DNA of 63,997 nucleotides, the filler included, from Perkinsus olseni (Eukaryota), in NCBI GenBank assembly GCA_013115125.1. It is 4 parts of 4 records of this genome, joined end to end, with 100 filler letters (N's around TTAATTAATTAA, not from the genome) between each part and the next. Parts side by side here need not be neighbours in the genome. Positions count along the whole stretch, not along the records: positions 1 to 16,720 come from JABANN010000673.1; 3 more parts are not named here. One strand, given 5' to 3'. A program made the translations under genes and the position numbers. The first letter of the stretch is position 1, and every line of letters begins with the position of its first letter. The notes beneath the pieces were generated by a model. The model was not told where the DNA came from and made no database searches. It saw nothing but the letters and a program-made list of their open reading frames with translations. This document shows positions 1-63,997 of the stretch, piece by piece.

Positions 1-1042
1 ACCTAGTTGGGCTAAAAACAGTCGAGTTAACAGCGGAAGCATGAAGTACCCTCAGGTGTGAGTTAATATTTAATTTGAATAATTCAACTGAGAGCAGCTG
101 ACATTAGTGGGTAATGTTGAATTTGATTCACACGAAATTTGGCCACAAATGTTTGTAATATAGCTCAGGCGTGCATATGTTAGCCATTATAGGTTCTTTC
201 TCGGAAGACAGTTAGTTATTGGTATTGTTGGGGAGAAATCTGCCATGTTAACAATGATTCATGAGGCATAAAAATATATAGAACCGGGAACTGATGAAAG
301 CCATCGAAGAAACTATTTTTTTGAGTATTAATTTGAACGCAATCACTGACATGGTTCGACGCAAGAATCTTGAATCATAATTTACAACTCGTATGTGAAT
401 GAAGGTTGATACTCGTATATTACAGTAGCGTAAGTCGAGAAAAATTCTCTGAGGGTAAGCAGTACTATTAGTGGCATTGCAGTAACTAGTCAGCAAGAGT
501 GAGACGTCGATACGAAATTCGCAGAGATACTGATGTTTGTCATATTAAGATTTTTCAACTTACTATCGATACAAGGTATCACAAAGGTATTATGACTTTG
601 AGAGATAATCTGTTTATCTGACATGTATAGTAAAGTTAGTAGAACGATCCACAGGACTTAAGATAATCTGCGTTGTTTACTCGATGAGCCTGACAAAAAA
701 AACAATTCAAATACGTAGGACGTGTTGTTGGACTGATACGCATAGTTGATGGTTATTAAAATACTACAGTTTAATATTTTAATAAATATGATGCGTAATA
801 TTCTATCATCAAACCGTTTAATTCGACCGAAAAGCAAAACACAAACAACAACTGTTGATAGAATAGCTTACGCACACGATTTCAAATTGAGAATCAGCAC
901 AAATCCGAGTTTAAAATCAAGAGTAAGTTATATCGCTTTGTAATGCCTTAGTTTGTAATAGACTCTTGAGAGAAACCTCATCTCATTTTTCTCTTAGGTT
1001 CGCATAGAGCTCAGATTCAACATTTATATCAGATTAATATTA

Positions 1043-2544
1043 TCAGCTATAAGCTACGTATACATGATTGGTTGCAGAAAAGTTAGTATATTTTCTAGAT
1101 TCAGATGCTAGAGAAAGAAGCTTAACCTTACTTTGTCTTCCAGAATCAACTCGATTCCCATCACCTTCAGTATGACGAGTAGTTCCCTGTCCAGAAGAAC
1201 GAGAGTCATCTCTATGGACATTGTCTTCTTGAGAACTCTGTTGGGCTCCTGTATTCTGCGAGTTGTTGGTAGCATTTCTGCTTGCCGACGATGAATCTGA
1301 ACCGATTAATGCTATACACATTATTACATAATGGATATAAGTTAGATTTTGTAATGCAGGATAATAAGAATATAATAAACGAATGGGTTGCGATATGCGT
1401 GTATAAAAATGTAGCTCACTCAAACAATTTTCATTTCTCTACGAAAATCAACGTATATAATGATAAGCCCAATACCAATTAGTTTATGGGGATACATGGT
1501 GTAATGAAATTAAAAAACTTCTGACAAAAGAAAGCCGACTAAAAAAACAATTGTCATATTACCTTCAACATTTCCATCAATAGGTTGAGGATCTACTGGG
1601 GAGAATTTAGCGTGGTTAGCTTTACCCTCATCACAATAGTTGGGTCGTAAGTCCACAATGTGAAACACTCTGGCTTCGGTCAAAGTATGATCTTCACCTT
1701 CCGTAGGGGTTTTGACCCATCCAGATATATCCCAAGTATGAATATACTTCATCACATTGTTGCAACAGTTCTTAATCTCTAATAAGTCGAAAGATCTCCA
1801 CTCATTTTGCTTCAGGACACTATGCTCAATGAATACTTTCGTAAAGCGTAAGCCGCTAACAATCGAACCATTGATTGAACTATAATCGACAGCATCTCCC
1901 ATTTCAACAGCGGTATCAAGATCTGCCTCGAGAACAAATCCCGGCTTGCTTGTTTTCACTACGCATCCACAGTGAGTAGACCCTGAAGTTAAAGGTAATC
2001 GATTACAGAGCGAGCCTCCGCATGACATATTTAATCGAAATGATGAGAGAGATATTTGAACACGGGGTAGATGAAAATAAGCAAATGACGACGATTGTAG
2101 CTGAATAGGTATAGTAGGCAATTGTATAGAAGGATTATATTTGAAGAAGGGTTGTACGACACGAATGACACTTGTCGATCGAGTATCATCAAGGTACTGA
2201 TTGATAAATCGAGGCTCGATCACCACTACAACTTCACCAACAGAAAAGCCAGGTTTTTCCGGTACCAAAGTACGAGTACTTTCCGATGTTCTGGAGAAGA
2301 TCACGCAGCACGACGACGAAAGAAGATCAGATAATAAGAACATTCTGTCATATTCCGCTACACTTTGACTAGGTCTAGTAATACCGCGTCGATATGTGAA
2401 GAGAGTAGTCTTGAAGTTCTTTTCACTCCGCCTGATGTTCAGCAGTCTCATAGGAAGCTTGCAGCTGTCACATGATCCTCCTCTCAATACTTGTTGAAGT
2501 GAAATTGTTTTATATTTTTGAACTTGCTGTGCTGTGAGAGACAT
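1043..2544 (-). CDS. Accessory protein of the Helitron-like element; Cys-rich globular domain plus spliced low-complexity Ser/Gln/Asn tail
   Basis: 344-aa ATG-initiated ORF (1510-2544) with CxxC, CGGSLC and HCGC motifs, on the same strand as RepHel. Donor GAAG|GTAAT at 1562 and acceptor TTCAG| at 1297 join it in phase to the 1043-1423 ORF. The 3' end is uncertain. Confidence 0.6.
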
Positions 2545-2845
2545 AAAAGAATGATAGATCCAACTTATTGACCATGAATTTTAAGTGAATGTATTTAATA
2601 TACTTTCGGAAGTGATTTCATAAACGGTAAACTAGAACTCGATACGTTTTATCATCCTTTATATAAAAAACTCAATAAGTTAGTTAAACTATCCTGAAAA
2701 ACATAAAAACGACGTAGCAAACAGAGGATGGCCTGCTTTAGATAGGTCATCTACCCACGTCATACGCAATTTCGGAGCGATAGAAGCATGGACTATCCCT
2801 ATAAAGATAAATGTACGCAATTAAGTCACACTCGGGACACCGACG

Positions 2846-3530
2846 TCATATAAATTTGAAAGAAGACAGTTTAGTAAAGCTGAAAGTATTAAAACAACAA
2901 TCGTGGCCACAGTGCTCATCCACTTCGCACTGTGGCCACTCTCCCCTGTTATTAACGCAACACATTGCTCGGTAAGAATTTCTTACTAAGAAAAACAGCT
3001 TTAATGATAAAATGTTACCGATAATATCTTCATCCAATATTTCTCCAGAATTATTGTCGAGATACTCATTTATGGAAGACCTGATCGTTTTTTAGTATTG
3101 AGCTTTGGATTACGCAACGATTTGCATATGATGTGATCAACGAGGTTCTCATAGTACTACTCGAGCCAATCTGAACATCTTTAAGAGTACGAAGGTATAC
3201 TTGTTGCCAAGCATCTTCACACTCATTATTGATATCTTTGAGAATTATGTGTTTAGACGTGACCATAAGCCAGTGGCTAATACCCAAATGGACAGGAACC
3301 TCAACTGAACCCACTTAGGTCTTTCGGGCGAAGCATCACTGATCATGTTTGTGATTAGAAAGCTTCAACCCGAGCATAGGCTGATGTAATTATTCGTCAC
3401 GTCAGAGCAGTACTGCATCTTAAAAATTGTTGATCACAAATGATTATGAAATCATAATATGCAATTCGGCTAGTCACAAGTCTTCCATCCATGAACCATC
3501 GACTGTGCCGGAGAAATGTGTCAGATAAAG
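2846..3530 (-). pseudogene. Degenerate Ulp1/C48 (SUMO-protease-like) cysteine peptidase
   Basis: VPVHLGISHWLMV (ORF 3066-3314) resembles the C48 His motif PxxLxxxHW. WPQCEVDEHCGHDCCFNT (ORF 2846-3037) resembles PQQxNGxDCGxxxCxNT. The pieces are separated by stops and frame changes. Confidence 0.35.
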
Positions 3531-3767
3531 AATATCACAAATACTATATTACAATCATAACAAGAGCTGAGCGTTATAATGGGGAATAATTATGAAACAA
3601 CAAACAGATAACTTCAGATTATGTGTAATATAAATACACTTTTGAGAAGAGTTGATCTCTTCAACAATATATTTGAAGGTGGACTTCCACGGTTTACTCG
3701 TGATGTGTTAGCTGGCCGTTGTGTCTTCAACCATAGGACCTGCACTGAAGTAACTACAAAACAATCT

Positions 3768-6700
3768 CTAATCGATTCTCTGATGGAAGACGAGTGCTCT
3801 ATCCGAATATTGAGATACGATGTATCTACCAACGTCTAATATCTCAGCAAGAGAATCAGTCGGGCGGCGAAATCGTTTCCACATTCGCTCAACAGTTAAA
3901 CGATGATATTTACTGTCAGGCGAATCAAATCCTGTAATGAGTGCTGCACAAAACCATGGAACTAAAGATGGATCTTTTGTTGATGAAGAACCTTGTAAAC
4001 GANNNNNNNNNNNNNNNNNNNNNNNNNNNNNNNNNNNNNNNNNNNNNNNNNNNNNNNNNNNNNNNNNNNNNNNNNNNNNNNNNNNNNNNNNNNNNNNNNN
4101 NATCCTGTAATGAGTGCTGCACAAAACCATGGAACTAAAGATGGATCTTTTGTTGATGAAGAACCTTGTAAACGATTATGTTCTTTTAAACGTCTCGATA
4201 TACAAGTGGACTCTCCGATATAAGTAACTGATAAGAAACGTAAACTTATTAATAGATACACACATCCCCCAACTGACTGAGTATCTGGCAACGGTAAAGA
4301 AGATAAATGATAAGGCCATTGACTTGCGAGTGAGAGAATCATATTCGACGTAGCAATGTTCGCGGTACGGGATACAACACTATGTAGTATTTGTGAGATA
4401 TAGGCATCATATTGCTGAGGTTTACGTAACAATTGTCGGATCACAGATAATATTTCCATTTTATCACCCACTAAGGTAATATGATCAAGTCTTTGAACAC
4501 GCGAAAAGAGAGTGTAAAGTTGTGATCGAAGCCACAAATGATGCTTACGATCAGACAGACTAAGCTGTGCACATATTTGTGGCAGGGTATTTCCCATAGC
4601 GCGGTGAACTGTTACCGCGACATAAGGTTTGAGAGGATATTGAAAACGTTTAGCGAGAAGGCCTTTACGAATATAGAGTTCCCGAGCTGAACTAGGAAAT
4701 GAAACACATAGGCTACGCCAGCCAGCTAATTCATAATCACCGTCTTCTGGCAAGGATCTATTACCAGGAGGTGAAACGAGGATAGTTACCCGACTATATT
4801 GATTGGTTGGAATATTTGTAATTACACATAACTGGCCTTGAGAATATTTTCGATCGGCAGTGTCGTTTTGTGTTAGTCTCATTATAGCGCCTCGATATAA
4901 GAGTAGATTTTTTGGCTCCAAACATTTTTTATCAAGATAAGCTACAGATTCCCTATTGGCATTGTTCCACGAGACGCCCCCAGATGTACTCTGAATGTCA
5001 AAAGCTGTGGAAGAATGAAATTCATCTGGGTGGAGACTATTCCTGATACTTGACTCTCTTTCTGCAATGATTTCCTGTTCGGCAACACGCTTACCAACTA
5101 CTCTCAGAACAGTACTAGGTACATCATCGAGAGACGGAACGAAATTACATCTGCTATTGATTATGGAACAGTATTCATCAATGAGTTGCGCATCATATGG
5201 CAGATCCAATATTCTACCGATTTCGTTAATGCGTTGCAAGTCTGGATCACTTGCAGATCTTACATAGTGCTCTAAGACCTGCAATCGGAACATTGTTAGT
5301 ATTAATGGCGATACTAACAAAGGCTGTCCAGTTACAGGTGGTAATTGGATGGGATCCATACTTGACAGCAGCAACAAACCGCCATACGGTAAATTATTGG
5401 ATCGAATAACGCGAAAACACCTATCAAGAACGGTTATCAATTCAGAGCTAATCAAGCCTAATTCTTCAATACATAGAACGTCAAGATGACGAAGAAACGC
5501 AATTTTGTCTGGATTGCGTCCAAGAGAAAGTATGCATCTCTCAGTCATTCGATCAACGTTTATGGATGAGTTCCCTTCAAGAACAGGAATGGGCAACAAG
5601 GCATGACAATGTACCCCTCCGAATTTTACAGAAGTTTCCGAAGTCAGACTACTAAATAGAACCGAAAGGCCCTTACTAATACAATATATCCCAACAAGTG
5701 TCAAGAGGTGGGTTTTACCCACTCCCGGCCCTCCTGTTATGACAGGAAAGCGCCGGAAGCCGAAGAATCCGCTAGCATACTCATCAACGTAGTGTAATAA
5801 TGCACTCAACAGCAACGATTGTTCTCGTGCTGCTCTTTCAGGAACTGTAGTGGAATACTGTATAGTGGGTATCCAAGACAGAGGATTATCTCTTGTTGCA
5901 CTATGCAAATCTGCTTCCGTAGGGAATGATAATCTAACTTCACTCAAACATGCTTGAATAGTAGATTCTTTTCTTTCTTGAAGAAGCCTCTGCACTTCTG
6001 CAGTAGCTCGATCTCTTATCTGGGATAACAGAACACCTGGGATATCTGTCAAGATTGCCGTCTCATGTAAGCCATTGACTAAAGAATCGTAGGCTGCAAG
6101 TAGGTAACGGTCGAATAACTGAGTGCCTCCTGAAGGATAGTATAACAGTTGTTCAAGGACATACCTACGTAAGACGTGTAATATTTCGTCATCTTGGAGC
6201 GCTTCGTCAGCGTCCCATTGTAATATGTTGGAGTTTGCAAAAACATGCAATATCGACGGCTGACTGAATAAATCTAATTCAGTCGAAAACCGACCAAAAG
6301 ATAGAGCTAGATGTATAAGAAATTTACACTGATTAGTTGGAGTTATATTACTCGATACTATTACGCGTCTCTGCATCGTTCTTACTAATCTGGAATATAG
6401 CTTCTGATAACTCTCATGCTGTGGATCTAAAAGTGGTTCAAATAGGTTATGTAACAAATTATCAGCAACGTAACTATTGGCAGCGGATGTTTGAGGAGAA
6501 TTTCTTATATTTCGTAAATATTCGACACAATCCTGTATAGCATCTTCACATATGAGGACAATATGGTCTAGCATATCAACAAAATAGGTTTCGTTGATTG
6601 ATCCTTTAATATACCTCAGTAAGTGTGACGACTCTATGAAATCACTAACGGATTCACATGAGTGGTTTTTACCTGATGGTATCGGATATCTTGCAAAATA

Positions 6701-9700
6701 TTGAAAGTAAAGCTCTGGTGAGTCGAATAAAAGTAACTCCGGGGGACGAAGTGAAAAAATTGTTATCTTATCATAACTTACTTTCGATGAAATTCTATCA
6801 TTATAAAGAATACGTTGTGATCGTGTGTAAAGTCGCCATGAAGGCAGATTTAAACTTTCTCTTACTCGCAAACATTCCGGTTGAGATCCATGAGACAAAT
6901 CTGATTGAATACCAGACTTTGAAAAATACAGAGCACCCGTTCGGCTTTCGAAAGGGACAGTTGGTAAATGTATAAAAGTTAAATTAGTATACCAAGTTTT
7001 CAAATTCAATAGGTGAAATACCATCTCAGTAAATGGTGTGATACGCCCAAGATCCTTTTTCTTAGACTCCTGTAGAGCATGTCTTGAAGGATATTTTGAG
7101 CCTTTTAACTGGCCAATGTGTAATTCTAAGCATGGTTGGCCATGTGATTCGTTGACATCATAGGGATTTACGGAGGCCACTTTATCTACAGTGATTGTAG
7201 AATCAGGACTTTTAACTTTCACAAACATAGCAGCTTTAGCTTCAGCTGCGGCGATGTATTTTGCTATGTACCGGCTTCTTCTATACCGATCACAATATAA
7301 CAAGTTGCACTGACTACGATGCAGTGCCCATAAATGACTAGATGTTGGAACAAAATGTTCATGGCTGTCCGCTGGATAATAATATTTGCCTCCAACCATA
7401 CTATCATTCCAATAAATGTCTCCAGTTGAGACATCTACATGGGCAAGCCCCAAGTGGACTAACAACTGTACTGCAGCTTTATCATGATCTGTGATGTATT
7501 CCTTGAATGAATATGCTTCAGATGCAGGATATAAAGGTGTTCTGCATTTAGTTTCATTACTATCACTGGACATCCTATGACACCGAAAACCGGCAGCTTC
7601 GCAATCATGCTGCTGGATACGAGTAGCAGCATCTCGTAGATAACAATAATCAGCCTCAGATTCTATGAGTCCGATGCTCATTAAATATTCTTTGTTGTTG
7701 AAAAGTCTGGAGCTGGAGCATACTATTCTGTTCAAAGAGTCAGCAGCTTGTGCTCGACTCTCTTTTACTTTGATCAAACCATGACTATGTGGCAAGTTTC
7801 CACTATGGCTTTGCCATTCTTGTCGGTACCACACACTATCTATCGATCCTAACGGTTCTTCAGGACTCCGTAAGATATATTCCCAAACATATTTTGATGC
7901 TCTTTCACTTGAACGAATAAGTTGAACAGCAATTGATAAATCTGTCGATCGTGATACATCTGTATCACTATCAATACAACCTAATGATTCAGCCTGTTGG
8001 AATATAGGCGATATCCCGAAATGCGAACGCATACTGATTGTATGCGTGTAGAAGAACTGTGGATCGAGCTTAGTGAATGCAGATAATTCATTGATTCTAC
8101 GTCTAGAATCTACACTGTCAAAGCTCATGGCACTTTCAACATTATGGTGGGTATAATAGCCAGTGAGATGTTCATACCCGCGGGTTTGAACAAGTCTTGT
8201 GTCTGATACCCGGAGCTCCAAGTTAACAATAGCATCAAATGCATGGGTAACATATCGAGGATCTGTTCCGGTCAAAGATGCTCCATCTTTGATTCGAGAT
8301 CGAAGCATTTGATCTATCCCTGCATATCCTAATCTCCGATTGTCTTTGGCATTGGAAAACAAAAATTGAGGAATAGCACCTGGGAATAAACCATCTTCTG
8401 CTTGTGCATAGAATATGGACGGGAAAGTGTCAGCTTCAAAATTAAGTAAGGGAAGACACTTTCCTGGATCTGTGGAAACATAATGTTGAATGAACCGCTT
8501 TTGAGCTAGGGAACCCTTGATTTTCTTTGTTTTTCGTTGTAGCAATTGGCTATCTGTATTGAATATGATATGTCTAGGTATCGACTGTAACTCCGTGTGT
8601 GAATCACTATAATTGGGGAGGAGAATGGCGGAATCCGTGTTATAAACATACTTCAAGTCTGTAGAATATGAATCTGTGGAGAATAAATCACTAGTACTTG
8701 AAACATCACTATTTGCAGAGCTTGCTGAATCTCCATAAGACGTGCTAGACTCTGACGGAGACTGCAAATCAGCGCATGGAATCGACTGATCAAAATTCGA
8801 TACTGTAGAGCTATTTTGAGTAACGGAGATCGATGAAAAGGAGTACTCCGAGGAAGGACAAGTTCGGATAGAAGAACAGCTACCGGTCGAAGATTGATCA
8901 TCTAATTTGTCCGTTACAAAAGGTGGAAGTGTTTGCTCTCCTGACCTGATAGACGACGTGTGTTTTCTACATAAACAGTTGGTACAATGCAAATAACAAC
9001 ATTTGATGTAACCTGTACGATGACACCGGGTACTTCCTAACAGCCCGTCTGTCGTGCTACAACAGACTAGTGATTTACATTGACTGAATAATAGCGGTGA
9101 CTTATGTAACTTACAGTATAATGGGGATTCATCTACTATGTCACGAAGATAATCAATCTTGTATTGCTTGTATGTCTCATACTGATACTGTTCGTAAATA
9201 AGGAACTGGCATCGGCGAAGTATTTCGTTTGGTATACTTTGTACTTCATCTATAACAGGGGTTGTTGAAATACAATGGGTAATATATCCTAGACGAGTGA
9301 AAGACTGGAAATAACATTCACCGAAAAATTTTGTTTGATTATCCTTATCATAACTATCACGTACATATCCAACACATCTCCATTTGAAATCTTTGTTATT
9401 ACAATGTAGCTCTGACGGAAAGTTTTGTAATCCAGCAGATCTAGATCTGCAAACGAGGATAACCCTGACATCATTTCTGAGTGTTGGAATCACATATGAC
9501 GATATATCTTGGCTGGGTAAAAGACGAGCAACGTGAACACCAGGTATCGTTCCTAGAAGATGAATCAACTTATACTGACTACGGATATCATCCATATCAG
9601 CAGAAGCAGCGATACTGGTCTGAATGTCATATGGTTTTTGGACTTTAGCATAAGGGTTATGTCTGCCTAAAGCCCTCAAATTAATCGAAAAAACTTTAAC

Positions 9701-12189
9701 AGTTAAATATCGTAAGACATGCCCTCGCCACGTCTCTGATATGCATGTAGTAGCAATATCAGATAGTGCCCCCCATAAATAAGGTACACCAGACAGAATT
9801 GTAGCGAGACCCCAAAATAATCTTAAGTCTTTTTTTAAATCGTCCCTTGTTAATATCTTACGCGAAGAAGGAATCCCAGTTGATACACACTCAAGTATTC
9901 TCGGTAACCACGGTAAATTAATCGTTATGGATATAGTGGTAGAGTCATCGATCTTATGTTGGATCGTATGAAAATCGGTAAATATTCCACTATATAATGC
10001 TTTGCGACATGCTAATAGATTATCAACATTGAAACGAGTAGCAGATTGTTGGCATAATATGACTTTTTCAACTTCTGCTGATGACAAACGTCCTCCTTGC
10101 AGCATATCATCTACAACTTCTTTAGTCAGTTCACCTGTTCTCTGTAAATGTCGTAACCTATAATGTACATCCTCTCTACATGCTATCTGTAATCTTTCTG
10201 ATTCAAATAGTTGGGCTGATGTAACATCCCATCTTCTCCTGTTCTGAAGCATGCAAGAACTGAGACCACTATAGGATCCAGTGACACGCGATACTTCATA
10301 TGCATTGACATTATATTTCTTGAGGAATGGTTTAACAATCTGAGGAGCCAAAACTAGACCTCCTAAACGATCACTTGTATGACAAGGTCTATTATACTGG
10401 ACAGGGTTATATGCAACAGCTACATGTCTCATAGTACTCCCATGACAATGATCTTTACAGGTCAGGATGCAAAGTCCTTCTCTTTCGTCGATCACCAGAC
10501 AAGGTCCTATTTTCCACTTCTCAAGGAATATCCAAGACTTTAGCCAGTCATATCGGGCGGCTGCTAGGTAATCGCGATGAACTTGATCACCACGTAATAG
10601 CAAGCCAAGTTTTTGCATCGATGCATACTGTCTAACTAAGGCTCGTTGCACACTCACAAAACCTGCATCTTCTAAGAATTCCTGAGCTCCACAGTAGCAA
10701 CGGACGCGTGCTACACATTCTTCGTTTAAAGCTCTTCGTAGCTCAGCACCTTTCATAGTATTTATAGCTTGTAATAGTCTTTGACGTTTATGTGTGAGGT
10801 CTTCGAAACAAGGAGCAGGATGTAGTAGTGTTACGTTTGTGAAATTTCTATGGAACTGTGATCGAGAAGGTAACCATGCTACACGCAGCTCGAAAGGAAT
10901 CCATTCCCATATAGGCAAGAAGCCTTCTATGACCATAATGTATGCAAAAATACTTGGCCAGGCGACACTCCATACATTCTTCCAAACAAGAGTGTTAGAC
11001 GAACTAATATAAACATAGCACGACGGACAAACAGCATAGGACGCAGCACCTGCGCCTTTTCGTAAAAGGACATATTTTCGTTTAATAAAAGCATTATCAC
11101 GAATCTGTTGACATTTGAAAGGATAAGATATAGTAGATGAGCGAAGGCAATTTTGACAAGTTTGTTTCAATTTATTTATGTATAAGTCGTTAGTAATATT
11201 ACAAGTAATATATTTTGCATTCCCAAATACGTCAATAATCTGGATGACTTTCTCTCTACTACACGAACTCTCAGAATAATCAATATTACAAGTATGCTTT
11301 TTACTCATTTCGGCCTTTCTACTCTCCAGGTTACAAGGAGCATTATGTGTGCCAAATTTTTCTACAACCGGAATTTTATCAAAGCGTGCTGACGAACTTC
11401 GTCGACTCACGCTACATCTTACACATGTACCATCCTTTTCCAAAAATGTTCCACAAACAATACACTTGGCCACTGAACCATGTTTTCGGCTCCTTTTCGG
11501 CTCATCATACCGTACACGTTCCGTAGTGACATTCCTAGTTATTGATGATGTAACTGGAACAGAAAAGCAACATCTTCTACAATGACTGTGAAAGAAAAAA
11601 CCCACTTACCAGGATTTGCCAAAGGATTGGAAGTTCTTAAACTCGCATCTCCCCTCGATAGTACCCTTCTCAATACAACATAATGGCCCGCACCAGCTCC
11701 CGCATTCGTCGAACTTTCCCCCACATGACTGTATTCGTGACCAACAAATACTGGCTCTCGCTCCCTGCCACCCCTTATTCCCTCCGGAACATACACATCT
11801 ACAGTTGGCGGAACGTTATGCGATGATTCCTGCCAACTTATATAACCAATGGGCCTTTCAATAAGTTGACATAAAGTATATTGGAGTACCGGTCTGGCAT
11901 CATCTCTCAAAGCAGCTTCCACAGCGCTCTCAATCGTTCCGCCGGCGTATCCCCAATAATCCGCTAAGAAATCTTCATCCAGTTCTCCTCGACGCACCAA
12001 ATCCCCCATATGATTAGCCGTAAGTTGATGTACGAGCCGACCTCTCTCTCTATCGTCAGTTAATGTTCGTTCTTCAACGCACGAAGCAATTACAGCATGG
12101 AAGTAACAGTTACCATCCCCTGCAACATTTCTGAAGAACTCTAAAACTTGCCCATCTTCCAATACTTGATGCCCATCTGGAAAACACAC
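3768..12189 (-). CDS. OTU-Rep-helicase-GIY-YIG fusion transposase (~2,730 aa; exons ~12189-11610 and 11553-3768 after collapsing the 74-bp overlap around the N gap)
   Basis: OTU: VAGDGNCYFHAV...GHYVVL. HUH Rep motifs: FFYTHT (~8040-8056), EWQSHSGNLPHSHGL (~7776-7819), YIAKY (7256-7270). Helicase: GGPGVGKT (5711-5734), IEELG, DPIQLPPV, RFQYPL...TVHRAMG, QLYTLFSRV. GIY-YIG: GCVYLLIS...TYIGES...RRLKEHN...PW...ITGF...VERMWK. A GT-AG intron at 11609-11554 joins the two ORFs in frame. The true start may lie in an upstream exon. Confidence 0.88.
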
Positions 12190-13244
12190 AAACGTGACAT
12201 TTCCAGAATAATAACAATTCGTTAATAAAAATCATTAACCAATTATTAAGAACAAACGCCGTTAAACGATTAATATCCAATCACACACAACCCGATAATA
12301 TCATCTGAACTAACACCATGAAAATCTATTGTAGAAGTTGACCGTTTTGATCGAGAATATACTTAAACGCTATTGTAAATAAATTATCACAGTAACACTC
12401 TTCAAGCATTTCAGACAGAAAGAAAATCCTCATCTTTTGAACCATCAGTTATAACTCCCAATGAGGGCCCCCATCTATGCACTACCAATCCTAAGGTCCC
12501 GTTGAATATGTGCAGCATGTCGCCGTAAGTAATCATTCCATTCTACTGCTTTAGCACTTCTCTCCGCAGGCTCCGCATAAAGCAACGGATTAGCTGGTCC
12601 ACGCGATACGTTGACAGGTATCATGGAAGTATACTCCAACAGAAAAATCTGCCATAAAGTTCATCCATACTATGAAAATTCGTCGAGAACTCAAACGTTT
12701 GGAAAATACTACTCAATCATGTTCTCGTGACATTACAATCAAACAATAAGTCGCGTGTAAGTCCCATACCATACCATATTATGATGGGCGTATGCAATTG
12801 ATAAAATTACACTCCATCACCTTTACTCGCTCAGACTAGTCAATAGAACAACAGTAAATCAGCCATGAATTAACATTCAAATTTCACTTAAAATTTTCTA
12901 ACAACATGCATTCCACAAGCCCTCGTCAACATTGCTCGCATCTACTTTACTCAATCTACAACACGGTAGATTCGACAGCAACGCAAATAACTCAACTCAA
13001 CTCAATAACCAGAACTGAAAAGCTATATCGATCAACATGGCGACCGCTTTTACACATTATCTTCGTAAGACTATATTACGTATAAGCAGCGACTACCTAA
13101 GATAAACTTGCTGTGGTGATCTAATTACAACCACCCCCAGCTACATACAAAACTTGAGCGAATTTCAACGGTCAATTCGCGAGAACGTGCTAATCGACGA
13201 GCAATAGCGTAACATACAGTTGACCATGGAATTTGCGCACGCCC

Positions 13245-13273
13245 GGGCGGGGACCCCTCCCCCGCCCTTCTAG
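13245..13273 (+). other. GC-rich hairpin + CTAG, candidate transposon terminus
   Basis: GGGCGGGG (13245-13252) pairs with CCCCGCCC (13260-13267), followed by TTCTAG and GTTTTT. Confidence 0.5.
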
Positions 13274-13339
13274 GTTTTTGACACTAGGGTGCTTCACCTA
13301 GAATAGATCACAGTAACTCTCTCACGAGATTCTTTGTGA

Positions 13340-15150
13340 AGATATGGGAATCTTAAGAAGAGCTTCCATTGCGGTCGCGACAGTACTTACAATAGCAATG
13401 TTGGCAATGTTATCTGCGGCCAGACGATGAATAGCGGGTGCTTATCCTACAATCACGATCGGGAGCTGCCCTGCGCGCCCAGGTCTGACCCGGTCTACTC
13501 TGTCGACCACGAGGACTGCCAGCAAAATCCCTTCGAGATAGGCGGGATATCACAGGACGATACATTCTCCCGACACAGAGGTCATGGACACCACCGGCAG
13601 CAGGGCAGCTCGACGCTGCTCCCTCCAGGTGTCCAACTTTCCGATGCCATCGCATTCGATGCGGGCGCTGCCTCCAATACTGTTACACTACACACCCCTG
13701 GACCAGTGGTTGTGTGCTACTGTCCCCTGGCCGACAGTCAGGGCTGTCGTGATGCCACACTCTGGAGGGCGCCCTTGCGGTGAGGGTCTCACGCCAGATG
13801 AGGCCCTATACAATATTCTGTCAGGTTCACCGTATCCGGACCGACAGGGATAAAGGAATTTATTTTCTCGGCCCACGTCCCCGTGCGCTTCGAGCTGGAA
13901 GGTCACGGGCTGTCATCTGCCCCTGGCTACCTCAGACTCATCCAACCAGCGGAGAATTGCAGCTCCAATGACGGTCGCCACTTAACGAGTCCTCCTTCCG
14001 AGAAGTTGGCTTCCCTCAAGCAACCCAAACACGGGTCTCGGAAATCTACATATCGGTTGCCCCGACCATTGCTATCCTGTCACTGATGTAGGGGGGTCCG
14101 AGAGCAACGTCCCGCTTCAAGGTCGTGATGCGGGACATGTGCGGTAGGGGTAACGCCGCATGGCTGTTGCTTCGTACCGCCACACTGACAGGTGCGACGA
14201 AACAACGACAACTGTGATTCTGTCTACATCACCATGGACTCGGTCATCTCGGCATCTACCATCAAATTTAACGGCAACCTGGACTCATTGAGTCCGACTC
14301 AACGATGGCGACGTAAATTGGAGCGTCCCAGCATTCTGCACGAGCGACGGCCTCAGATCATCTCCCTCGGTGACAACATCAACCCTGGCGACCACATCTC
14401 CGAGGAGGAGTTCGACCTGGTGAAAGGATGGGCTAGGTGCTCAGTGAGAGTCCAACGACGCCGATGGTGTGTTGATACGTATGCCGGTATCTCCGGCTTT
14501 TATTTTGTCGGCAACCCTGTCACAGTGATGGCTGACGACCCTGCCACAATGACTATCCCTGTTGGATGGTCCCGGAGCCCGGCCCCGCAGGCCCTCAGGC
14601 CATGGCGACTCTCCCTGCTCAGGTTGTGGCTACGGATAGTCTGGGTCGTGCTGGGTATTGGTATTCCCACTCATATGCGGCTACTAAGGAGAAGGTCGTC
14701 AGTAACTCCCCCATCACCGAAGCCGAGCTGTGCTATTCGTACGCTCAACAGAATGACTACCACGCCCATGTAGCCTATCAAGAGTGCCTGTGGACCCCTA
14801 CCCGCAGCTCTCAGGTTGGCCGTGTGACCTTCGTGGACCCTCCGCAAATGTCGGCGTCGATCCACCTCACAGCTCGGCAAGTAGAGGCGAGAGCACCGGT
14901 AGTCGTCAAATTCCGAACGGGCGGTGACCCGGCAGCCAACCCGATGTACGGTCGGCGCCCAGGTGACACCCAACTCATAGTCCAGGTGCTCGTGCCGTTT
15001 ACCGCATGGATCAGTCCAAGATACCTTTTTCGCAGGTACAAGATTCGGTAGTCTTCGACTTGCTAATCTCGACCGATGAGGGCTTGACCTTCGAGGAGGC
15101 CACTGCGGGAGGTGAGAAGCTTTAACGTCAGCTTGTGTGACCAGTAACGA
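13340..15150 (+). pseudogene. Frameshifted fragment of a large cysteine-rich alveolate-type secreted/surface protein
   Basis: Protein-like segments in successive frames (VVVCYCP...GC...W; FELEGHGLSS...YLRLIQPAENC; ISGFYFVGNPVT; VGRVTFVDPP) broken by stops and frameshifts. GC-richer than the adjacent element. Confidence 0.35.
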
Positions 15151-16720
15151 CACTACCAAGATGTCGTCGGCGTATAGTCATCTTCGTCCTTACCAAATTT
15201 CCGGAGAATCATAAAATAACTGCGACTTAGACAACAGAAATAATTACCTTCTAGGTCGCCCTTGGATCCCCTAGGTCAGACCTGAGGAAACTCAGGTCGA
15301 CGGTGAGATTTTAGGGGTGGCTAAGATACTTCCAAAGTGTGCGGTGCACCTCCTCTCGCCACGTTCAGATATAGATTTCTCGGCGAATCGAGTGAGTAGT
15401 GCCAAGCAGTCGGCCTGCGGGCAAGTGATCAGGGAGATGTGGACAGATCATCCCAAGGGCTTTCCAATACCGAAAGGGTGAGTGGCCGGGGTAGCTGCGA
15501 GTGTAGCGATGAGTGCCACCTCACATACTCTTGCTTGGTTGCCTCCCCTCGGTCCAAGCTTCCCTTATACGTCGTGCTGTACATGGTCGATTCGCCACGT
15601 TCCTCAGCACGAAAGGCGCTTCCGGGTGTCACGCCAATTCCGCTGCGGTTTTCTTAGTGTTAGAGTTGTTAGTAGAGCCGTCCAGGTTCGGCGCGGCGCC
15701 AATGTATATGCGTACGCGTATGAAGTTAATCGATCTTTACGAGTTAGCTATTCTCTTAGTTGCCCCTTTTTCATATATTGGCTCTTTCCGGCCTATCGTG
15801 TTCGTCAATCGCGGACTGGTCCTACTATCGTTAGTGCTCCTACGACTCCCATAACACTTAGTGTGAAGGCCTGAGCATTCTGCAGCAGTTGGCTCATGGC
15901 CCCGAAAGGTCTTGCATAATGATGGGACCTCAGCCCCGATGGGCTGCAACCGTTTCATGCAGCGAATAATGGGTGGGCGAGATCCGTGCGTACCTGCGCG
16001 AACACGCCCTCCCCAGATAGCTATAATAATAGTGTTACAGATACCAATAGTGTTACACAGTAATAAGAGGTGGATTGTCATTTTAAATGAAATCTTAAAT
16101 GACTCATTTAAGATATATCGAGGGTGTCGATGGTGGTCGTTGGACAAGTTAAAATCTCCAACTTGAAGGTATAGTAACAGTGATAGTGGATATATAGTCA
16201 CCTAATAGCTTCAACAGTGTTGAACCAGCTTCAGCCGCTGTGGTTATTGTCAAAGGCGTGGGTGGAGTTCAAGTCGTGGAGTCGACTGTTGACTCGATGG
16301 GACTTGCGGAATGAATCACCAGATAGCTTCGAGTGAGTTGACCGAACGATCGTTGTGGTTGTCGGAGACGTTGGTGGAGTGTGATTAGCGACAGTGTTGT
16401 GCAGTTGGAGCTGTTGGCCTCGCGTTGGGAAGGCTTGGAGCATTCCTTGAAGAGAGATTAGTAGAGAGAGCAGAAAGAGTAACCTGGTGTTACACCAGTG
16501 GTGTAGATATATGTGGTGGCTGGCCGTCGTGAGGAGCTCGCAACTCGAAAGTTAGGGCCGGCTGGATAGGTCGCAACAGTAAGCGACGTTGCTGATGTCG
16601 TTGTCAGAAGGATGTTGTTGAGCTTGCATTGGAGAGGTTTGGGGGGTGAGTGACAACTGGTACAGTGACAACTGGTACACCCCCGGGCTCGTACAGGCTT
16701 TATTCGGTACTCCTTTCATT

Positions 16721-16820
16721 NNNNNNNNNNNNNNNNNNNNNNNNNNNNNNNNNNNNNNNNNNNNTTAATTAATTAANNNNNNNNNNNNNNNNNNNNNNNN
16801 NNNNNNNNNNNNNNNNNNNN
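16721..16820. other. Artificial contig spacer (N44-TTAATTAATTAA-N44)
   Basis: 100-bp spacer with six-frame-stop core at 16765-16776. Confidence 0.95.
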
Positions 16821-16890
<70 letters not shown>

Positions 16891-17260
16891 GAAGGAGAAG
16901 AAGACTAAACAGACCTAGTGTTATTATAATAAGTGCTCTTCCTGTATCCAGCTTCTTGTTGTTGTGTTGTTTACAGCTGCTGCTGTTGCTGCTGTTGCTG
17001 CGTTCCCACTCAATGATGACTAGAACAAGAACAGTTGATCTCACTTGATCTTGAAGTTGATGATCATAATGATTCATTCTTATCATCATCCACAGGCATA
17101 TAATCGATAATGATAGTGATGATGATGTTCATCGTATGCATGCAGATCATCGCACTTTATATTATCGTCTGGTCTTTTATCACTTCTGCTATAAACAGCA
17201 TGCAGGTCATCATTATGTCGTTCAGGTGCTGCTGCTGCTGCTCGTCTGTAATGCTTCCCC

Positions 17261-17297
<37 letters not shown>

Positions 17298-19835
17298 GTC
17301 GCTGCTTTTTATTCATCTTCACCACCTCCCTCGTTCCCATACTATTCTCTTTGAAGAATTTCATGGTATTAGAATCACCGCATCCCCGATCATGACGACA
17401 ATGTCGCGACGGTATTAGTTTATCATTACCCTTTAATAAACGATGTGTTCGCTTCATGCACTTCCTCTCCTCTTCTTGCTTATGTCTCTTCACTTTATCA
17501 TTTTCATCATCCACAATAACCCGATTACCCCTCTTATCATTATTTGTGTCCCCAAAACTACGTAATGCTTTCATTCGCTTTTCGTTATGACAATCGTCTT
17601 TGAGATTATATGAAAATGGTAGATGATGATAGGGAGGTAAGGAACACCGCAAAGCGAGTAGGAAGTCTGATAATTCAACAGTCATGTTGTTGTTCAACCT
17701 CTCATTATATTCATAGTACTGTGTAGCCATTAACTCTCGAATGGCTTCAATGCTATCACCTGAAGCTGACTAGTAGCACCACAAAAAGCATGATAATGAC
17801 ATTACTGCTGCTGCTTGTTGTTGTTGATGATGATGATATTACTACCTGTGAATCCTGATAGATCCAATCCCAATGCGAGATCTTGTATTGTTGGAACACC
17901 TTTCCGTGTTATATCTAATAAATTATAAATGTTGGTCCATGTGGCTGGTGTGGTGTTATGATGATGATGATCAGATGCAGAACATTTGATGTTCTCAAGA
18001 TGATACCTGAACAATAATGTTGCCGATCAATAAACCCCTCCCTTACCAAAGTTTCGTTAACAGTGTGGATGATTTCCTCCCTGATGAGCATCTAGTTCTA
18101 CCGTTGTCACAATTCATATTATTATTGTTATAATATTCATCAGCCGGCATAAGAGACGAGGTATTGCAGCATCTTCGGCTCCTCTCCTTGACAATACTAT
18201 TCATGCCTAGCTCCATTTTGGTAGTCTCATATCCGGTAGCATTATCATTAGCATTATCATTACATGCATCATCATCATCATCATCATCATCATGGTGGTG
18301 GTGGTGTTGGTGATGATGCTTGTGGCCGCCGTCTTCACGTGATGCACAATCCGAGAGTGATGCACAATATCGTGCAGGAGACAGCGATGATGATGATGAT
18401 GATGATGCTAGTGTACACTTTATTATGGGTTTCTGAGTTATGGTTGTTGGTTGTGTAGTTGCTCTTTTGTCATTATCATACCGTTCAACCTGAGTACCAT
18501 TAGGTACTCGAGTAATGTCAAGCCCAGCAAGTGGTACCTTATCCATGCGTATCGGAGGTATCTTGTTTGAACATGAGCTTCGGGTTTGAATATGGCATTT
18601 CTTCTCCAATCCCAAAAGATCATTGTTGCACATCATCCCGCCCCTGGATTCCGTTAATCCGTCTCCCTGCACTTCCCTTGTTTCCTCTATAGCTCCCTTG
18701 CCACTATCACTGTTAATCTCCATCAACGTTGTGGTGGTGGTGGTGGTGGTGGTGGTGGTGGTGGTGGTGGTGGTGTTAGTATTATTATTGCAGTTATTAA
18801 TACCATGTATGATTTGATTGATATGTCTCATCTTGATGTCGATACTCTTTAACAATGCATCCTGTTGTGATAGTATAACATCCACTGCATTCATACCATC
18901 ATATCGGTGCCTGTGGTCATCATCATCATCATCATGAACATCATCCTTAGCGTCGTCGTCGTCGTCGTCGGTGATGATGATGATGGTGTTGAAGCTATTA
19001 GTATTCCTATTATTATTATCATCATTATGTTGTTGTTCTTGTTGTTTGAGAAGAGTTCGAACATTGGCCACCATATGGGTATCATTGAAGTTGCGTCGTG
19101 GTCGTCTCGATGTTTCTTCGCTTGTTGTTGACGTGAGTGAACCTTCATCATCATAATGATGATGATGATGATCATGATCATGAGAACAGTACTCTATTGT
19201 ATTACTGTCATGGTTTTTTTTATTATTATCATCAGATAGTATCTAGTACCACTACTATTATCCGTCCATTGACTATGACGACTATGACGACTATGACGCA
19301 CCTTTTCCTCCTCATTATTCTTCTCCTGCTGATCCTGTTGCTGTTCATTGTCTTCCTCTCGTATCAACATCAGATCCATCGAAGACGATGAACTTCCTCT
19401 TCTTCTTTGTCTCCTCTGTTTTCCATCATTCATTCTTGTATCATCATTGGTATATAGATAATCTTCATCTGGTAGTAATGTTAGTGATGGTATCAAGGGT
19501 AATAAGAGATGAACAGCTTTTTCCATATTCCCCATCCTCGTTGACAAATCATCATCATCATCTCCCTTCCCCTGGTGTATTGATATCTTCGATCCCAATA
19601 ATGTTCCATCTCCCACCGCAGCTGTTGTTGTTGATCCCTCACTTTCTTGCTGCCTTTCCCTTCCTTCGACTTGGGATGTTGCTTCTTCTTCTTCCTCTTC
19701 TCTAGCTATCAACAATGCTATCGCTTCCGCCGTTCGCGTTAAAGTGAATTCTGTGAATCCCCCTCGCTGCTCCGATAGTATCATTCCTGCGGGGTAACAG
19801 GATACGACAGGATCTTCTTCCATCAATCACAGCAG

Positions 19836-19876
<41 letters not shown>

Positions 19877-20994
19877 GCAGTGTATCATTACTTTTCAGCT
19901 CTTCTTCCTCGATTCCATCCGTACCTTCAGTTTTCCCTCCGTCCACTACTACACCATCATCACCATCATGATGAGTAGAAAGTAGTAGTTTATACTTGAT
20001 AGGATTGATAACTTTCTTCGGAAAGAGTATTACACCAGCGGGATGTCGATTAACCTCTTTACATAACATATTGTTCACCATGAGCTTGGACTCTAGTATC
20101 TAAATATTAACAACTACCACTACTAACAACTACCACTACTAACTACTACCACTACTAAGTACCACTACTAACAACTACCACTACTAACAACTACCACTAC
20201 TAACAACTACCACTACTAACAACTACCACTACTAACTACTACCACTACTAACAACTACCACTACTAACAACTACCACTACTAACTACTACCACTACTACC
20301 TCTATGTAATGATACATGTTAAGGCATTCATCTCTTTGTTTCAGTACAAGATTCTTCAAGGAGTTAGCCATCACACGAACTTCATTAGCCTCAGACGCCA
20401 ATGCACGGATTGTCTGATGATAATAAGATTCACACTTATGATGATGAAGGGCTACTCGAGGGAGAATATACCATGGGGAGGGTCATTCAAGGTGGTGGTG
20501 GTGGTGGTGGTGGTGGTGGTGGTGAACTACCATCATACTTCGTCTTGTTCCTGCAACATTTGTTTAACTATCGAACTTTCTCTTTCGTAATCGTCATCAC
20601 TCATCATTAGTTTATCGTCATCATCGACATATATATTATGATAACTCTCCTTCACCAACCTGATCATCATGCTTATCAAAATAATCATTATCATCAGACA
20701 TAATGATCTAGTACTGGTAAGCTTCTTTTACAAGCTTTCTCACAACTCTCCCTATTTCCCAATCCCTCTTCAACCTGTTCATGCCATCGTATGATGATGA
20801 TGATGATGATGATGATGCTTGGCGTCTATCATCATCACCACCACCGTTATCATCGTGGCAGCAACAGCAGCAGCAGCAGTAGGTCTCCCTGGTATTTGAT
20901 GATGTCTCATCTGTTAGCTTGCCCGTAACCGCTACATCATTGCGATCTATAATAGTATCGGTAGAGCAGCATTGATTGATGATAGCTTTCAATC

Positions 20995-21062
<68 letters not shown>

Positions 21063-23434
21063 ATGGTGGTGGTTGAGGTTTTCTAATAACTGCTGTTGCT
21101 ATTACTTTGATGTGAGCATAGCTTGCTTCATTTTATCGTCCCATTGTTTAGTTCTCAGCTCTCTTACTTCCACCATCATCTCCTTCTTTATTCCATCCTG
21201 TTCCCTTATACGTTTCTTCAACTCTTCCAAACTCCTCTCCAAACTAATTACCTATACGACGATACCGATAGTATCACCACCACCACCACCACCTCAGCCT
21301 TGTCAACGTGATACTACTTTTTCTCGCATACTCTCAGAACAATCAGTGTTGCCGCTGTTCTTGTTGCCGATGATAATTCTACTTATCCCTACATCATCCA
21401 TACTTCTATCATCATCATCGTGCTTGAATCGTCGTATTGCCGTATTATCGTATTGCTGGGAGACGGCCGTTTGCGATGAGAACAGACCCCGTTCAAATTC
21501 ATTCCTTCTTTGTTTAACACTAGGTCTCAACTCCTTCACTGATGATGATGATGATGATGATGATGCCATCTCCTCATCATCATTATTTTCGTCCTTCTTT
21601 ATCAAGTTATTGTTGTTGTTATTCTCCTCATCATTTTGCTCCTCTCTCCTCGCCGTTCCTAATGTTCTTCTTGCTGTTCTCTCACTATGCGGAATAGCCT
21701 CTGCGAAGGACGCCATGTTAGTATAAGTATGAGATAGTATCGTCCGTGCGATAATAACAATATCATCATTATTTATTCCTGATCGTCCTCTCTCTCGCAG
21801 TTCCCTTCCTTCCATTTTTGATGCATGCTGCTTTTCCTTATCATCTGATACCATATTAATGATTCTACCGTGAAAAAGAAGGACTAATGACAATGATTAT
21901 AGGAGAAGGAATGAGAACTCGCAATTGTAACATATTATCATAATCAGTATAATGATCGTGATAAAGTGATGATTAAGAAACACAACGATGAGTACAAGGA
22001 TCCTCAAGACTCAGTAGTCTAACACGCCACAATGGTAGTAATTAAACTTGATCATAAAATAGCGAATGATGATGATGCGATGTTGAGTCAACATTGTTGA
22101 GGGCTAAATGATAATAAATAGCATCATTTCCATCCTAGTGTATGATGATCATAATGATGGTCTCCTGTTCACAATAATTACCGTAAAAAACAACACTGTT
22201 GGCGAGGTGCTGCTCACAACTGCAACAGTCAAAATCATCGAAAGATCACGGAACCTCACCTTTTAACCTGCGTGTACTATGGTGAACATCACCACCATCA
22301 TCGTTGTTATCGTTTTTCTTTCTGTACCCTGTCTTGTGACAGCAGATGTTCATATTATGATAAAAAAAGGAAATGATGACCGACGATATTATCATATAAC
22401 ACGGTAGTATGATGAGTAATAACAACATATTGAGTACATCATCAAATGCTTGTCGTCGTCGTCGTCGTCTGCTGCTGCGTCATCATCATCATCATCATTA
22501 TCGACCATAAGTTCCTTCTACCCCTCCTTTTTATGTTATTCAGCCTCTCCGAGCATCATGATTGTGGTATCGAGTGGGGATGATGATCATCGTTGTGAAG
22601 GTGTGAGTAATTATCCCCTTCTATGTGTACGGGTGTGTATCGAGTATTATCACTTCTACTATGATGATGATGATGATGATGATGATGGTTGTTGTTATGA
22701 GTGTATCATCCCCTCCTCATCGAGGGAGGGGGGGCCATAATGATGGGGGTTATGAAAGTAGGCAACAACGGTGATGGAGGTGCTCTTCTGTCGTCATCAT
22801 CATCATCATACGTTGTCTTATGTATATCATCATCACCATCATCCTTTCCTTTTTCTTTTCTTTGTTGTTTCATAATCTTATCTAAGGCTAGATCAGCAAG
22901 ACTTGTTCTCCTTCTCTCTATTGTTGTTTCATCATCATCATTCCTGCTGCTGCTGCTGCTGTCGTCCTTGTTATGTGGTGGTATTGGGAGGTGATGATGA
23001 TGGTATGTTCTACCATCACGATTCACTCCAATATTAATGACTTGAGTAGTAGTAGTGTGCCTCCTCCTCGTCGTAGCCTCCTCCTCCTCTTCCTCCTTTC
23101 TTCTCCCATCTCCATGATTCGTGTATATATATGGATCAGACCTGAACAGGACACTGATGATGATGATGATGCTGGTGGTGGTGGTGCTGGTGGTGGTGGT
23201 AATAGCATCATCACCTTCTCCTCCTTCGATTGCCCCATACTAAAGTGTCTTGGGCCCTCAGATCAGCCATAACAGCCAATCGTGCTCTCGATTGTTCAAT
23301 GAGATTGTTGTTGTTGTTACTATGCTTACGATGATGATTATGATGATTATGACCCTTCTTAAAACCGTTTGGTGAGTCTTCGTCTTCTTTTTTATGTTGG
23401 GGAGAATCAGCAGCCTTCACCACATTATCTAATA

Positions 23435-23478
<44 letters not shown>

Positions 23479-23480
23479 CA
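16821..23480 (-). CDS. One or more multi-exon low-complexity hypothetical genes (boundaries unresolved)
   Basis: Chain of minus-strand ORFs (17086-17730, 18043-19074, 19194-19826, 19827-20081, 20708-20992, 21303-21893, 22706-23026, 23211-23423) rich in D/N/Q/T/H/S homopolymers; no recognisable domain. Confidence 0.4.
20111..20300. repeat. Minisatellite, ~16-bp unit CAACTACCACTACTAA with variants, ~11-12 copies
   Basis: Direct reading of the tandem array. Confidence 0.9.
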
Positions 23481-23564
23481 TAGGATACAAGAGCAGGTTT
23501 CATCATCATTTCATCAGTCCGTTGCCTCGACGATCGCACCCTCAATGATTATGAGTGATTATGA

Positions 23565-24479
23565 TTATGATGATGAGTGAAAGAAGTTGATAGTAGTAAT
23601 ATAAGCATAGTCACTGGTATTGCTATTACTACTACCATCATATGATGATGATGATGATCTATCCAGCACCATCGGTGATTCTTGAAGTACCCCCCTATTT
23701 CTTCTCTTCGCTTGCTTTAACCGTTTTATTCGGTAGTTGTTGTTGTTGTTGGTTTTCCTCCTCATCCATCTTTTATATTTTCGTAATATTTTGCATTTAG
23801 TTACTGAGTAAATGATGCTCTTAATACCATATTCAATCCTCGACACTGTATTCTCGACATATTTATTTATATCCTTCTTTCTTCTCATATAATATCTCAG
23901 TAACACTGTTATAGCCACTAGAGCCGTACATGAGATACTTAATAATAGTACTCTCATGAATGGAGCAGTGAAATCGCCTTCACCGCCGCCCTTGGCAGTA
24001 TTGGCATGCTCAACAAGAAATCTACTACTACTATTACTATTACAACAACCTCCTACTACTACAAGTCGCCAAGCCTCCGATGATGATGATGAGACGATAT
24101 AAGAAGAAGAATTGTGCACCTGAAGAGCACCGAAGAGTATACAATGATTAGTAATATCCCCTTGACAATATTCCATTACTTTCATTAGCCTATCGTCGTC
24201 ATGATGATGATGATGCTGTAGTAGTGAGGTTGTAGTAGTGAGGTTTTCAATTGAAGAAGTGATACTACCATTAAATACTTCACGTGGGTTCGGGTTGTTC
24301 TTGTCGAGTAAGATGCGTAATAGTGTTGTATTATAATAATGAGCCATAACATGATCGTTAGTATCATCAGCTTGCACATTATGATGCGCTTCAGTCTTCC
24401 CTGAGGGTATCACCATATCGATACTGGTGATAAGAACAAAGATGAAAGGTGGAAACGCTAAAATGGAGAATAACAACAC
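23565..24479 (-). CDS. Hypothetical membrane protein
   Basis: 304-aa ORF with an N-terminal hydrophobic stretch and a second TM segment (VLLLSISCTALVAITVLL) followed by a basic stop-transfer RYYMRRKK. Confidence 0.5.
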   Translation of the reverse strand: MLLFSILAFPPFIFVLITSIDMVIPSGKTEAHHNVQADDTNDHVMAHYYNTTLLRILLDKNNPNPREVFNGSITSSIENLTTTTSLLQHHHHHDDDRLMKVMEYCQGDITNHCILFGALQVHNSSSYIVSSSSSEAWRLVVVGGCCNSNSSSRFLVEHANTAKGGGEGDFTAPFMRVLLLSISCTALVAITVLLRYYMRRKKDINKYVENTVSRIEYGIKSIIYSVTKCKILRKYKRWMRRKTNNNNNYRIKRLKQAKRRNRGVLQESPMVLDRSSSSSYDGSSNSNTSDYAYITTINFFHSSS

Positions 24480-24721
24480 ACGATAATCCTGATCTGTTGA
24501 TGATGATTATGATAACAACACAAGTACATTCTCAAGTATCCAAGGAATACCTCTTATCGTTGTTGGAGTTGTTGTTCTACTACTACAACTGATGATGAAG
24601 ATGATACTGATGATGTCTCAAGCCTTATCAAGGCTATGAGTCATCATGACGATGGTGGTGGCAGTGTAGTAAGCGTATTTAAGCGTATCATCTTTCTTAT
24701 CTTGCTTATCATGATTACTGT

Positions 24722-26046
24722 TTAGAGATCATCTCCCCATTTCTTAGCAGCGCTTGTATCATTAGTATAATCATCATCCATATGATGTACTCTAACATAT
24801 CCATCTTCACCACCCGATACGAAGGTGTAACCATCAGGAGACCATGATAGGGTATTAATAGGACCAAAATGACCCGATACTTTACCAAGTTCATTCTCAT
24901 AAATCATATGGAATAAACATGATTCGAACTTACCCTGTTTAGCTGATGTAGTAGTAACATCACGAGCTTGTTGTCCACCACCAAGCATAACATGTTGTCG
25001 TCTTCTACTAACTAATACTCCATCATCCCTTTTATCTTCAACAACCTCCTCATCATCATCATCAGCCCGATAAAGAGGATTAATAGTAGCATCATTAATA
25101 GGACGATCAGAGGAATAAGTTTTGACGCACTGCCAGGTTCGTATGTTCCATAGCTTAGCTGAATAAAGGAATGTCGTCGGGTAACTTCTTATCATGACGT
25201 TATTATTACCGGTCATATCCTGAGAAGCTGTTACGAACAATAATCGATCCACCGAGAATTGACACTTCGTGATAGGTCGCCTAAATACAAGCATCATCAA
25301 CATCATTGAAGGAAGTGTAATGATTGTTACTCATGAGCATGTTCGATCCGCTGCAACTTATCACCGGTAATAGCATCCCATATGAATATACTAGTAGCAG
25401 CATTATTGTCACTTTTCTCATCATGTATGGTGATAATAGTCTCATCATATAGACCCCATCTTGCCTAATAATAATAACAACTATTCACTATGAGTAATAC
25501 CAGCAGCCGCAGTACTACCTGTAAAGCTTTACCCGGCAGATTATCACCGCTGATCTGCATATTCACTGTTAACTTATTGCTATCCTCATCATAATCCCAT
25601 ATACTAACAGAATTAGGTGTGGATACGAATTGGTCTCGGCATGCTACGAAACGATTCTAAAAGAGTATTAATAATTAACAAGGGTACACTGTCGTCGTCG
25701 TCGTTGTGGTTATCCTTATTACCTGTTTATTAGGATTAGTACACCATTCAACACTTCTCACCACACCCTTGACCATCTCTTCAGCTAGACATGTACCACT
25801 TACTACATCAAATACTCTGATACATTGATCACCCGAACCAGTTACCAATCTAGTACTATCATATGTACATGAGAATGAGAATACAGCTCCTTTATGTGGC
25901 TCATAAGTACCCAACCTTTCACCAGTATAAGCAACCCATACGCACATACCATTATCTTTACCACTAGTAAATAATAAATCACCATCACTATTAAACCCAA
26001 CTTGAGTCACGGGCCTACGATGCGCGTATATAACTAATGGATGCAT
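24722..26046 (-). CDS. EIF3I: Eukaryotic translation initiation factor 3 subunit I (WD40); exons 26046-25723, 25656-25519, 25464-25331, 25280-25210, 25158-24722
   Basis: MHPLVIYAHRRPVTQVGFNSDGDLLFTSGKD, GERLGTY, GGGQQARDVTTT...GKFE, GHFGPINTL, SGGEDGYVRVHH. Four GT-AG introns preserve the frame. Confidence 0.93.
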
Positions 26047-26177
26047 GATAAGGGCAGACAAGGGAGAAGAACAACAGTAACAACAAAAACAACAACAACG
26101 CCATTCCATGCATTTAGCGCCCGCCCTAGCGATCGATTACTTCGTCGGAGCTTTTAATTATCTGTGCATCATCGAAT

Positions 26178-26190
26178 ATGTCGGACTATC

Positions 26191-26221
<31 letters not shown>

Positions 26222-27866
26222 ATCAGCATATCCTGTTCATGTTGGACATAGTGCATTGAATTCTATCACTTATGCTAAGAAGAAGGCTGATGAGTATAGG
26301 AGACATCTTGGTTTGACTCAAGATACGCGAGCTACTATTGATAATGTATTAGATCCACGCACTCTTGGTATACTCAATAAGATGCGTAATAGAGGTGTAT
26401 TTAATGAGTTACTTGGTACCATATCCACTGGTAAGGAGGCTAACGTCTATTATGCTACTACTACGGATGGCGGCCGTGGTTTGGCTGTGAAAGTGTATAA
26501 AACTAGTATATTGGTGTTTAAGGATAGATCGAAATATGTTGAAGGTGAATATCGTTTCAGGAAAGGTTATTGTAAGAGTAATCCACGTAAGATGGTTAGT
26601 ATGTGGGCTGAGAAAGAGATGAGAAATCTTACACGTCTTAAAGTACAGGGTAATATACCATGTCCAACTGTTATTGAATGCCGTAATAATGTATTGGTCA
26701 TGGAGTATCTTGGTAGTACTAACAACAACAACAACAATAGCAGTACTACTACTACTGAGGATGGTAATATGATGATGAATATCAAGCGTGGTGAGGCATA
26801 TCCAAGGTTGAAGGATCTTACTAATGGTGATATGATAACAATGGATATTTATATACAGGTTATCATATTAATGAGGGTTATGTTCCAGAAATGCAGATTA
26901 GTACATGGTGATCTATCAGAATTTAACTTACTATTATCACCTGATACTAATACCGTGTATATTATTGATGTATCCCAATCTGTGGAACATGATCACAATC
27001 AAGCATTGGATTTCCTTAAAAGAGACATTGTTAACATCACAAGGTTCTTTCGTAAGTATATCCTCACAACCACTCCCAATCATCATCATGATGATAGTCA
27101 TGATCAACCTACAGCACTACTGCCATCATTGCTCTCTGTTAATACTCTATTCGACTTCATTATCGCTGATGATGTACCATCATCTTCAACAGCATTGCAT
27201 CATCCTCATGATGATGATGATGATGAGGTGGTGGAAGCATTGTTACCCCATGCTGGTAGGAAGCATCTTACTCTACCCGAACAGAGATGGTTGGCTACAT
27301 TATTGCTACATGACACACAAGCTGCAACTGCAGCAGCAGCAGAAGCAGAAGCAGCTGATGATAATAATAATAACAACCAAGGTGGTGGTGAGGTATTATC
27401 CGAGAAGTATTACGATGATGAGAGAGTATTCCTGGATACTTGGATACCATCGACGCTTAATCAATTTAGTGATTTACTAGAGATGGAAGAGGAGCTGGCT
27501 AAGCATGCTAAGGGCGAGAAATCTGTATATAATCGTTTATTGGCTACTACAGCTGCTGTTAGTACTAATAAGTCTAATGTTCACCATCATCATGATGATA
27601 CCGAGGATGATGATGATGATGATGATAGTGGTAGTAGTAGTAGTAGTAGTGAGAGTGATGATGATGATGATGCCCCGGTGATATCAGCATCATCTACAGC
27701 AGCAACGGCAGTAGCAGCAGCAGCAGGTGGTGATGGTCATATACCTGATGGTATAAGTAAAAGTGAATGGAAGAAGATGGTTAAAGAGAAAAGAAGAGCC
27801 AAACTCGAAACTAAATGTCCGAAACATTTAAAGAAGAGATACAGGGCAAAGGCTGCCAACCGCTAG
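26178..27866 (+). CDS. RIO1: Serine/threonine kinase RIO1
   Basis: ISTGKEANVY, AVKVYKTSILVFKDRSKYVEGEYRFR, SNPRKMVSMWAEKEMRNL, LVHGDLSEFNLL, IIDVSQSVEHDH and a basic C-terminal tail. Confidence 0.96.
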
Positions 27867-28160
27867 TAGAAGCACTTCCGTATTATCATCATCATCATCA
27901 TCATACACCACTACCACCACCACCACCATTATTATCATTACCAACGTCAGCAGTTTCTACCTATGATGCCTCCTGTCTTGTTGTGAAGCTCAGTATTAAC
28001 AGAGTATATGATGATGATGTTAATATATAATTATTTATCATCATTTAATGATATCACCTAATGACAGCAGCCAGGGCCGTTGTGATGGTGGTGGCGGCGG
28101 GCATCTTAACATGAATAATATACAGGATGATGATGCATCATCCTCACACGTAAGAGAAAC

Positions 28161-28230
28161 ATGATGGGGACGCCGAATACATCATCGTCCGATCATCATG
28201 ATCAGCATCATCATCATCATACTTACGCTA

Positions 28231-28265
<35 letters not shown>

Positions 28266-28367
28266 ACTTCAACAGTACATTTACGTATTATATCCACTAA
28301 TGATGTTTATGAACTGGATAATTGGCCACGAGCTAAGACAGCTATAGATTATTATCGTAATAACAAG

Positions 28368-28414
<47 letters not shown>

Positions 28415-31064
28415 CCTCTTACTACTACTACTCTTACTACTACCGTATTGTTGTTAGGTAATAACGCTGCGAATCCTGGTAACACTATATTCATATTGGC
28501 CGGAGATTTCTTATCTCCATCAGCATTATCTACAATTGATAAGGGCAAATCTATGGTTGATGTGATGAATAAAGTAAAAAAAAAAACAACAACAACCTAT
28601 CGCCCATCATCATCATCATCAGTTGTATTCTCAGTGTGGTGTTGATTATGTTTGTTTTGGTAACCATGAATCGGATCTTACAATCGACGAACTAGCATCA
28701 AGGATCCAGGTAAGAAGAGTTATACTCTTGTAGAGTTGTTGTGTGCTCATTATTATTATTGTTCATCTAATCAGGAATCTAATTTTACTTGGATTAATAC
28801 CAATATGCCGCATATACCGCTCCCGTCGTCGTCGGCTACTACCGGAATCACATCCCTCCTCCCCAAGCATCATGTTATTCTCAATATCTCTGAGACTGCT
28901 GCTGCGGCTGCAGCCACGACACCAACTACTACTACTCCTCCTACTGACAAGCATTCTGGCATGATGAAGCATCATGATAGTAATAATGATACTAAAGCTT
29001 CTTGTTGTATCCTGCAGACTGTACATGACCAGTTGTTGTATTACACATCATCGTCATCATCACCTTCTTCTTCTTCTTCTTGTTGAGTCAGGTGTTGATA
29101 ATAATATCACTACTCAATGCTGCCGTGAGTGTATGAGTGTATACTTATTGGGTTTACTAACTGAAGATGAATCTTTATACAAACAAGGAGCATTTGGTGG
29201 CGCTGAGATCAAACCAGTATTAGAGACAGTTATGGACTTTCTCATCATGAAAAGACGAGTAAGGCAGCAAAGATTAAGACATAGAGGAGATAGAGGTTTC
29301 AACAAAGAGGATGATGATGATGACGATGTGGCTATGGGTGGCGGTGGTGGCAGTGTTAATTGTTATAATAATAATTACATCATCATACCAATCACCCATC
29401 AATCTATGCGATATGATAGAGCACTAGCAAAGGCTCTTAACGAGTATTACCATAACACGACGACGACGACGATGGAACAACACTGTGATGGGGGTAATAA
29501 GAAACCGTACCAGCTGCTGCCGCAAGGAGAAGAGCAGCGTTATGATGGTGGAAGTGGTGGTAGTAGTAGTAATGGTAGTTGTTGTAGAGTTCCATTAATA
29601 ATAGGAGGACATGATCATGATGCATATGTTGAAGATGTTGATGGAGTAATAATAATACCATTAACAGCAGGTCACCATTATTATTACCTATCTTATCATC
29701 ATCATTCAGATAACAATAGCTAAAGCTGGTTGCGATGTAGAGAATATATTAGTATTCGATCTTACTTGGAGGAGAAGAAAAAAGAAGGAGAATAATAATA
29801 AACACAATAACAACAACGAGGATAGAGGTGGTAATAGTAGTAGTGGGAGATTATGTACGTTACCCTCCACCACCACCACCCAGGGGCATCATCTTCGACG
29901 TCATTCTCATTCATCTATCATCTCGATCTATCATCAGGAGCGTATTCATCATCATCAGCATCATCAGCATGCTCCATAAGAAGCGATCGTAACGACAATT
30001 ATGATGGTCCGGCGTCAGTGGCGGCAGTTGTTGTTGATGATGATGAAGTGAATAATAATGATGACATGTTGTTGGATATATTCGTCAATTTGGTAGTAAT
30101 AGTTATGATTTATGTTTGTTATTATTATTGTTCTTATTATTATTATTATACTATTGTCCACTGTCGATAAATCATAGGTACCTGTAAGTGACTTCGAACC
30201 GGACCCAGAAATACAGTGTCTTGTGGAAGAGCATATGAACAAACTGGACAATTATCATCATCATCATAACAATACATCATCGGTCTTACCTCTTATCTCA
30301 TCAAAGTAATAATAATAATAATTGTCGTCGTCGTCACACTCTACATGGCAAACGCATGATTATTCAGCATCATCATCATTTTCATGATGATGATGACGTT
30401 AATGATGGGATTGCTCTTATTATTCAGGTACTCGATACTATGTGATGAGATTAACCTTGATGATCTGATGAAGTGTACCGTTAGAGCTGGTGGTGGTAAT
30501 ACTAATGACTCAATAATGATGAGAAGGATGATGATATTATTATCCTCTAAAAATATAAGACTACATCAGACAACAATCGGTACTTTCATAGCTTCGAGCA
30601 TAAGGGATGGCATATCCCTCTACAGCATAGCTGCTAAGACAATAAGGGGAGCTCAGCGGCGGCGGCGGCGGCGGCGGCGACGGCGGCGGCGTAATAGCGT
30701 TAAGAATACTATTAATGAGTTGTTATTATTATCATCAACATCATCATCATCAATGGGCATCTGTGATTGTTGTATTTATCCATCTGGTGGTATACGACGA
30801 GGACATCTCTATACAACAACAACGACAACAACAGAGTTACGTAGCACCACCACTGCTGCTGCTGCTGTTGGGGTAGATATTACACAGGATATAAAAGGAG
30901 AGGGTAAAAGTTGTTATGATGATGATGATCGACGTCATCATCATCAACATCATCCGTTTAACACTTGATCATCATGTAGCCCCTCGTGATTCTTCGTGCT
31001 ATCATTGCAGATAATGATGATATTAACAATGAAAAGACGCGACCTCCTCAACATCGTGGCCAAG

Positions 31065-31137
<73 letters not shown>

Positions 31138-31700
31138 GACATTTACATATCATGATTTGAAGTAGTAGTAGAGAGCGCCATAGTAACAACAGTAACAACA
31201 ACAACAACAACAACAAAAACTGAGACTCAAATATCTTGTTTTTCTTATCAGCTCATGATGATGATGATGATGATGATGATGATGTTATTTTTTGTAGGTC
31301 GGAGATCCCCTATAATGATGATGTTATTATAGTTAATATGCCTGGTTACATATTACGAGATTCAGTTAAATATTCAAGAAGGAATTGTAAGGGTTCAGGT
31401 GGCTACTTTCAATTGTGTGATGCAATTGAAGTTGATAAGGATGATCCATCACTGATAACCCAAATACGCGGTAGACCGATAGAACTGAATAAAGAGTATA
31501 AAGTGGCAACAGCGCTCATAACCTTAGAAGGTAATAATGATCATAATACCACAACAACAGCAGCAACAACAGCCGCAGCAGCAACAGTACTACCATGACG
31601 ATTGGGGGCGCCGTGGTTGTGATGCTGATGATGATGCTGTTAATAGGTGTCGATAATAATGAGGTGTTAACGGCGTGGTATGCGAATAAGTACCTACCCC

Positions 31701-31747
<47 letters not shown>

Positions 31748-31885
31748 CGAGAAGCAGCAGGAGGAGGAGGGCTATCATTGAACTCAAATTTACATAGCAG
31801 TCATGCTACTACTACTACTGCCGATGATCATGGCAATCGTCATCATGACAGATTACCGGCGAAACCAGCGATAATGGCATTGTAA
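28161..31885 (+). CDS. 5'-nucleotidase / calcineurin-like metallophosphoesterase with 5'-nucleotidase C-terminal domain (multi-exon)
   Basis: Motifs in the correct order across exons: IISTNDVYE, LAGDFLSPS, CFGNHE, PITHQ, IIGGHDH, KAGCD, GTFIASSIRD, SGGIRRG, GGYFQ, EYKVAT. Confidence 0.88.
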
Positions 31886-31912
31886 TAATAGCATCTCGGT
31901 TTGAAGCTACAC

Positions 31913-31958
<46 letters not shown>

Positions 31959-32001
31959 GTCATCGTCATCATCATTATATACTATCCCCAAAGTTGTCCT
32001 T

Positions 32002-32114
32002 TTGTACGACTTCAGGTACTCGATCAATAAATGGGTATCTTCAAAATTATTATTCTGCCATCAACAACAACATCATCAGCACAGTGAACGTGATAATGAA
32101 CTCACTATTCGGAG

Positions 32115-32154
<40 letters not shown>

Positions 32155-32173
32155 ATTGTGAGTTGCAGTACTG

Positions 32174-32205
<32 letters not shown>

Positions 32206-32221
32206 GTGTCTTACTCTTCTT

Positions 32222-32252
<31 letters not shown>

Positions 32253-32276
32253 ACATTATCAGGATGAGGTTGATAT

Positions 32277-32312
<36 letters not shown>

Positions 32313-32711
32313 CATAACAGCTACTTCTTTAGCAGAGTGGGCTGGCATTCAATCCGGCATCCAATCTCATGTAATGAGACACACGCCTGACAGCTTGTGT
32401 GACAATAATAATATTATGAGTGTGGTATATCAGAATGTGTAGTATGATCAATATTCTCAGGCCTTTCATAACTTTCTAGTTGTGGGCGGTCTAGATCCCA
32501 CTCCACCATCTAATTACCATCCTCTAGTACAACAACCCAATCATCATCATCATGCTTACAATGATGATCATCATGATCATGATGATGGCGGCGGCACTAC
32601 ATTGGAAGATCATTCACAAGAATGGTTTTTCAGCATGAGTGATGTAGCTGCAGCCAGAACAAGAGCCTATGAATATCTATTCTATCTCCGTCGCTGTCAT
32701 AATAAGATCGG

Positions 32712-32760
<49 letters not shown>

Positions 32761-33132
32761 AATGGTGATCCCCCACCACCACCAGTGGCAGCAGCGGCTA
32801 CTTGTGCAGCTACGTCGTCGTCTGCCGTTTTCTCTGATAATCCTTTCGGCTGTCGTTTTCTCTGCCGCTCGAGTTTGGAGGTCGGGCCCCGTACCAGCAA
32901 TACCATGATGATGATGATGATAGCAGCCTTATGGTATTACTATTTTACTACCACTTATCACCCGAATCTCTATCGTTATTACGACTATTATCATAGTCAT
33001 GCTCATATCTGGTGTTTGTATCCTTGGTTGCACAGACCAATTTTGTCATTATCATCATTATATCATCATCATGATGATGATGAAAACTATCATGAGGGTC
33101 CGCTTGAAGGAGAGCAGTTTCCTCCGGGCTCC

Positions 33133-33174
<42 letters not shown>

Positions 33175-33285
33175 CCGACTCCCCATCCAATCTACCGCCA
33201 TGGCTCATATCATCATCATTACCACCATAATCATAGACCCCCTATCATAGACCCTGAAGACTGGGCTCATTATCTGATTATTTAA
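32002..33285 (+). CDS. Low-complexity hypothetical protein (possibly two exons)
   Basis: ORFs 32002-32442 and 32482-33285 with non-repetitive segments between homopolymers; no domain recognised. Confidence 0.25.
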
Positions 33286-33478
33286 TTATTATGATGATCA
33301 GCTATCATCGTTGTTGGTGCTGGTTGTCCATTCTACCATGTAGGGATGATGCCATATGATGATGAGGTAGGGATCAACACCGTGAGGGCAGGATTCATAG
33401 TAATAATCAAATAATCAATTCCCCCATCATTGTCGGAGTTATCGTCATGTCCATCCCCGACTACTTATGATTAACCCG

Positions 33479-33578
33479 NNNNNNNNNNNNNNNNNNNNNN
33501 NNNNNNNNNNNNNNNNNNNNNNTTAATTAATTAANNNNNNNNNNNNNNNNNNNNNNNNNNNNNNNNNNNNNNNNNNNN
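33479..33578. other. Artificial contig spacer
   Basis: 100-bp N spacer with TTAATTAATTAA at 33523-33534. Confidence 0.95.
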
Positions 33579-33799
33579 AATTCGAGTTTGTAACAGCAAT
33601 ATGCTAAGCGGCAGAGTTCTTCAAGTTGGCTCAGTTCCTGCTTGTATCTGTAAAGGAGTGAAGCGGGAGCGAGTGACCTTGTATAACATTACTTGGATGA
33701 AGCTGAAGCCCATACTTGTTCCGAGATATTCCTGTCGATTCCTTATCTGCCTCTTGCAGGTGCCCTTCACGGTCATCTTCTCCCTGCTCATCCTGGGCA

Positions 33800-34620
33800 C
33801 CCGCTACATCAGTCTTGAGCTCATCGGAGTCCTCATCGTAATCCCCTTCTCCCTTCTGTGATCACCATTTTCCGACCATGCCGCTAAGGTCCTCCTTGCC
33901 GTCTGTCTGTCCATGCACAACTTTACCGCGTCCCACTCTGATCCGTTCATGGCAGCTTTAATCGCCCTCAGCACCTCAGGCAACGCCCTGTCCTTCGTAA
34001 GCCCTCTCAATTCTGGGTACGTATCTCACCTCGACCACAGGTTCTCAAGGAGAAGGTCTTTCGGTCATTCGTAGCCTGGCAGACTTCAGCCGCTCACCAG
34101 CCTCTTCTAGGCGACCAAGAGTAAGCCGGCTGACACTGTCGGTGATAGTCGATGATAGACTTCCAGGGCACCACTTTCCTCTCCCCGCAAGCTCGATGTC
34201 TTCGTTGTAAACTGCTGCGTGTCGGTCTTCCAAGTGGTGTGGCTCCTACCAGTAAGGGTCGCTCTTGATCCTCTCACCTCACACTCAATATCCCTTATAG
34301 TTACTGGCGATAGGCCCGGCCATAGGAAAAACCCATGGCCTGGGACTTTTCGACTACCTGCACGAAGCTGGTCATTGCTTTGTCGAAGGATGCCCCAATG
34401 CTTGGCAGCTGTACGGGACCTCACTACCGTGTCAGGCAGGAGATCACCGCTCCGTTGTTGCTCAGTTACACGGCGTACATCGCTGTTAACCTCTTGTACA
34501 ACGCTGCCTTGCTCTTCCTCGTGCAAAGAGGTTCCGCCCTGCTGGCGTTCGTTAGTCTGAAGGCGGTCACTCCGGCTTCGGCCATCCTATTTTCAATAGA
34601 GTAAGTCCGTGGATGGTCCT
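33800..34620 (-). mobile_element. Possible degenerate LTR-retrotransposon pol fragment (RNase H-like)
   Basis: Intronless broken frames reading VVRS..AAKHWGILRQ....LRAGSRK, ITDS..RL and VEVRYVP, in the order expected for a Ty3/gypsy-type RNase H. Catalytic residues are not intact. Confidence 0.3.
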
Positions 34621-35186
34621 ACGGTGACTAAGCGTGCACTGCCGACTCTTCAGCTGGCCGGTGCTTGGCCCTTCGACAGTGACCTGGCTGGACTGGGCCG
34701 AGGTCGTCCTGGTTACCATCGGTATTGTAGCATTCCGAGCGGGCAACCTTCGCAAGGAGGAGTACATCAGGGAAGGTCAGCGGAAGATCTGTTTCGCCTA
34801 AGTGGCTGCATACGATTCAATAGCAACGGTACTTTCCTGTACTGTACCAAATACACTCACAATTCTGTCATGAACTGGAGACTTTTTAATTTTATCACAG
34901 ACGAAACGTTGGATTGCGTTCAACTGTCAGCACCAATAGATCGTGAAATGTAAGTGGCAGCATGTCCAATCCAACTTGAAAATCCTAACTGGTTTTTCAC
35001 CATGGACTTGACAAATTAATAGTTATCATGAAACATTTGTGAGTAAAATCTGTTACTGAATTGTCCAAGTTCGACCGTCGAATAAAAGTTTCTTCAATTG
35101 AGGTCAAACCTGTGTACTAGCACAGTATAACGCAACAACGATTGCATCTTCTGAAAGCGGATAAACTGCTCGAGCGAGCCTCGAAA

Positions 35187-35671
35187 TCACGCGCCAAGAT
35201 ACGAACGCGTCCGTAAAGCTGTGCGATGATTCCGCATGAAAGTCCTGCCGAAAACGGTCTCTGATGTTTGTCCAGGGATAAACCTATAACCGCAGCATGT
35301 CGACCAGCCCCGCAAGGAGGCGCTCACCCGGCGTATCTTGGAACGGGTGGGTCGGATTCTCTATGCCGCACTACCGACCTGAGGCAGGGCGCTTACAGGA
35401 TGCTGGTTTCTCCTCGGAAAGAATTCTTGTGTGTGTGTCAGTTCATAGTCCAACGCCGGTTCCGGCTTAGTTAGGCTCTTGCCGAGAAATTCTTAATCGC
35501 TCCACCCGCATAAGCTATCTCACTCCTTGGGAATGTGCAACCTCGGCGTGCGAATTTTCTCTTTTTCACTCTGACAGGTTCCTGGGGTTTCCGCGGTCGC
35601 CATTCTTCCCTTGCTGTCGATTCGTAGGTCTGTGTCACTTGTGGGGTGGCGTCTCGCATAATACGGACCAT
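35187..35671 (-). CDS. Short PYG-repeat protein (FAM166/CIMIP2-like), paralog of the 37368-39058 gene
   Basis: Spliced reading VPRYAG|FIPGQTSETVFGRTFMRNHRTALRTRSYLGA* across a GTGAG...TAG intron. Confidence 0.6.
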
Positions 35672-35728
35672 CTCGGAATTCTAGCTGCATCGCTGTTCAA
35701 GTCTCGGGATTACTTTGGATTGCCTGCT

Positions 35729-36261
35729 ATGGTATGTCTTCTCTCACGGCGAGAACAGCAGAGCCGACAACTGCTTGAAGAGATCGAGCAGCAGCAGCAG
35801 CAGTGTCGCGAGGTCCGAAGCTCACAACTCGTTTACTGAGGTGATTCTCTGGGAGAGGTAGCTAGGAAGAGCAGAGCTCTCAGAGACTTGCAGATGTACT
35901 CATCATTATTCAAGTCTATTGTCTGAACTCCTCACGTATCATCAACCCGTGTAGAACAGCATTCGACTAATCATTGCCCCTCGCCATTTGTCGAGTATCC
36001 TTTGCTCAGTGAGTATGCCTTACTGGAGTCTCCGACGTATTCCGCGAGGACTCAAAGCACGAATTTGAACGACCATCACGCCCAGCTAGATAGTGGTCAG
36101 AGACTTGTCGATGGCCGCATGAATTTTCTGACACATTGGTGATTCTCTGCTCAGACCTGGACGAGCTCGGCGCAGGGCGGAACGATTTCATGATGCTGGC
36201 AACGCCAAGAGTACTCGGAAGTAGCCCGACCAACTCGACAGTACCGAACTCACCGAGATAG
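35729..36261 (+). CDS. Small multi-exon hypothetical protein
   Basis: ATG|GTATGT donor, short exons (RQLLEEIEQQQQQCRE ... DLDELGAGRNDFMMLATPRVLGSSPTNSTVPNSPR*) separated by short GT-AG introns. Confidence 0.35.
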
Positions 36262-37367
36262 GTGCGCGGCCCTAATCGAGGCTCTGTTAAGCTTGTCGTT
36301 TCAGAGTCACCGGTTCAGACTGTTCCTTCGCGTATCAGCAGTTGCGATGTCGTGCCGGATGCCATGTATTTGCTTTTCCGACACACGACGAGTCTCCGCG
36401 AGTCAGGCGACAGGCATGCAGAGTCTTCGAGGACGTTGGGTTACGAATCTCGATCGTGTTGAGTTCCGAGTTCAGCTATCATCCTTGAGTACTTGCCACC
36501 GACGTTTTTTCGAGCAACAGGGTGCGTACGAAGCAGCATTTCGGAGGCTGCATTTGCATCAAATTTACGTGAAACTTGTATCATGGAAGGACAGGCCCTC
36601 CCGGGGGCCTCCAAGCGCTGCAGAACTTTCTCTTGAGGATGTGCCGTCCATGACCTGCAGTGGGACTCGGCAGGCTCAAGTCGGAGCACCCGATCTGTAA
36701 GCAGCTCCTCTCTGTCTTCTCCCAATAGAGGCAAGAACGCACTTCATGAGTCATTCAGCATGAAAACTCACCCTTGAAAGTGGCAGAGCCTTTGACGCAA
36801 ATGTTTGTAGCAGGACGAATTATTGCCGAATCGATTCGCTCACAGCTACTGCCTTGACGCTTCCTCGTTGTCGTCGGAGCCCGCAGGACGATTCGTGAAA
36901 CGTACTACGCGCGCCGTCATTTGACACCGCACTCAAGGTAGATGGCGTGTGCACCGAATCAGACGATGCTGATCTCTTAGAGGCTAGTCGCTAACCACCA
37001 GCCTGAAGACAGAGGAGGAATGAAAAGCGCAGTTCTTACGAGAAGAATATTAGAAAAATCCATTTGAAGCAGCAGAAAGTAGTAGTGGCGCAGGAGCCAA
37101 AGGAGGACAATGCAATAGTTCGACGAGTAGGGACGTAATTCGTATGTCCGGCGGAATGCTAACCTGATGCTGGCCAGAGGAATCAGACCGAGTGCGTCGT
37201 CGATGTTGAGCAACGACAGCGCCAAGTATCATGCCAAGTGGTGGCGAGGCAAGGTGGATTGCCGAGGCTTAATGCGGAGAGAGCCAAGGATTTGCAGAGC
37301 GGTGACGGTGACACTACCGCGAGTGAGGTTGTTGTATTACCGGACTATCGCACAACACCGATCTTTA

Positions 37368-39058
37368 TCAAAGGCGGATGAACTGCTTAAGGGGAGCTTC
37401 GGAATCATGTGTCATGAGATACGAACGTGTGCGTAAAGCCGTACGGTGATTCCGCATAAAAATCTGGCCGAAAACGGTCTCTGATGTTTGTCCAGGAATA
37501 AACCTACAACTACGGAAAGTCTGATTAGCCCAGCAGGGAGGGAGACGCTCACCCGGCGTATCTTGGAATGGCTCGGCCGTAGACTGTATGCCGCACTGCC
37601 GAGTGCTGCAACGACCTGCAGGTGCAGGGCTAGGGAAAAGATCAGCACAGCGAGGCCGTACTTTCGACCGGCGTGGTCAGGCTCGGCCGCAACTCGTGAG
37701 CTGGGTACATGAGACTCGGCCTTGAACTGAAAATATGAACTCAGCTTCCACTAAGATATCCGAGCTTCCACTCTGAGAGGGCCTACCCGCGGAATATCTC
37801 CGGTATATCCCGGGATACCGGAAGAAGAGAACGAGCGTGGCCGACCCGGGGGGACCTGACAGCTGATACAAACCGAACCCAACACGCTCCGAGTGACGCT
37901 CTCCCGGCTCGGGGGTCATGACTGGCAGCATCTCATCAACTCATCATCGTTGTGGATGGCGAGATGGCGCGGCCCCTTACCCGGTGGTCCTTGAGTAGAT
38001 TGGTCCCGCTGTGAAAGCCGAGCTGTTGGGCAGTCCGCTGAGCTTGCCCGTAATTAGTACTGTGCTTCAAGTCAGTATCTTGAGTGCTCAATGCTGCTTT
38101 GAGAGCCGTACTGTGAATGCCTACCGTGAAGGATTCCGCTCAGCCCCTTCTTTCCCTGTCCGGACTCGTACGCTGCGTCAACTTCTCCTAAAACGGCAAA
38201 GGTAAAAACTGCAGACTCTTGCGCTTCATGGGTTGATCTCGAAGGCGATAGTTTCACCTCAACAGGACGGGCCAGATCCGTGAGCAGCACGCGTAGCTGG
38301 TCCGCGCGAGGAGCTAGGCACTGGCCAGTGGGCGGCGTGGGAAAATGATATCGAGGGTTGAGCAGAAGGTCCCCACAATAAACAAGATCCTCCCACCTGT
38401 ATGTCTGTCCACGCGTGCCTGATAATTCCGCTGGTCTGCGGCCGTGTTGTTGGCTTCAGTGAATCGTGCACCGAAGACCTGCACTCCACTCAAGCTAGGG
38501 ACGCATGCGGGACCTACTGTCTCCGAGGTCTTAGCAGGAATGTATCCCCTATACCCGGGCAGGGCGGTCCGTGTTCGTTGCCCCACGCGATGAGCCTCAT
38601 CACGACACACCTGCAATAGGGTCTGTAGGGGAGTCCGTAGACGCAGATATACCGCTCGAATGTGCCGGCAGTCCTCTACTCGCCAGAGTGAGGGATGAGA
38701 GACTTCACCACTGGATGGGGTGCCTGAGGTCGACCATGGTGTGCGGGTTAAGGGAGAAGGGAGGCGGGGGTTTACAGTCAGCGTTTGAGATGAAGGATGA
38801 GGGCTTCCATGTACCGTCGAAGCAGTAGCTATGCGTGTACCCTGAGCCAGACATCGTTATACACGCCGATAGAGCCTCCAAACAGTAGAGCGTCAATGGT
38901 AGAGCGCAGTCCGCGTCTTAACGGCCTAAGTACTGCTAGAAAGTAAGGCTCCCTTGAGGATTTGGTTGGGTTTGCTGTGGTATCTTCCTACCTGATCTTC
39001 TGACTTTGCTATCCACCTCGTCACGATATCCAGCTGCAGCGTATGTCTTGAGATCCAT
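37368..39058 (-). CDS. PYG-repeat protein, FAM166/CIMIP2-like microtubule inner protein (multi-exon; start uncertain)
   Basis: Three repeats: LPGYRGYIPAKTSET|VFGARF (~38575-38450), GIPGYTGDIPR (~37825-37790) and IPRYAG|FIPGQTSETVFGQIF (~37570-37455). Confidence 0.65.
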
Positions 39059-39291
39059 GACAAGAACGCTCCAAATAAGAATTGAAGGAGCCGTTCGGGT
39101 CAATAATCAGATCCTGCGCGGGCGTGCGCAGTTTTCCATACCACTCCTTCCTCAACTCATCTTAGCTGCTGCTTGCGGATTGATCTTGCGCTGTCTGTTA
39201 GTCAGCTTCCCTTCGTCGGTCTGTGTTCAAAAAAGTAATCTATAGGGCGCTCGTATATCAGAGAACGATAAGTTAGAGTAATCAGGGTCAC

Positions 39292-42200
39292 ATGCGTGCC
39301 GTCAGCAGCAGCAGCAACAGGAAAGCATCCTCGTCCCTCGGAGGCTCTTCCTCCCAAGGCCTCGGCAAACGACCCACCACCGAAGGTACCGCTAAGGACG
39401 ATAAACAGCAGCCGCAAGTCCCTGTGTCGTTCAGTGAAAGGGAAAACGATATCCAGCGCTCGAAGGAGAACCTCTTGCGGGAGCGTGCAACCAGGTAAGA
39501 GCACTCCTGATGGCCGCATCATCTTTACTGCTGAACTGGTCGAGGCCAAACTTGGAATATACATGATGTGCCGTTTACTTTCCTGTACTACTGCGGCTGC
39601 TCGGTATGGGCCTCCGCTTAACTGGAGGGGCGTTGGAATCTTAGGTCGATCCTGGGTTGACACACAAAGGGATGTCGTGACAACGCGTAGGTGCAGGTGT
39701 CAGCGTATCAACTGCAGAGGGTGAGTTGCAGAGGCGGGTTGAGGCGCTCGGAGAGGAGGTCAGTATTCTACGCCAGCAGCTAGCTGAGAAGGAGCGGACA
39801 TTGAGAGAGATCAGTAGGTAAGCGGGAACCTTTCAGGAATTTCCGGAATTTCAGTCAGAAAATATTGCGTGGTACTCGTTCTCTAGAGCGAGAACCACGA
39901 TATTAGCAGAAATAGAGTACAAGACGTGAGAGATATCCATATCATTACTGTACGAGCATACGGGTGTACAGTAGATGACGATCTTCACTCGCCAATGCTC
40001 ATGGTTGTCCTCAATGATTTACGTTGCCACTCCGGGAGCTGGTAGTCGGAGGTGGTGTCAGAGCTTCGGCGGGGCGAGGGTGTTGGTAAATCGACCACGG
40101 ACCTTCAGCTGTAGCCTAGCTCCGGCCAGCATCCTTCTCAGCTACTACGACGAAGAGCTGAATGCCCAAGCGGAACAACACCGTGCTGAGCTGGGCCGCT
40201 TCGACCTCGTCGTAGAGATAGCGAAGCGGGATGCTATCAAGGACACCGAGAGGGATGCTCAGATTGGGCCAGAGAAAGTAGGCCCCGCCATTTTTCGATG
40301 AGATTATAGGGAGACTGGGCACCTCAGCTCCGCATGAGTCTGAACGACCTACAGAATCGGTTGCAACTGCAGACGATTGAGCTGCTGCGGAGCACTCATG
40401 AGCGCGAGTAAGCATCGAGAGCACACCTCCGCAGGGCCCTCGTAATTGCTGTGACTTCAGGTACTCAGTCAGATTGCACAGAGAGGAGGTGGGCTCGCTG
40501 AGGAGGCTGCTCGCCCATACAGGTACTCGACAGGTGAGACTAAACGCAGACCTCAGTTGTTGACGACCATATCTGCGCGAATCTTCAGCGTGAGCAGCTC
40601 GAGAGTTTGAAAGAATCCATGAAGTTGGAACAGAAGTCGGAGATGAAACGATATAAGGAGGGTTTCTTACGGAAAGCCACCACGGAACTTCGAGGGGGCC
40701 TCGAAGACCAGGCTGACCATGTCAAAATAAAGGAGTAATAGAGGCGATTTCTATCCACCTCAGCTTGGAAGCTGGAACAACCAGTCACGTGCTGGTGGTA
40801 GAGACGGGAGTCTTATCATGATCGGTCCAGGGATTCCGGGGGGGGGGGTTGAACGAGAGCGGACTAACCTAATCACCAACTAGTGGCCGATGATAACCGA
40901 TTCGAGGGATCAAACAACTTTTTTGATTCCCTCGTGACTAATGAAATAAAACGCCTCTAGCCCTGGAGACGATGCTAGAGAATCATCTACTCAGTAGTTT
41001 GCCGAGAGCAGCACAGAGTTGTCAATGGGAGAAGACACTGAATAGGTACTCAAGTGAGATGGAGAGGCTGCAGCAAAAGCTGAGAGCATCAGAGACCGAC
41101 AAGTACAAGGCTCGAGCTGAGCTGAGGAAGGCTAAGGAAATGAGAACCGCTGCTATGAACAAAGCGAGGGATGCTCGACGCGAGCTGGCCACAGTGAGAC
41201 GCTTCTGCAGGGAAGTCGTCTGTGAGGACTCCTAGGTACATGAGAAAAATGAAGAACTCTTCAAATGCTGCCAAGTCCTTTACAGGCAGTTGGGCGACTC
41301 CAAAGCACTGCCAGCGCTGCCTGACGTCGGTAGCGCCCCCGTTCCAGCCCTCGAATGGCTATCCTATGCAGAGAGGACGTACGCCCTCGCTGATGCAGCA
41401 GTGGGGCAGGAGAACACTACTAGGAGTGATAAGGAGTGGGAGGGAGTCATGCCTCCGGGGGGAAGCGATTATGGTATGGCAGGTCGGCGAGGAAGACTGC
41501 CCGCGGGTCTGAGGCATCTACGAGGTGCCCACCTACCTCGCGAGAGGGCTTGCTGCAGTCGCAGCTCAAACGTGCCATGCAGAAGTTGGAGGAGATGAAG
41601 AGAACAGCAATCATCATCTTAAAATCGAGGTCGAGGATTTATTGCCGCGATCCTTCCAACTTCGCAGACTACCTGTGATCAGATCCACAATCGAGCAGTA
41701 CCTGCACGAGGCCCTGGCGAACTGCAGGTCCGAGAAGGCAGCCGCGGGCTCAGCTGCGGCTGCTGCTCGAAGATTCAAGGTGAGAAGCCGGAGGGCTTGG
41801 ATGGGAGAGCCCTACGAGGTGGCAGGGTCGAGTTGCAGCGTTAGGGACTCAGTCTATTACCTGTGCAGGGAATCATTCTAAGATCGACTAGGGAAATGTG
41901 CTCGCGTGCACCACCGGCATGCTTGTGGGTAGGCTAGGACGATGGGAGAGATTCCGAAGGGAGAGGGTGGTGGCGAGTCGGAGCATGTGACAAATGGTGA
42001 TAGCAATGGTAGGTCATCAGCCTGTACTTGTGGACATACCACAATCTCACCAACTCATTTGCTCATCTGACGGTCGTAGGTTTGCCTTTGGAAGATGCCT
42101 CGGCACCGCAGACGGTCGGTGCTGCACATAAAGAGACATTCTTGACGGGTGCTGTGGACAACGACTACACCGAAGACGAGAACGAGGCTCCTGTAGTCCA

Positions 42201-42583
42201 ATCTAACGTACCGTTTACGGCCCATTAGAGGTCCTCTTGGTCCTAGCCTGCCTCCCCGCCTGGCTTCTCAGGGTCCTGCACGCGCGGTGCCGCCTCTGCT
42301 ACTGGACGGCGTCGATCGTGCGCCGACATGCGGTTTGGATGAGCTGGCAGCAGCATTAGAGAGGGCTCAACTTGGAGAAGAGGTCGATCTCGATGTCGGC
42401 CAGCTGAGCTGGGAATCCAAGGAACATATTTTGCGGATGGTGAGCATCTTTGCGCACCGCGAAGGTTTCTCCCCGCCTGCCCAGAGACACCTAAGGACGA
42501 TTGTCAGATCTTCCGGAGGATCAATAGCGATCCAATGGCCGCCATCAACAACCGGGAGCGTGCCCGGCTGCGGGCCCAACTAG
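39292..42583 (+). CDS. Multi-exon coiled-coil hypothetical protein
   Basis: Heptad-like exons (ELQRRVEALGEEVSILRQQLAEKERTL; EMERLQQKLRASETDKYKARAELRKAKE; LLQSQLKRAMQKLEEMK) flanked by GT/AG. Confidence 0.55.
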
Positions 42584-42845
42584 CCTCCTTGGGAACAGCA
42601 GTAGTTTAATCATGCAACTCGTCACACAAGAACGATGTCTCTTTGGAAACCTTGCGGGAGTTGCGTTTGTAGTTACCTTTCTCTGGGAGACACTTATAGT
42701 AGTACACGAGCCTAGTTCATCGGCCGTGGTAGTTACAGGGCAGGAATCGTAGCGAGGTGACTATGAGGATTTCTGTGGCGAAGGAAATCGGAATTTTGGC
42801 GAATTTTTTTCCGAAAATTCTGGGAAATTCGGATCTGAAATAGCC

Positions 42846-45800
42846 ATGAATTGTAGTTTACTTATTGAAATGGTAGTAGGAGCAGCGGCACTAAGAGGGA
42901 GGCGTCGATGTGACTCGTCCAACTCCTCCTCGTCGTTCGGCAGTGAGGAGTACCAGCTCGGCTCTAGCGTCTATCGTCGCCTCACACGCCGGCCTGCCTT
43001 TATGCATTTCGACAGGAAGGGCGTATTAGGGTGCAAGGACTGGGTAGAGAGGTACTCTCTTGGTACCAAGTTGGAGGGGCATCGAGGCTGCGTCAACACT
43101 GTGCTGTGGTCGGAGGATGGTAATGGGGAGGGGGAGGTCTCCATGGGGCGCTTGGAGCTGTCCGGAGCTGGGTCGTATCTGGTGTAGGGACGTTGCTCCT
43201 GCGCTTGATGGCCCGGAATGGGAAGTACCGCTAGACCGTCGTCCCCTTTGTACCTGTCGAAGCAACGGCACCGGAGATCTCCCTCCAACGCCATCATCTA
43301 TGGTCAGGCTCACTGGTGGTGAGTGGTAGTGACGATAAGGACGTTCGGATATGGCGACAGTCTGTGGGGGCATCGCAGGCCTCCCCACAGTGGAAATGTA
43401 AGCTTGCTGCCTCGCAGGGCCCATCACAGGCCTGAACAGGTGTTAACACCCTCGACACGGGCCATTCACATAACATATTCTGTGCTACCTTCGTGCCGGG
43501 CACCTGCGGTCGAGAGGTGAGGCTAAGGCTCCATACTGAGCATCCACTAGCATGGACACAGGTGGTGACGTGCGCTGGGGATGGCGAGCTTCGGGATATA
43601 GACGTCGAGTCTGGCACTACGAAGGTGAGCTGTTATCTCCCTCCCTTCGTTTGAAACTTCCTTAACATATCGTGCGGCACATGGCGTCACCACGTTTCTC
43701 ATCGCTCTTGTTGTCCATAAAGTTTCCTTATCCCACTGGTGATGTCCGAGCGATGAGGGTCCAGTCTTTCTAGGGGTTCGATCGGCCCAGTGAACCGTCT
43801 GCTGCAGGTGCTGCACAGCTGCCCAGGGATCTGCTTCAAGCACTGCCACGCCCCGTTCTGTCCCTCGCTGGTCCTCCTTACCAAGCAGGATGGAGGTGTC
43901 CGCCAGGTAAGGCCGATGATATGTCCTTCCGCGCAGTGCAGCAGCCTTACAGATCGACCTTCGCGAGGGACCTCCGCCGTCTCTGGAGAACCGAGGAAGA
44001 GGGGGCGGCGTGGTGAGTTCACTTAGACCGACTCTATCGTCGCAATCTTGGCTCCTCTCGGACGAACACGAGCCTATCTTCAATGTATCCAAAGACGGCG
44101 CAACCAGGAGAGGGTTCGACCGCACTTCTCTTCGTGACCCGATGGCTCGCTGACGGCCCACCAGCCCACCAAGATCGCTCTGTGTGGTCTTTCAGCGTCT
44201 CTTCAATGTGAACAACTTCCAAGAGGCCTCCTCACGTGCCGTCAATATGTCAACTGTAGGACAGTCAATCCGATAGAGGCCCTCATGCTGACCGGGATTG
44301 TTCTCAGGCAATCGGCTTCAACCCTGTCCAGTCCTACGTGTTTGCCCTGGGAGAGTGCTCTAAGGTCGTACGAACCTTCGACATGCGGATGGTTCGGTCG
44401 GCCCTTGAAGCGGACATGTGCCACGACGTCAGCCAGATGGCTGTACGGCAGTTCTATCCTGAGACGGTGATGGAAGGTGAGCTGGGACAGTGCACGCCTT
44501 TGCCTGCAAGGATGTCATATCAGATGCTACCGACCCTGAGGACCTAGCGTTGTCCGGCCTGTGGTGGTCCCAGGACGGCAATACTTTACTGCTCAACTAT
44601 CGAGGCTCTGATATGTATGAGATAAAGAACATAAATAAGGTAAGGCCTTTCCATCACACAGTCTACATTCAATAGTCCCCTGGTCCCTATGTGAATGCTG
44701 GGCGGATCCCTCTTCTGATGACTCCCTGTGTTAACGACGTTATTGTCCATACACTGAGAGGCTCGAGCTTGGCTTCTCGAGCTCCTCCTTTAGTGATCTC
44801 ATTCCTGCACGTGGCATAGTGGCCTTATTCTTGCATGCTGCCTTTCTTTTTCTCGTTATCGAGCGCACTTGAAACATTGGGCTTCAAACGGCCGCCGTTT
44901 CCCATCGGCGGCTACGACGGGCCACCGTCTCGTCGGTCGTGTAGGTAGAGCCCACAACAACCACCTCATCGTCATCATCACCTGCCAGTAAAGGTGTAGT
45001 TGCGGTGGGAACGCCCAACCTGCGGGTATACAGTGGAAGGCGGAACGAGGAAACCTTTGCCAAGGAGTGCTGCATGCTCGGTGGGGACCGGTAGGTAGCT
45101 GCCGTTGGTAGCCGATCCATGCCGAGCCCTGTGCAGGTATGTCGCTACTGGAGGGGACTGCGGTCACGTCTACATCTGGGATAGACAGACACAGAGGCTC
45201 CAGCGGAAGATCAAGGCCGACACTTTCGTTGTTAACTGTGTTGGTAAGTTCGTACCTACTCTACCGTACCTGCGTGGGAGGCCAGCGAGCACGGTTCCAT
45301 TGGACGACGACTCTCTACAAGGAAGCTCCGACGTTCAAGACTCGAGCCTTGTTATGTGCATGTCACAGTACTCGATGTACTCCTTTGTCGGGCCCACTCC
45401 GCAGACCCATTACATTTCTGCAGGGTCGGGGTTTGAGTATGATCGATCATTCTTAGCCCCTCATCCTCTTGGAGAACCCTTCCTCCTCACCAGCGGCATC
45501 GATAGCGACGTTAAGCTATGGCACACCGGCACTATCCGACGTGCTACGCTCCTACATATCATTCCCTACCACCCAACCGATATATCCAGATACGCTGAAG
45601 CGTGACTGCAGCTCTGACCTGCTCAATGGTGGCCCCTCCCGACCCTTGAGGGTCCGAATGTTCGGCTCGCAGTGGGAAGAGCAGGTGCGCTCTCGGCCAT
45701 CTTTTTTCACGTATGATGATGTGCTCCCTTCAAGGCGCCGCCCACTATTATAACGATTGAAGAGGTACGCAGCCGGATCGATCAGGCCAACAACAGGAGG

Positions 45801-46581
45801 CAGGATGCCAACGAGGCCTTCCGAGAATCACGGTGAGGTCGCTTGTTGAGCCCGCCTTCCAGACTCGGTTCTCATGTAGGTACGAGACAGCGCTGGTGTT
45901 ATATAGCGAAGTTCTCGACTTGTTACGATACAACTCAACAGAGGAGAGCGATGAGCTCGAACGGGAACGGTGAGCCACTGCTGATCGGAGCATGCCAGCT
46001 TTAGGAGATTGAGGCTTCTCAGTATCGTACGACCCTTCGGTTTCAGCGGTAGCTTGCTGTGGTCCTTCAGGCGAGAGTGCGCAGCCATCACCTACAGTAA
46101 CATGAGTGCTTGCCATATAAAGCTGTCCAGCTGGGCCGATGGGCTGGCCTCCAGTAAGACTTGTAGTTGTCAGTACGCATTAGGGCGTCCCTCTGACGCT
46201 CTGGCAGGTAACTCGGCACTTGAGCTCGAGCCCTACTTGCTCAAAGCCATCTTGCGAAGAGCTCGCTGTAAGTTTGAGCTGAACGATTTCAATGGTTGTC
46301 GGGACGACTTGAGCATAGCCGAGCATCACCGAGACATAGGGCCCTCAGGTGAGTTCCTCGGTATCAAGCGCAGACGGGCGTCCACGAGAGTGTTGGTCGC
46401 GCTCCGCGAGGTCTCGTGCTGGATTGTGGATGGCGTTATGCTCCAAGCCAATAACTTCGGAGTACCTTAGTGAAGCCTTTCAGGTCTTCACGAGATTCGG
46501 AAACTGCGGCGTGAGATAGCCGTGAAAGAACGTGAGAGTCGCCGACGAGAGCAATCCTTCTTCGCCAGGATATTCGGCTAG
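42846..46581 (+). CDS. WD40-repeat DDB1/CUL4-associated factor (DCAF8/WDTC1-like) with C-terminal TPR region (multi-exon)
   Basis: LEGHRGCVNTVLWSEDG, TGHSHNIFCATFVP, VVTCAGDGELR, YSGRRNEETFAKE, YVATGGDCGHVYIWD, ADTFVVNCV.PHP, LLTSGIDSDVKLW, then TPR-like ALELEPYLLKAILRRARCKFELNDF. Confidence 0.85.
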
Positions 46582-47293
46582 CCATTTTTCAATCGCTGTT
46601 GCTTCGATAAGACTTTGTTATACATTCACTCTCCTTCTGCTGTACCGTTATGTCGTCGCTTTTCATGAAGCCGGTGAAGTGTTGTCAACTCTCGCATAGA
46701 GGCGGGAAGGCCAAGACCATCATGACTGAGAATACCGCGCGTACACGATAATGCACATTCACTCCGCTGCGTGCAGGGCCCGCTCGGCTCCAGGGCCATC
46801 GACCGAACATCGTAATGACCCGAAAAAAAGAATTGCTGTCGTAAATATGGTAATCCAGCCGAAGCTGCGAACCAGGATGCATGTAGACAACCCACTCTAT
46901 ATAGCGGTGAATCGTTGCTACTGTGTCGCCATCAAGGTTGTGGTGAATCGTAACAGTACAGCTTTTACAGGACAGGTGCAGTGTGTGTGAAGTTCACTGT
47001 GAACAGTATGGATTTGGAGTGACGTGGAAGGTAAAGGCTTTAAGACCGATGCTTATGAGGCGGATGATGTCAGCTGTGTTAGCCAAGGCTAGGACCCTCG
47101 GTAAACAAGGGAGCACGAACTCTGTCTATGGTGTTTCACAAGGAATGCCATTGAGAAGTTCACTCGCCCACGATGAACTCACTAGATTCACATTGTGGGT
47201 TGGGATTACTAACGCGGAGCCGCAGCTAGCCAACAGCGTGTTAAATCGTCGCATGCATGAAAAAGCTCATGTACAGAAAACGGACGAAGTCCA

Positions 47294-49820
47294 TCAGAAA
47301 TTGCATTCTTCGCAGCTGGTCTTGCCGAGGAGGAAAAGCTGAAAAAGAACTTGCATGATCAACACCGCAGAAGAGGCATGCGATTGGTAAAGCCAGTGGC
47401 GAGCATTGATTGTCCTAACGAAAACCCTGCTTACAACTGATTCGACGGCGTATACTAGCTCAGCTGAAGGGTCTTGCCCGCACTCCCTCATGAGGCACCT
47501 ATGTAAGGCAGCAGTCATTTCCGTCCCTCGCGGGAGCAAGCCGAAAGTTTGCAGAATTGCTGTATTCTCGTCGGGGCTCATTGTGTCACTGCCATCCAGG
47601 TCCGTGGATTCCAGTGTTTCACGGGTGCTAACGCAGACCGGCAAGCATGCTTTAGGAGACCCGCTCGAAACCCATTTCCGACAGTATCCTATGAGAGTTT
47701 GTGCTAAGCCAGTGAGAGTACTGTCACCATCAACCACACAAGTATCCGCAGACTCTGGACCACAGTCCACGATTCCCTCCGTCCACTCGGGAAAATTAGT
47801 GCTTGTACAGATAGGGTTGCCGGCCAAGCCAAGATACTCGAGATGGCGCATTTCCTTGAGGGAGTCGAATGGCAGCTCTTGAATTTGTGATAGCTCGAAC
47901 TGGAAGGACCGGATGGAGGGCAACCGTTGATGCACATCGTCTGGGAGTGTGACTAACGGGGTCGCCGTGACGGCCAAAACCTCCAGGTCCGCCAACAGCC
48001 CGATGTCCAGGGTCTCCAGCGGTACAGTCACCAGGTTTAGAACCACAAGCTTTTCGAACCTCGAGACCGCATCGAGGAGGGCCCGTTGTTGATTCGTACA
48101 CGAGGCCGTTGGGGCTGGGTTGCGGTCGGATATTCTGAGGTATTCTAATCTGTTGTAGAGTGACACACGGGCCATGTCCTCCTGGACACAAACGCCATCA
48201 AGATGCACGAATGCCATCCGACAGTCACAGGACTCGGAGTCGAGTATTGGATACACCGGAAGCAAACACTCGGAATCGTAGTTAGGGATGAGTTCGTTAC
48301 AGTCACCCTTGAGCTGAGTTATTGTCACATAGATAAAACCACTGATACCAACGACCCACAGCATGAAGGCAATGAAGTAAGAACGTAGGCAAGTACGCCT
48401 GGGGGCGCGAGTAAGAGCGGGGTTCTTAGCGATCTCGAAGAGGTATCGATCGACGCCTATAATGTTATCCAAGGAAAGAATGGCGGGCACGAGACTCGAG
48501 AGGAAGGATACGAAGGTGGTGAACTGCAGGGCTGGCCAAGTGTCGGGTAGGAATATGTGACCGGAGATGAGGAGGTAGGCAGCAGTGAAGCTGAAGGCGG
48601 CCATAACATCGAATAGACAAGCCCAGACTCTGTTGTTGAGTATGAGTGTTGTTGGGCCGACGACCAATACCAACATAATGAGAGTAGCCTGGGTCATGAT
48701 AGCTGTACGGTTCGCCACAAGAATCTTCTCCCCTGTGACGGAACGGCCACCAAGTTCAACCAGTCGGATGATTTGCAGCACAGTGTCCAAGATCTGAAGC
48801 CCGAAATAACCACGCCAGAACCACTCCCCGCCCAGCTCGAATTTCTTCCTCAGAGTAGCGGCGACTAGAATTATCCGCTGTGAGATAGCATTGTCAGAAT
48901 ATTCGTGGAACGTACTAACTCCACTAGGGGCATCACTTCTCAAAATAGCCAACTTTACTCTGTCGCTCATCAGCAACGTCTTCACCACCGTCGCTGCTCG
49001 AGCCAACGCGATCAGCCCAATGGACCCGAGTATGATAGATTCCATCACGCCAGCAGCGGTGACCTCATAGCGTGTGTTCTTTGGCTTCGTAAGGGCCTCT
49101 GTGGCGAGAGTGTCCAACTCGTCAGCGGTAGGAGGTACTGGCACAATGAATTGAGCGTAGCACTGTATACCACAAATAAAGGCAAGGAGTACCTAGTTAT
49201 TAGCGAGCAACCCTTACTCTTTGATGCCACTGACGAAATTCCAAAGCCGCGAGTTCATTCAATCGACACCATTACAGAATATGAGTGCCTTCTATCGTAC
49301 TGGACTCACCAAGAGAAGGAGGAGGCCTAGTCTGTAGGGCGTGTTGTACTTGTCGACCAGAACTATGGCCATGAACTGCAAGGTAGATTGGCGAGCAGCC
49401 AAACGCCGTTCCCTCTGAGTTAGGGCTGCTTAAGTTATCCGACTTCGTTGAAGCAGCTCACTTGCGTAAATGATGGTCTCCGAGTGTCCAACTCCTTTAT
49501 AATATTCTCAACGTCATCGTCATTCTCATCGAGAACAATTTCGTGCGTCACGGGTTCCTCCTCGTTTTCAGGTAGCTCTGCCTCCTTTGCTTTATGTTCT
49601 GGTGGTCCTAGCTCCGGCCGTTCCTCCTCACGATGAGTTTCACTTGGCGGGTCTGAAAGAAGTATCAGGGTTCGTGGATCATAGCCAACCAGACTGCCTC
49701 CCCATCGTCTTTACATTGCCCGTCCAGTGGTTGTGCATCAGCAACGTCAATATTCGCCATACTGCCCTCCGTATCAGGCGGAAGACGAGTGGTGTTGTCA
49801 CATTCGGCAGGAGCTTCCAT
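47294..49820 (-). CDS. Multi-pass membrane protein with leucine-rich repeats and an EF-hand-like loop
   Basis: 616-aa ORF 47294-49144 with several TM segments, Cys-rich cap (CLLPVYP...CDC), LRRs (LEVLAV..TPL, LEYLGLAGNPIC) and DLDGSDTMSPDE. Acidic upstream exons extend to an ATG at 49820. Confidence 0.75.
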
Positions 49821-50147
49821 GTCGGCTAGTGCAGCAACGATAACAGATGCGTCGCATACAAAACGCAATAGCTAAGGCTGGACTTGTAGCATAGCAAATG
49901 GGCTATTGAACAGTCAGTAGCTCTCAGTCAGAACAGAGGCTATCGCGCTTCGTGATTTCTTACGTGCCACACTGGCTTATTGCCAATCTGACATGCTTAC
50001 GGTACGAAACACCACGGATATTTATCGGAATTTAGAGGGTGATCGAAGAAAATTTCCGGAGCGCCAGGTTTCGCCAACTCACCAACTTTGGCAAAACCCC
50101 TTTTTGGTTGTCCAAACAGATGGTTGGTGAAATCTAGTATATGCCCC

Positions 50148-50247
50148 NNNNNNNNNNNNNNNNNNNNNNNNNNNNNNNNNNNNNNNNNNNNTTAATTAAT
50201 TAANNNNNNNNNNNNNNNNNNNNNNNNNNNNNNNNNNNNNNNNNNNN
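50148..50247. other. Artificial contig spacer
   Basis: 100-bp N spacer with TTAATTAATTAA at 50192-50203. Confidence 0.95.
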
Positions 50248-50440
50248 CCATAATGAAGGTCGAAAGATACTCCATAATGAAGGTCGAAAGATACTCCATA
50301 AAAAAGGTCGAAAGATACTCCATAAAAAAGGTCGAAAGATACTCCATAATGAAGGTCGAAAGATACTCCATAATGAAGGTCGAAAGATACTCCATAATGA
50401 AGGTCGAAAGATACTCCATAATGAAGGTCGAAAGATACTC
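50248..50440. repeat. 24-bp tandem repeat CCATAATGAAGGTCGAAAGATACT, 8 copies, truncated by the contig start
   Basis: Direct reading; two copies carry AA instead of TG. Confidence 0.95.
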
Positions 50441-52455
50441 TATCATAAAAGCCTAGAAAAACACATCAAGAGAAGAGAGAAGGTACTCATACCCGATTCG
50501 TCGTCAGCTCAGCACAAAGAATTTTACAATGTTTATACAGTACCTACAACCCTCCGAGGCGAGCGCGCAGTACATTGCCCGCCTCCGACTGCTGCTGCCC
50601 CTCCTCCTCCTCCTCCTCCTCCTCCCCTTCATACATCGGCCGTCTCAGTCGAGGCAGCCGACCATATGATTCCAACAAGCTCACCACCTGTCCCGCTTGC
50701 AGCTCACTGAGCCTCGACACCAGTACACCAGCTGAGAACCAGGATGTCGTGACCAGGATTCGAACCCGGGACCTCCTCCCTCACCGACAACATCCAGCAC
50801 TTGACTGTCATACATCCTCGACTGTCCGCTAGCCCGAGCGATGAGCCGACAGTCCGATACCGACATGCAGGAACTTGGCAGGGTGACTGAATCAGAGCAG
50901 CCCACGTCCGAGGATCACCATCCCCGGCAGGCATCCACGGCAAGAGGACGGGAAGGTCGTACACTCGGCGATCGTTTTCCACCGGAAAGATATTTTCTAA
51001 TTTCCCCACAAACGGATAGGATTATCGGAAGTTGTGGTATCATATTGATTTAATTTCAATCACGAGCTTCGCGGTGAGGGATTTTCTACTGAGCACTACT
51101 CTTTCCTTCTTTTTGCTCGCCATTTTTTGACTTCTTTTCTTCAGCATAATTTTTTGCTGGTCGCATCGAGGAGAATCAGCCCCTCCCACCGTCGGAGTCC
51201 GCCTTCCCCAAATCTGCTGCCGCTCCCTGTTCTCTTTCCGGAACCCCTTCTTCCTTCGACCCCATCGCCTCCAATTCGCCGAGTATCCGGCCGTTCAACT
51301 GAGCACACCAACATAAATCCACGAACGTGAAATCTTAGGTCGATCACAGTCTTCAACAGAAAAGGTCGACTCATGAAATATCTTGAATATTATCGACACA
51401 CCTTCTCTAGCATTAGTGGAAGCAACCAAGCTAATGTCAAGGGAAATTGACACCGAGAGACACTACTCCGAGTTCTATTTCTCAAGACTTGTTATTATCT
51501 ACCCTTCCCGTCGCTTCAACTCTCAAATAAGAAAGAACTGAGCCGACAGGCGCGAAACGTAGGACATCAAGCAAACCACTGCAAATTTATCACACGACCT
51601 CGATTTCGAAACCTGATAGCGTGAGAGTGTCGAAACTATAAAAGACGATAAGTTACTGACACGTTCCGGAATCTTCACTCTCCTCGTACTCTAGGTAGCG
51701 CAAAACGGAAAAAATAGCGAAAATTTTCACTCACATATTCTTGACAGGAAACCGAGCTTACCAGCGTCATGCACTCGAACTCAGCATGACCAGTAGTAGC
51801 TAGGGCATACAGTAGTACGGCGCAGTGGTGAACCTGAGAGGAGGGAGGATGGGAAACTGCTGCCCTTCGACCGATACGCGATCCCTATCGTCGGCAACCG
51901 CTTCATTCAAGCAGAAAACTGGTCAGAAAAATCTAATCCTTGCAATCGATTGCCAATCGATCATTTCTGTGTTCCCAAAAGTTTCCCCAATTTTTCAGTA
52001 TTTCTCGAATTTTTTTCGGGAAAAACCGACTATTACACTGAGCTTATCCGCCAGAGGACCCCGGACGTTGTTAATAACGCTACGCCAGAAATCGCGATCA
52101 ACCACTCCTTCCTGAGCCGACTGCCGAACCTGACCAGTGCCACCGTCACGCGCCACAAAATTATGAGACTCACCTGGGATACCCAGTCGGAGATATTGAT
52201 GATCTGCTTCTGCGTCGCTCCGCCAGTTGCTGATGCAAAATGCCGGAAAAGTGAAGTTACCAGCTTTTTGGAGGGTAATCGTGATCCGCTAAGGCAAGCC
52301 ATTGGAAAGGAAGATGACCTTCCTGAGCTTCTTTGTATCATGCAAGCACAACCTCAAGATACTCCCCATATCTTAATCGTACGGCTTTACGCACTCGAAC
52401 GAACAAAACAGCAGAGAACGGATGATCTCAAATTACAAGCATGGCCAAATACTGA

Positions 52456-52520
52456 AAAATGGAGGTACCAGGAATCGAACCCGGGACCTCCTCACAGTCT
52501 ACTACATTAGATAACACCGG
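52456..52520 (-). pseudogene. tRNA-like relic (Ala-like 3' half with TTTT)
   Basis: Minus strand GAGGTCCCGGGTTCGATTCCTGGTACCTCCATTTT; 5' half not foldable by eye. Confidence 0.45.
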
Positions 52521-52545
52521 CATCAATTATACACCAACCCGTATC

Positions 52546-53670
52546 CTACAAGATACGCCCGTCCTCTTTCACCATACCCCAGTACACAGCAACAGCAACA
52601 GCCGCAACAGTCACGGCAAAAGCGCGCGCCCCGTATCTTCGACCTCTCCATATCTGCCACTCTGCGACCTTAAGATACTCCACCGCTGAGTTAGTGTAGA
52701 GCACATCCTCGTCGACTGGCCCGACCGTCGCCCGCATTTGCCGGGCCAATTCCAACCGCCCCGCGATATCCCGGTGGCTCAATAAAAGGTTATACAAATT
52801 TCTTCGCTCCGCTGTCGACAAAGATATTTTATAAGCACTAAGGCCGTGACAAATTCTCAGCAATGCATTCGACGAGAGCTTTTCCAAGCCGCCGAAATTC
52901 GGCAATCGTGAAACGCTTCGCTCCGCTAAGTCCCGGGATTTCGGATGCACCGACCTACTCAGCCGAAACTGAGCCACCCACGTCTCAATGACATGCCGAT
53001 CTATCGTCTTCAGCTCCCTCTCCTTCTCGACGAACTGCAGGGCCTTCAGATCGCCACCGGCCGAGAACGGCTTGACCGCGCGCCCCAAAATTATCCCAGC
53101 TTGTATCCACAGCAAAAGCATCGTAGCAAAGAGCAGTGGAGTGCTTCTTCGGCCAACTCCGATCAGCCAGGACAGCAACACGTGCCTTGGTCGCCACTCC
53201 GTCGCGCAGGCCGGCGGCGATACCATCTCAAGCGCAACATTATTGAGCCCACCGAATGCAGCGAAGGACGCTACGTAGATCGCCAAGACGACCAATACCC
53301 TGACGCTGAGTAGCGGCCAAAAGACCCGACCTGGCTCCTCCCGAGATCGAATCGCTACTGAAGCGGACCCCGGCGAGACCACTCGCCAGACCGCCGACAT
53401 CCCGTGAAGGGTGGACACAGCCGATTCGACGATCATCTTCCCGCCGCTTCGCTCCGCCGTCGACCGTACTAGCATCATCTTAATGATAATGAGTGCATGA
53501 GAAATAACGTATTGTATTACGTACAGCAAACTGACAAGCGTGAAGGACTGAAGAAGGGCCGCATGGAAGGCTGTCGGACGGGAGTAGGGTAAGAGCCCAT
53601 AATCATTCAGGAGCATCAGAGATGCAGTCGCCCCAGCCGAGGTCGCAGCAGCCGAATCTGAAGCCGTCAA
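52546..53670 (-). CDS. Hypothetical membrane protein
   Basis: 374-aa uninterrupted ORF with 3-4 hydrophobic segments; no family recognised. Confidence 0.5.
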   Translation of the reverse strand: MTASDSAAATSAGATASLMLLNDYGLLPYSRPTAFHAALLQSFTLVSLLYVIQYVISHALIIIKMMLVRSTAERSGGKMIVESAVSTLHGMSAVWRVVSPGSASVAIRSREEPGRVFWPLLSVRVLVVLAIYVASFAAFGGLNNVALEMVSPPACATEWRPRHVLLSWLIGVGRRSTPLLFATMLLLWIQAGIILGRAVKPFSAGGDLKALQFVEKERELKTIDRHVIETWVAQFRLSRSVHPKSRDLAERSVSRLPNFGGLEKLSSNALLRICHGLSAYKISLSTAERRNLYNLLLSHRDIAGRLELARQMRATVGPVDEDVLYTNSAVEYLKVAEWQIWRGRRYGARAFAVTVAAVAVAVYWGMVKEDGRIL

Positions 53671-56600
53671 AAGATACCATCACAACCAGCCACGTCACAC
53701 AGCCTCGCCCACCCCCGATGTGAGATCGTCTTCAAGGGGAGCACGTGTATATTAACGAAATGCTCTGGAATCGAGATTGATCGCTCCTGCCTTGCCCTTG
53801 CACGATAGTTCTATTTCCAGTAAAAGTTATTACTTTGCACCAAACGGCCCGTCTGAGTCAAGTCTTGAATGAACCGATTCTGGAACCGGATTTTACGGGT
53901 AAAAATCAACTTGAGGATCGATTTTAAGTTTCAGAAACAATGATGATCGGGGAGACTGTTGAATCACCCACACAGCCAACCGACAACATCCCGTCCGGCA
54001 AGGTACTACTCGCAGTAGCCGCTCCCGCCACCGCAGCGAGGACTGCTGTTGGTGTCATCTCAGGCCAGTCCAGACAGATCTCGGTCGGAGGTTCGCAGGC
54101 CAGCAGAGGCATGGACGCTTTACGGAGATGCTTCGACAACAGGCCCGAGGTGAAACTAAATACAACCTCCCATGGGGATGGCATATCCGGCTCCTGCCTT
54201 GTACCGGAGCGGAGCGAAGCACTTCGCTATACATTTCGAAGCAGCGGACATCGGTACGCTCACGATTAATCGACAGAGAATGAACGCCGACAGCAAACGT
54301 GACAAGGTTCCTGAACGCTGGGCGTGACGAAAAATACATCATCCCCTCGTCACTTATTTCATAAAGCGCTCCCATAAGAAGATTCACTGCAAATCCGCAG
54401 CGTCAATCATGACGTCATTTCATAAAACTTCTAAAAAATAGTGCCCTAGACGTCTGCAATCAGCATGCTTCAACCTCCAACACGCGTCCTCGCAATATAT
54501 TCAATACCACATTTCCCCCGCCTCCCGATAAATACTCCCCTTCCTACTGATAATGCCGAGCAGTATGGTGATGATATTCCCCAGCCAGCCCTTCTGAGTA
54601 GCCCTCAGCATAATACACGTCAATCAACAGCCGGAAATAGGTGACTGCCAAGTAGTCCGATATCTTCCACGGTGACACCTCCTGTCGCCGTAGACGCTCA
54701 ACGACCGCTTCCCGTATCTTGCCAGCATGAGCCAAAGATACGCACCCGGGCAAATGAATATCCTCACGTAACGAAACCTCGCTAGCCCGGCGAAATATGA
54801 AACGCCCATCTCCACCATTGGAGTCCAAAGCTTCGTGACACATGATACTCGAAGCTGATTATTTAGACGAGACTTTGCCTGTTTTTCGTGAGAATGGCTG
54901 TTTTCCTTCCAATTTGAGTTCACTACTCGAATCCAGCGAACGCCAAGTTTTTGTCAAAAATTCTGTCAAAATTACTCGACTACCCCAACTGTTCTAATAC
55001 CTCCTCCCACTCAGCAGCCTTCTCATAGCAATCCTCAGCACTCTGTTTCAGTATACTCAACTCTTCCTGCTTTCTACTGACGACTTCCTGTTGTTCATCT
55101 AACAACGCTGTGCCGTTCTAAAAATACACTCCCTGGGATTCGAACCCACAGCCTTGCCTACCACAGCACCTCGTCCACCCCCTTTCCGCCAACATAGCGG
55201 GCCATCCTGTCCAGCATCTCTGCATCTCTACTCACTGTGGTGTTGAGAGCCGACGCCCGACTACTCAGTTCCGTACAGGAAACTGAGACCGCCATCACTA
55301 CTCTCGAATCCATGTGAACCGAAGCGACCGAAAGAAGATTCCACACTTTGGTCAATTTTCCTATTTTTCTATCAAAAAGAACGGGCTAGCACGGCCGTCT
55401 CCCAGTCAACCCTTCCTTATGCCATCCACTAATACCCCTCAATCGTTCGCTCTCCTCCACAGCGTCCGTGGACTCCAGTCGCCCTCTCAGGGTATGGCCG
55501 GCGAAGAAGGAGAGTCGGAAAAGGGCGTAGACGAGTAGTAGGAACTCTCCTATCCGCCCACACAGCCGAGGCCTTCTGTGAAAGACGTATGAACCTGGTC
55601 GAGGGTGGGAAGGCGGGGGGGGCGAACTGACGATTAGATACTTGAAAGAATAAATATCATAGTATCTATTCTCCGTATCCGTAGTCTCTGTATCACTTCT
55701 ATAGATAATTATCAATAACAACCATTTCTATCGGCCACCAGCCGGGAATTTTGATGAACGGGCGAAAACACTCTCTTGGTGGGGTTTGGTGGGGTCTGAC
55801 CCGCGGGTTACAGTACTGGTAATAGACAGCAGAGTCTCCGCTGTCTATTAAGGCTCGGCTATTTTCCGATGCAGAGACTCTGCCTGGCAAGAATTTTCAA
55901 CCCTCTCCCCTGCCCAAGAATGGCAACCCTCTCGCCACAAGCACGTTATCACCAAGCGTGCACGCTCCATTACTACCAGTAGCAGACACTCCCGCTACTC
56001 CCGCCGTTGATGAGAAGGCCGCTAAGGTTGTAGACACCGAAGGGACGAGCCACCCCAGCATAACAACAACAACCCTGGGCCACTCCAAGATTGAATACTC
56101 CATGACACAACACTTCTGATGTTCCATTCAACAACAGCATGGATGAGCTCAACTGGTGTAAAAGCCACCGTAAGGATTGCGATTTTGGAACTTCTCCACC
56201 AGACCATGACGATACCCCCGATCTTCGAGAGGATCCTTCTCGACAGTGACAGGTTGCCGAGATGCCGGTCTGAGGCAAACCGCCGTCGGCCCCGATCTGC
56301 TACGGCAGGCTGGCCCACCTCTGGCGATGCTGGAAGGTCCCTGTGCTGCTGCAGGCGATGGGCAGCTGCTTTATCTGAGTGGAGAGATGTAGTGGTGGTG
56401 AGGAGGGTACATCGGGGCTCACCCGGTCTTCCAAGGGGAGATCTGCTGCTACCGCCGCAGGGCCACCTTTGCGCTTCTTCTGACCTGATGGGGCGCCATG
56501 TGGCTGGGCTACGAGGATCACGAAATATTGAATAGGAAGAGACACGCTCCCGGCGACGCAGCAGTGGAGTCCGAGGGGGCTAGACTGAGAGACGCCCGGT

Positions 56601-57113
56601 GGGCGTGTGGTAAGAGAACGACGAGAACAAAGCCTGCATGCTTTTCCTTGGCTTTTTCACCCGAAAATGCGATAGACAATTTCCTTTGTAACCGTCAGGT
56701 TCGATAATGCAGTAATTCCGTGATCAACACCCATCACCAGCAGAGTCACCCATTCAAGGAGGAGATGCCCCTCTCACTTTTCTTCCCGGTCACGTGCGAC
56801 GCCTCCACTGTGGGCTTCCGCAGGACGTCGTCTGTCTGAACGCCCTGCGATGCTACACCCAGCTGGGCGGCTTCTGCGGCTGCCTGAAGGTGACCTCATT
56901 TATCGCCATTCCCGACTCATACGAATGCCGACGGGGGGATTTCTAATTGTGTAACGATTTTATGGGTTTTCAAGATCGATGGGGCGGTTGGCCGAAAGAA
57001 AGGCAGATTACATGACCAAAGAATAATGCTCACACTTCTACGGGCTGTTCGATAAACCAATTCTGAAACTCAGAATCGAATCTGAAACCGCAATTTACGG
57101 GGAAAAATCTAAC

Positions 57114-57179
57114 ACCATTGCTGTGAATCGAACCCGCGATGGGTGAATGACGGTTAAGGATTATACCACCACACCAATC
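57114..57179 (-). pseudogene. Degenerate tRNA-like sequence
   Basis: Minus strand ATTGGTGTGGTGGTATAA (A-box-like) ... CCGTCA ... GGGTTCGATTC (B-box) ... CAAT; stems are imperfect. Confidence 0.4.
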
Positions 57180-59774
57180 TTTCTCGCATCACTCACTCGT
57201 TACCTCCCTCTGCCGCTGCTTTTGTAAATTCTCAGCAAAGCTCGCGTACTGCATGGTCTCATTTTCTATCAGCCGTTGCCACACAACTTGAAGCTTCCAA
57301 GGGTCCGACATTTCAACAACAAAGACGGTAACAATCGAGTCAGGGACAAACTGTCTCGGCGTTAAGGAACTTCAAGATATCGCAAGATGTCCAAGATCAG
57401 AGCATTGGGGCAACATGCTTTTCCCTTTTTGTCTATCGTTATTGGCCTACTACACCACTGCCGCCCCTGTCGACCCCATAGCAGTGAAATGGAGGATAGA
57501 TGATTCCAAGGTGGGGATGTCTGCCCTCACACGTCTCGATCGCTGTCATACGGGGCGTTCAGTAAACTGGGAGTGTTCAATAGACGGCCTCTCCTCAGTT
57601 TCAGGCGCGCTTCCAGGATTGAATTTAACGCGTAAGAGACGATCCTGAGAGCGCAGTTGACAATTGGGGAGAGGAAGCAGTCTGTTTACAACCTGGACTG
57701 GTTGTGGAATTCAGAACAGTTTCTGTACCCGCATTTCGCGCATAAAATTAAGTTCCAGTATAGATTCTGAGGTTCTGAATTGGTTCATTGAGCATGAGGA
57801 TTGGCAGCTGCTGGCCTTTTTCTCGGCGCGCTGAGATTCCCTGCCATATATCAACATAAGGCGGCTTCCTTCGCAGGATATTCACGTCGGTAATTCTGCT
57901 GCGCAGTCCGCCTGGGAGAGCTACATCGAGGAGCCCGGCAGGGACTCAGCCGCCCTCAGGATAATGGTAGGTATTAGGGAGCCCTTCTCAAGGGCGGAAT
58001 CAAATTTTCAGAATCTTTTTGATACCGAAGGGTCGACCTTCATACATAGATGGACTTGGGAATCCCAAGTTGGGATGGGCCACGCCTCTCTGGGCTCCAT
58101 CCAGCCATCTTGAGCAACGGATGAACTTTGATATTGAATTGCAGTTGGGTCGTAGTTGTGACTGTCGGATTTATTGGAGAGCCGGCGCATCCCGGAAGTT
58201 ATTTTCTCGTATCAGCGTCCGCCCTGACGACCTAGAATCCGTGTTGCACTAGCTCGACATCAAGATTCCCTCAGATGGTTGTATTAACCCTAGCCGGCAT
58301 CTTCACCCTCTTCTACATTGTCTACCTCTGTGCCAGACGTCTCAGTCCCAAGAGCCCTCCAGCAAGGTAGCAGATCTTTTCTCGCCATTTCTCACTGTGA
58401 AGATTCGTATACAGCCTCGCTCGCCCGAGAGTGAAACCGTCGTTGTGTAGAACCTACCATGCGAAATAATCCTTATAACTATCTTCTATGCCCACGCTAC
58501 GGCGAAGGCCGTATTAATAATGTAATTTTATAGCCTAAATATTTCGTTTATGATAAATATATACTAAATATGGTATTCCTGCCATCATATTCATTTGCAA
58601 ATGATATTTTATTAACATATTAATATGGCAGGTTAATTGTAGTTCCTGGTAATAGTTAATAATATAAATAGGCATGATTATCAGGTGTTATCAATCACAG
58701 ATATTATTATAATATCATTTTATAACTCCATTCGTCGCGGCTCATAATCAGCTTGGACGAGACCTTATCCGAACACCTTCTCGAGAATGAACTTGTTTTC
58801 AGATACGCGCCGGTTGTGCACACAAATTTGGAACCTCGGGAGAATGTGAGCTTCGAGTGGTCATCATCCTACGCAACCACTGCTGCAGGTTTTTGGCATC
58901 CCCAAGTCGATCGCAAGCAGTGGATTGGTGAAGGGTGTACCAGCGGAGACGTCAGCGCTTTGAGAGTCGTTGAAGCGGCAGCTCCTTGTGAACTTGTTTT
59001 CTGGTGGAATTGTGTTCCGGAGTGCTAGTGGCACTGCGCTTATCTAGACAACAGTATAGCCCGGGTAGCCTAGCTAGCTCTACACCATCCCCGATCAAAT
59101 CGGTTGAAAAGGACGCGGTAAATGGAATTCTGTGTTTAAACAAGTTCTCATCCGCTTCAAATACTTTAGCGAGTTTGAGAAACTCATGTCGCGAATATCA
59201 AATCTACGGAGCGCAACTCGTTGCGTGTAGAGTGAATATGCGAATCGTAGGAAGTGAAGATATTTTTCGTGTGCGCTGCTGCACAGTGGTACTGTGCCAG
59301 GGCGAGCGAGAGACATGGTATCTGTGCACTGGCCTTGAGTTGACCGAGTGCCTCAGAATAACCGGCTTGGCGGTGGGTTAGGTGGTCCCCTGAGCGAGCG
59401 CGTTTCAGTTGCCTGTGTAAGGCGAGTCCTGTTTTTTTTCTTTTTCGTCTTCGGGAGGTGCCAGGTTGGTGACAGGGATTATCTATTTATACCCATGTAC
59501 TGATAGATAGCGAACAGAGCTCCGAAGAGCTCGAAATAATTTCGTTCAAAAGCGGGGAACTACGCGTTCGCCTGAAGGCCTACAGTTTTATCTGAGTGGA
59601 AGCGAAACTATACACGTCTGACAAGGTAGATGGGCCACGGTTGATGAACGATCTGAGCGTAGCTTTCTCGCGTATCTTACGGTTTCGCGTGCACGCGTTT
59701 CTTTTCCGAGCGCGTTCCCGTTTCCTCTTCACGAGAATGCATATTACTTATGCAAAGCTTATCAACCTTAGAGC

Positions 59775-61344
59775 TTACGTCCGGCTGATAGGTGCATAGC
59801 AGTTCTGACGGCACTCAGCAAAGTTGATTACCAGACCTCGTGTCCACTTTTGAAATTCTTTCGAGTCGCACCTACAGGTATGTGACGAAGAGTGGCGCGG
59901 CCTTCGAGCAATCGATAGTCTTTCTTTTAGTTTTCTCAGGGGTCTGTTAGCTCCGAGTCGTTTATTTTGGCCGAGAATGCCATCTCTGCTGACTTTCATT
60001 GCGAAATTGTAGGACATTTCGGCGGTTGTATCGGAAACAGGATAAGAGCAAAGTTGCTGTTTGCCGTTTTCCATCCCTGCTCGTACGAATAGTTGCCCTT
60101 TCCTTGTTCCCATCTCGTCGATGTAAATAATGACAGCGGCCATTATGTCATAACGCTCCCTTTCATACAGAATCCACTGTTGGTTGGTACTGTGTGTGCC
60201 ACCATTCTTCAAATAAGCAGCGGCTGTACATCAGCGCGATGTCGAATATACGAAATGGCACCTTGATTTTTAAATTCGCAATCCGCCTGTTATGCTCGTC
60301 ATTATATGATAACAGCACTGAGTTTTTTGCTTCTTATCGGTTGCTGTTTCCAATACCAGCCAGAGCTAGTAGCTAATAGCTCAGAGCTACACATCGCCAC
60401 CTTCCAGTTCACTTTCAACGCGAGACTTGATTTCACGCACACGAACATCATGTAACAACAACAATAGCCTTTCTCAAAAAAGCCTACCAAAGCCGGCGTG
60501 AGATCTCTCAAACTTCTCGAGCCTGTGGGTTTCCCTTACGAAGAACTCATGTAACCAGTAGTTATCCTGCTGAAGGGTCGGATAGGTCGAAGGAGGATTG
60601 TTGATAAGATCCGAGACCATCTCGTAACACGCCCCGTTATCCGCTGGGTCACGCTTCATCCTCTCCGCCACCTCTCTAGCGCGAAGCGTGAACGGCGACA
60701 AACCATCCCTCTCGAGAACATCCATCCATATGTAAGGGCAGTGGTAATGGCCGCTGAAAGGAGAAATGAGTGATGCCCGCGAATTCTTAGTCATTTTAAT
60801 TCCGTGAATATCTTAAACACCAACTCATGTTGTGCAAGGTGAGCTCCTTCGAGTGCGGCACTCGGAGGGCCCCAACTTACAAGTGTAAACGTACGCGCGT
60901 ATCGTCATGTTTGATACCCTTAAATTGATAGCCTTTGACCCCTCTCTGCGCGTCTGTGAAGAAGCGCAGCACAGTCCGCTTGAAATACGTGTCAGTCGGT
61001 CGAACTTGAGTCTGCGGTAATGGCCTATCATTGATCTCGTCAATCTCACATCCACCAGGTATCGCCGCGACATCCAACTGCAAGAAGCTTGATTGATAAA
61101 AGAACAAGGCGAGCATAGACCGAGCAACGAAGTAGCCCTGGCAGCTACTATGAACTGACGATAGACTCTTTGCGGTGCAGAGTTTGCGCGATCTTACCCC
61201 GAGAGTCCGCAGGTAGCTCCTCATCTCGGGCGGCGGCGGGTACCATGGTTTGGGCGTCGCCCATGTCGTACCCCGAGCCTTGTGCAAGGCTAGAGCAGCA
61301 GCAATAGTCGAGACGAAAACTTTCAGGCTAGAATGAATGGACAT
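59775..61344 (-). CDS. Lineage-specific secreted protein(s), multi-exon
   Basis: Signal-peptide-like N-terminus (MSIHSSLKVFVSTIAAALALHKARG) and consecutive minus-strand ORFs 60877-61344, 60474-60794 and 59775-60212 with GTAAG donors. Confidence 0.5.
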
Positions 61345-61750
61345 AGGTCAAAAGTATAGGAGACAGCTTCAAGTCCATAGAGCGAAGGGTGATCAACTTT
61401 TCACTGTCGGCCACGCGGGCCAATCTATGCCCCTGAACCAACAGTTGCCGCGGCGACTCCACTGGAGTCACTCCAGTAGTGACCAAGGGCGATAAATGAC
61501 GCCGTGATCGTCGGAAGCCTATTCCCGCGTGCCATCAAGGGAGATTGTAAGCCCGGAAATCCATTTTCGAGACCCATTCGTGAGCGCGCCTCGGATGACT
61601 TGCGATACTTTCGGGCTGGAAGTGGCATTCCTGTAGCGAAGACTTCAGAGCTTCTCGATGATTGGATTGGGGAAAATCGATTGGAAAGAGGCAACATCAC
61701 GCCTGAAGGAAGGTCACCGCTGTCCCTCAGTAACGAGTTCTCCCACAATA

Positions 61751-63049
61751 ATGATCAGATCTGCGATACTTCACTCGGCGGTAGCCTGGAGAATAGGCTC
61801 ATCGTCATCAGTACTGTCATTCCCTATGAACCGAGGCCACGTAGCAATGACTGTCGACGGCCATCTGGTGAATCTTCTGGTCGACACTGGCAGCCCTATG
61901 TCCTTCCTAGTATACGGTGATTGGTACGAATCGATCTACGGGGTCGGCTCCTGCAAGCACCTCGTCTCGGGTTGCTACTTCTGCCCCCCAACTGATCCGT
62001 GTACCCGAGAGAGTTTGCTCAGTCAAGGGAAGGACAGTCTTTCCTATGGAGAAAATGACACCGTTTGGTTCGTCTACCGGAATGTAACGTTAAGGGTCGG
62101 CGGTGCCCGAGAAATCAGAAATATTCAAATCGGCCTGATGGTAGGAAGCACACCCGTGGAGAAGGGAACTCAACCGACCGCACTGCTGGGGCTAGGCCTG
62201 CGTCCACCCGAGTGGAGCAGGATGATGAGAGTACCCTCCCTCCTCGAGCAGCTCGCGGCTGCTGGAGATGTCCCCAGCTTTGCTTTCTCGATTCGGGGGT
62301 CAGAATTATCGCACGGGATGCATGGGGACTTGGAACTTGGCCAATTCCCGGCGTTGACAGAAGATATGACTCTCCTTCCGCTGGCGGGTCCGCCATCGAT
62401 GCGGGGAAAAATCGGAACAATCTCATCCACCGTATGGTTAAGCACTTTTTCCGGGAACCATAGTGCGAGTGGGCCCGGGGACGGAGAAGAGCGGTTAAGA
62501 GTGGTTATTGATACTGGATCCGACAGCATCTTCGCTTCTGCTACGATACTCTCGCAACTATGGGAGGCTATTGTTGCTGAGTTCGGTCGGGACCGCGTTG
62601 ATGGCACCGGCTCAGGGAAGCCTTCCTCAAGGAAACGTCAGAAATTGGCCGTGTACACTGAAATCCGCCACTCCGACACTATCTACTGGATTCGTCGTGC
62701 TCTTATTGAACGCCTTCCTAAATTCGTCATCCAGGTCAACGCAGAGTCAACTTTCGAGGTTCACCTTAGCAACCACGTACAAGTCTGCGACGGTCACTGG
62801 TGTAGACTTCAAATCTTCGAGGATCATCCCGACGGGGCTACCTTGGATACGCTCACCATTGGGATATCCTTTCTCCTAGACTATGACCTATCTGTCGATT
62901 TTTCTGACAAAGTTATCAGTCTCAAAAAACCCGAAATTCCCGTGGTGAGGAAGTTTGCATCTTCGAGGTCATGGCGTAAAGCTCGAGAGCCTAAGTGCAA
63001 GCGAAGTTCCGGAGTTGCTCGGCTCGTCAAAAGCTGTATTGGAAGATAG
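61751..63049 (+). CDS. Pepsin-like (A1) aspartyl protease
   Basis: Two catalytic motifs, LLVDTGS and VVIDTGS; flap SYG; LLGLG; IGISFL..Y...VDF. Likely start MIRSAILHS at 61751. Confidence 0.92.
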   Translation: MIRSAILHSAVAWRIGSSSSVLSFPMNRGHVAMTVDGHLVNLLVDTGSPMSFLVYGDWYESIYGVGSCKHLVSGCYFCPPTDPCTRESLLSQGKDSLSYGENDTVWFVYRNVTLRVGGAREIRNIQIGLMVGSTPVEKGTQPTALLGLGLRPPEWSRMMRVPSLLEQLAAAGDVPSFAFSIRGSELSHGMHGDLELGQFPALTEDMTLLPLAGPPSMRGKIGTISSTVWLSTFSGNHSASGPGDGEERLRVVIDTGSDSIFASATILSQLWEAIVAEFGRDRVDGTGSGKPSSRKRQKLAVYTEIRHSDTIYWIRRALIERLPKFVIQVNAESTFEVHLSNHVQVCDGHWCRLQIFEDHPDGATLDTLTIGISFLLDYDLSVDFSDKVISLKKPEIPVVRKFASSRSWRKAREPKCKRSSGVARLVKSCIGR

Positions 63050-63997
63050 CTGTGACTAAGCTCACTGGGCCCAAGACTTCTCTGGTGTCCATGATGTGTA
63101 TCCAACTTTAACTGTTCGTTTCGTTCAAAAGTCCCTTCATGGTCAATCGAACGCACCGCAAACTGTAGGCTACTACCAGCAAAAGATCGGAGTTCGCACG
63201 TATTATTGAAAGTTGAGAAAAACAAGATTGATGAGTAGTGAGCGGCGAGTTCTGGAACCGTTTCTAGGGAAGCCTTAAAAACACAAAACGCTTCGTGCAC
63301 GCGTGCTCCACATGCCTCTACTGCCGCCGAGTCTCGGCAGCCGAGAGGCGTAGCAGCTACGTTGGCACGCACCCCAACAGTAAACAATTCTCTCCCTTCG
63401 AGAGAATTGTCCCTCAATTCAACAGTTCCACAAGCGAGCATCGCCCGAAGGTCTAAAGAAGCGTGTCCCTAGCTAAGCTATTGAATCACTCGACACTGGT
63501 TATTGGCTATTACATAGTCTTTACCTCTCGGAAGTCTAATAGGCGAGTGACCCACCATGCCAGAGCTCGAAGAAATCACATGAGCGAGCAAGGACAATAA
63601 TTTGGCTGTAGAGCCGAAATTGAGAGGCCAAGTCCTTCTCACCTCGGTAATCGAGATAACATCGCCAGGAACAATTGCGCGAACCGCCAAGGACCGGTAG
63701 CATGTGACATGTTCCCACCACCACAAGCCCGATTACACAATTTCCGGATCGATTCCAAGGATTGTCACTTTTGTTTTACATATTTCCATCGTAGAGAAAT
63801 GCGGAACGATTTCTTGTGGGGGAAACCTCTAGCTGTGGTTTGATGTGATTAGGATCACCCTTGTGTGGGCGGCCCGGGCGAGCGCGAAAGTTTGTGCGGG
63901 CTGTGGCACCCGATGACTGGCTAGTGTAGCGGGCCGTGTGAACCCCGCTGGGAGCTGAGGTCCAATGAAGGGCTGAGGCTCAAGATCTTCACCACTC

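Follow-up and report, generated by a model that had tools for sequence, protein, structure and literature searches.

In canonical Helitrons (HLE1), a hairpin lies 10-12 nt before the 3' end of the element, and insertion occurs between A and T, with no duplication; the hallmarks of HLE2, or Helentrons, are terminal inverted repeats that are short and asymmetric, and insertion between T and T. Helentrons encode an OTU-type protease and a RepHel protein in which an endonuclease comes behind the helicase (PMC6431247; PMC11417382) and, according to the portions of these sources used here, are marked by DUF6570 upstream of Rep (PMC11417382). The 20 added domains of the HELIANO survey reside in separate ORFs, except for four that are stated to share the RepHel ORF; OTU and EN do not belong to these four. 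As far as the sections of the published accounts on which we draw extend, a GIY-YIG has been captured in one moss family of HLE2, HelenSM92 of Sphagnum magellanicum (PMC11417382), and a third, deeply divergent Helitron-like clade, 'HLE Paramecium', which inserts in telomeric repeats, comes from an alveolate (PMC13085455).

The gene described here lies in a 63,997-nt stretch of Perkinsus olseni DNA, filler included, which was analysed as a whole and is henceforth called the window. Quite likely, this gene is the intact, probably recently active transposase of a rolling-circle DNA transposon that is Helitron-like and autonomous and comes from a deep, widespread GIY-YIG clade. In this clade, a large module at the N-terminus and an SLX1-type GIY-YIG nuclease at the C-terminus would be permanently fused to the RepHel core. 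This reading is carried by the open frame, the motifs, a family that is both conserved and multi-copy, and homology to the Rep of Helitrons, to Pif1, and to SLX1. The core of the sequence-only reading that preceded this work, in which a GIY-YIG forms part of a giant RepHel transposase, is supported by motifs, frame, and family homology alike.

Reading frame of the RepHel gene

The gene occupies the minus strand (12189..3768, ~8.4 kb), where the stop-to-stop ORFs are 3962..11605 (2,547 aa), 11539..12231 (230 aa), and 3768..4175. Once a script had cut a 56-nt intron (11609..11554, GTAAGT...CCAG) in phase and collapsed a gap of 99 N, a single frame of 8,193 nt resulted, encoding 2,730 aa with a terminal stop only and no X; the ~2,730-aa frame free of internal stops that had been proposed was thereby reproduced. 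The parts of the gene model are:

3768..11553, minus strand: main exon, with Zn knuckle, NTD, Cys cluster, Rep, Pif1-like helicase, and GIY-YIG; stop at 3770-3768
11554..11609, minus strand: predicted 56-nt intron GTAAGT...CCAG, in phase, between the OTU and main exons
11610..12189, minus strand: OTU-like exon, with the GDGNC Cys codon at 12108-12106 and the GHY His codon at 11685-11683 (from translation)
3929..4101, no strand: assembly artefact, an exact 74-nt duplicate plus 99 N, skipped by X1 and X3 contigs

The gap in the GIY-YIG region is an assembly artefact, because the N run (4003-4101) is bounded by an exact 74-nt repeat (3929-4002 = 4102-4175) and because contigs of the assemblies X1 and X3 close it, connecting 3928 straight to 4102 and leaving out 173 nt. 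A chance frame is excluded by the lack of a single stop in 2,547 codons at 39% GC, combined with collinear homology to other giant proteins (BLASTP, E = 0 across ~1,700 aa).

The 5' part of the gene leaves room for the view that this is a recently dead relic, that is, an open integrated copy without transposition or one-protein expression, for example, with the OTU and RepHel ORFs separate or a 5' exon lost. In the translation of the main ORF, no Met was found ahead of the conserved CxxC (Zn) knuckle, nor was an in-frame ATG found ahead of the Cys loop in the OTU exon, so that the start codon of RepHel was not located; no splice over 11554-11609 appears among the contigs listed, which are, however, unable to prove its absence; and an unspliced contig covers 12018-12898. 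This contig also contradicts an exon-1 model with ATG at ~12621 and an intron at ~12178-12491. Furthermore, Walker B of the helicase contains EE in place of DE. However, EE recurs in 7 of the 18 relatives in the alignment, 8.2 kb are free of stops, and the catalytic motifs are all intact, which makes a dead relic very improbable. The neighbouring gene has seven spliced introns, all GT...CAG, with five of the seven 45-50 nt long.

Domain architecture of the protein

The domains of the main exon are:

9923..11170, minus strand: NTD, conserved N-terminal domain (BLASTP E 1e-11 to 9e-40 against five relatives)
8969..9115, minus strand: Cys cluster, a putative zinc finger upstream of Rep, invariant in alignment A1
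6926..8458, minus strand: Y2 HUH Rep domain (motifs; family profile match to Helraiser)
4343..5845, minus strand: Pif1-like SF1 helicase (Pfam PIF1 and PDB Pif1 matches)
3771..4285, minus strand: SLX1-like GIY-YIG nuclease domain (motifs and family profile), spanning the gap artefact

The Rep domain displays all three motifs of the Y2 HUH type expected of a Helitron-like protein (hhTxT, HxH, YxxxY), namely, FFYTHT (start 8056), PHSHGL within LPHSHGLI (H codons 7789-7787 and 7783-7781), and YIAKY, with its two tyrosines at codons 7270-7268 and 7258-7256. In the 18 sequences of alignment A1, H1252, H1254, and Y1425 never vary, and conservation of Y1429 is at least 90%. The HUH Rep assignment made from the sequence alone stands on these motifs, and its Helitron type on homologues and profiles: against Pfam Helitron_like_N, the window protein by itself is sub-threshold (13.2 bits, E 0.1, located at the HUH motif), but among the 19 long homologues scanned, 6 reach or exceed the Pfam cut-off and 10 score E <= 0.01, and a Rep-only profile (A3) run against 177,635 PDB sequences returned one match, Helraiser (E 0.0031, 19.4 bits), with motifs 1-3 aligned. 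The Rep region retrieves 547 representative proteins, many of them 2,000-3,000 aa long, when searched at E <= 1e-3; at <= 1e-30, there are 97.

The Pif1-like SF1 helicase lies C-terminal to Rep within the same ORF, as in other Helitron-like elements, and the REP-HEL order is constant across 170 stored family proteins. Its motifs are intact, as had been claimed: Walker A GGPGVGKT (start 5734), with Gly and Lys invariant in the 18 sequences of A1, Walker B CIEELG, MDPIQLPPV, and TVHRAMG. Pfam PIF1 scores 28.2 bits against a cut-off of 25.9 and is the sole Pfam cut-off passed by the window protein; among PDB entries, the single sequence matches Pif1 helicases at E 1e-9 to 1e-7, and the family profile does so at 7e-25 and also retrieves the Helraiser helicase at E 8e-22.

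The domain behind the helicase carries the GIY-YIG motifs (CVYLL...TYIGES...RRLKEHN...VERMW) and belongs to the SLX1/URI branch of that superfamily, the SLX1 match being obtained at the level of the family profile: against PDB, SLX1, the best solved relative, scores E 5e-16 to 1e-10 and UPF0213 2e-5, compared with E 0.43 for SLX1 when the window sequence is used alone. Similarly, Pfam GIY-YIG gives 16.6-20.1 bits on the window protein (20.1 for the domain alone), below the cut-off of 22.6, and is found in 18 of the 18 members of A1. The proposal that a GIY-YIG occupies the position of the Helentron AP endonuclease is borne out across the family, with GIY-YIG present in 73 of the 74 proteins that extend >32 aa beyond the helicase, always 4-27 aa after it. 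SLX1 and the family GIY-YIG have the pattern YxL...YIGxT...RRxxEHN...FExxW in common. However, SLX1 bears a C-terminal zinc finger, whereas the window protein has the nuclease domain only, with ~50 aa behind it and no Cys-rich finger, and we know of no SLX4-type partner.

Upstream of Rep, six cysteines (C810, C827, C840, C848, C853, and C858) are invariant in all 18 sequences of A1. An HMM of the NTD block detects this domain in 86 of the 170 stored proteins, invariably ahead of Rep; apart from a chance-level PUB, it has no Pfam match at E up to 10, and no PDB match.

The Rep, helicase, and GIY-YIG assignments are firm because of their homologues; the OTU is the exception. Its Asp/Cys loop GDGNC and His loop GHY, 141 aa apart, are present as had been reported, and Pfam Otubain (Peptidase_C65) matches the exon at E 0.002 and 17.7-18.1 bits, below the cut-off of 24.3; an above-threshold match did not emerge, and the exon is positioned differently from the OTU of relatives. 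The Pfam scan gave no PF02338 match, and PDB otubains scored E ~1. Among 119 window ORFs, the family OTU HMM hit only the OTU-like one at E < 0.01 (E 0.00099), aligning the Cys loop alone, and hhalign of the exon with the family OTU covered 13 columns, again only the Cys loop, at a probability of 3.5%. The motifs thus suggest a putative OTU-like module, with sub-threshold support from profiles.

The family and the candidate mobile unit

The RepHel gene is a member of a large, apparently unnamed Helitron-like branch rather than a one-off fusion. Of the 68 stored family proteins that reach 2,000 aa or more, 56 have the architecture NTD-REP-HEL-GIY, whose order is never altered. Relatives form 90%-identity clusters of 165, 50, and 16 members; in the largest, the 15 members listed range from 363 to 2,686 aa, on contigs of 17-630 kb, and include truncated copies. 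Six copies of another, on contigs that range from 120 kb to 1.4 Mb, were also seen. Several relatives lie on contigs of 10-21 kb, and the nearest, on a 13,975-nt contig, is only 57-61% identical. The repeated copies and truncated derivatives expected of Helitron-like elements are, accordingly, seen in relatives, whereas the window shows one copy, with suggestive depth and contig breaks. The features that would make up the mobile unit are:

1..13301, minus strand: candidate mobile unit with RepHel and ORF2, ~13,128 bp without the 173-nt gap artefact; ends inferred from contig breaks
1..6, plus strand: ACCTAG, the unit's left end, gene-distal (on the gene strand, CTAGGT)
13296..13301, plus strand: ACCTAG, right end of the unit, gene-proximal, the 5' end on the gene strand; X3 contig 8 terminates at 13301
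13245..13303, no strand: two adjacent hairpins inside the right end (DNA fold z -2.2; 6 of 200 shuffles fold as well)
1510..2580, minus strand: ORF2, an orphan of 356 aa stop to stop, within the unit and downstream of RepHel, with the strand shared
2903..2939, no strand: hairpin between RepHel and ORF2, a perfect 13-bp stem (inverted repeat 100% complementary)

The proposed ends rest on contig breaks in one sample, X3, in which a single variant-free contig (contig 8) corresponds exactly to window 1..13301 and has 30 nt in common with the flank contig that follows (13272-13699). Past 13301, the flank is split into contigs of 166-1030 nt, with allelic variants listed at 13639-14063, and at ~13.2 kb, GC steps from 39% to 53-59%. 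In contig 1 of the window (1..16720), plus-strand ACCTAG occurs only twice, at the two ends of that same X3 contig. In X1, the corresponding contig comprises 1..13247 plus 300 nt further left, with no break at the left end, and flank contig 2 aligns only from 13295, with 23 of its letters differing from the window. An RNA-like contig of the neighbouring gene begins at 13097, within the proposed unit.

The two right-end hairpins, GGGCGGGG/CCCCGCCC (13245-13267) and TTCTAGGT/ACCTAGAA (13268-13303), may have a terminal role; at the gene-distal end, no significant hairpin is seen, shuffled sequences folding equally well (z -0.7). By eye, just two 6-nt blocks, CCTAGT and AAAAAC, of the left end recur in the right end when the latter is inverted; MAFFT gave no alignment. 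On the gene strand, the 5' flank, the only one visible in the window, ends in TT. We infer a unit spanning 1..13301, with ACCTAG at both ends and the gene-proximal hairpins, and recent mobility of the window copy appears plausible. Inside this unit, an RNA-like contig spans 1131-2831, including ORF2, and a minus-strand splice takes out ~689-1130 (442 nt, GTAAGG...GTCAG); ORF2 has no Pfam match and no homologue of near length. The hairpin between the two ORFs folds at z -5.4, equalled by 0 of 200 shuffles.

Several of these observations would also suit domestication, that of a host gene which arose from an element of this kind but is single-copy, immobile, and kept for a cellular role such as DNA repair or replication-fork processing by the Pif1 and SLX1-like domains. 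No second RepHel copy was found within the 64-kb window, the long intact frame implies selection, the short intron is of host type, the gene has low-level cover in the RNA-like run, and the candidate ends did not show canonical Helitron termini (5'-TC, and CTRR-3' with a 3' hairpin), the left flank being outside the window. However, a host gene is hard to reconcile with a closest relative of such low identity on so short a contig, with relatives in multi-copy clusters that include truncated members, with the retention of three Rep motifs and both catalytic tyrosines, and with a variant-free unit beside a polymorphic flank, delimited by contig breaks at matching hexamers. We therefore regard domestication as improbable.

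The depth of the unit relative to linked flank contigs differs between samples, at 2.0x in X1 (175 vs 83-103) and 4.2-4.8x in X3 (548 vs 115-131), ratios of K-mer depth that are confounded by GC (39% vs 55%) and are not copy numbers. Such variation, together with the relatives on contigs of 10-21 kb and an identical hexamer at both ends that would suit a shared nick site, might point to a rolling-circle replicon of ~13-20 kb, episomal or virus-like and also able to integrate, with the Rep-helicase as initiator and the GIY-YIG aiding integration or resolution. Yet, other relatives are embedded in contigs of 0.1-1.4 Mb, the RepHel protein has no match in viral_contigs, no capsid or other viral gene is seen, ORF2 being an orphan, and both DNA and RNA-like contigs run from the unit into the flank. 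Moreover, the X3 contig does not begin and end with the same 30 nt, and therefore, no circular or tandem junction is seen. An episome thus seems quite improbable, and an integrated Helitron-like transposon accounts better for the locus.

Proposed mechanism and known systems

By analogy with Helraiser, the Y2 HUH Rep of the transposase would nick one strand at the element end and become Tyr-linked to the 5' phosphate, the Pif1-like helicase would unwind 5' to 3', and the second tyrosine would cut the other end, with the strand passed to the target. The GIY-YIG would, most likely, nick the target or second strand or else cleave a flap or branched intermediate, and this cleavage could provide the 3'-OH for complementary-strand synthesis. 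The OTU-like module, if active, might be an accessory cysteine protease or deubiquitinase. All these enzymatic activities of the RepHel protein are attributed to it by analogy.

The canonical Helitron (HLE1) Helraiser (PDB 7LCC) shares with the window protein a Y2 HUH Rep with three motifs followed by a Pif1-like helicase in the same ORF, Cys-rich segments upstream of Rep, and a collinear alignment over motifs 1-3 and both helicase halves. However, the two Rep domains match very weakly (19.4 bits), and the window protein, with 2,730 aa, is nearly twice the Helraiser chain (1,496), adding the NTD, the OTU-like exon, and the fused GIY-YIG. The candidate ends would differ as well: CTAGGT...CTAGGT on the gene strand, with hairpins on the 5' side, against 5'-TC...CTRR-3' and a 3' hairpin in HLE1.

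IS91-type elements use a short tetranucleotide beside one end, and IS91 lacks a helicase and GIY-YIG; the resemblance of IS91/ISCR is one of function, not homology. LINEs use an AP endonuclease, which nicks the target. In the part of the source drawn on, Penelope-like elements are stated to use a GIY-YIG endonuclease domain (PMC6431247), but the window gene has no reverse transcriptase; this, too, is a functional analogy, not homology.

In the Helentrons (HLE2), too, an endonuclease follows the helicase, and their OTU-type protease would have its counterpart in the putative OTU-like module, but theirs is an AP/Exo_endo_phos endonuclease rather than a GIY-YIG. Exo_endo_phos, which would define a Helentron proper, is absent from the 19 and 18 family proteins scanned, and the HLE2 marker DUF6570 matches none of the 18 family members scanned at E <= 0.01 and is not found in the N-terminal 1,028 aa of the window protein at E up to 10. 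Unlike most added domains of the HELIANO survey, those of the reconstructed window gene all share one ORF. 'HLE Paramecium' is likewise a divergent Helitron-like clade, but its description, the sole basis of this comparison, mentions no GIY-YIG or OTU in the part used here (PMC13085455).

The expectation of a divergent, intact Helitron-like lineage is supported by the intact frame, the motifs, and the Helitron-type Rep. As for novelty, the family is large and apparently unnamed, but one Helitron-like family bearing a GIY-YIG, HelenSM92, is already in print, the only such case that we found in the sections of the literature consulted (PMC11417382). Compared by its description there, HelenSM92 differs in that GIY-YIG is a family-wide hallmark in the lineage described here. 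Given that the gene belongs to a large existing family, the novelty resides, therefore, in the family and not in the window copy.

Gene frame and domains of the RepHel-GIY-YIG protein

The window protein is encoded on the minus strand, from 12189 to 3768, and its frame is assembled from the following elements, the three stop-free stretches coming from a reading of the ORFs:

11539..12231, minus strand: stop-free stretch of 230 aa
3962..11605, minus strand: stop-free stretch of 2,547 aa
3768..4175, minus strand: stop-free stretch carrying the terminal stop (3770-3768)
11609..11554, minus strand: predicted 56-nt intron, GTAAGT...CCAG, joining the 230-aa and 2,547-aa ORFs in phase

The sole break between the second and third stretches is a run of 99 Ns (4003-4101), the edges of which form an exact 74-nt duplicate (3929-4002 = 4102-4175), and in contigs of two further read sets, X1 and X3, position 3928 is joined directly to 4102. 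Because the duplicate is exact and these contigs skip both it and the gap, the N run and one duplicate copy are an assembly artefact, and the frame continues to the stop. The intron is predicted because the main ORF has no methionine ahead of a CxxC zinc knuckle that is conserved in relatives, and because all seven spliced introns of the neighbouring gene are of the GT...CAG type, five of them 45-50 nt long; the listed run contigs neither show nor exclude splicing at this site, the parts that they leave uncovered being uninformative. With the intron removed and the gap collapsed, the frame from 12189 comprises 8,193 nt, that is, 2,730 aa, with a terminal stop only, which reproduces the uninterrupted frame of about this length reported in the sequence-only reading. 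There is no in-frame ATG in the sequence upstream of the Cys loop of the OTU-like exon; a candidate exon 1 (ATG ~12621, donor ~12492, acceptor ~12178) is in phase but was rejected given that an unspliced contig spans 12018-12898.

When the window protein is compared to Pfam on its own, PIF1 passes (28.2 bits), whereas GIY-YIG (16.6-20.1 bits, cut-off 22.6), Helitron_like_N (13.2 bits, E 0.1, precisely over the HUH motif) and Otubain (17.7-18.1 bits, cut-off 24.3) are weak, and it is the relatives that make the case. The 511-aa Rep region matches 547 representative proteins, counted at 50% clustering, at E <= 1e-3 (303 at <= 1e-10 and 97 at <= 1e-30), many of them 2,000-3,073 aa long and matched mid-protein; five are collinear with the window protein over ~1,600-1,900 aa (E 0 to 1e-144) and align with it again across the N-terminal 240-400 aa. 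Pfam detects GIY-YIG in 15 of 19 long homologues and Helitron_like_N in 10, six of these at or above the cut-off; in an 18-sequence family alignment, A1, the counts are 18 for GIY-YIG, 16 for PIF1, 8 for Helitron_like_N, 3 for OTU and 0 for DUF6570. Both HUH histidines, the first catalytic tyrosine, two threonines of motif 1, the Walker A glycine and lysine, and the GIY-YIG tyrosines are invariant in A1, the second catalytic tyrosine of Rep is conserved in at least 90% of the sequences, and the window protein retains every one of these residues.

Profiles of the family connect these regions to proteins of known structure. Among all 177,635 PDB sequences, the Rep-only profile of 28 sequences (A3) has a single match, the bat Helitron transposase Helraiser (7LCC, E 0.0031), in three collinear segments that correspond to the three Rep motifs, such that the HUH Rep proposed earlier from the motifs in the window holds. 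The same applies to the Pif1-like helicase, for which the full-length family profile recovers Pif1 helicases at E 7e-25 and the Helraiser helicase at 8e-22. For the C-terminal domain, this profile finds SLX1 (5e-16 to 1e-10) ahead of bacterial UPF0213 (2e-5), so the label "SLX1-type", likewise an earlier proposal, is supported at the family level, whereas the window protein alone matches SLX1 at E 0.43, with the pattern YxL...YIG...RRLKEHN...VERMW present.

Family architecture, copy number and accessory domains

The consistency with which GIY-YIG accompanies RepHel was assessed by running HMMs cut from A1 over 170 stored family proteins. Among the 68 of 2,000 aa or more, 56 have the order conserved N-terminal domain (NTD), Rep, helicase, GIY-YIG; eight are NTD-Rep-helicase, three Rep-helicase-GIY-YIG, and one NTD-Rep, and the domain order is constant across the proteins scanned. 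Of 22 helicase-positive proteins without a GIY-YIG match, 21 have the helicase match end within 32 aa of the protein terminus. Given that 73 of the 74 proteins that extend further carry GIY-YIG, always 4-27 aa past the helicase block, this domain is a hallmark of the clade rather than a capture by a single element.

The family is multi-copy. One cluster at 90% identity has 165 members, which range, among those listed, from 363-aa fragments to full copies of 2,686 aa on contigs of 17-630 kb; further clusters have 50 and 16 members, and another has six, the contigs that carry them being 120 kb to 1.4 Mb long. The protein nearest to that of the window is P0164, at 57-61% identity, encoded on a contig of 13,975 nt; in an unrooted FastTree of 60 family rows, with no outgroup, the two form a long-branched pair with 100% support, within one of two main clades. 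Searches for reference Helitrons with the Rep region (6 proteins) and the helicase region (9) returned family members alone. No relatives were found in the viral_contigs set, and with a 6-sequence alignment as the query, metagenome_contigs yielded one weak 5.3-kb locus (L001). In genome_contigs, a 2,512-nt contig (L002) of a MAG labelled Candidatus Poribacteria contains nothing but a piece of a family member, with 33% identity to residues 782-1600; in all likelihood the contig is eukaryotic and was mis-binned, and it was not counted as evidence of a prokaryotic home.

The OTU domain is the weak point among the four domain calls. The GDGNC (Asp/Cys) and GHY (His) loops on which the earlier claim was built are present, separated by 141 aa, but in every OTU profile test of the window protein, hhalign against the alignment A4 included, the Cys loop alone aligned, and with phmmer, PDB otubains reach E about 1, below chance-level antibody matches. 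OTU was found in 3 of the 19 long homologues, one above the Pfam cut-off. The placement of OTU is labile, since the motifs lie upstream of the CxxC knuckle in the window protein, downstream of it in P0005, P0007 and P0165, and after GIY-YIG in P0016, and the window copy may be a separate acquisition. In P0016/P0155, the OTU after GIY-YIG is located at about residue 2336 of 2537. Accessory domains thus shift about within the family; P0167 carries TPR repeats, and a 2A-like "ribosome skipping" motif occurs near the N-terminus of P0005 (GVEPNPGP, residues 44-54) and P0007 (GIESNPGP, 68-78), in 2 of 219 stored proteins altogether; contig 1 of the window (1..16720) contains no 2A-like NPGP motif.

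The proposed unit and its surroundings

The window is a pseudo-scaffold in which N44-TTAATTAATTAA-N44 spacers occupy 16721-16820, 33479-33578 and 50148-50247. These are artificial six-frame-stop spacers, so the window is a chain of separate ~16.7-kb contigs, adjacency across a spacer has no biological meaning, and the genuine neighbourhood of the element is 1..16720 alone. The features of contig 1 outside the transposase gene are as follows:

1510-2580, minus strand: ORF2, an orphan ORF of 356 aa, inside the proposed unit, with an RNA-like contig at 1131-2831
2903-2939: inverted repeat, its 13-bp arms perfectly matched around an 11-nt loop (z -5.4), in the interval that separates ORF2 from the RepHel stop
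13245-13267: 8-bp GC hairpin just inside the right end of the unit
adjacent to 13245-13267, just inside the right end: second hairpin, with arms CTAGGT and ACCTAG
13097-15368, plus strand: neighbouring gene with seven spliced GT...CAG introns of 45-257 nt, five of 45-50 nt (RNA-like run)

We propose, as an inference from contig breaks, the presence of ACCTAG at both ends, and the hairpins inside the right end, that the element is the unit 1..13301, which on the gene strand would read 5'-CTAGGT...CTAGGT-3' and have the hairpins at its 5' side. In X3, a single 13,128-nt contig equals window 1..13301 minus the artefact and shares 30 nt with the flank contig that follows; past ~13.3 kb, where GC rises from 39% to 53-59%, the flank is in contigs of 166-1030 nt, with allelic differences listed at 13639-14063. 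In X1, alignment of the flank contig begins only at 13295 and leaves 23 of its letters unmatched. ACCTAG occurs at 1-6 and 13296-13301, its sole two plus-strand occurrences in contig 1 (six window-wide). Against this unit, X1 is unbroken at the left end, its 13,374-nt contig covering window 1..13247 plus 300 nt leftward, and the RNA-like contig of the neighbouring gene begins inside the unit, at 13097. A third point against it is that the depth ratios of unit to flank (175 vs 83-103 in X1; 548 vs 115-131 in X3) are confounded by GC. Neither convincing terminal inverted repeats of the unit nor tandem repeats of note were found, there is no second copy of the element in the window, and run X8, considered as an empty site, was rejected because it lacks unit and flank alike.

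ORF2 has no match in Pfam, nor was a homologue of comparable length found; downstream of it, a 442-nt minus-strand intron (689-1130) is spliced out by the RNA-like contig 1131-2831. The hairpin at 2903-2939 sits in a short Cys/His-rich reading frame (2846-3091). The RNA-like run is X7, putatively RNA by our guess, none of the runs being listed as such. From an ATG at 13344, the neighbouring gene has a hydrophobic, signal-peptide-like start (MGILRRASIAVATVL...), its larger ORFs have no Pfam match, and its transcript contig starts, at 13097, within the AT-rich unit. At 15650-15860, contig depth is very high in all four runs, up to ~1.9e5 in X7, with many loose contig ends on both sides and no Rfam match, which suggests an element either repeated many times or strongly expressed. 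At the gathering score, Rfam has no match in the window, and 15300-16720 gave a chance-level match alone.

The second contig (16821-33478) has GC of ~40% and homopolymer-rich ORFs (D, N, T, H, S), and from 33579 onwards GC is mostly 45-56%, with a mean of about 52%. Two features of this AT-rich contig were recorded:

24722-25330: WD40-like ORF
26130-27866: RIO1 kinase (Pfam E 3e-59)

The GC3 of this contig, 0.29, is level with that of the RepHel gene. AT-richness was rejected as a sign of foreign origin because the GC3 of RIO1 matches (0.29 vs 0.30) and the window contigs are artificially joined.

Putative mechanism and relationship to known rolling-circle transposons

Helitron-like elements have shaped eukaryotic genomes, and yet, to our knowledge, the steps by which the transferred strand becomes integrated and double-stranded are still unclear. 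In Helraiser, Rep nicks and holds the 5' end via a tyrosine, the helicase unwinds, and strand transfer follows cleavage of the other end by a second tyrosine. We infer all activities of the window protein from sequence; modelled on the homology to Helraiser, its Rep would nick the 5' end and become covalently linked to it through a tyrosine, after which the helicase would unwind the DNA, and the second tyrosine would cleave the other end for strand transfer. The relatives of GIY-YIG are structure-specific nucleases, and by analogy, its likeliest role would be a nick in the target or second strand, or flap cleavage, leading to the priming of complementary-strand synthesis. Because GIY-YIG is fused to RepHel in virtually all complete members of the clade, we would argue that, in some rolling-circle transposons, a second nuclease belongs to the working machinery, the role usually supposed for the AP endonuclease in Helentrons. 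The position held here by GIY-YIG is that of the AP endonuclease in Helentrons, as described in two reports (PMC6431247; PMC11417382).

In the literature searched, which did not extend to Repbase or subscription journals, no description of the RepHel-GIY-YIG clade was found. The one Helitron-like family for which a GIY-YIG domain is mentioned there is HelenSM92 of Sphagnum, described as a capture (PMC11417382). The window family is large (547 representatives), yet the records examined leave it unnamed or label it "hypothetical" or "GIY-YIG endonuclease"; it may therefore escape current annotation, and the weak Pfam scores of the window copy would fit.

The window protein has both protein characters of Helitron-like elements, and its working mode is likened to that of a Helitron. 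The canonical ends of Helitrons proper (HLE1) were looked for on this copy and not found; unlike the Helentron group (HLE2), the family shows the marker DUF6570 in 0 of the 18 members in A1, and the AP endonuclease of Helentrons is absent from the 19 and 18 proteins scanned with Pfam. A third Helitron-like clade is reported from Paramecium, with no mention of GIY-YIG or OTU in the text searched (PMC13085455). It is conceivable, although taken as a whole, ends and cutting included, we would put it somewhat short of an even chance, that the window family stands apart from HLE1, HLE2 and the Paramecium clade as a major eukaryotic rolling-circle lineage yet to be named, whose defining features would be RepHel with an obligatorily fused SLX1-type GIY-YIG and a large conserved N-terminal module, and which would have ends unlike those of canonical Helitrons, with one CTAG-containing hexamer at both and gene-proximal hairpins. 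If so, Rep would cut an identical site at the start and the finish, and GIY-YIG would nick the target, as an independent counterpart to the AP endonuclease of Helentrons, in parallel with the retroelements, where LINEs employ an AP endonuclease and Penelope elements a GIY-YIG nuclease.

Follow-up and report, generated by a model that had tools for sequence, protein, structure and literature searches.

A Helitron-like element of Perkinsus olseni with a predicted SLX1-lineage GIY-YIG nuclease at the C-terminus of its transposase

The element and its genes

The window (the whole stretch of DNA analysed, 63,997 nucleotides with filler, joined from four records of the Perkinsus olseni assembly GCA_013115125.1) begins with a Helitron-like element, the features of which are collected in Table 1. 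Its largest frame encodes an HUH two-tyrosine Rep, a PIF1 helicase and a GIY-YIG domain, in this order; a single protein with a Rep ahead of a PIF1 helicase is what is expected of a Helitron-like element. All GIY-YIG motifs quoted in the initial annotation were found on the minus strand at 3768-4270. As assembled, these motifs are split over two frames by a run of 99 Ns (4003-4101): CVYLLIS...TYIGES...RRLKEHN...GSSST...PW...ITG forms the end of a 2,547-codon frame that reaches the N run, and ITGF...RLTVERMWK lies in a second frame to the left of it. The 74 bases flanking the run are identical on both sides, and in the DNA runs X1 and X3, each marked as a possible source of this DNA, one 13-kb contig joins 3928 directly to 4102, skipping 173 bases. 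The gap is thus an assembly artefact, which rules out a frameshifted or duplicated gene, and the frame is therefore continuous over 2,554 codons from stop to stop, just as the annotation had stitched the nuclease together. Run X3 has G for T at 4176, a change not present in X1, which, translated by hand, gives Thr in place of Asn in the HN motif; this Asn is conserved in 178 of 185 collected proteins and lies outside the five catalytic residues.

Table 1. Coordinates of the element and its features in the window
Feature	Position	Strand	Remarks
Whole Helitron-like element	7..13301	+	13,122 bases without the artefact; genes on the strand opposite to the termini; putative boundaries
ACCTAG hexamer before left end	1..6	+	putative target site; assembly contig and X3 contig start here
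Right terminus	13245..13301	+	GC-rich hairpin 13245-13267, second stem, terminal CACCTAG 13295-13301
Rep-helicase-GIY-YIG open frame	3768..11605	-	2,554 codons without the artefact; Cys-rich N-terminal and middle regions
HUH Rep domain	7256..8053	-	motif 1 8033-8053, EWQ...HSH 7781-7819, YIAKY two-tyrosine motif 7256-7270
PIF1-type SF1B helicase	4493..5734	-	Walker A 5711-5734, Walker B region 5456-5470, SRV motif 4493-4504
Predicted SLX1-lineage GIY-YIG nuclease domain, transposase C-terminus	3768..4270	-	five residues intact; without RING finger
Catalytic Tyr codon	4256-4258	-	first of five
Catalytic Tyr codon	4220-4222	-	second of five
Catalytic Arg codon	4190-4192	-	third of five
Catalytic His codon	4178-4180	-	fourth of five
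Catalytic Glu codon	3888-3890	-	fifth of five
Assembly artefact	3929..4101	none	74-base duplicate and 99 N; identical flanks; X1 and X3 contigs
OTU-like cysteine protease frame	11539..12231	-	Pfam Peptidase_C65 E 0.0027, below cut-off; OTU in homologues
Predicted 56-base intron	11554..11609	-	would bring the OTU frame in phase with the transposase; prediction only
Accessory ORF	1510..2580	-	344 aa from Met; probable tandem OB-fold, RPA-like
Canonical intron GTAAG...TTTTGTCAG	689..1130	-	spliced out in one contig of the RNA-like run, depth 2.5

The helicase matches Pfam PIF1 (E 1.7e-6), and a profile of its family matches solved Pif1 helicases as well as Helraiser, with bacterial and yeast Pif1 scoring above Helraiser. 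The window's Rep gave no match to Pfam Helitron_like_N, the cut-off of which is passed by 2 of 19 homologues and by 3 of 6 matches in this genome; the family's Rep profile aligns to HLE2-like (25.5 bits) and HLE1-like proteins, scoring somewhat higher with the HLE2-like than with the HLE1-like reference (one of each). Standard Helitron profiles fit the lineage poorly, and repeat annotation therefore probably overlooks it. Elsewhere in the genome, an 822-codon frame (C27, L051) has a Helitron-type Rep that scores poorly against the family profile, and represents a second divergent Helitron-like lineage.

Upstream of the transposase lies an OTU-like frame that shows a 48% match to the paralogue at C3183, where OTU and transposase share a single 2,746-codon frame; in the window, the two are probably joined by the predicted 56-base intron. 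In three relatives (P0015, P0030 and P0096), an OTU or Ulp1 protease domain stands after the nuclease instead of N-terminally. The accessory ORF has paralogues that adjoin other copies of the element and also a metagenome element (E 2.5e-32). It yielded no sequence match among solved structures, an Atlas lead of 0.77 and a model of pLDDT 44, the top matches of which are OB folds (Z up to 5.5). Because the model is poor, we treat the assignment as a lead only: the ORF probably encodes an RPA-like OB-fold single-strand binding protein. None of the sequencing runs is recorded as RNA; one that we guess to be RNA (the RNA-like run) covers 30 of 30 bins, with low depth over the element, and gives a weak hint of transcription from the element's gene strand.

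Termini and putative target site

The X3 contig (13,128 bases) covers exactly positions 1-13301 and carries ACCTAG at both ends. GC content steps from 0.40 to 0.56 at 13234, near the right-end hairpin, and folding of the right end gave a z of -1.87, with 8 of 200 shuffles folding equally well. A first terminal pattern matched the window only, and DNA searches with the window's ends returned no close derivative. A pattern of hairpin plus CACCTAG, designed after three loci had been inspected, matched 6 places versus none for the reversed control. These matches reveal 1.08-kb non-autonomous units and head-to-tail junctions, some of them between different families, and each head-to-tail junction contains the hexamer once. 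Non-autonomous elements of 1.08 kb that have the hairpin-CACCTAG end and lie head to tail were noted on C1087, C1110, C1135, C703, C2000 and C2937.

In a blind test, in which two left ends served as the query with the hexamer excluded, ACCTAG was found to precede all three new junctions of related elements, against a background of 1.5e-4 per position. The flanks of two of these junctions are unrelated, and that of the third is only 8 bases long; at the C471 junction a decayed Rep of the family is present. Two further left ends, taken at GC steps, gave ACCTAG (C1103) and ACCCAG (C82). Overall, left ends follow ACCTAG and begin with TT, TC, CG, GG or TG, and right ends are followed by A, T or C. 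The simplest reading of these junctions is that the element inserts behind a copy of its own right-end motif; the alternative is that the element itself carries the hexamer as a terminal direct repeat. A target of six bases identical to an end of the element would set it apart from HLE1 and HLE2, for which AT and TT targets have been described. At six metagenome loci the ends showed no sign of the Perkinsus motif, and the hexamer could therefore be a local feature.

Neither the assembly nor run X8 yielded a clean empty site: the paralogous gene at C857, homologous as far as the right boundary, is too diverged, and at 90% likeness X8 is missing the element together with its neighbouring host gene, and so provides no empty site. 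The contig depth of the element relative to its flank is ~2 times in X1 and ~4 times in X3, a ratio that we do not read as copy number.

The nuclease domain and its lineage

The initial annotation had matched the C-terminal domain to the SLX1 pattern of GIY-YIG nucleases and had listed Tyr, Arg, His and Glu as apparently present. The catalytic residues of yeast SLX1 are Tyr, Tyr, Arg, His and Glu (PMC8287910), and mapping of the codons places all five in the window's domain. The N-terminal half alone matches Pfam GIY-YIG with E 0.0016 and 19.2 bits, below the cut-off of 22.6; given this weak match, profiles were built from intact copies of the same genome. The match is not due to chance, as 8 other copies in the genome lie above the same cut-off. 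When a 73-sequence profile was compared with solved structures, five SLX1/HIGLE sequences ranked on top (52-60 bits), followed by bacterial UPF0213 (33-36 bits), T4 EndoII (16.5) and UvrC (12), and an 8-sequence profile gave the identical ranking.

Structure prediction, which the annotation had suggested as a check, was carried out with AlphaFold2 on the intact C1103 paralogue (pLDDT 96), not on the window's own domain, and returned an SLX1/HIGLE fold. This model aligned to SLX1/HIGLE with Z 11.0-11.7 and an rmsd of 2.0-2.3 over 101-103 of 114 residues, versus Z scores of 5.5 for I-TevI, 5.5 for a 5hmC restriction nuclease, 4.5 for UPF0213 and 4.1 for UvrC; with Foldseek, all 11 matches of the C1103 model at E<=0.001 were SLX1 or HIGLE. 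The closest viral models to the fold are giant-virus GIY-YIG proteins, and NCBIfam and PHROGs gave weak, scattered matches only. Profile bits and fold Z scores thus bear out the SLX1 pattern, with no other GIY-YIG subfamily scoring higher in either comparison.

We also considered the other types to which such a domain might belong. A Penelope type was rejected, as no reverse transcriptase family was found in the window protein or in 19 homologues, and a GIY-YIG homing type was likewise rejected, as no NUMOD modules lie behind the domain and both profile and fold favour SLX1. In the UvrC/homing lineage a conserved Asn is expected ~12 residues beyond the Glu, and in the collected alignment the 30 columns after the Glu hold no conserved Asn. 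It is by this C-terminal Asn that the UvrC/homing lineage is recognised (PMC1564403).

The domain shares with SLX1 and At-HIGLE the fold, including the C-terminal helix and strand, the Tyr-Tyr-Arg-His-Glu set and the RRxxxHN, T, PW, GF and ExxW motifs (PMC8287910, PMC9071465, PMC1564403). It differs from SLX1 in being fused behind a transposon helicase and in lacking the RING finger that marks orthodox SLX1 (PMC1564403): the window's frame stops ~40 residues past the Glu, and the median tail beyond the domain is 21 residues (best 150 of 460 relatives at E<=1e-10). Without a RING finger, the domain is SLX1-like rather than an orthodox SLX1. At-HIGLE is a RING-less SLX1-lineage domain as well, and cuts branched DNA without SLX4 (PMC9071465). 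Assignment of the window's domain to the SLX1 lineage is hence supported, by profile comparison and by the model of its paralogue.

The host has a separate SLX1 gene with introns, located beside asparagine synthetase (C3196, L021), an exon of which matches Perkinsus records at 95-98%; the element's domain is 27-36% identical to host SLX1. A recent capture from the host gene was ruled out, since the window's domain shares 61-64% identity with its helicase neighbours but 33-36% with Perkinsus SLX1. Of note, the genome also holds an intron-free MSH1-type MutS gene with a C-terminal GIY-YIG domain (C2924, L022).

Conservation of the fusion

The genome search returned 12 matches: two in the window, eight with a complete domain, one that stops before the domain and one cut off by a contig end. 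All eight of the further copies with a complete domain, which are 23-57% identical to the first row, have Tyr, Tyr, Arg, His and Glu without exception, and the prospect, raised in the initial annotation, that the domain might be degenerate in other copies of the element did not materialise. In several copies in the genome, the upstream frames are broken. Among 27 homologues picked by their helicase alone, 23 carry all five residues, two have one catalytic substitution, one has a degenerate domain and one ends before it. Across 187 collected proteins, 150 of which were selected by the domain profile itself, the residues were counted in 183/183 (Tyr), 181/185 (Tyr), 181/185 (Arg), 183/185 (His) and 181/183 (Glu) cases.

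With synonymous sites saturated, non-synonymous divergence from the paralogues is 0.24-0.29 for the catalytic half of the nuclease, 0.34-0.42 for its C-terminal half and 0.27-0.30 for helicase and Rep; the helicase and Rep rows of C82 are spurious, this locus consisting of the C-terminus only. The domain profile collected 460 clusters at E<=1e-10, a number that rises to 3,951 at E<=0.001. Upon inspection of the best 150, the helicase end was found directly before the domain in 105, 41 were too short to judge and four gave no match at the threshold. In 62 proteins, helicase distances correlate with nuclease distances (rho 0.39; distant pairs, rho 0.28; 0 of 999 permutations), the pattern that a single ancient capture would give; the nuclease tree is for the most part poorly resolved. 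Judged by sequence, the GIY-YIG fusion marks a large, divergent Helitron-like lineage.

The relatives include four proteins of the tunicate Styela clava (P0005-P0008) and metagenome sequences. A short relative, P0102, has its nuclease behind a D5 primase-like stretch instead of a PIF1 end, possibly reflecting a link to Polinton-like viruses or a chimeric gene call. Scans of viral and prokaryotic contigs gave no relatives, a blank that weighs little since few short patterns were used. Mobility is evident from young families among the relatives, the full-length copies of which are 92-99.7% identical on different large contigs, and from the non-autonomous copies with unrelated flanks in this genome; within the assembly, the family to which the window's element belongs lacks a second close copy.

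These data bear on whether the nuclease takes part in transposition at all. It could be an active passenger with a non-transpositional role, such as protection of the element or its host from replication stress, or could do nothing more than process rolling-circle concatemers: Helitrons carry many captured domains without a known role (PMC11417382), one homologue has lost the domain, and head-to-tail arrays are present. Still, the in-frame fusion has been kept over a deeply diverged lineage under constraint equal to that of the core domains, and the head-to-tail junctions between mixed families represent insertions and not concatemers. We consequently deem a passenger role improbable.

Relation to other rolling-circle transposons

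As in HLE1, the element ends in a 3' hairpin followed by CTRR; the 5' TC end and the insertion between A and T that characterise HLE1 were not observed at its putative boundaries. Neither the window protein nor 19 homologues contain an AP endonuclease behind the helicase or match DUF6570, the latter being the marker domain of HLE2 (PMC11417382), and subterminal inverted repeats with a TT target were not seen, the junctions consisting of a direct hexamer without T runs. A quick helicase tree separated 70 rows from four outsiders by a long branch (SH-aLRT 100), its references comprising only one HLE1-like and one HLE2-like protein, so that the trees are under-sampled. The tree and the ranking of bacterial and yeast Pif1 above Helraiser suggest that the lineage may be a third Helitron clade.

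Among its closest parallels in organisation are the Helentrons (HLE2 subgroup b), which likewise combine a Rep-PIF1 transposase with a C-terminal fused nuclease, an upstream OTU domain, an RPA-like accessory gene and an occasional reversed ORF (PMC4067079, PMC11417382). Helentrons, however, have an AP endonuclease where GIY-YIG is found here together with no DUF6570 match, and they have subterminal inverted repeats in TT, whereas a hairpin and CACCTAG behind ACCTAG are found here (PMC4067079, PMC11417382); their Rep and helicase are only distantly related to those of the present element. Two lineages have independently fixed unrelated nucleases at the same position behind the helicase. In the open literature searched, the only GIY-YIG domain that we found in a Helitron-like element is that of HelenSM92, an HLE2 family of Sphagnum magellanicum, mentioned in one sentence and in the legend of Fig. 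S8 (PMC11417382); the recurrent-domain section of the same paper does not name GIY-YIG. HelenSM92, compared by description only, differs in its short inverted repeats and TT sites, and the passages on it name neither the nuclease subfamily, nor an in-frame fusion, nor how widespread the arrangement is (PMC11417382).

HLE Paramecium, described in 2026 as a third Helitron clade, also has a very long transposase that is more divergent than HLE1 and HLE2 are from each other, an alveolate host, variable ORF orientation and a right end (CCAA) that matches the flanking repeats (PMC13085455). It differs in transposase length (3,052-3,592 aa, versus about 2,200-3,100 here) and in targeting telomeric repeats, and the main text and readable supplements on it contain no GIY or SLX term (PMC13085455). 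Among the other HUH transposons, IS91 inserts in a specific orientation beside a short motif and Replitrons have short direct repeats at their ends, but both are without helicase and GIY-YIG domain (PMC10288648).

A different possibility is that the locus represents a virus-like or plasmid-like replicon (Polinton-like or CRESS-like), with the nuclease serving its replication. The best of four outgroups for the helicase profile is a helicase fused to polymerase B (103 bits, versus 92 and 69), giant-virus GIY-YIG proteins are the nearest viral folds, one Atlas neighbour cluster is viral, and the contig depth relative to the flank differs between runs. Set against this are the Helitron-type Rep, the hairpin-CTAG end, the introns, the non-autonomous 1.08-kb derivatives, the integration in large host contigs and ORF lists in which neither the element nor six metagenome loci have a capsid or polymerase gene, such that we consider a replicon very improbable.

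A proposed role for the nuclease in transposition

In the Helraiser model, Rep nicks both ends and a single-stranded target, and the last step, the completion of insertion, is left to host replication (PMC4778049). By analogy with Helraiser, Rep would nick the left end of the present element, the helicase would peel off one strand, helped by the OB-fold protein, and the hairpin would trigger a second nick after CACCTAG, upon which a circle would form. Judging by the junctions, Rep would then cut the target DNA behind ACCTAG, the same motif as at the element's own right end, and this would be why copies stack head to tail. The motif common to target and right end makes it probable that the target is chosen by Rep.

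Nicking of targets and resolution of intermediates had both been proposed for the nuclease in the initial annotation. Since the HUH domain cuts the motif at the 3' end of the element, and the target motif is identical to it, resolving branched intermediates appears the more likely of the two functions. Our preferred reading, which we regard with moderate confidence as the correct one, is that a structure-specific nuclease of the SLX1 lineage was captured at an early date, has stayed catalytically intact as the final domain of the transposase, and resolves branched intermediates. The tethered nuclease would cut the flaps, the forks and the loop opposite a single-strand insertion that peeling or strand transfer makes. 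Such cutting would let the event finish without host SLX1-SLX4, and the nuclease would fill the place held by the AP endonuclease in Helentrons. Speaking against a need for it, canonical Helitrons transpose without an extra nuclease (PMC4778049).

The nuclease could instead open the target, nicking duplex or branched host DNA so that the helicase loads and a single-stranded target is exposed for Rep. HUH enzymes cut single-stranded DNA only (PMC4778049), and the target must therefore be opened somehow; this is the role usually assumed for an accessory endonuclease, and wherever a long homologue has a domain match, the domain directly follows the helicase (best 150 of 460). Nevertheless, the identity of target motif and right-end motif points to Rep for the sequence choice, no DNA-binding extension is present (a median of 21 residues behind the domain), and SLX1-lineage enzymes prefer branched substrates (PMC8287910, PMC9071465), making target opening rather unlikely.

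The element belongs to a barely described but widespread branch of the Helitron-like transposons that carries a nuclease of the SLX1 type and, in the present genome, has a putative target of six bases. Going further, the elements might together form a third eukaryote-wide rolling-circle lineage, with an obligatory SLX1-type resolvase, IS91-like insertion behind its own right-end motif and integration that does not await host replication, a joint reading that we put forward tentatively, as possible rather than probable. Such a lineage would be as far from HLE1 and HLE2 as those are from cellular Pif1, would possibly include the telomere-capping clade of Paramecium, and its active families would be natural site-specific integrases for cargo of >10 kb.

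Flanking features

To the right of the element lies a spliced gene (13302-15370), the paralogues of which are 81-82% identical. In the RNA-like run one contig begins at 13097, still within the right end of the element, which may therefore provide the promoter of this gene. Another hairpin with CTAGGT motifs is found at 15247-15298, followed at 15658-15856 by a repeat of 200 bases. This repeat is dispersed in >25 copies that are 78-100% identical, reaches very high depth in the RNA-like run and may be a SINE-like or small-RNA family; Rfam gave no match in the window, this repeat included. Farther along, an AT-rich stretch of 4.6 kb (16912-21525) between (AAC)n and (GAT)n microsatellites has GACCTAGTGTTA at either end in inverted orientation; the stretch holds a 399-aa frame without a Pfam match and is possibly a TIR transposon. 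Finally, a RIO-family kinase frame of 578 codons was noted at 26130-27866, on a contig of 39-40% GC.
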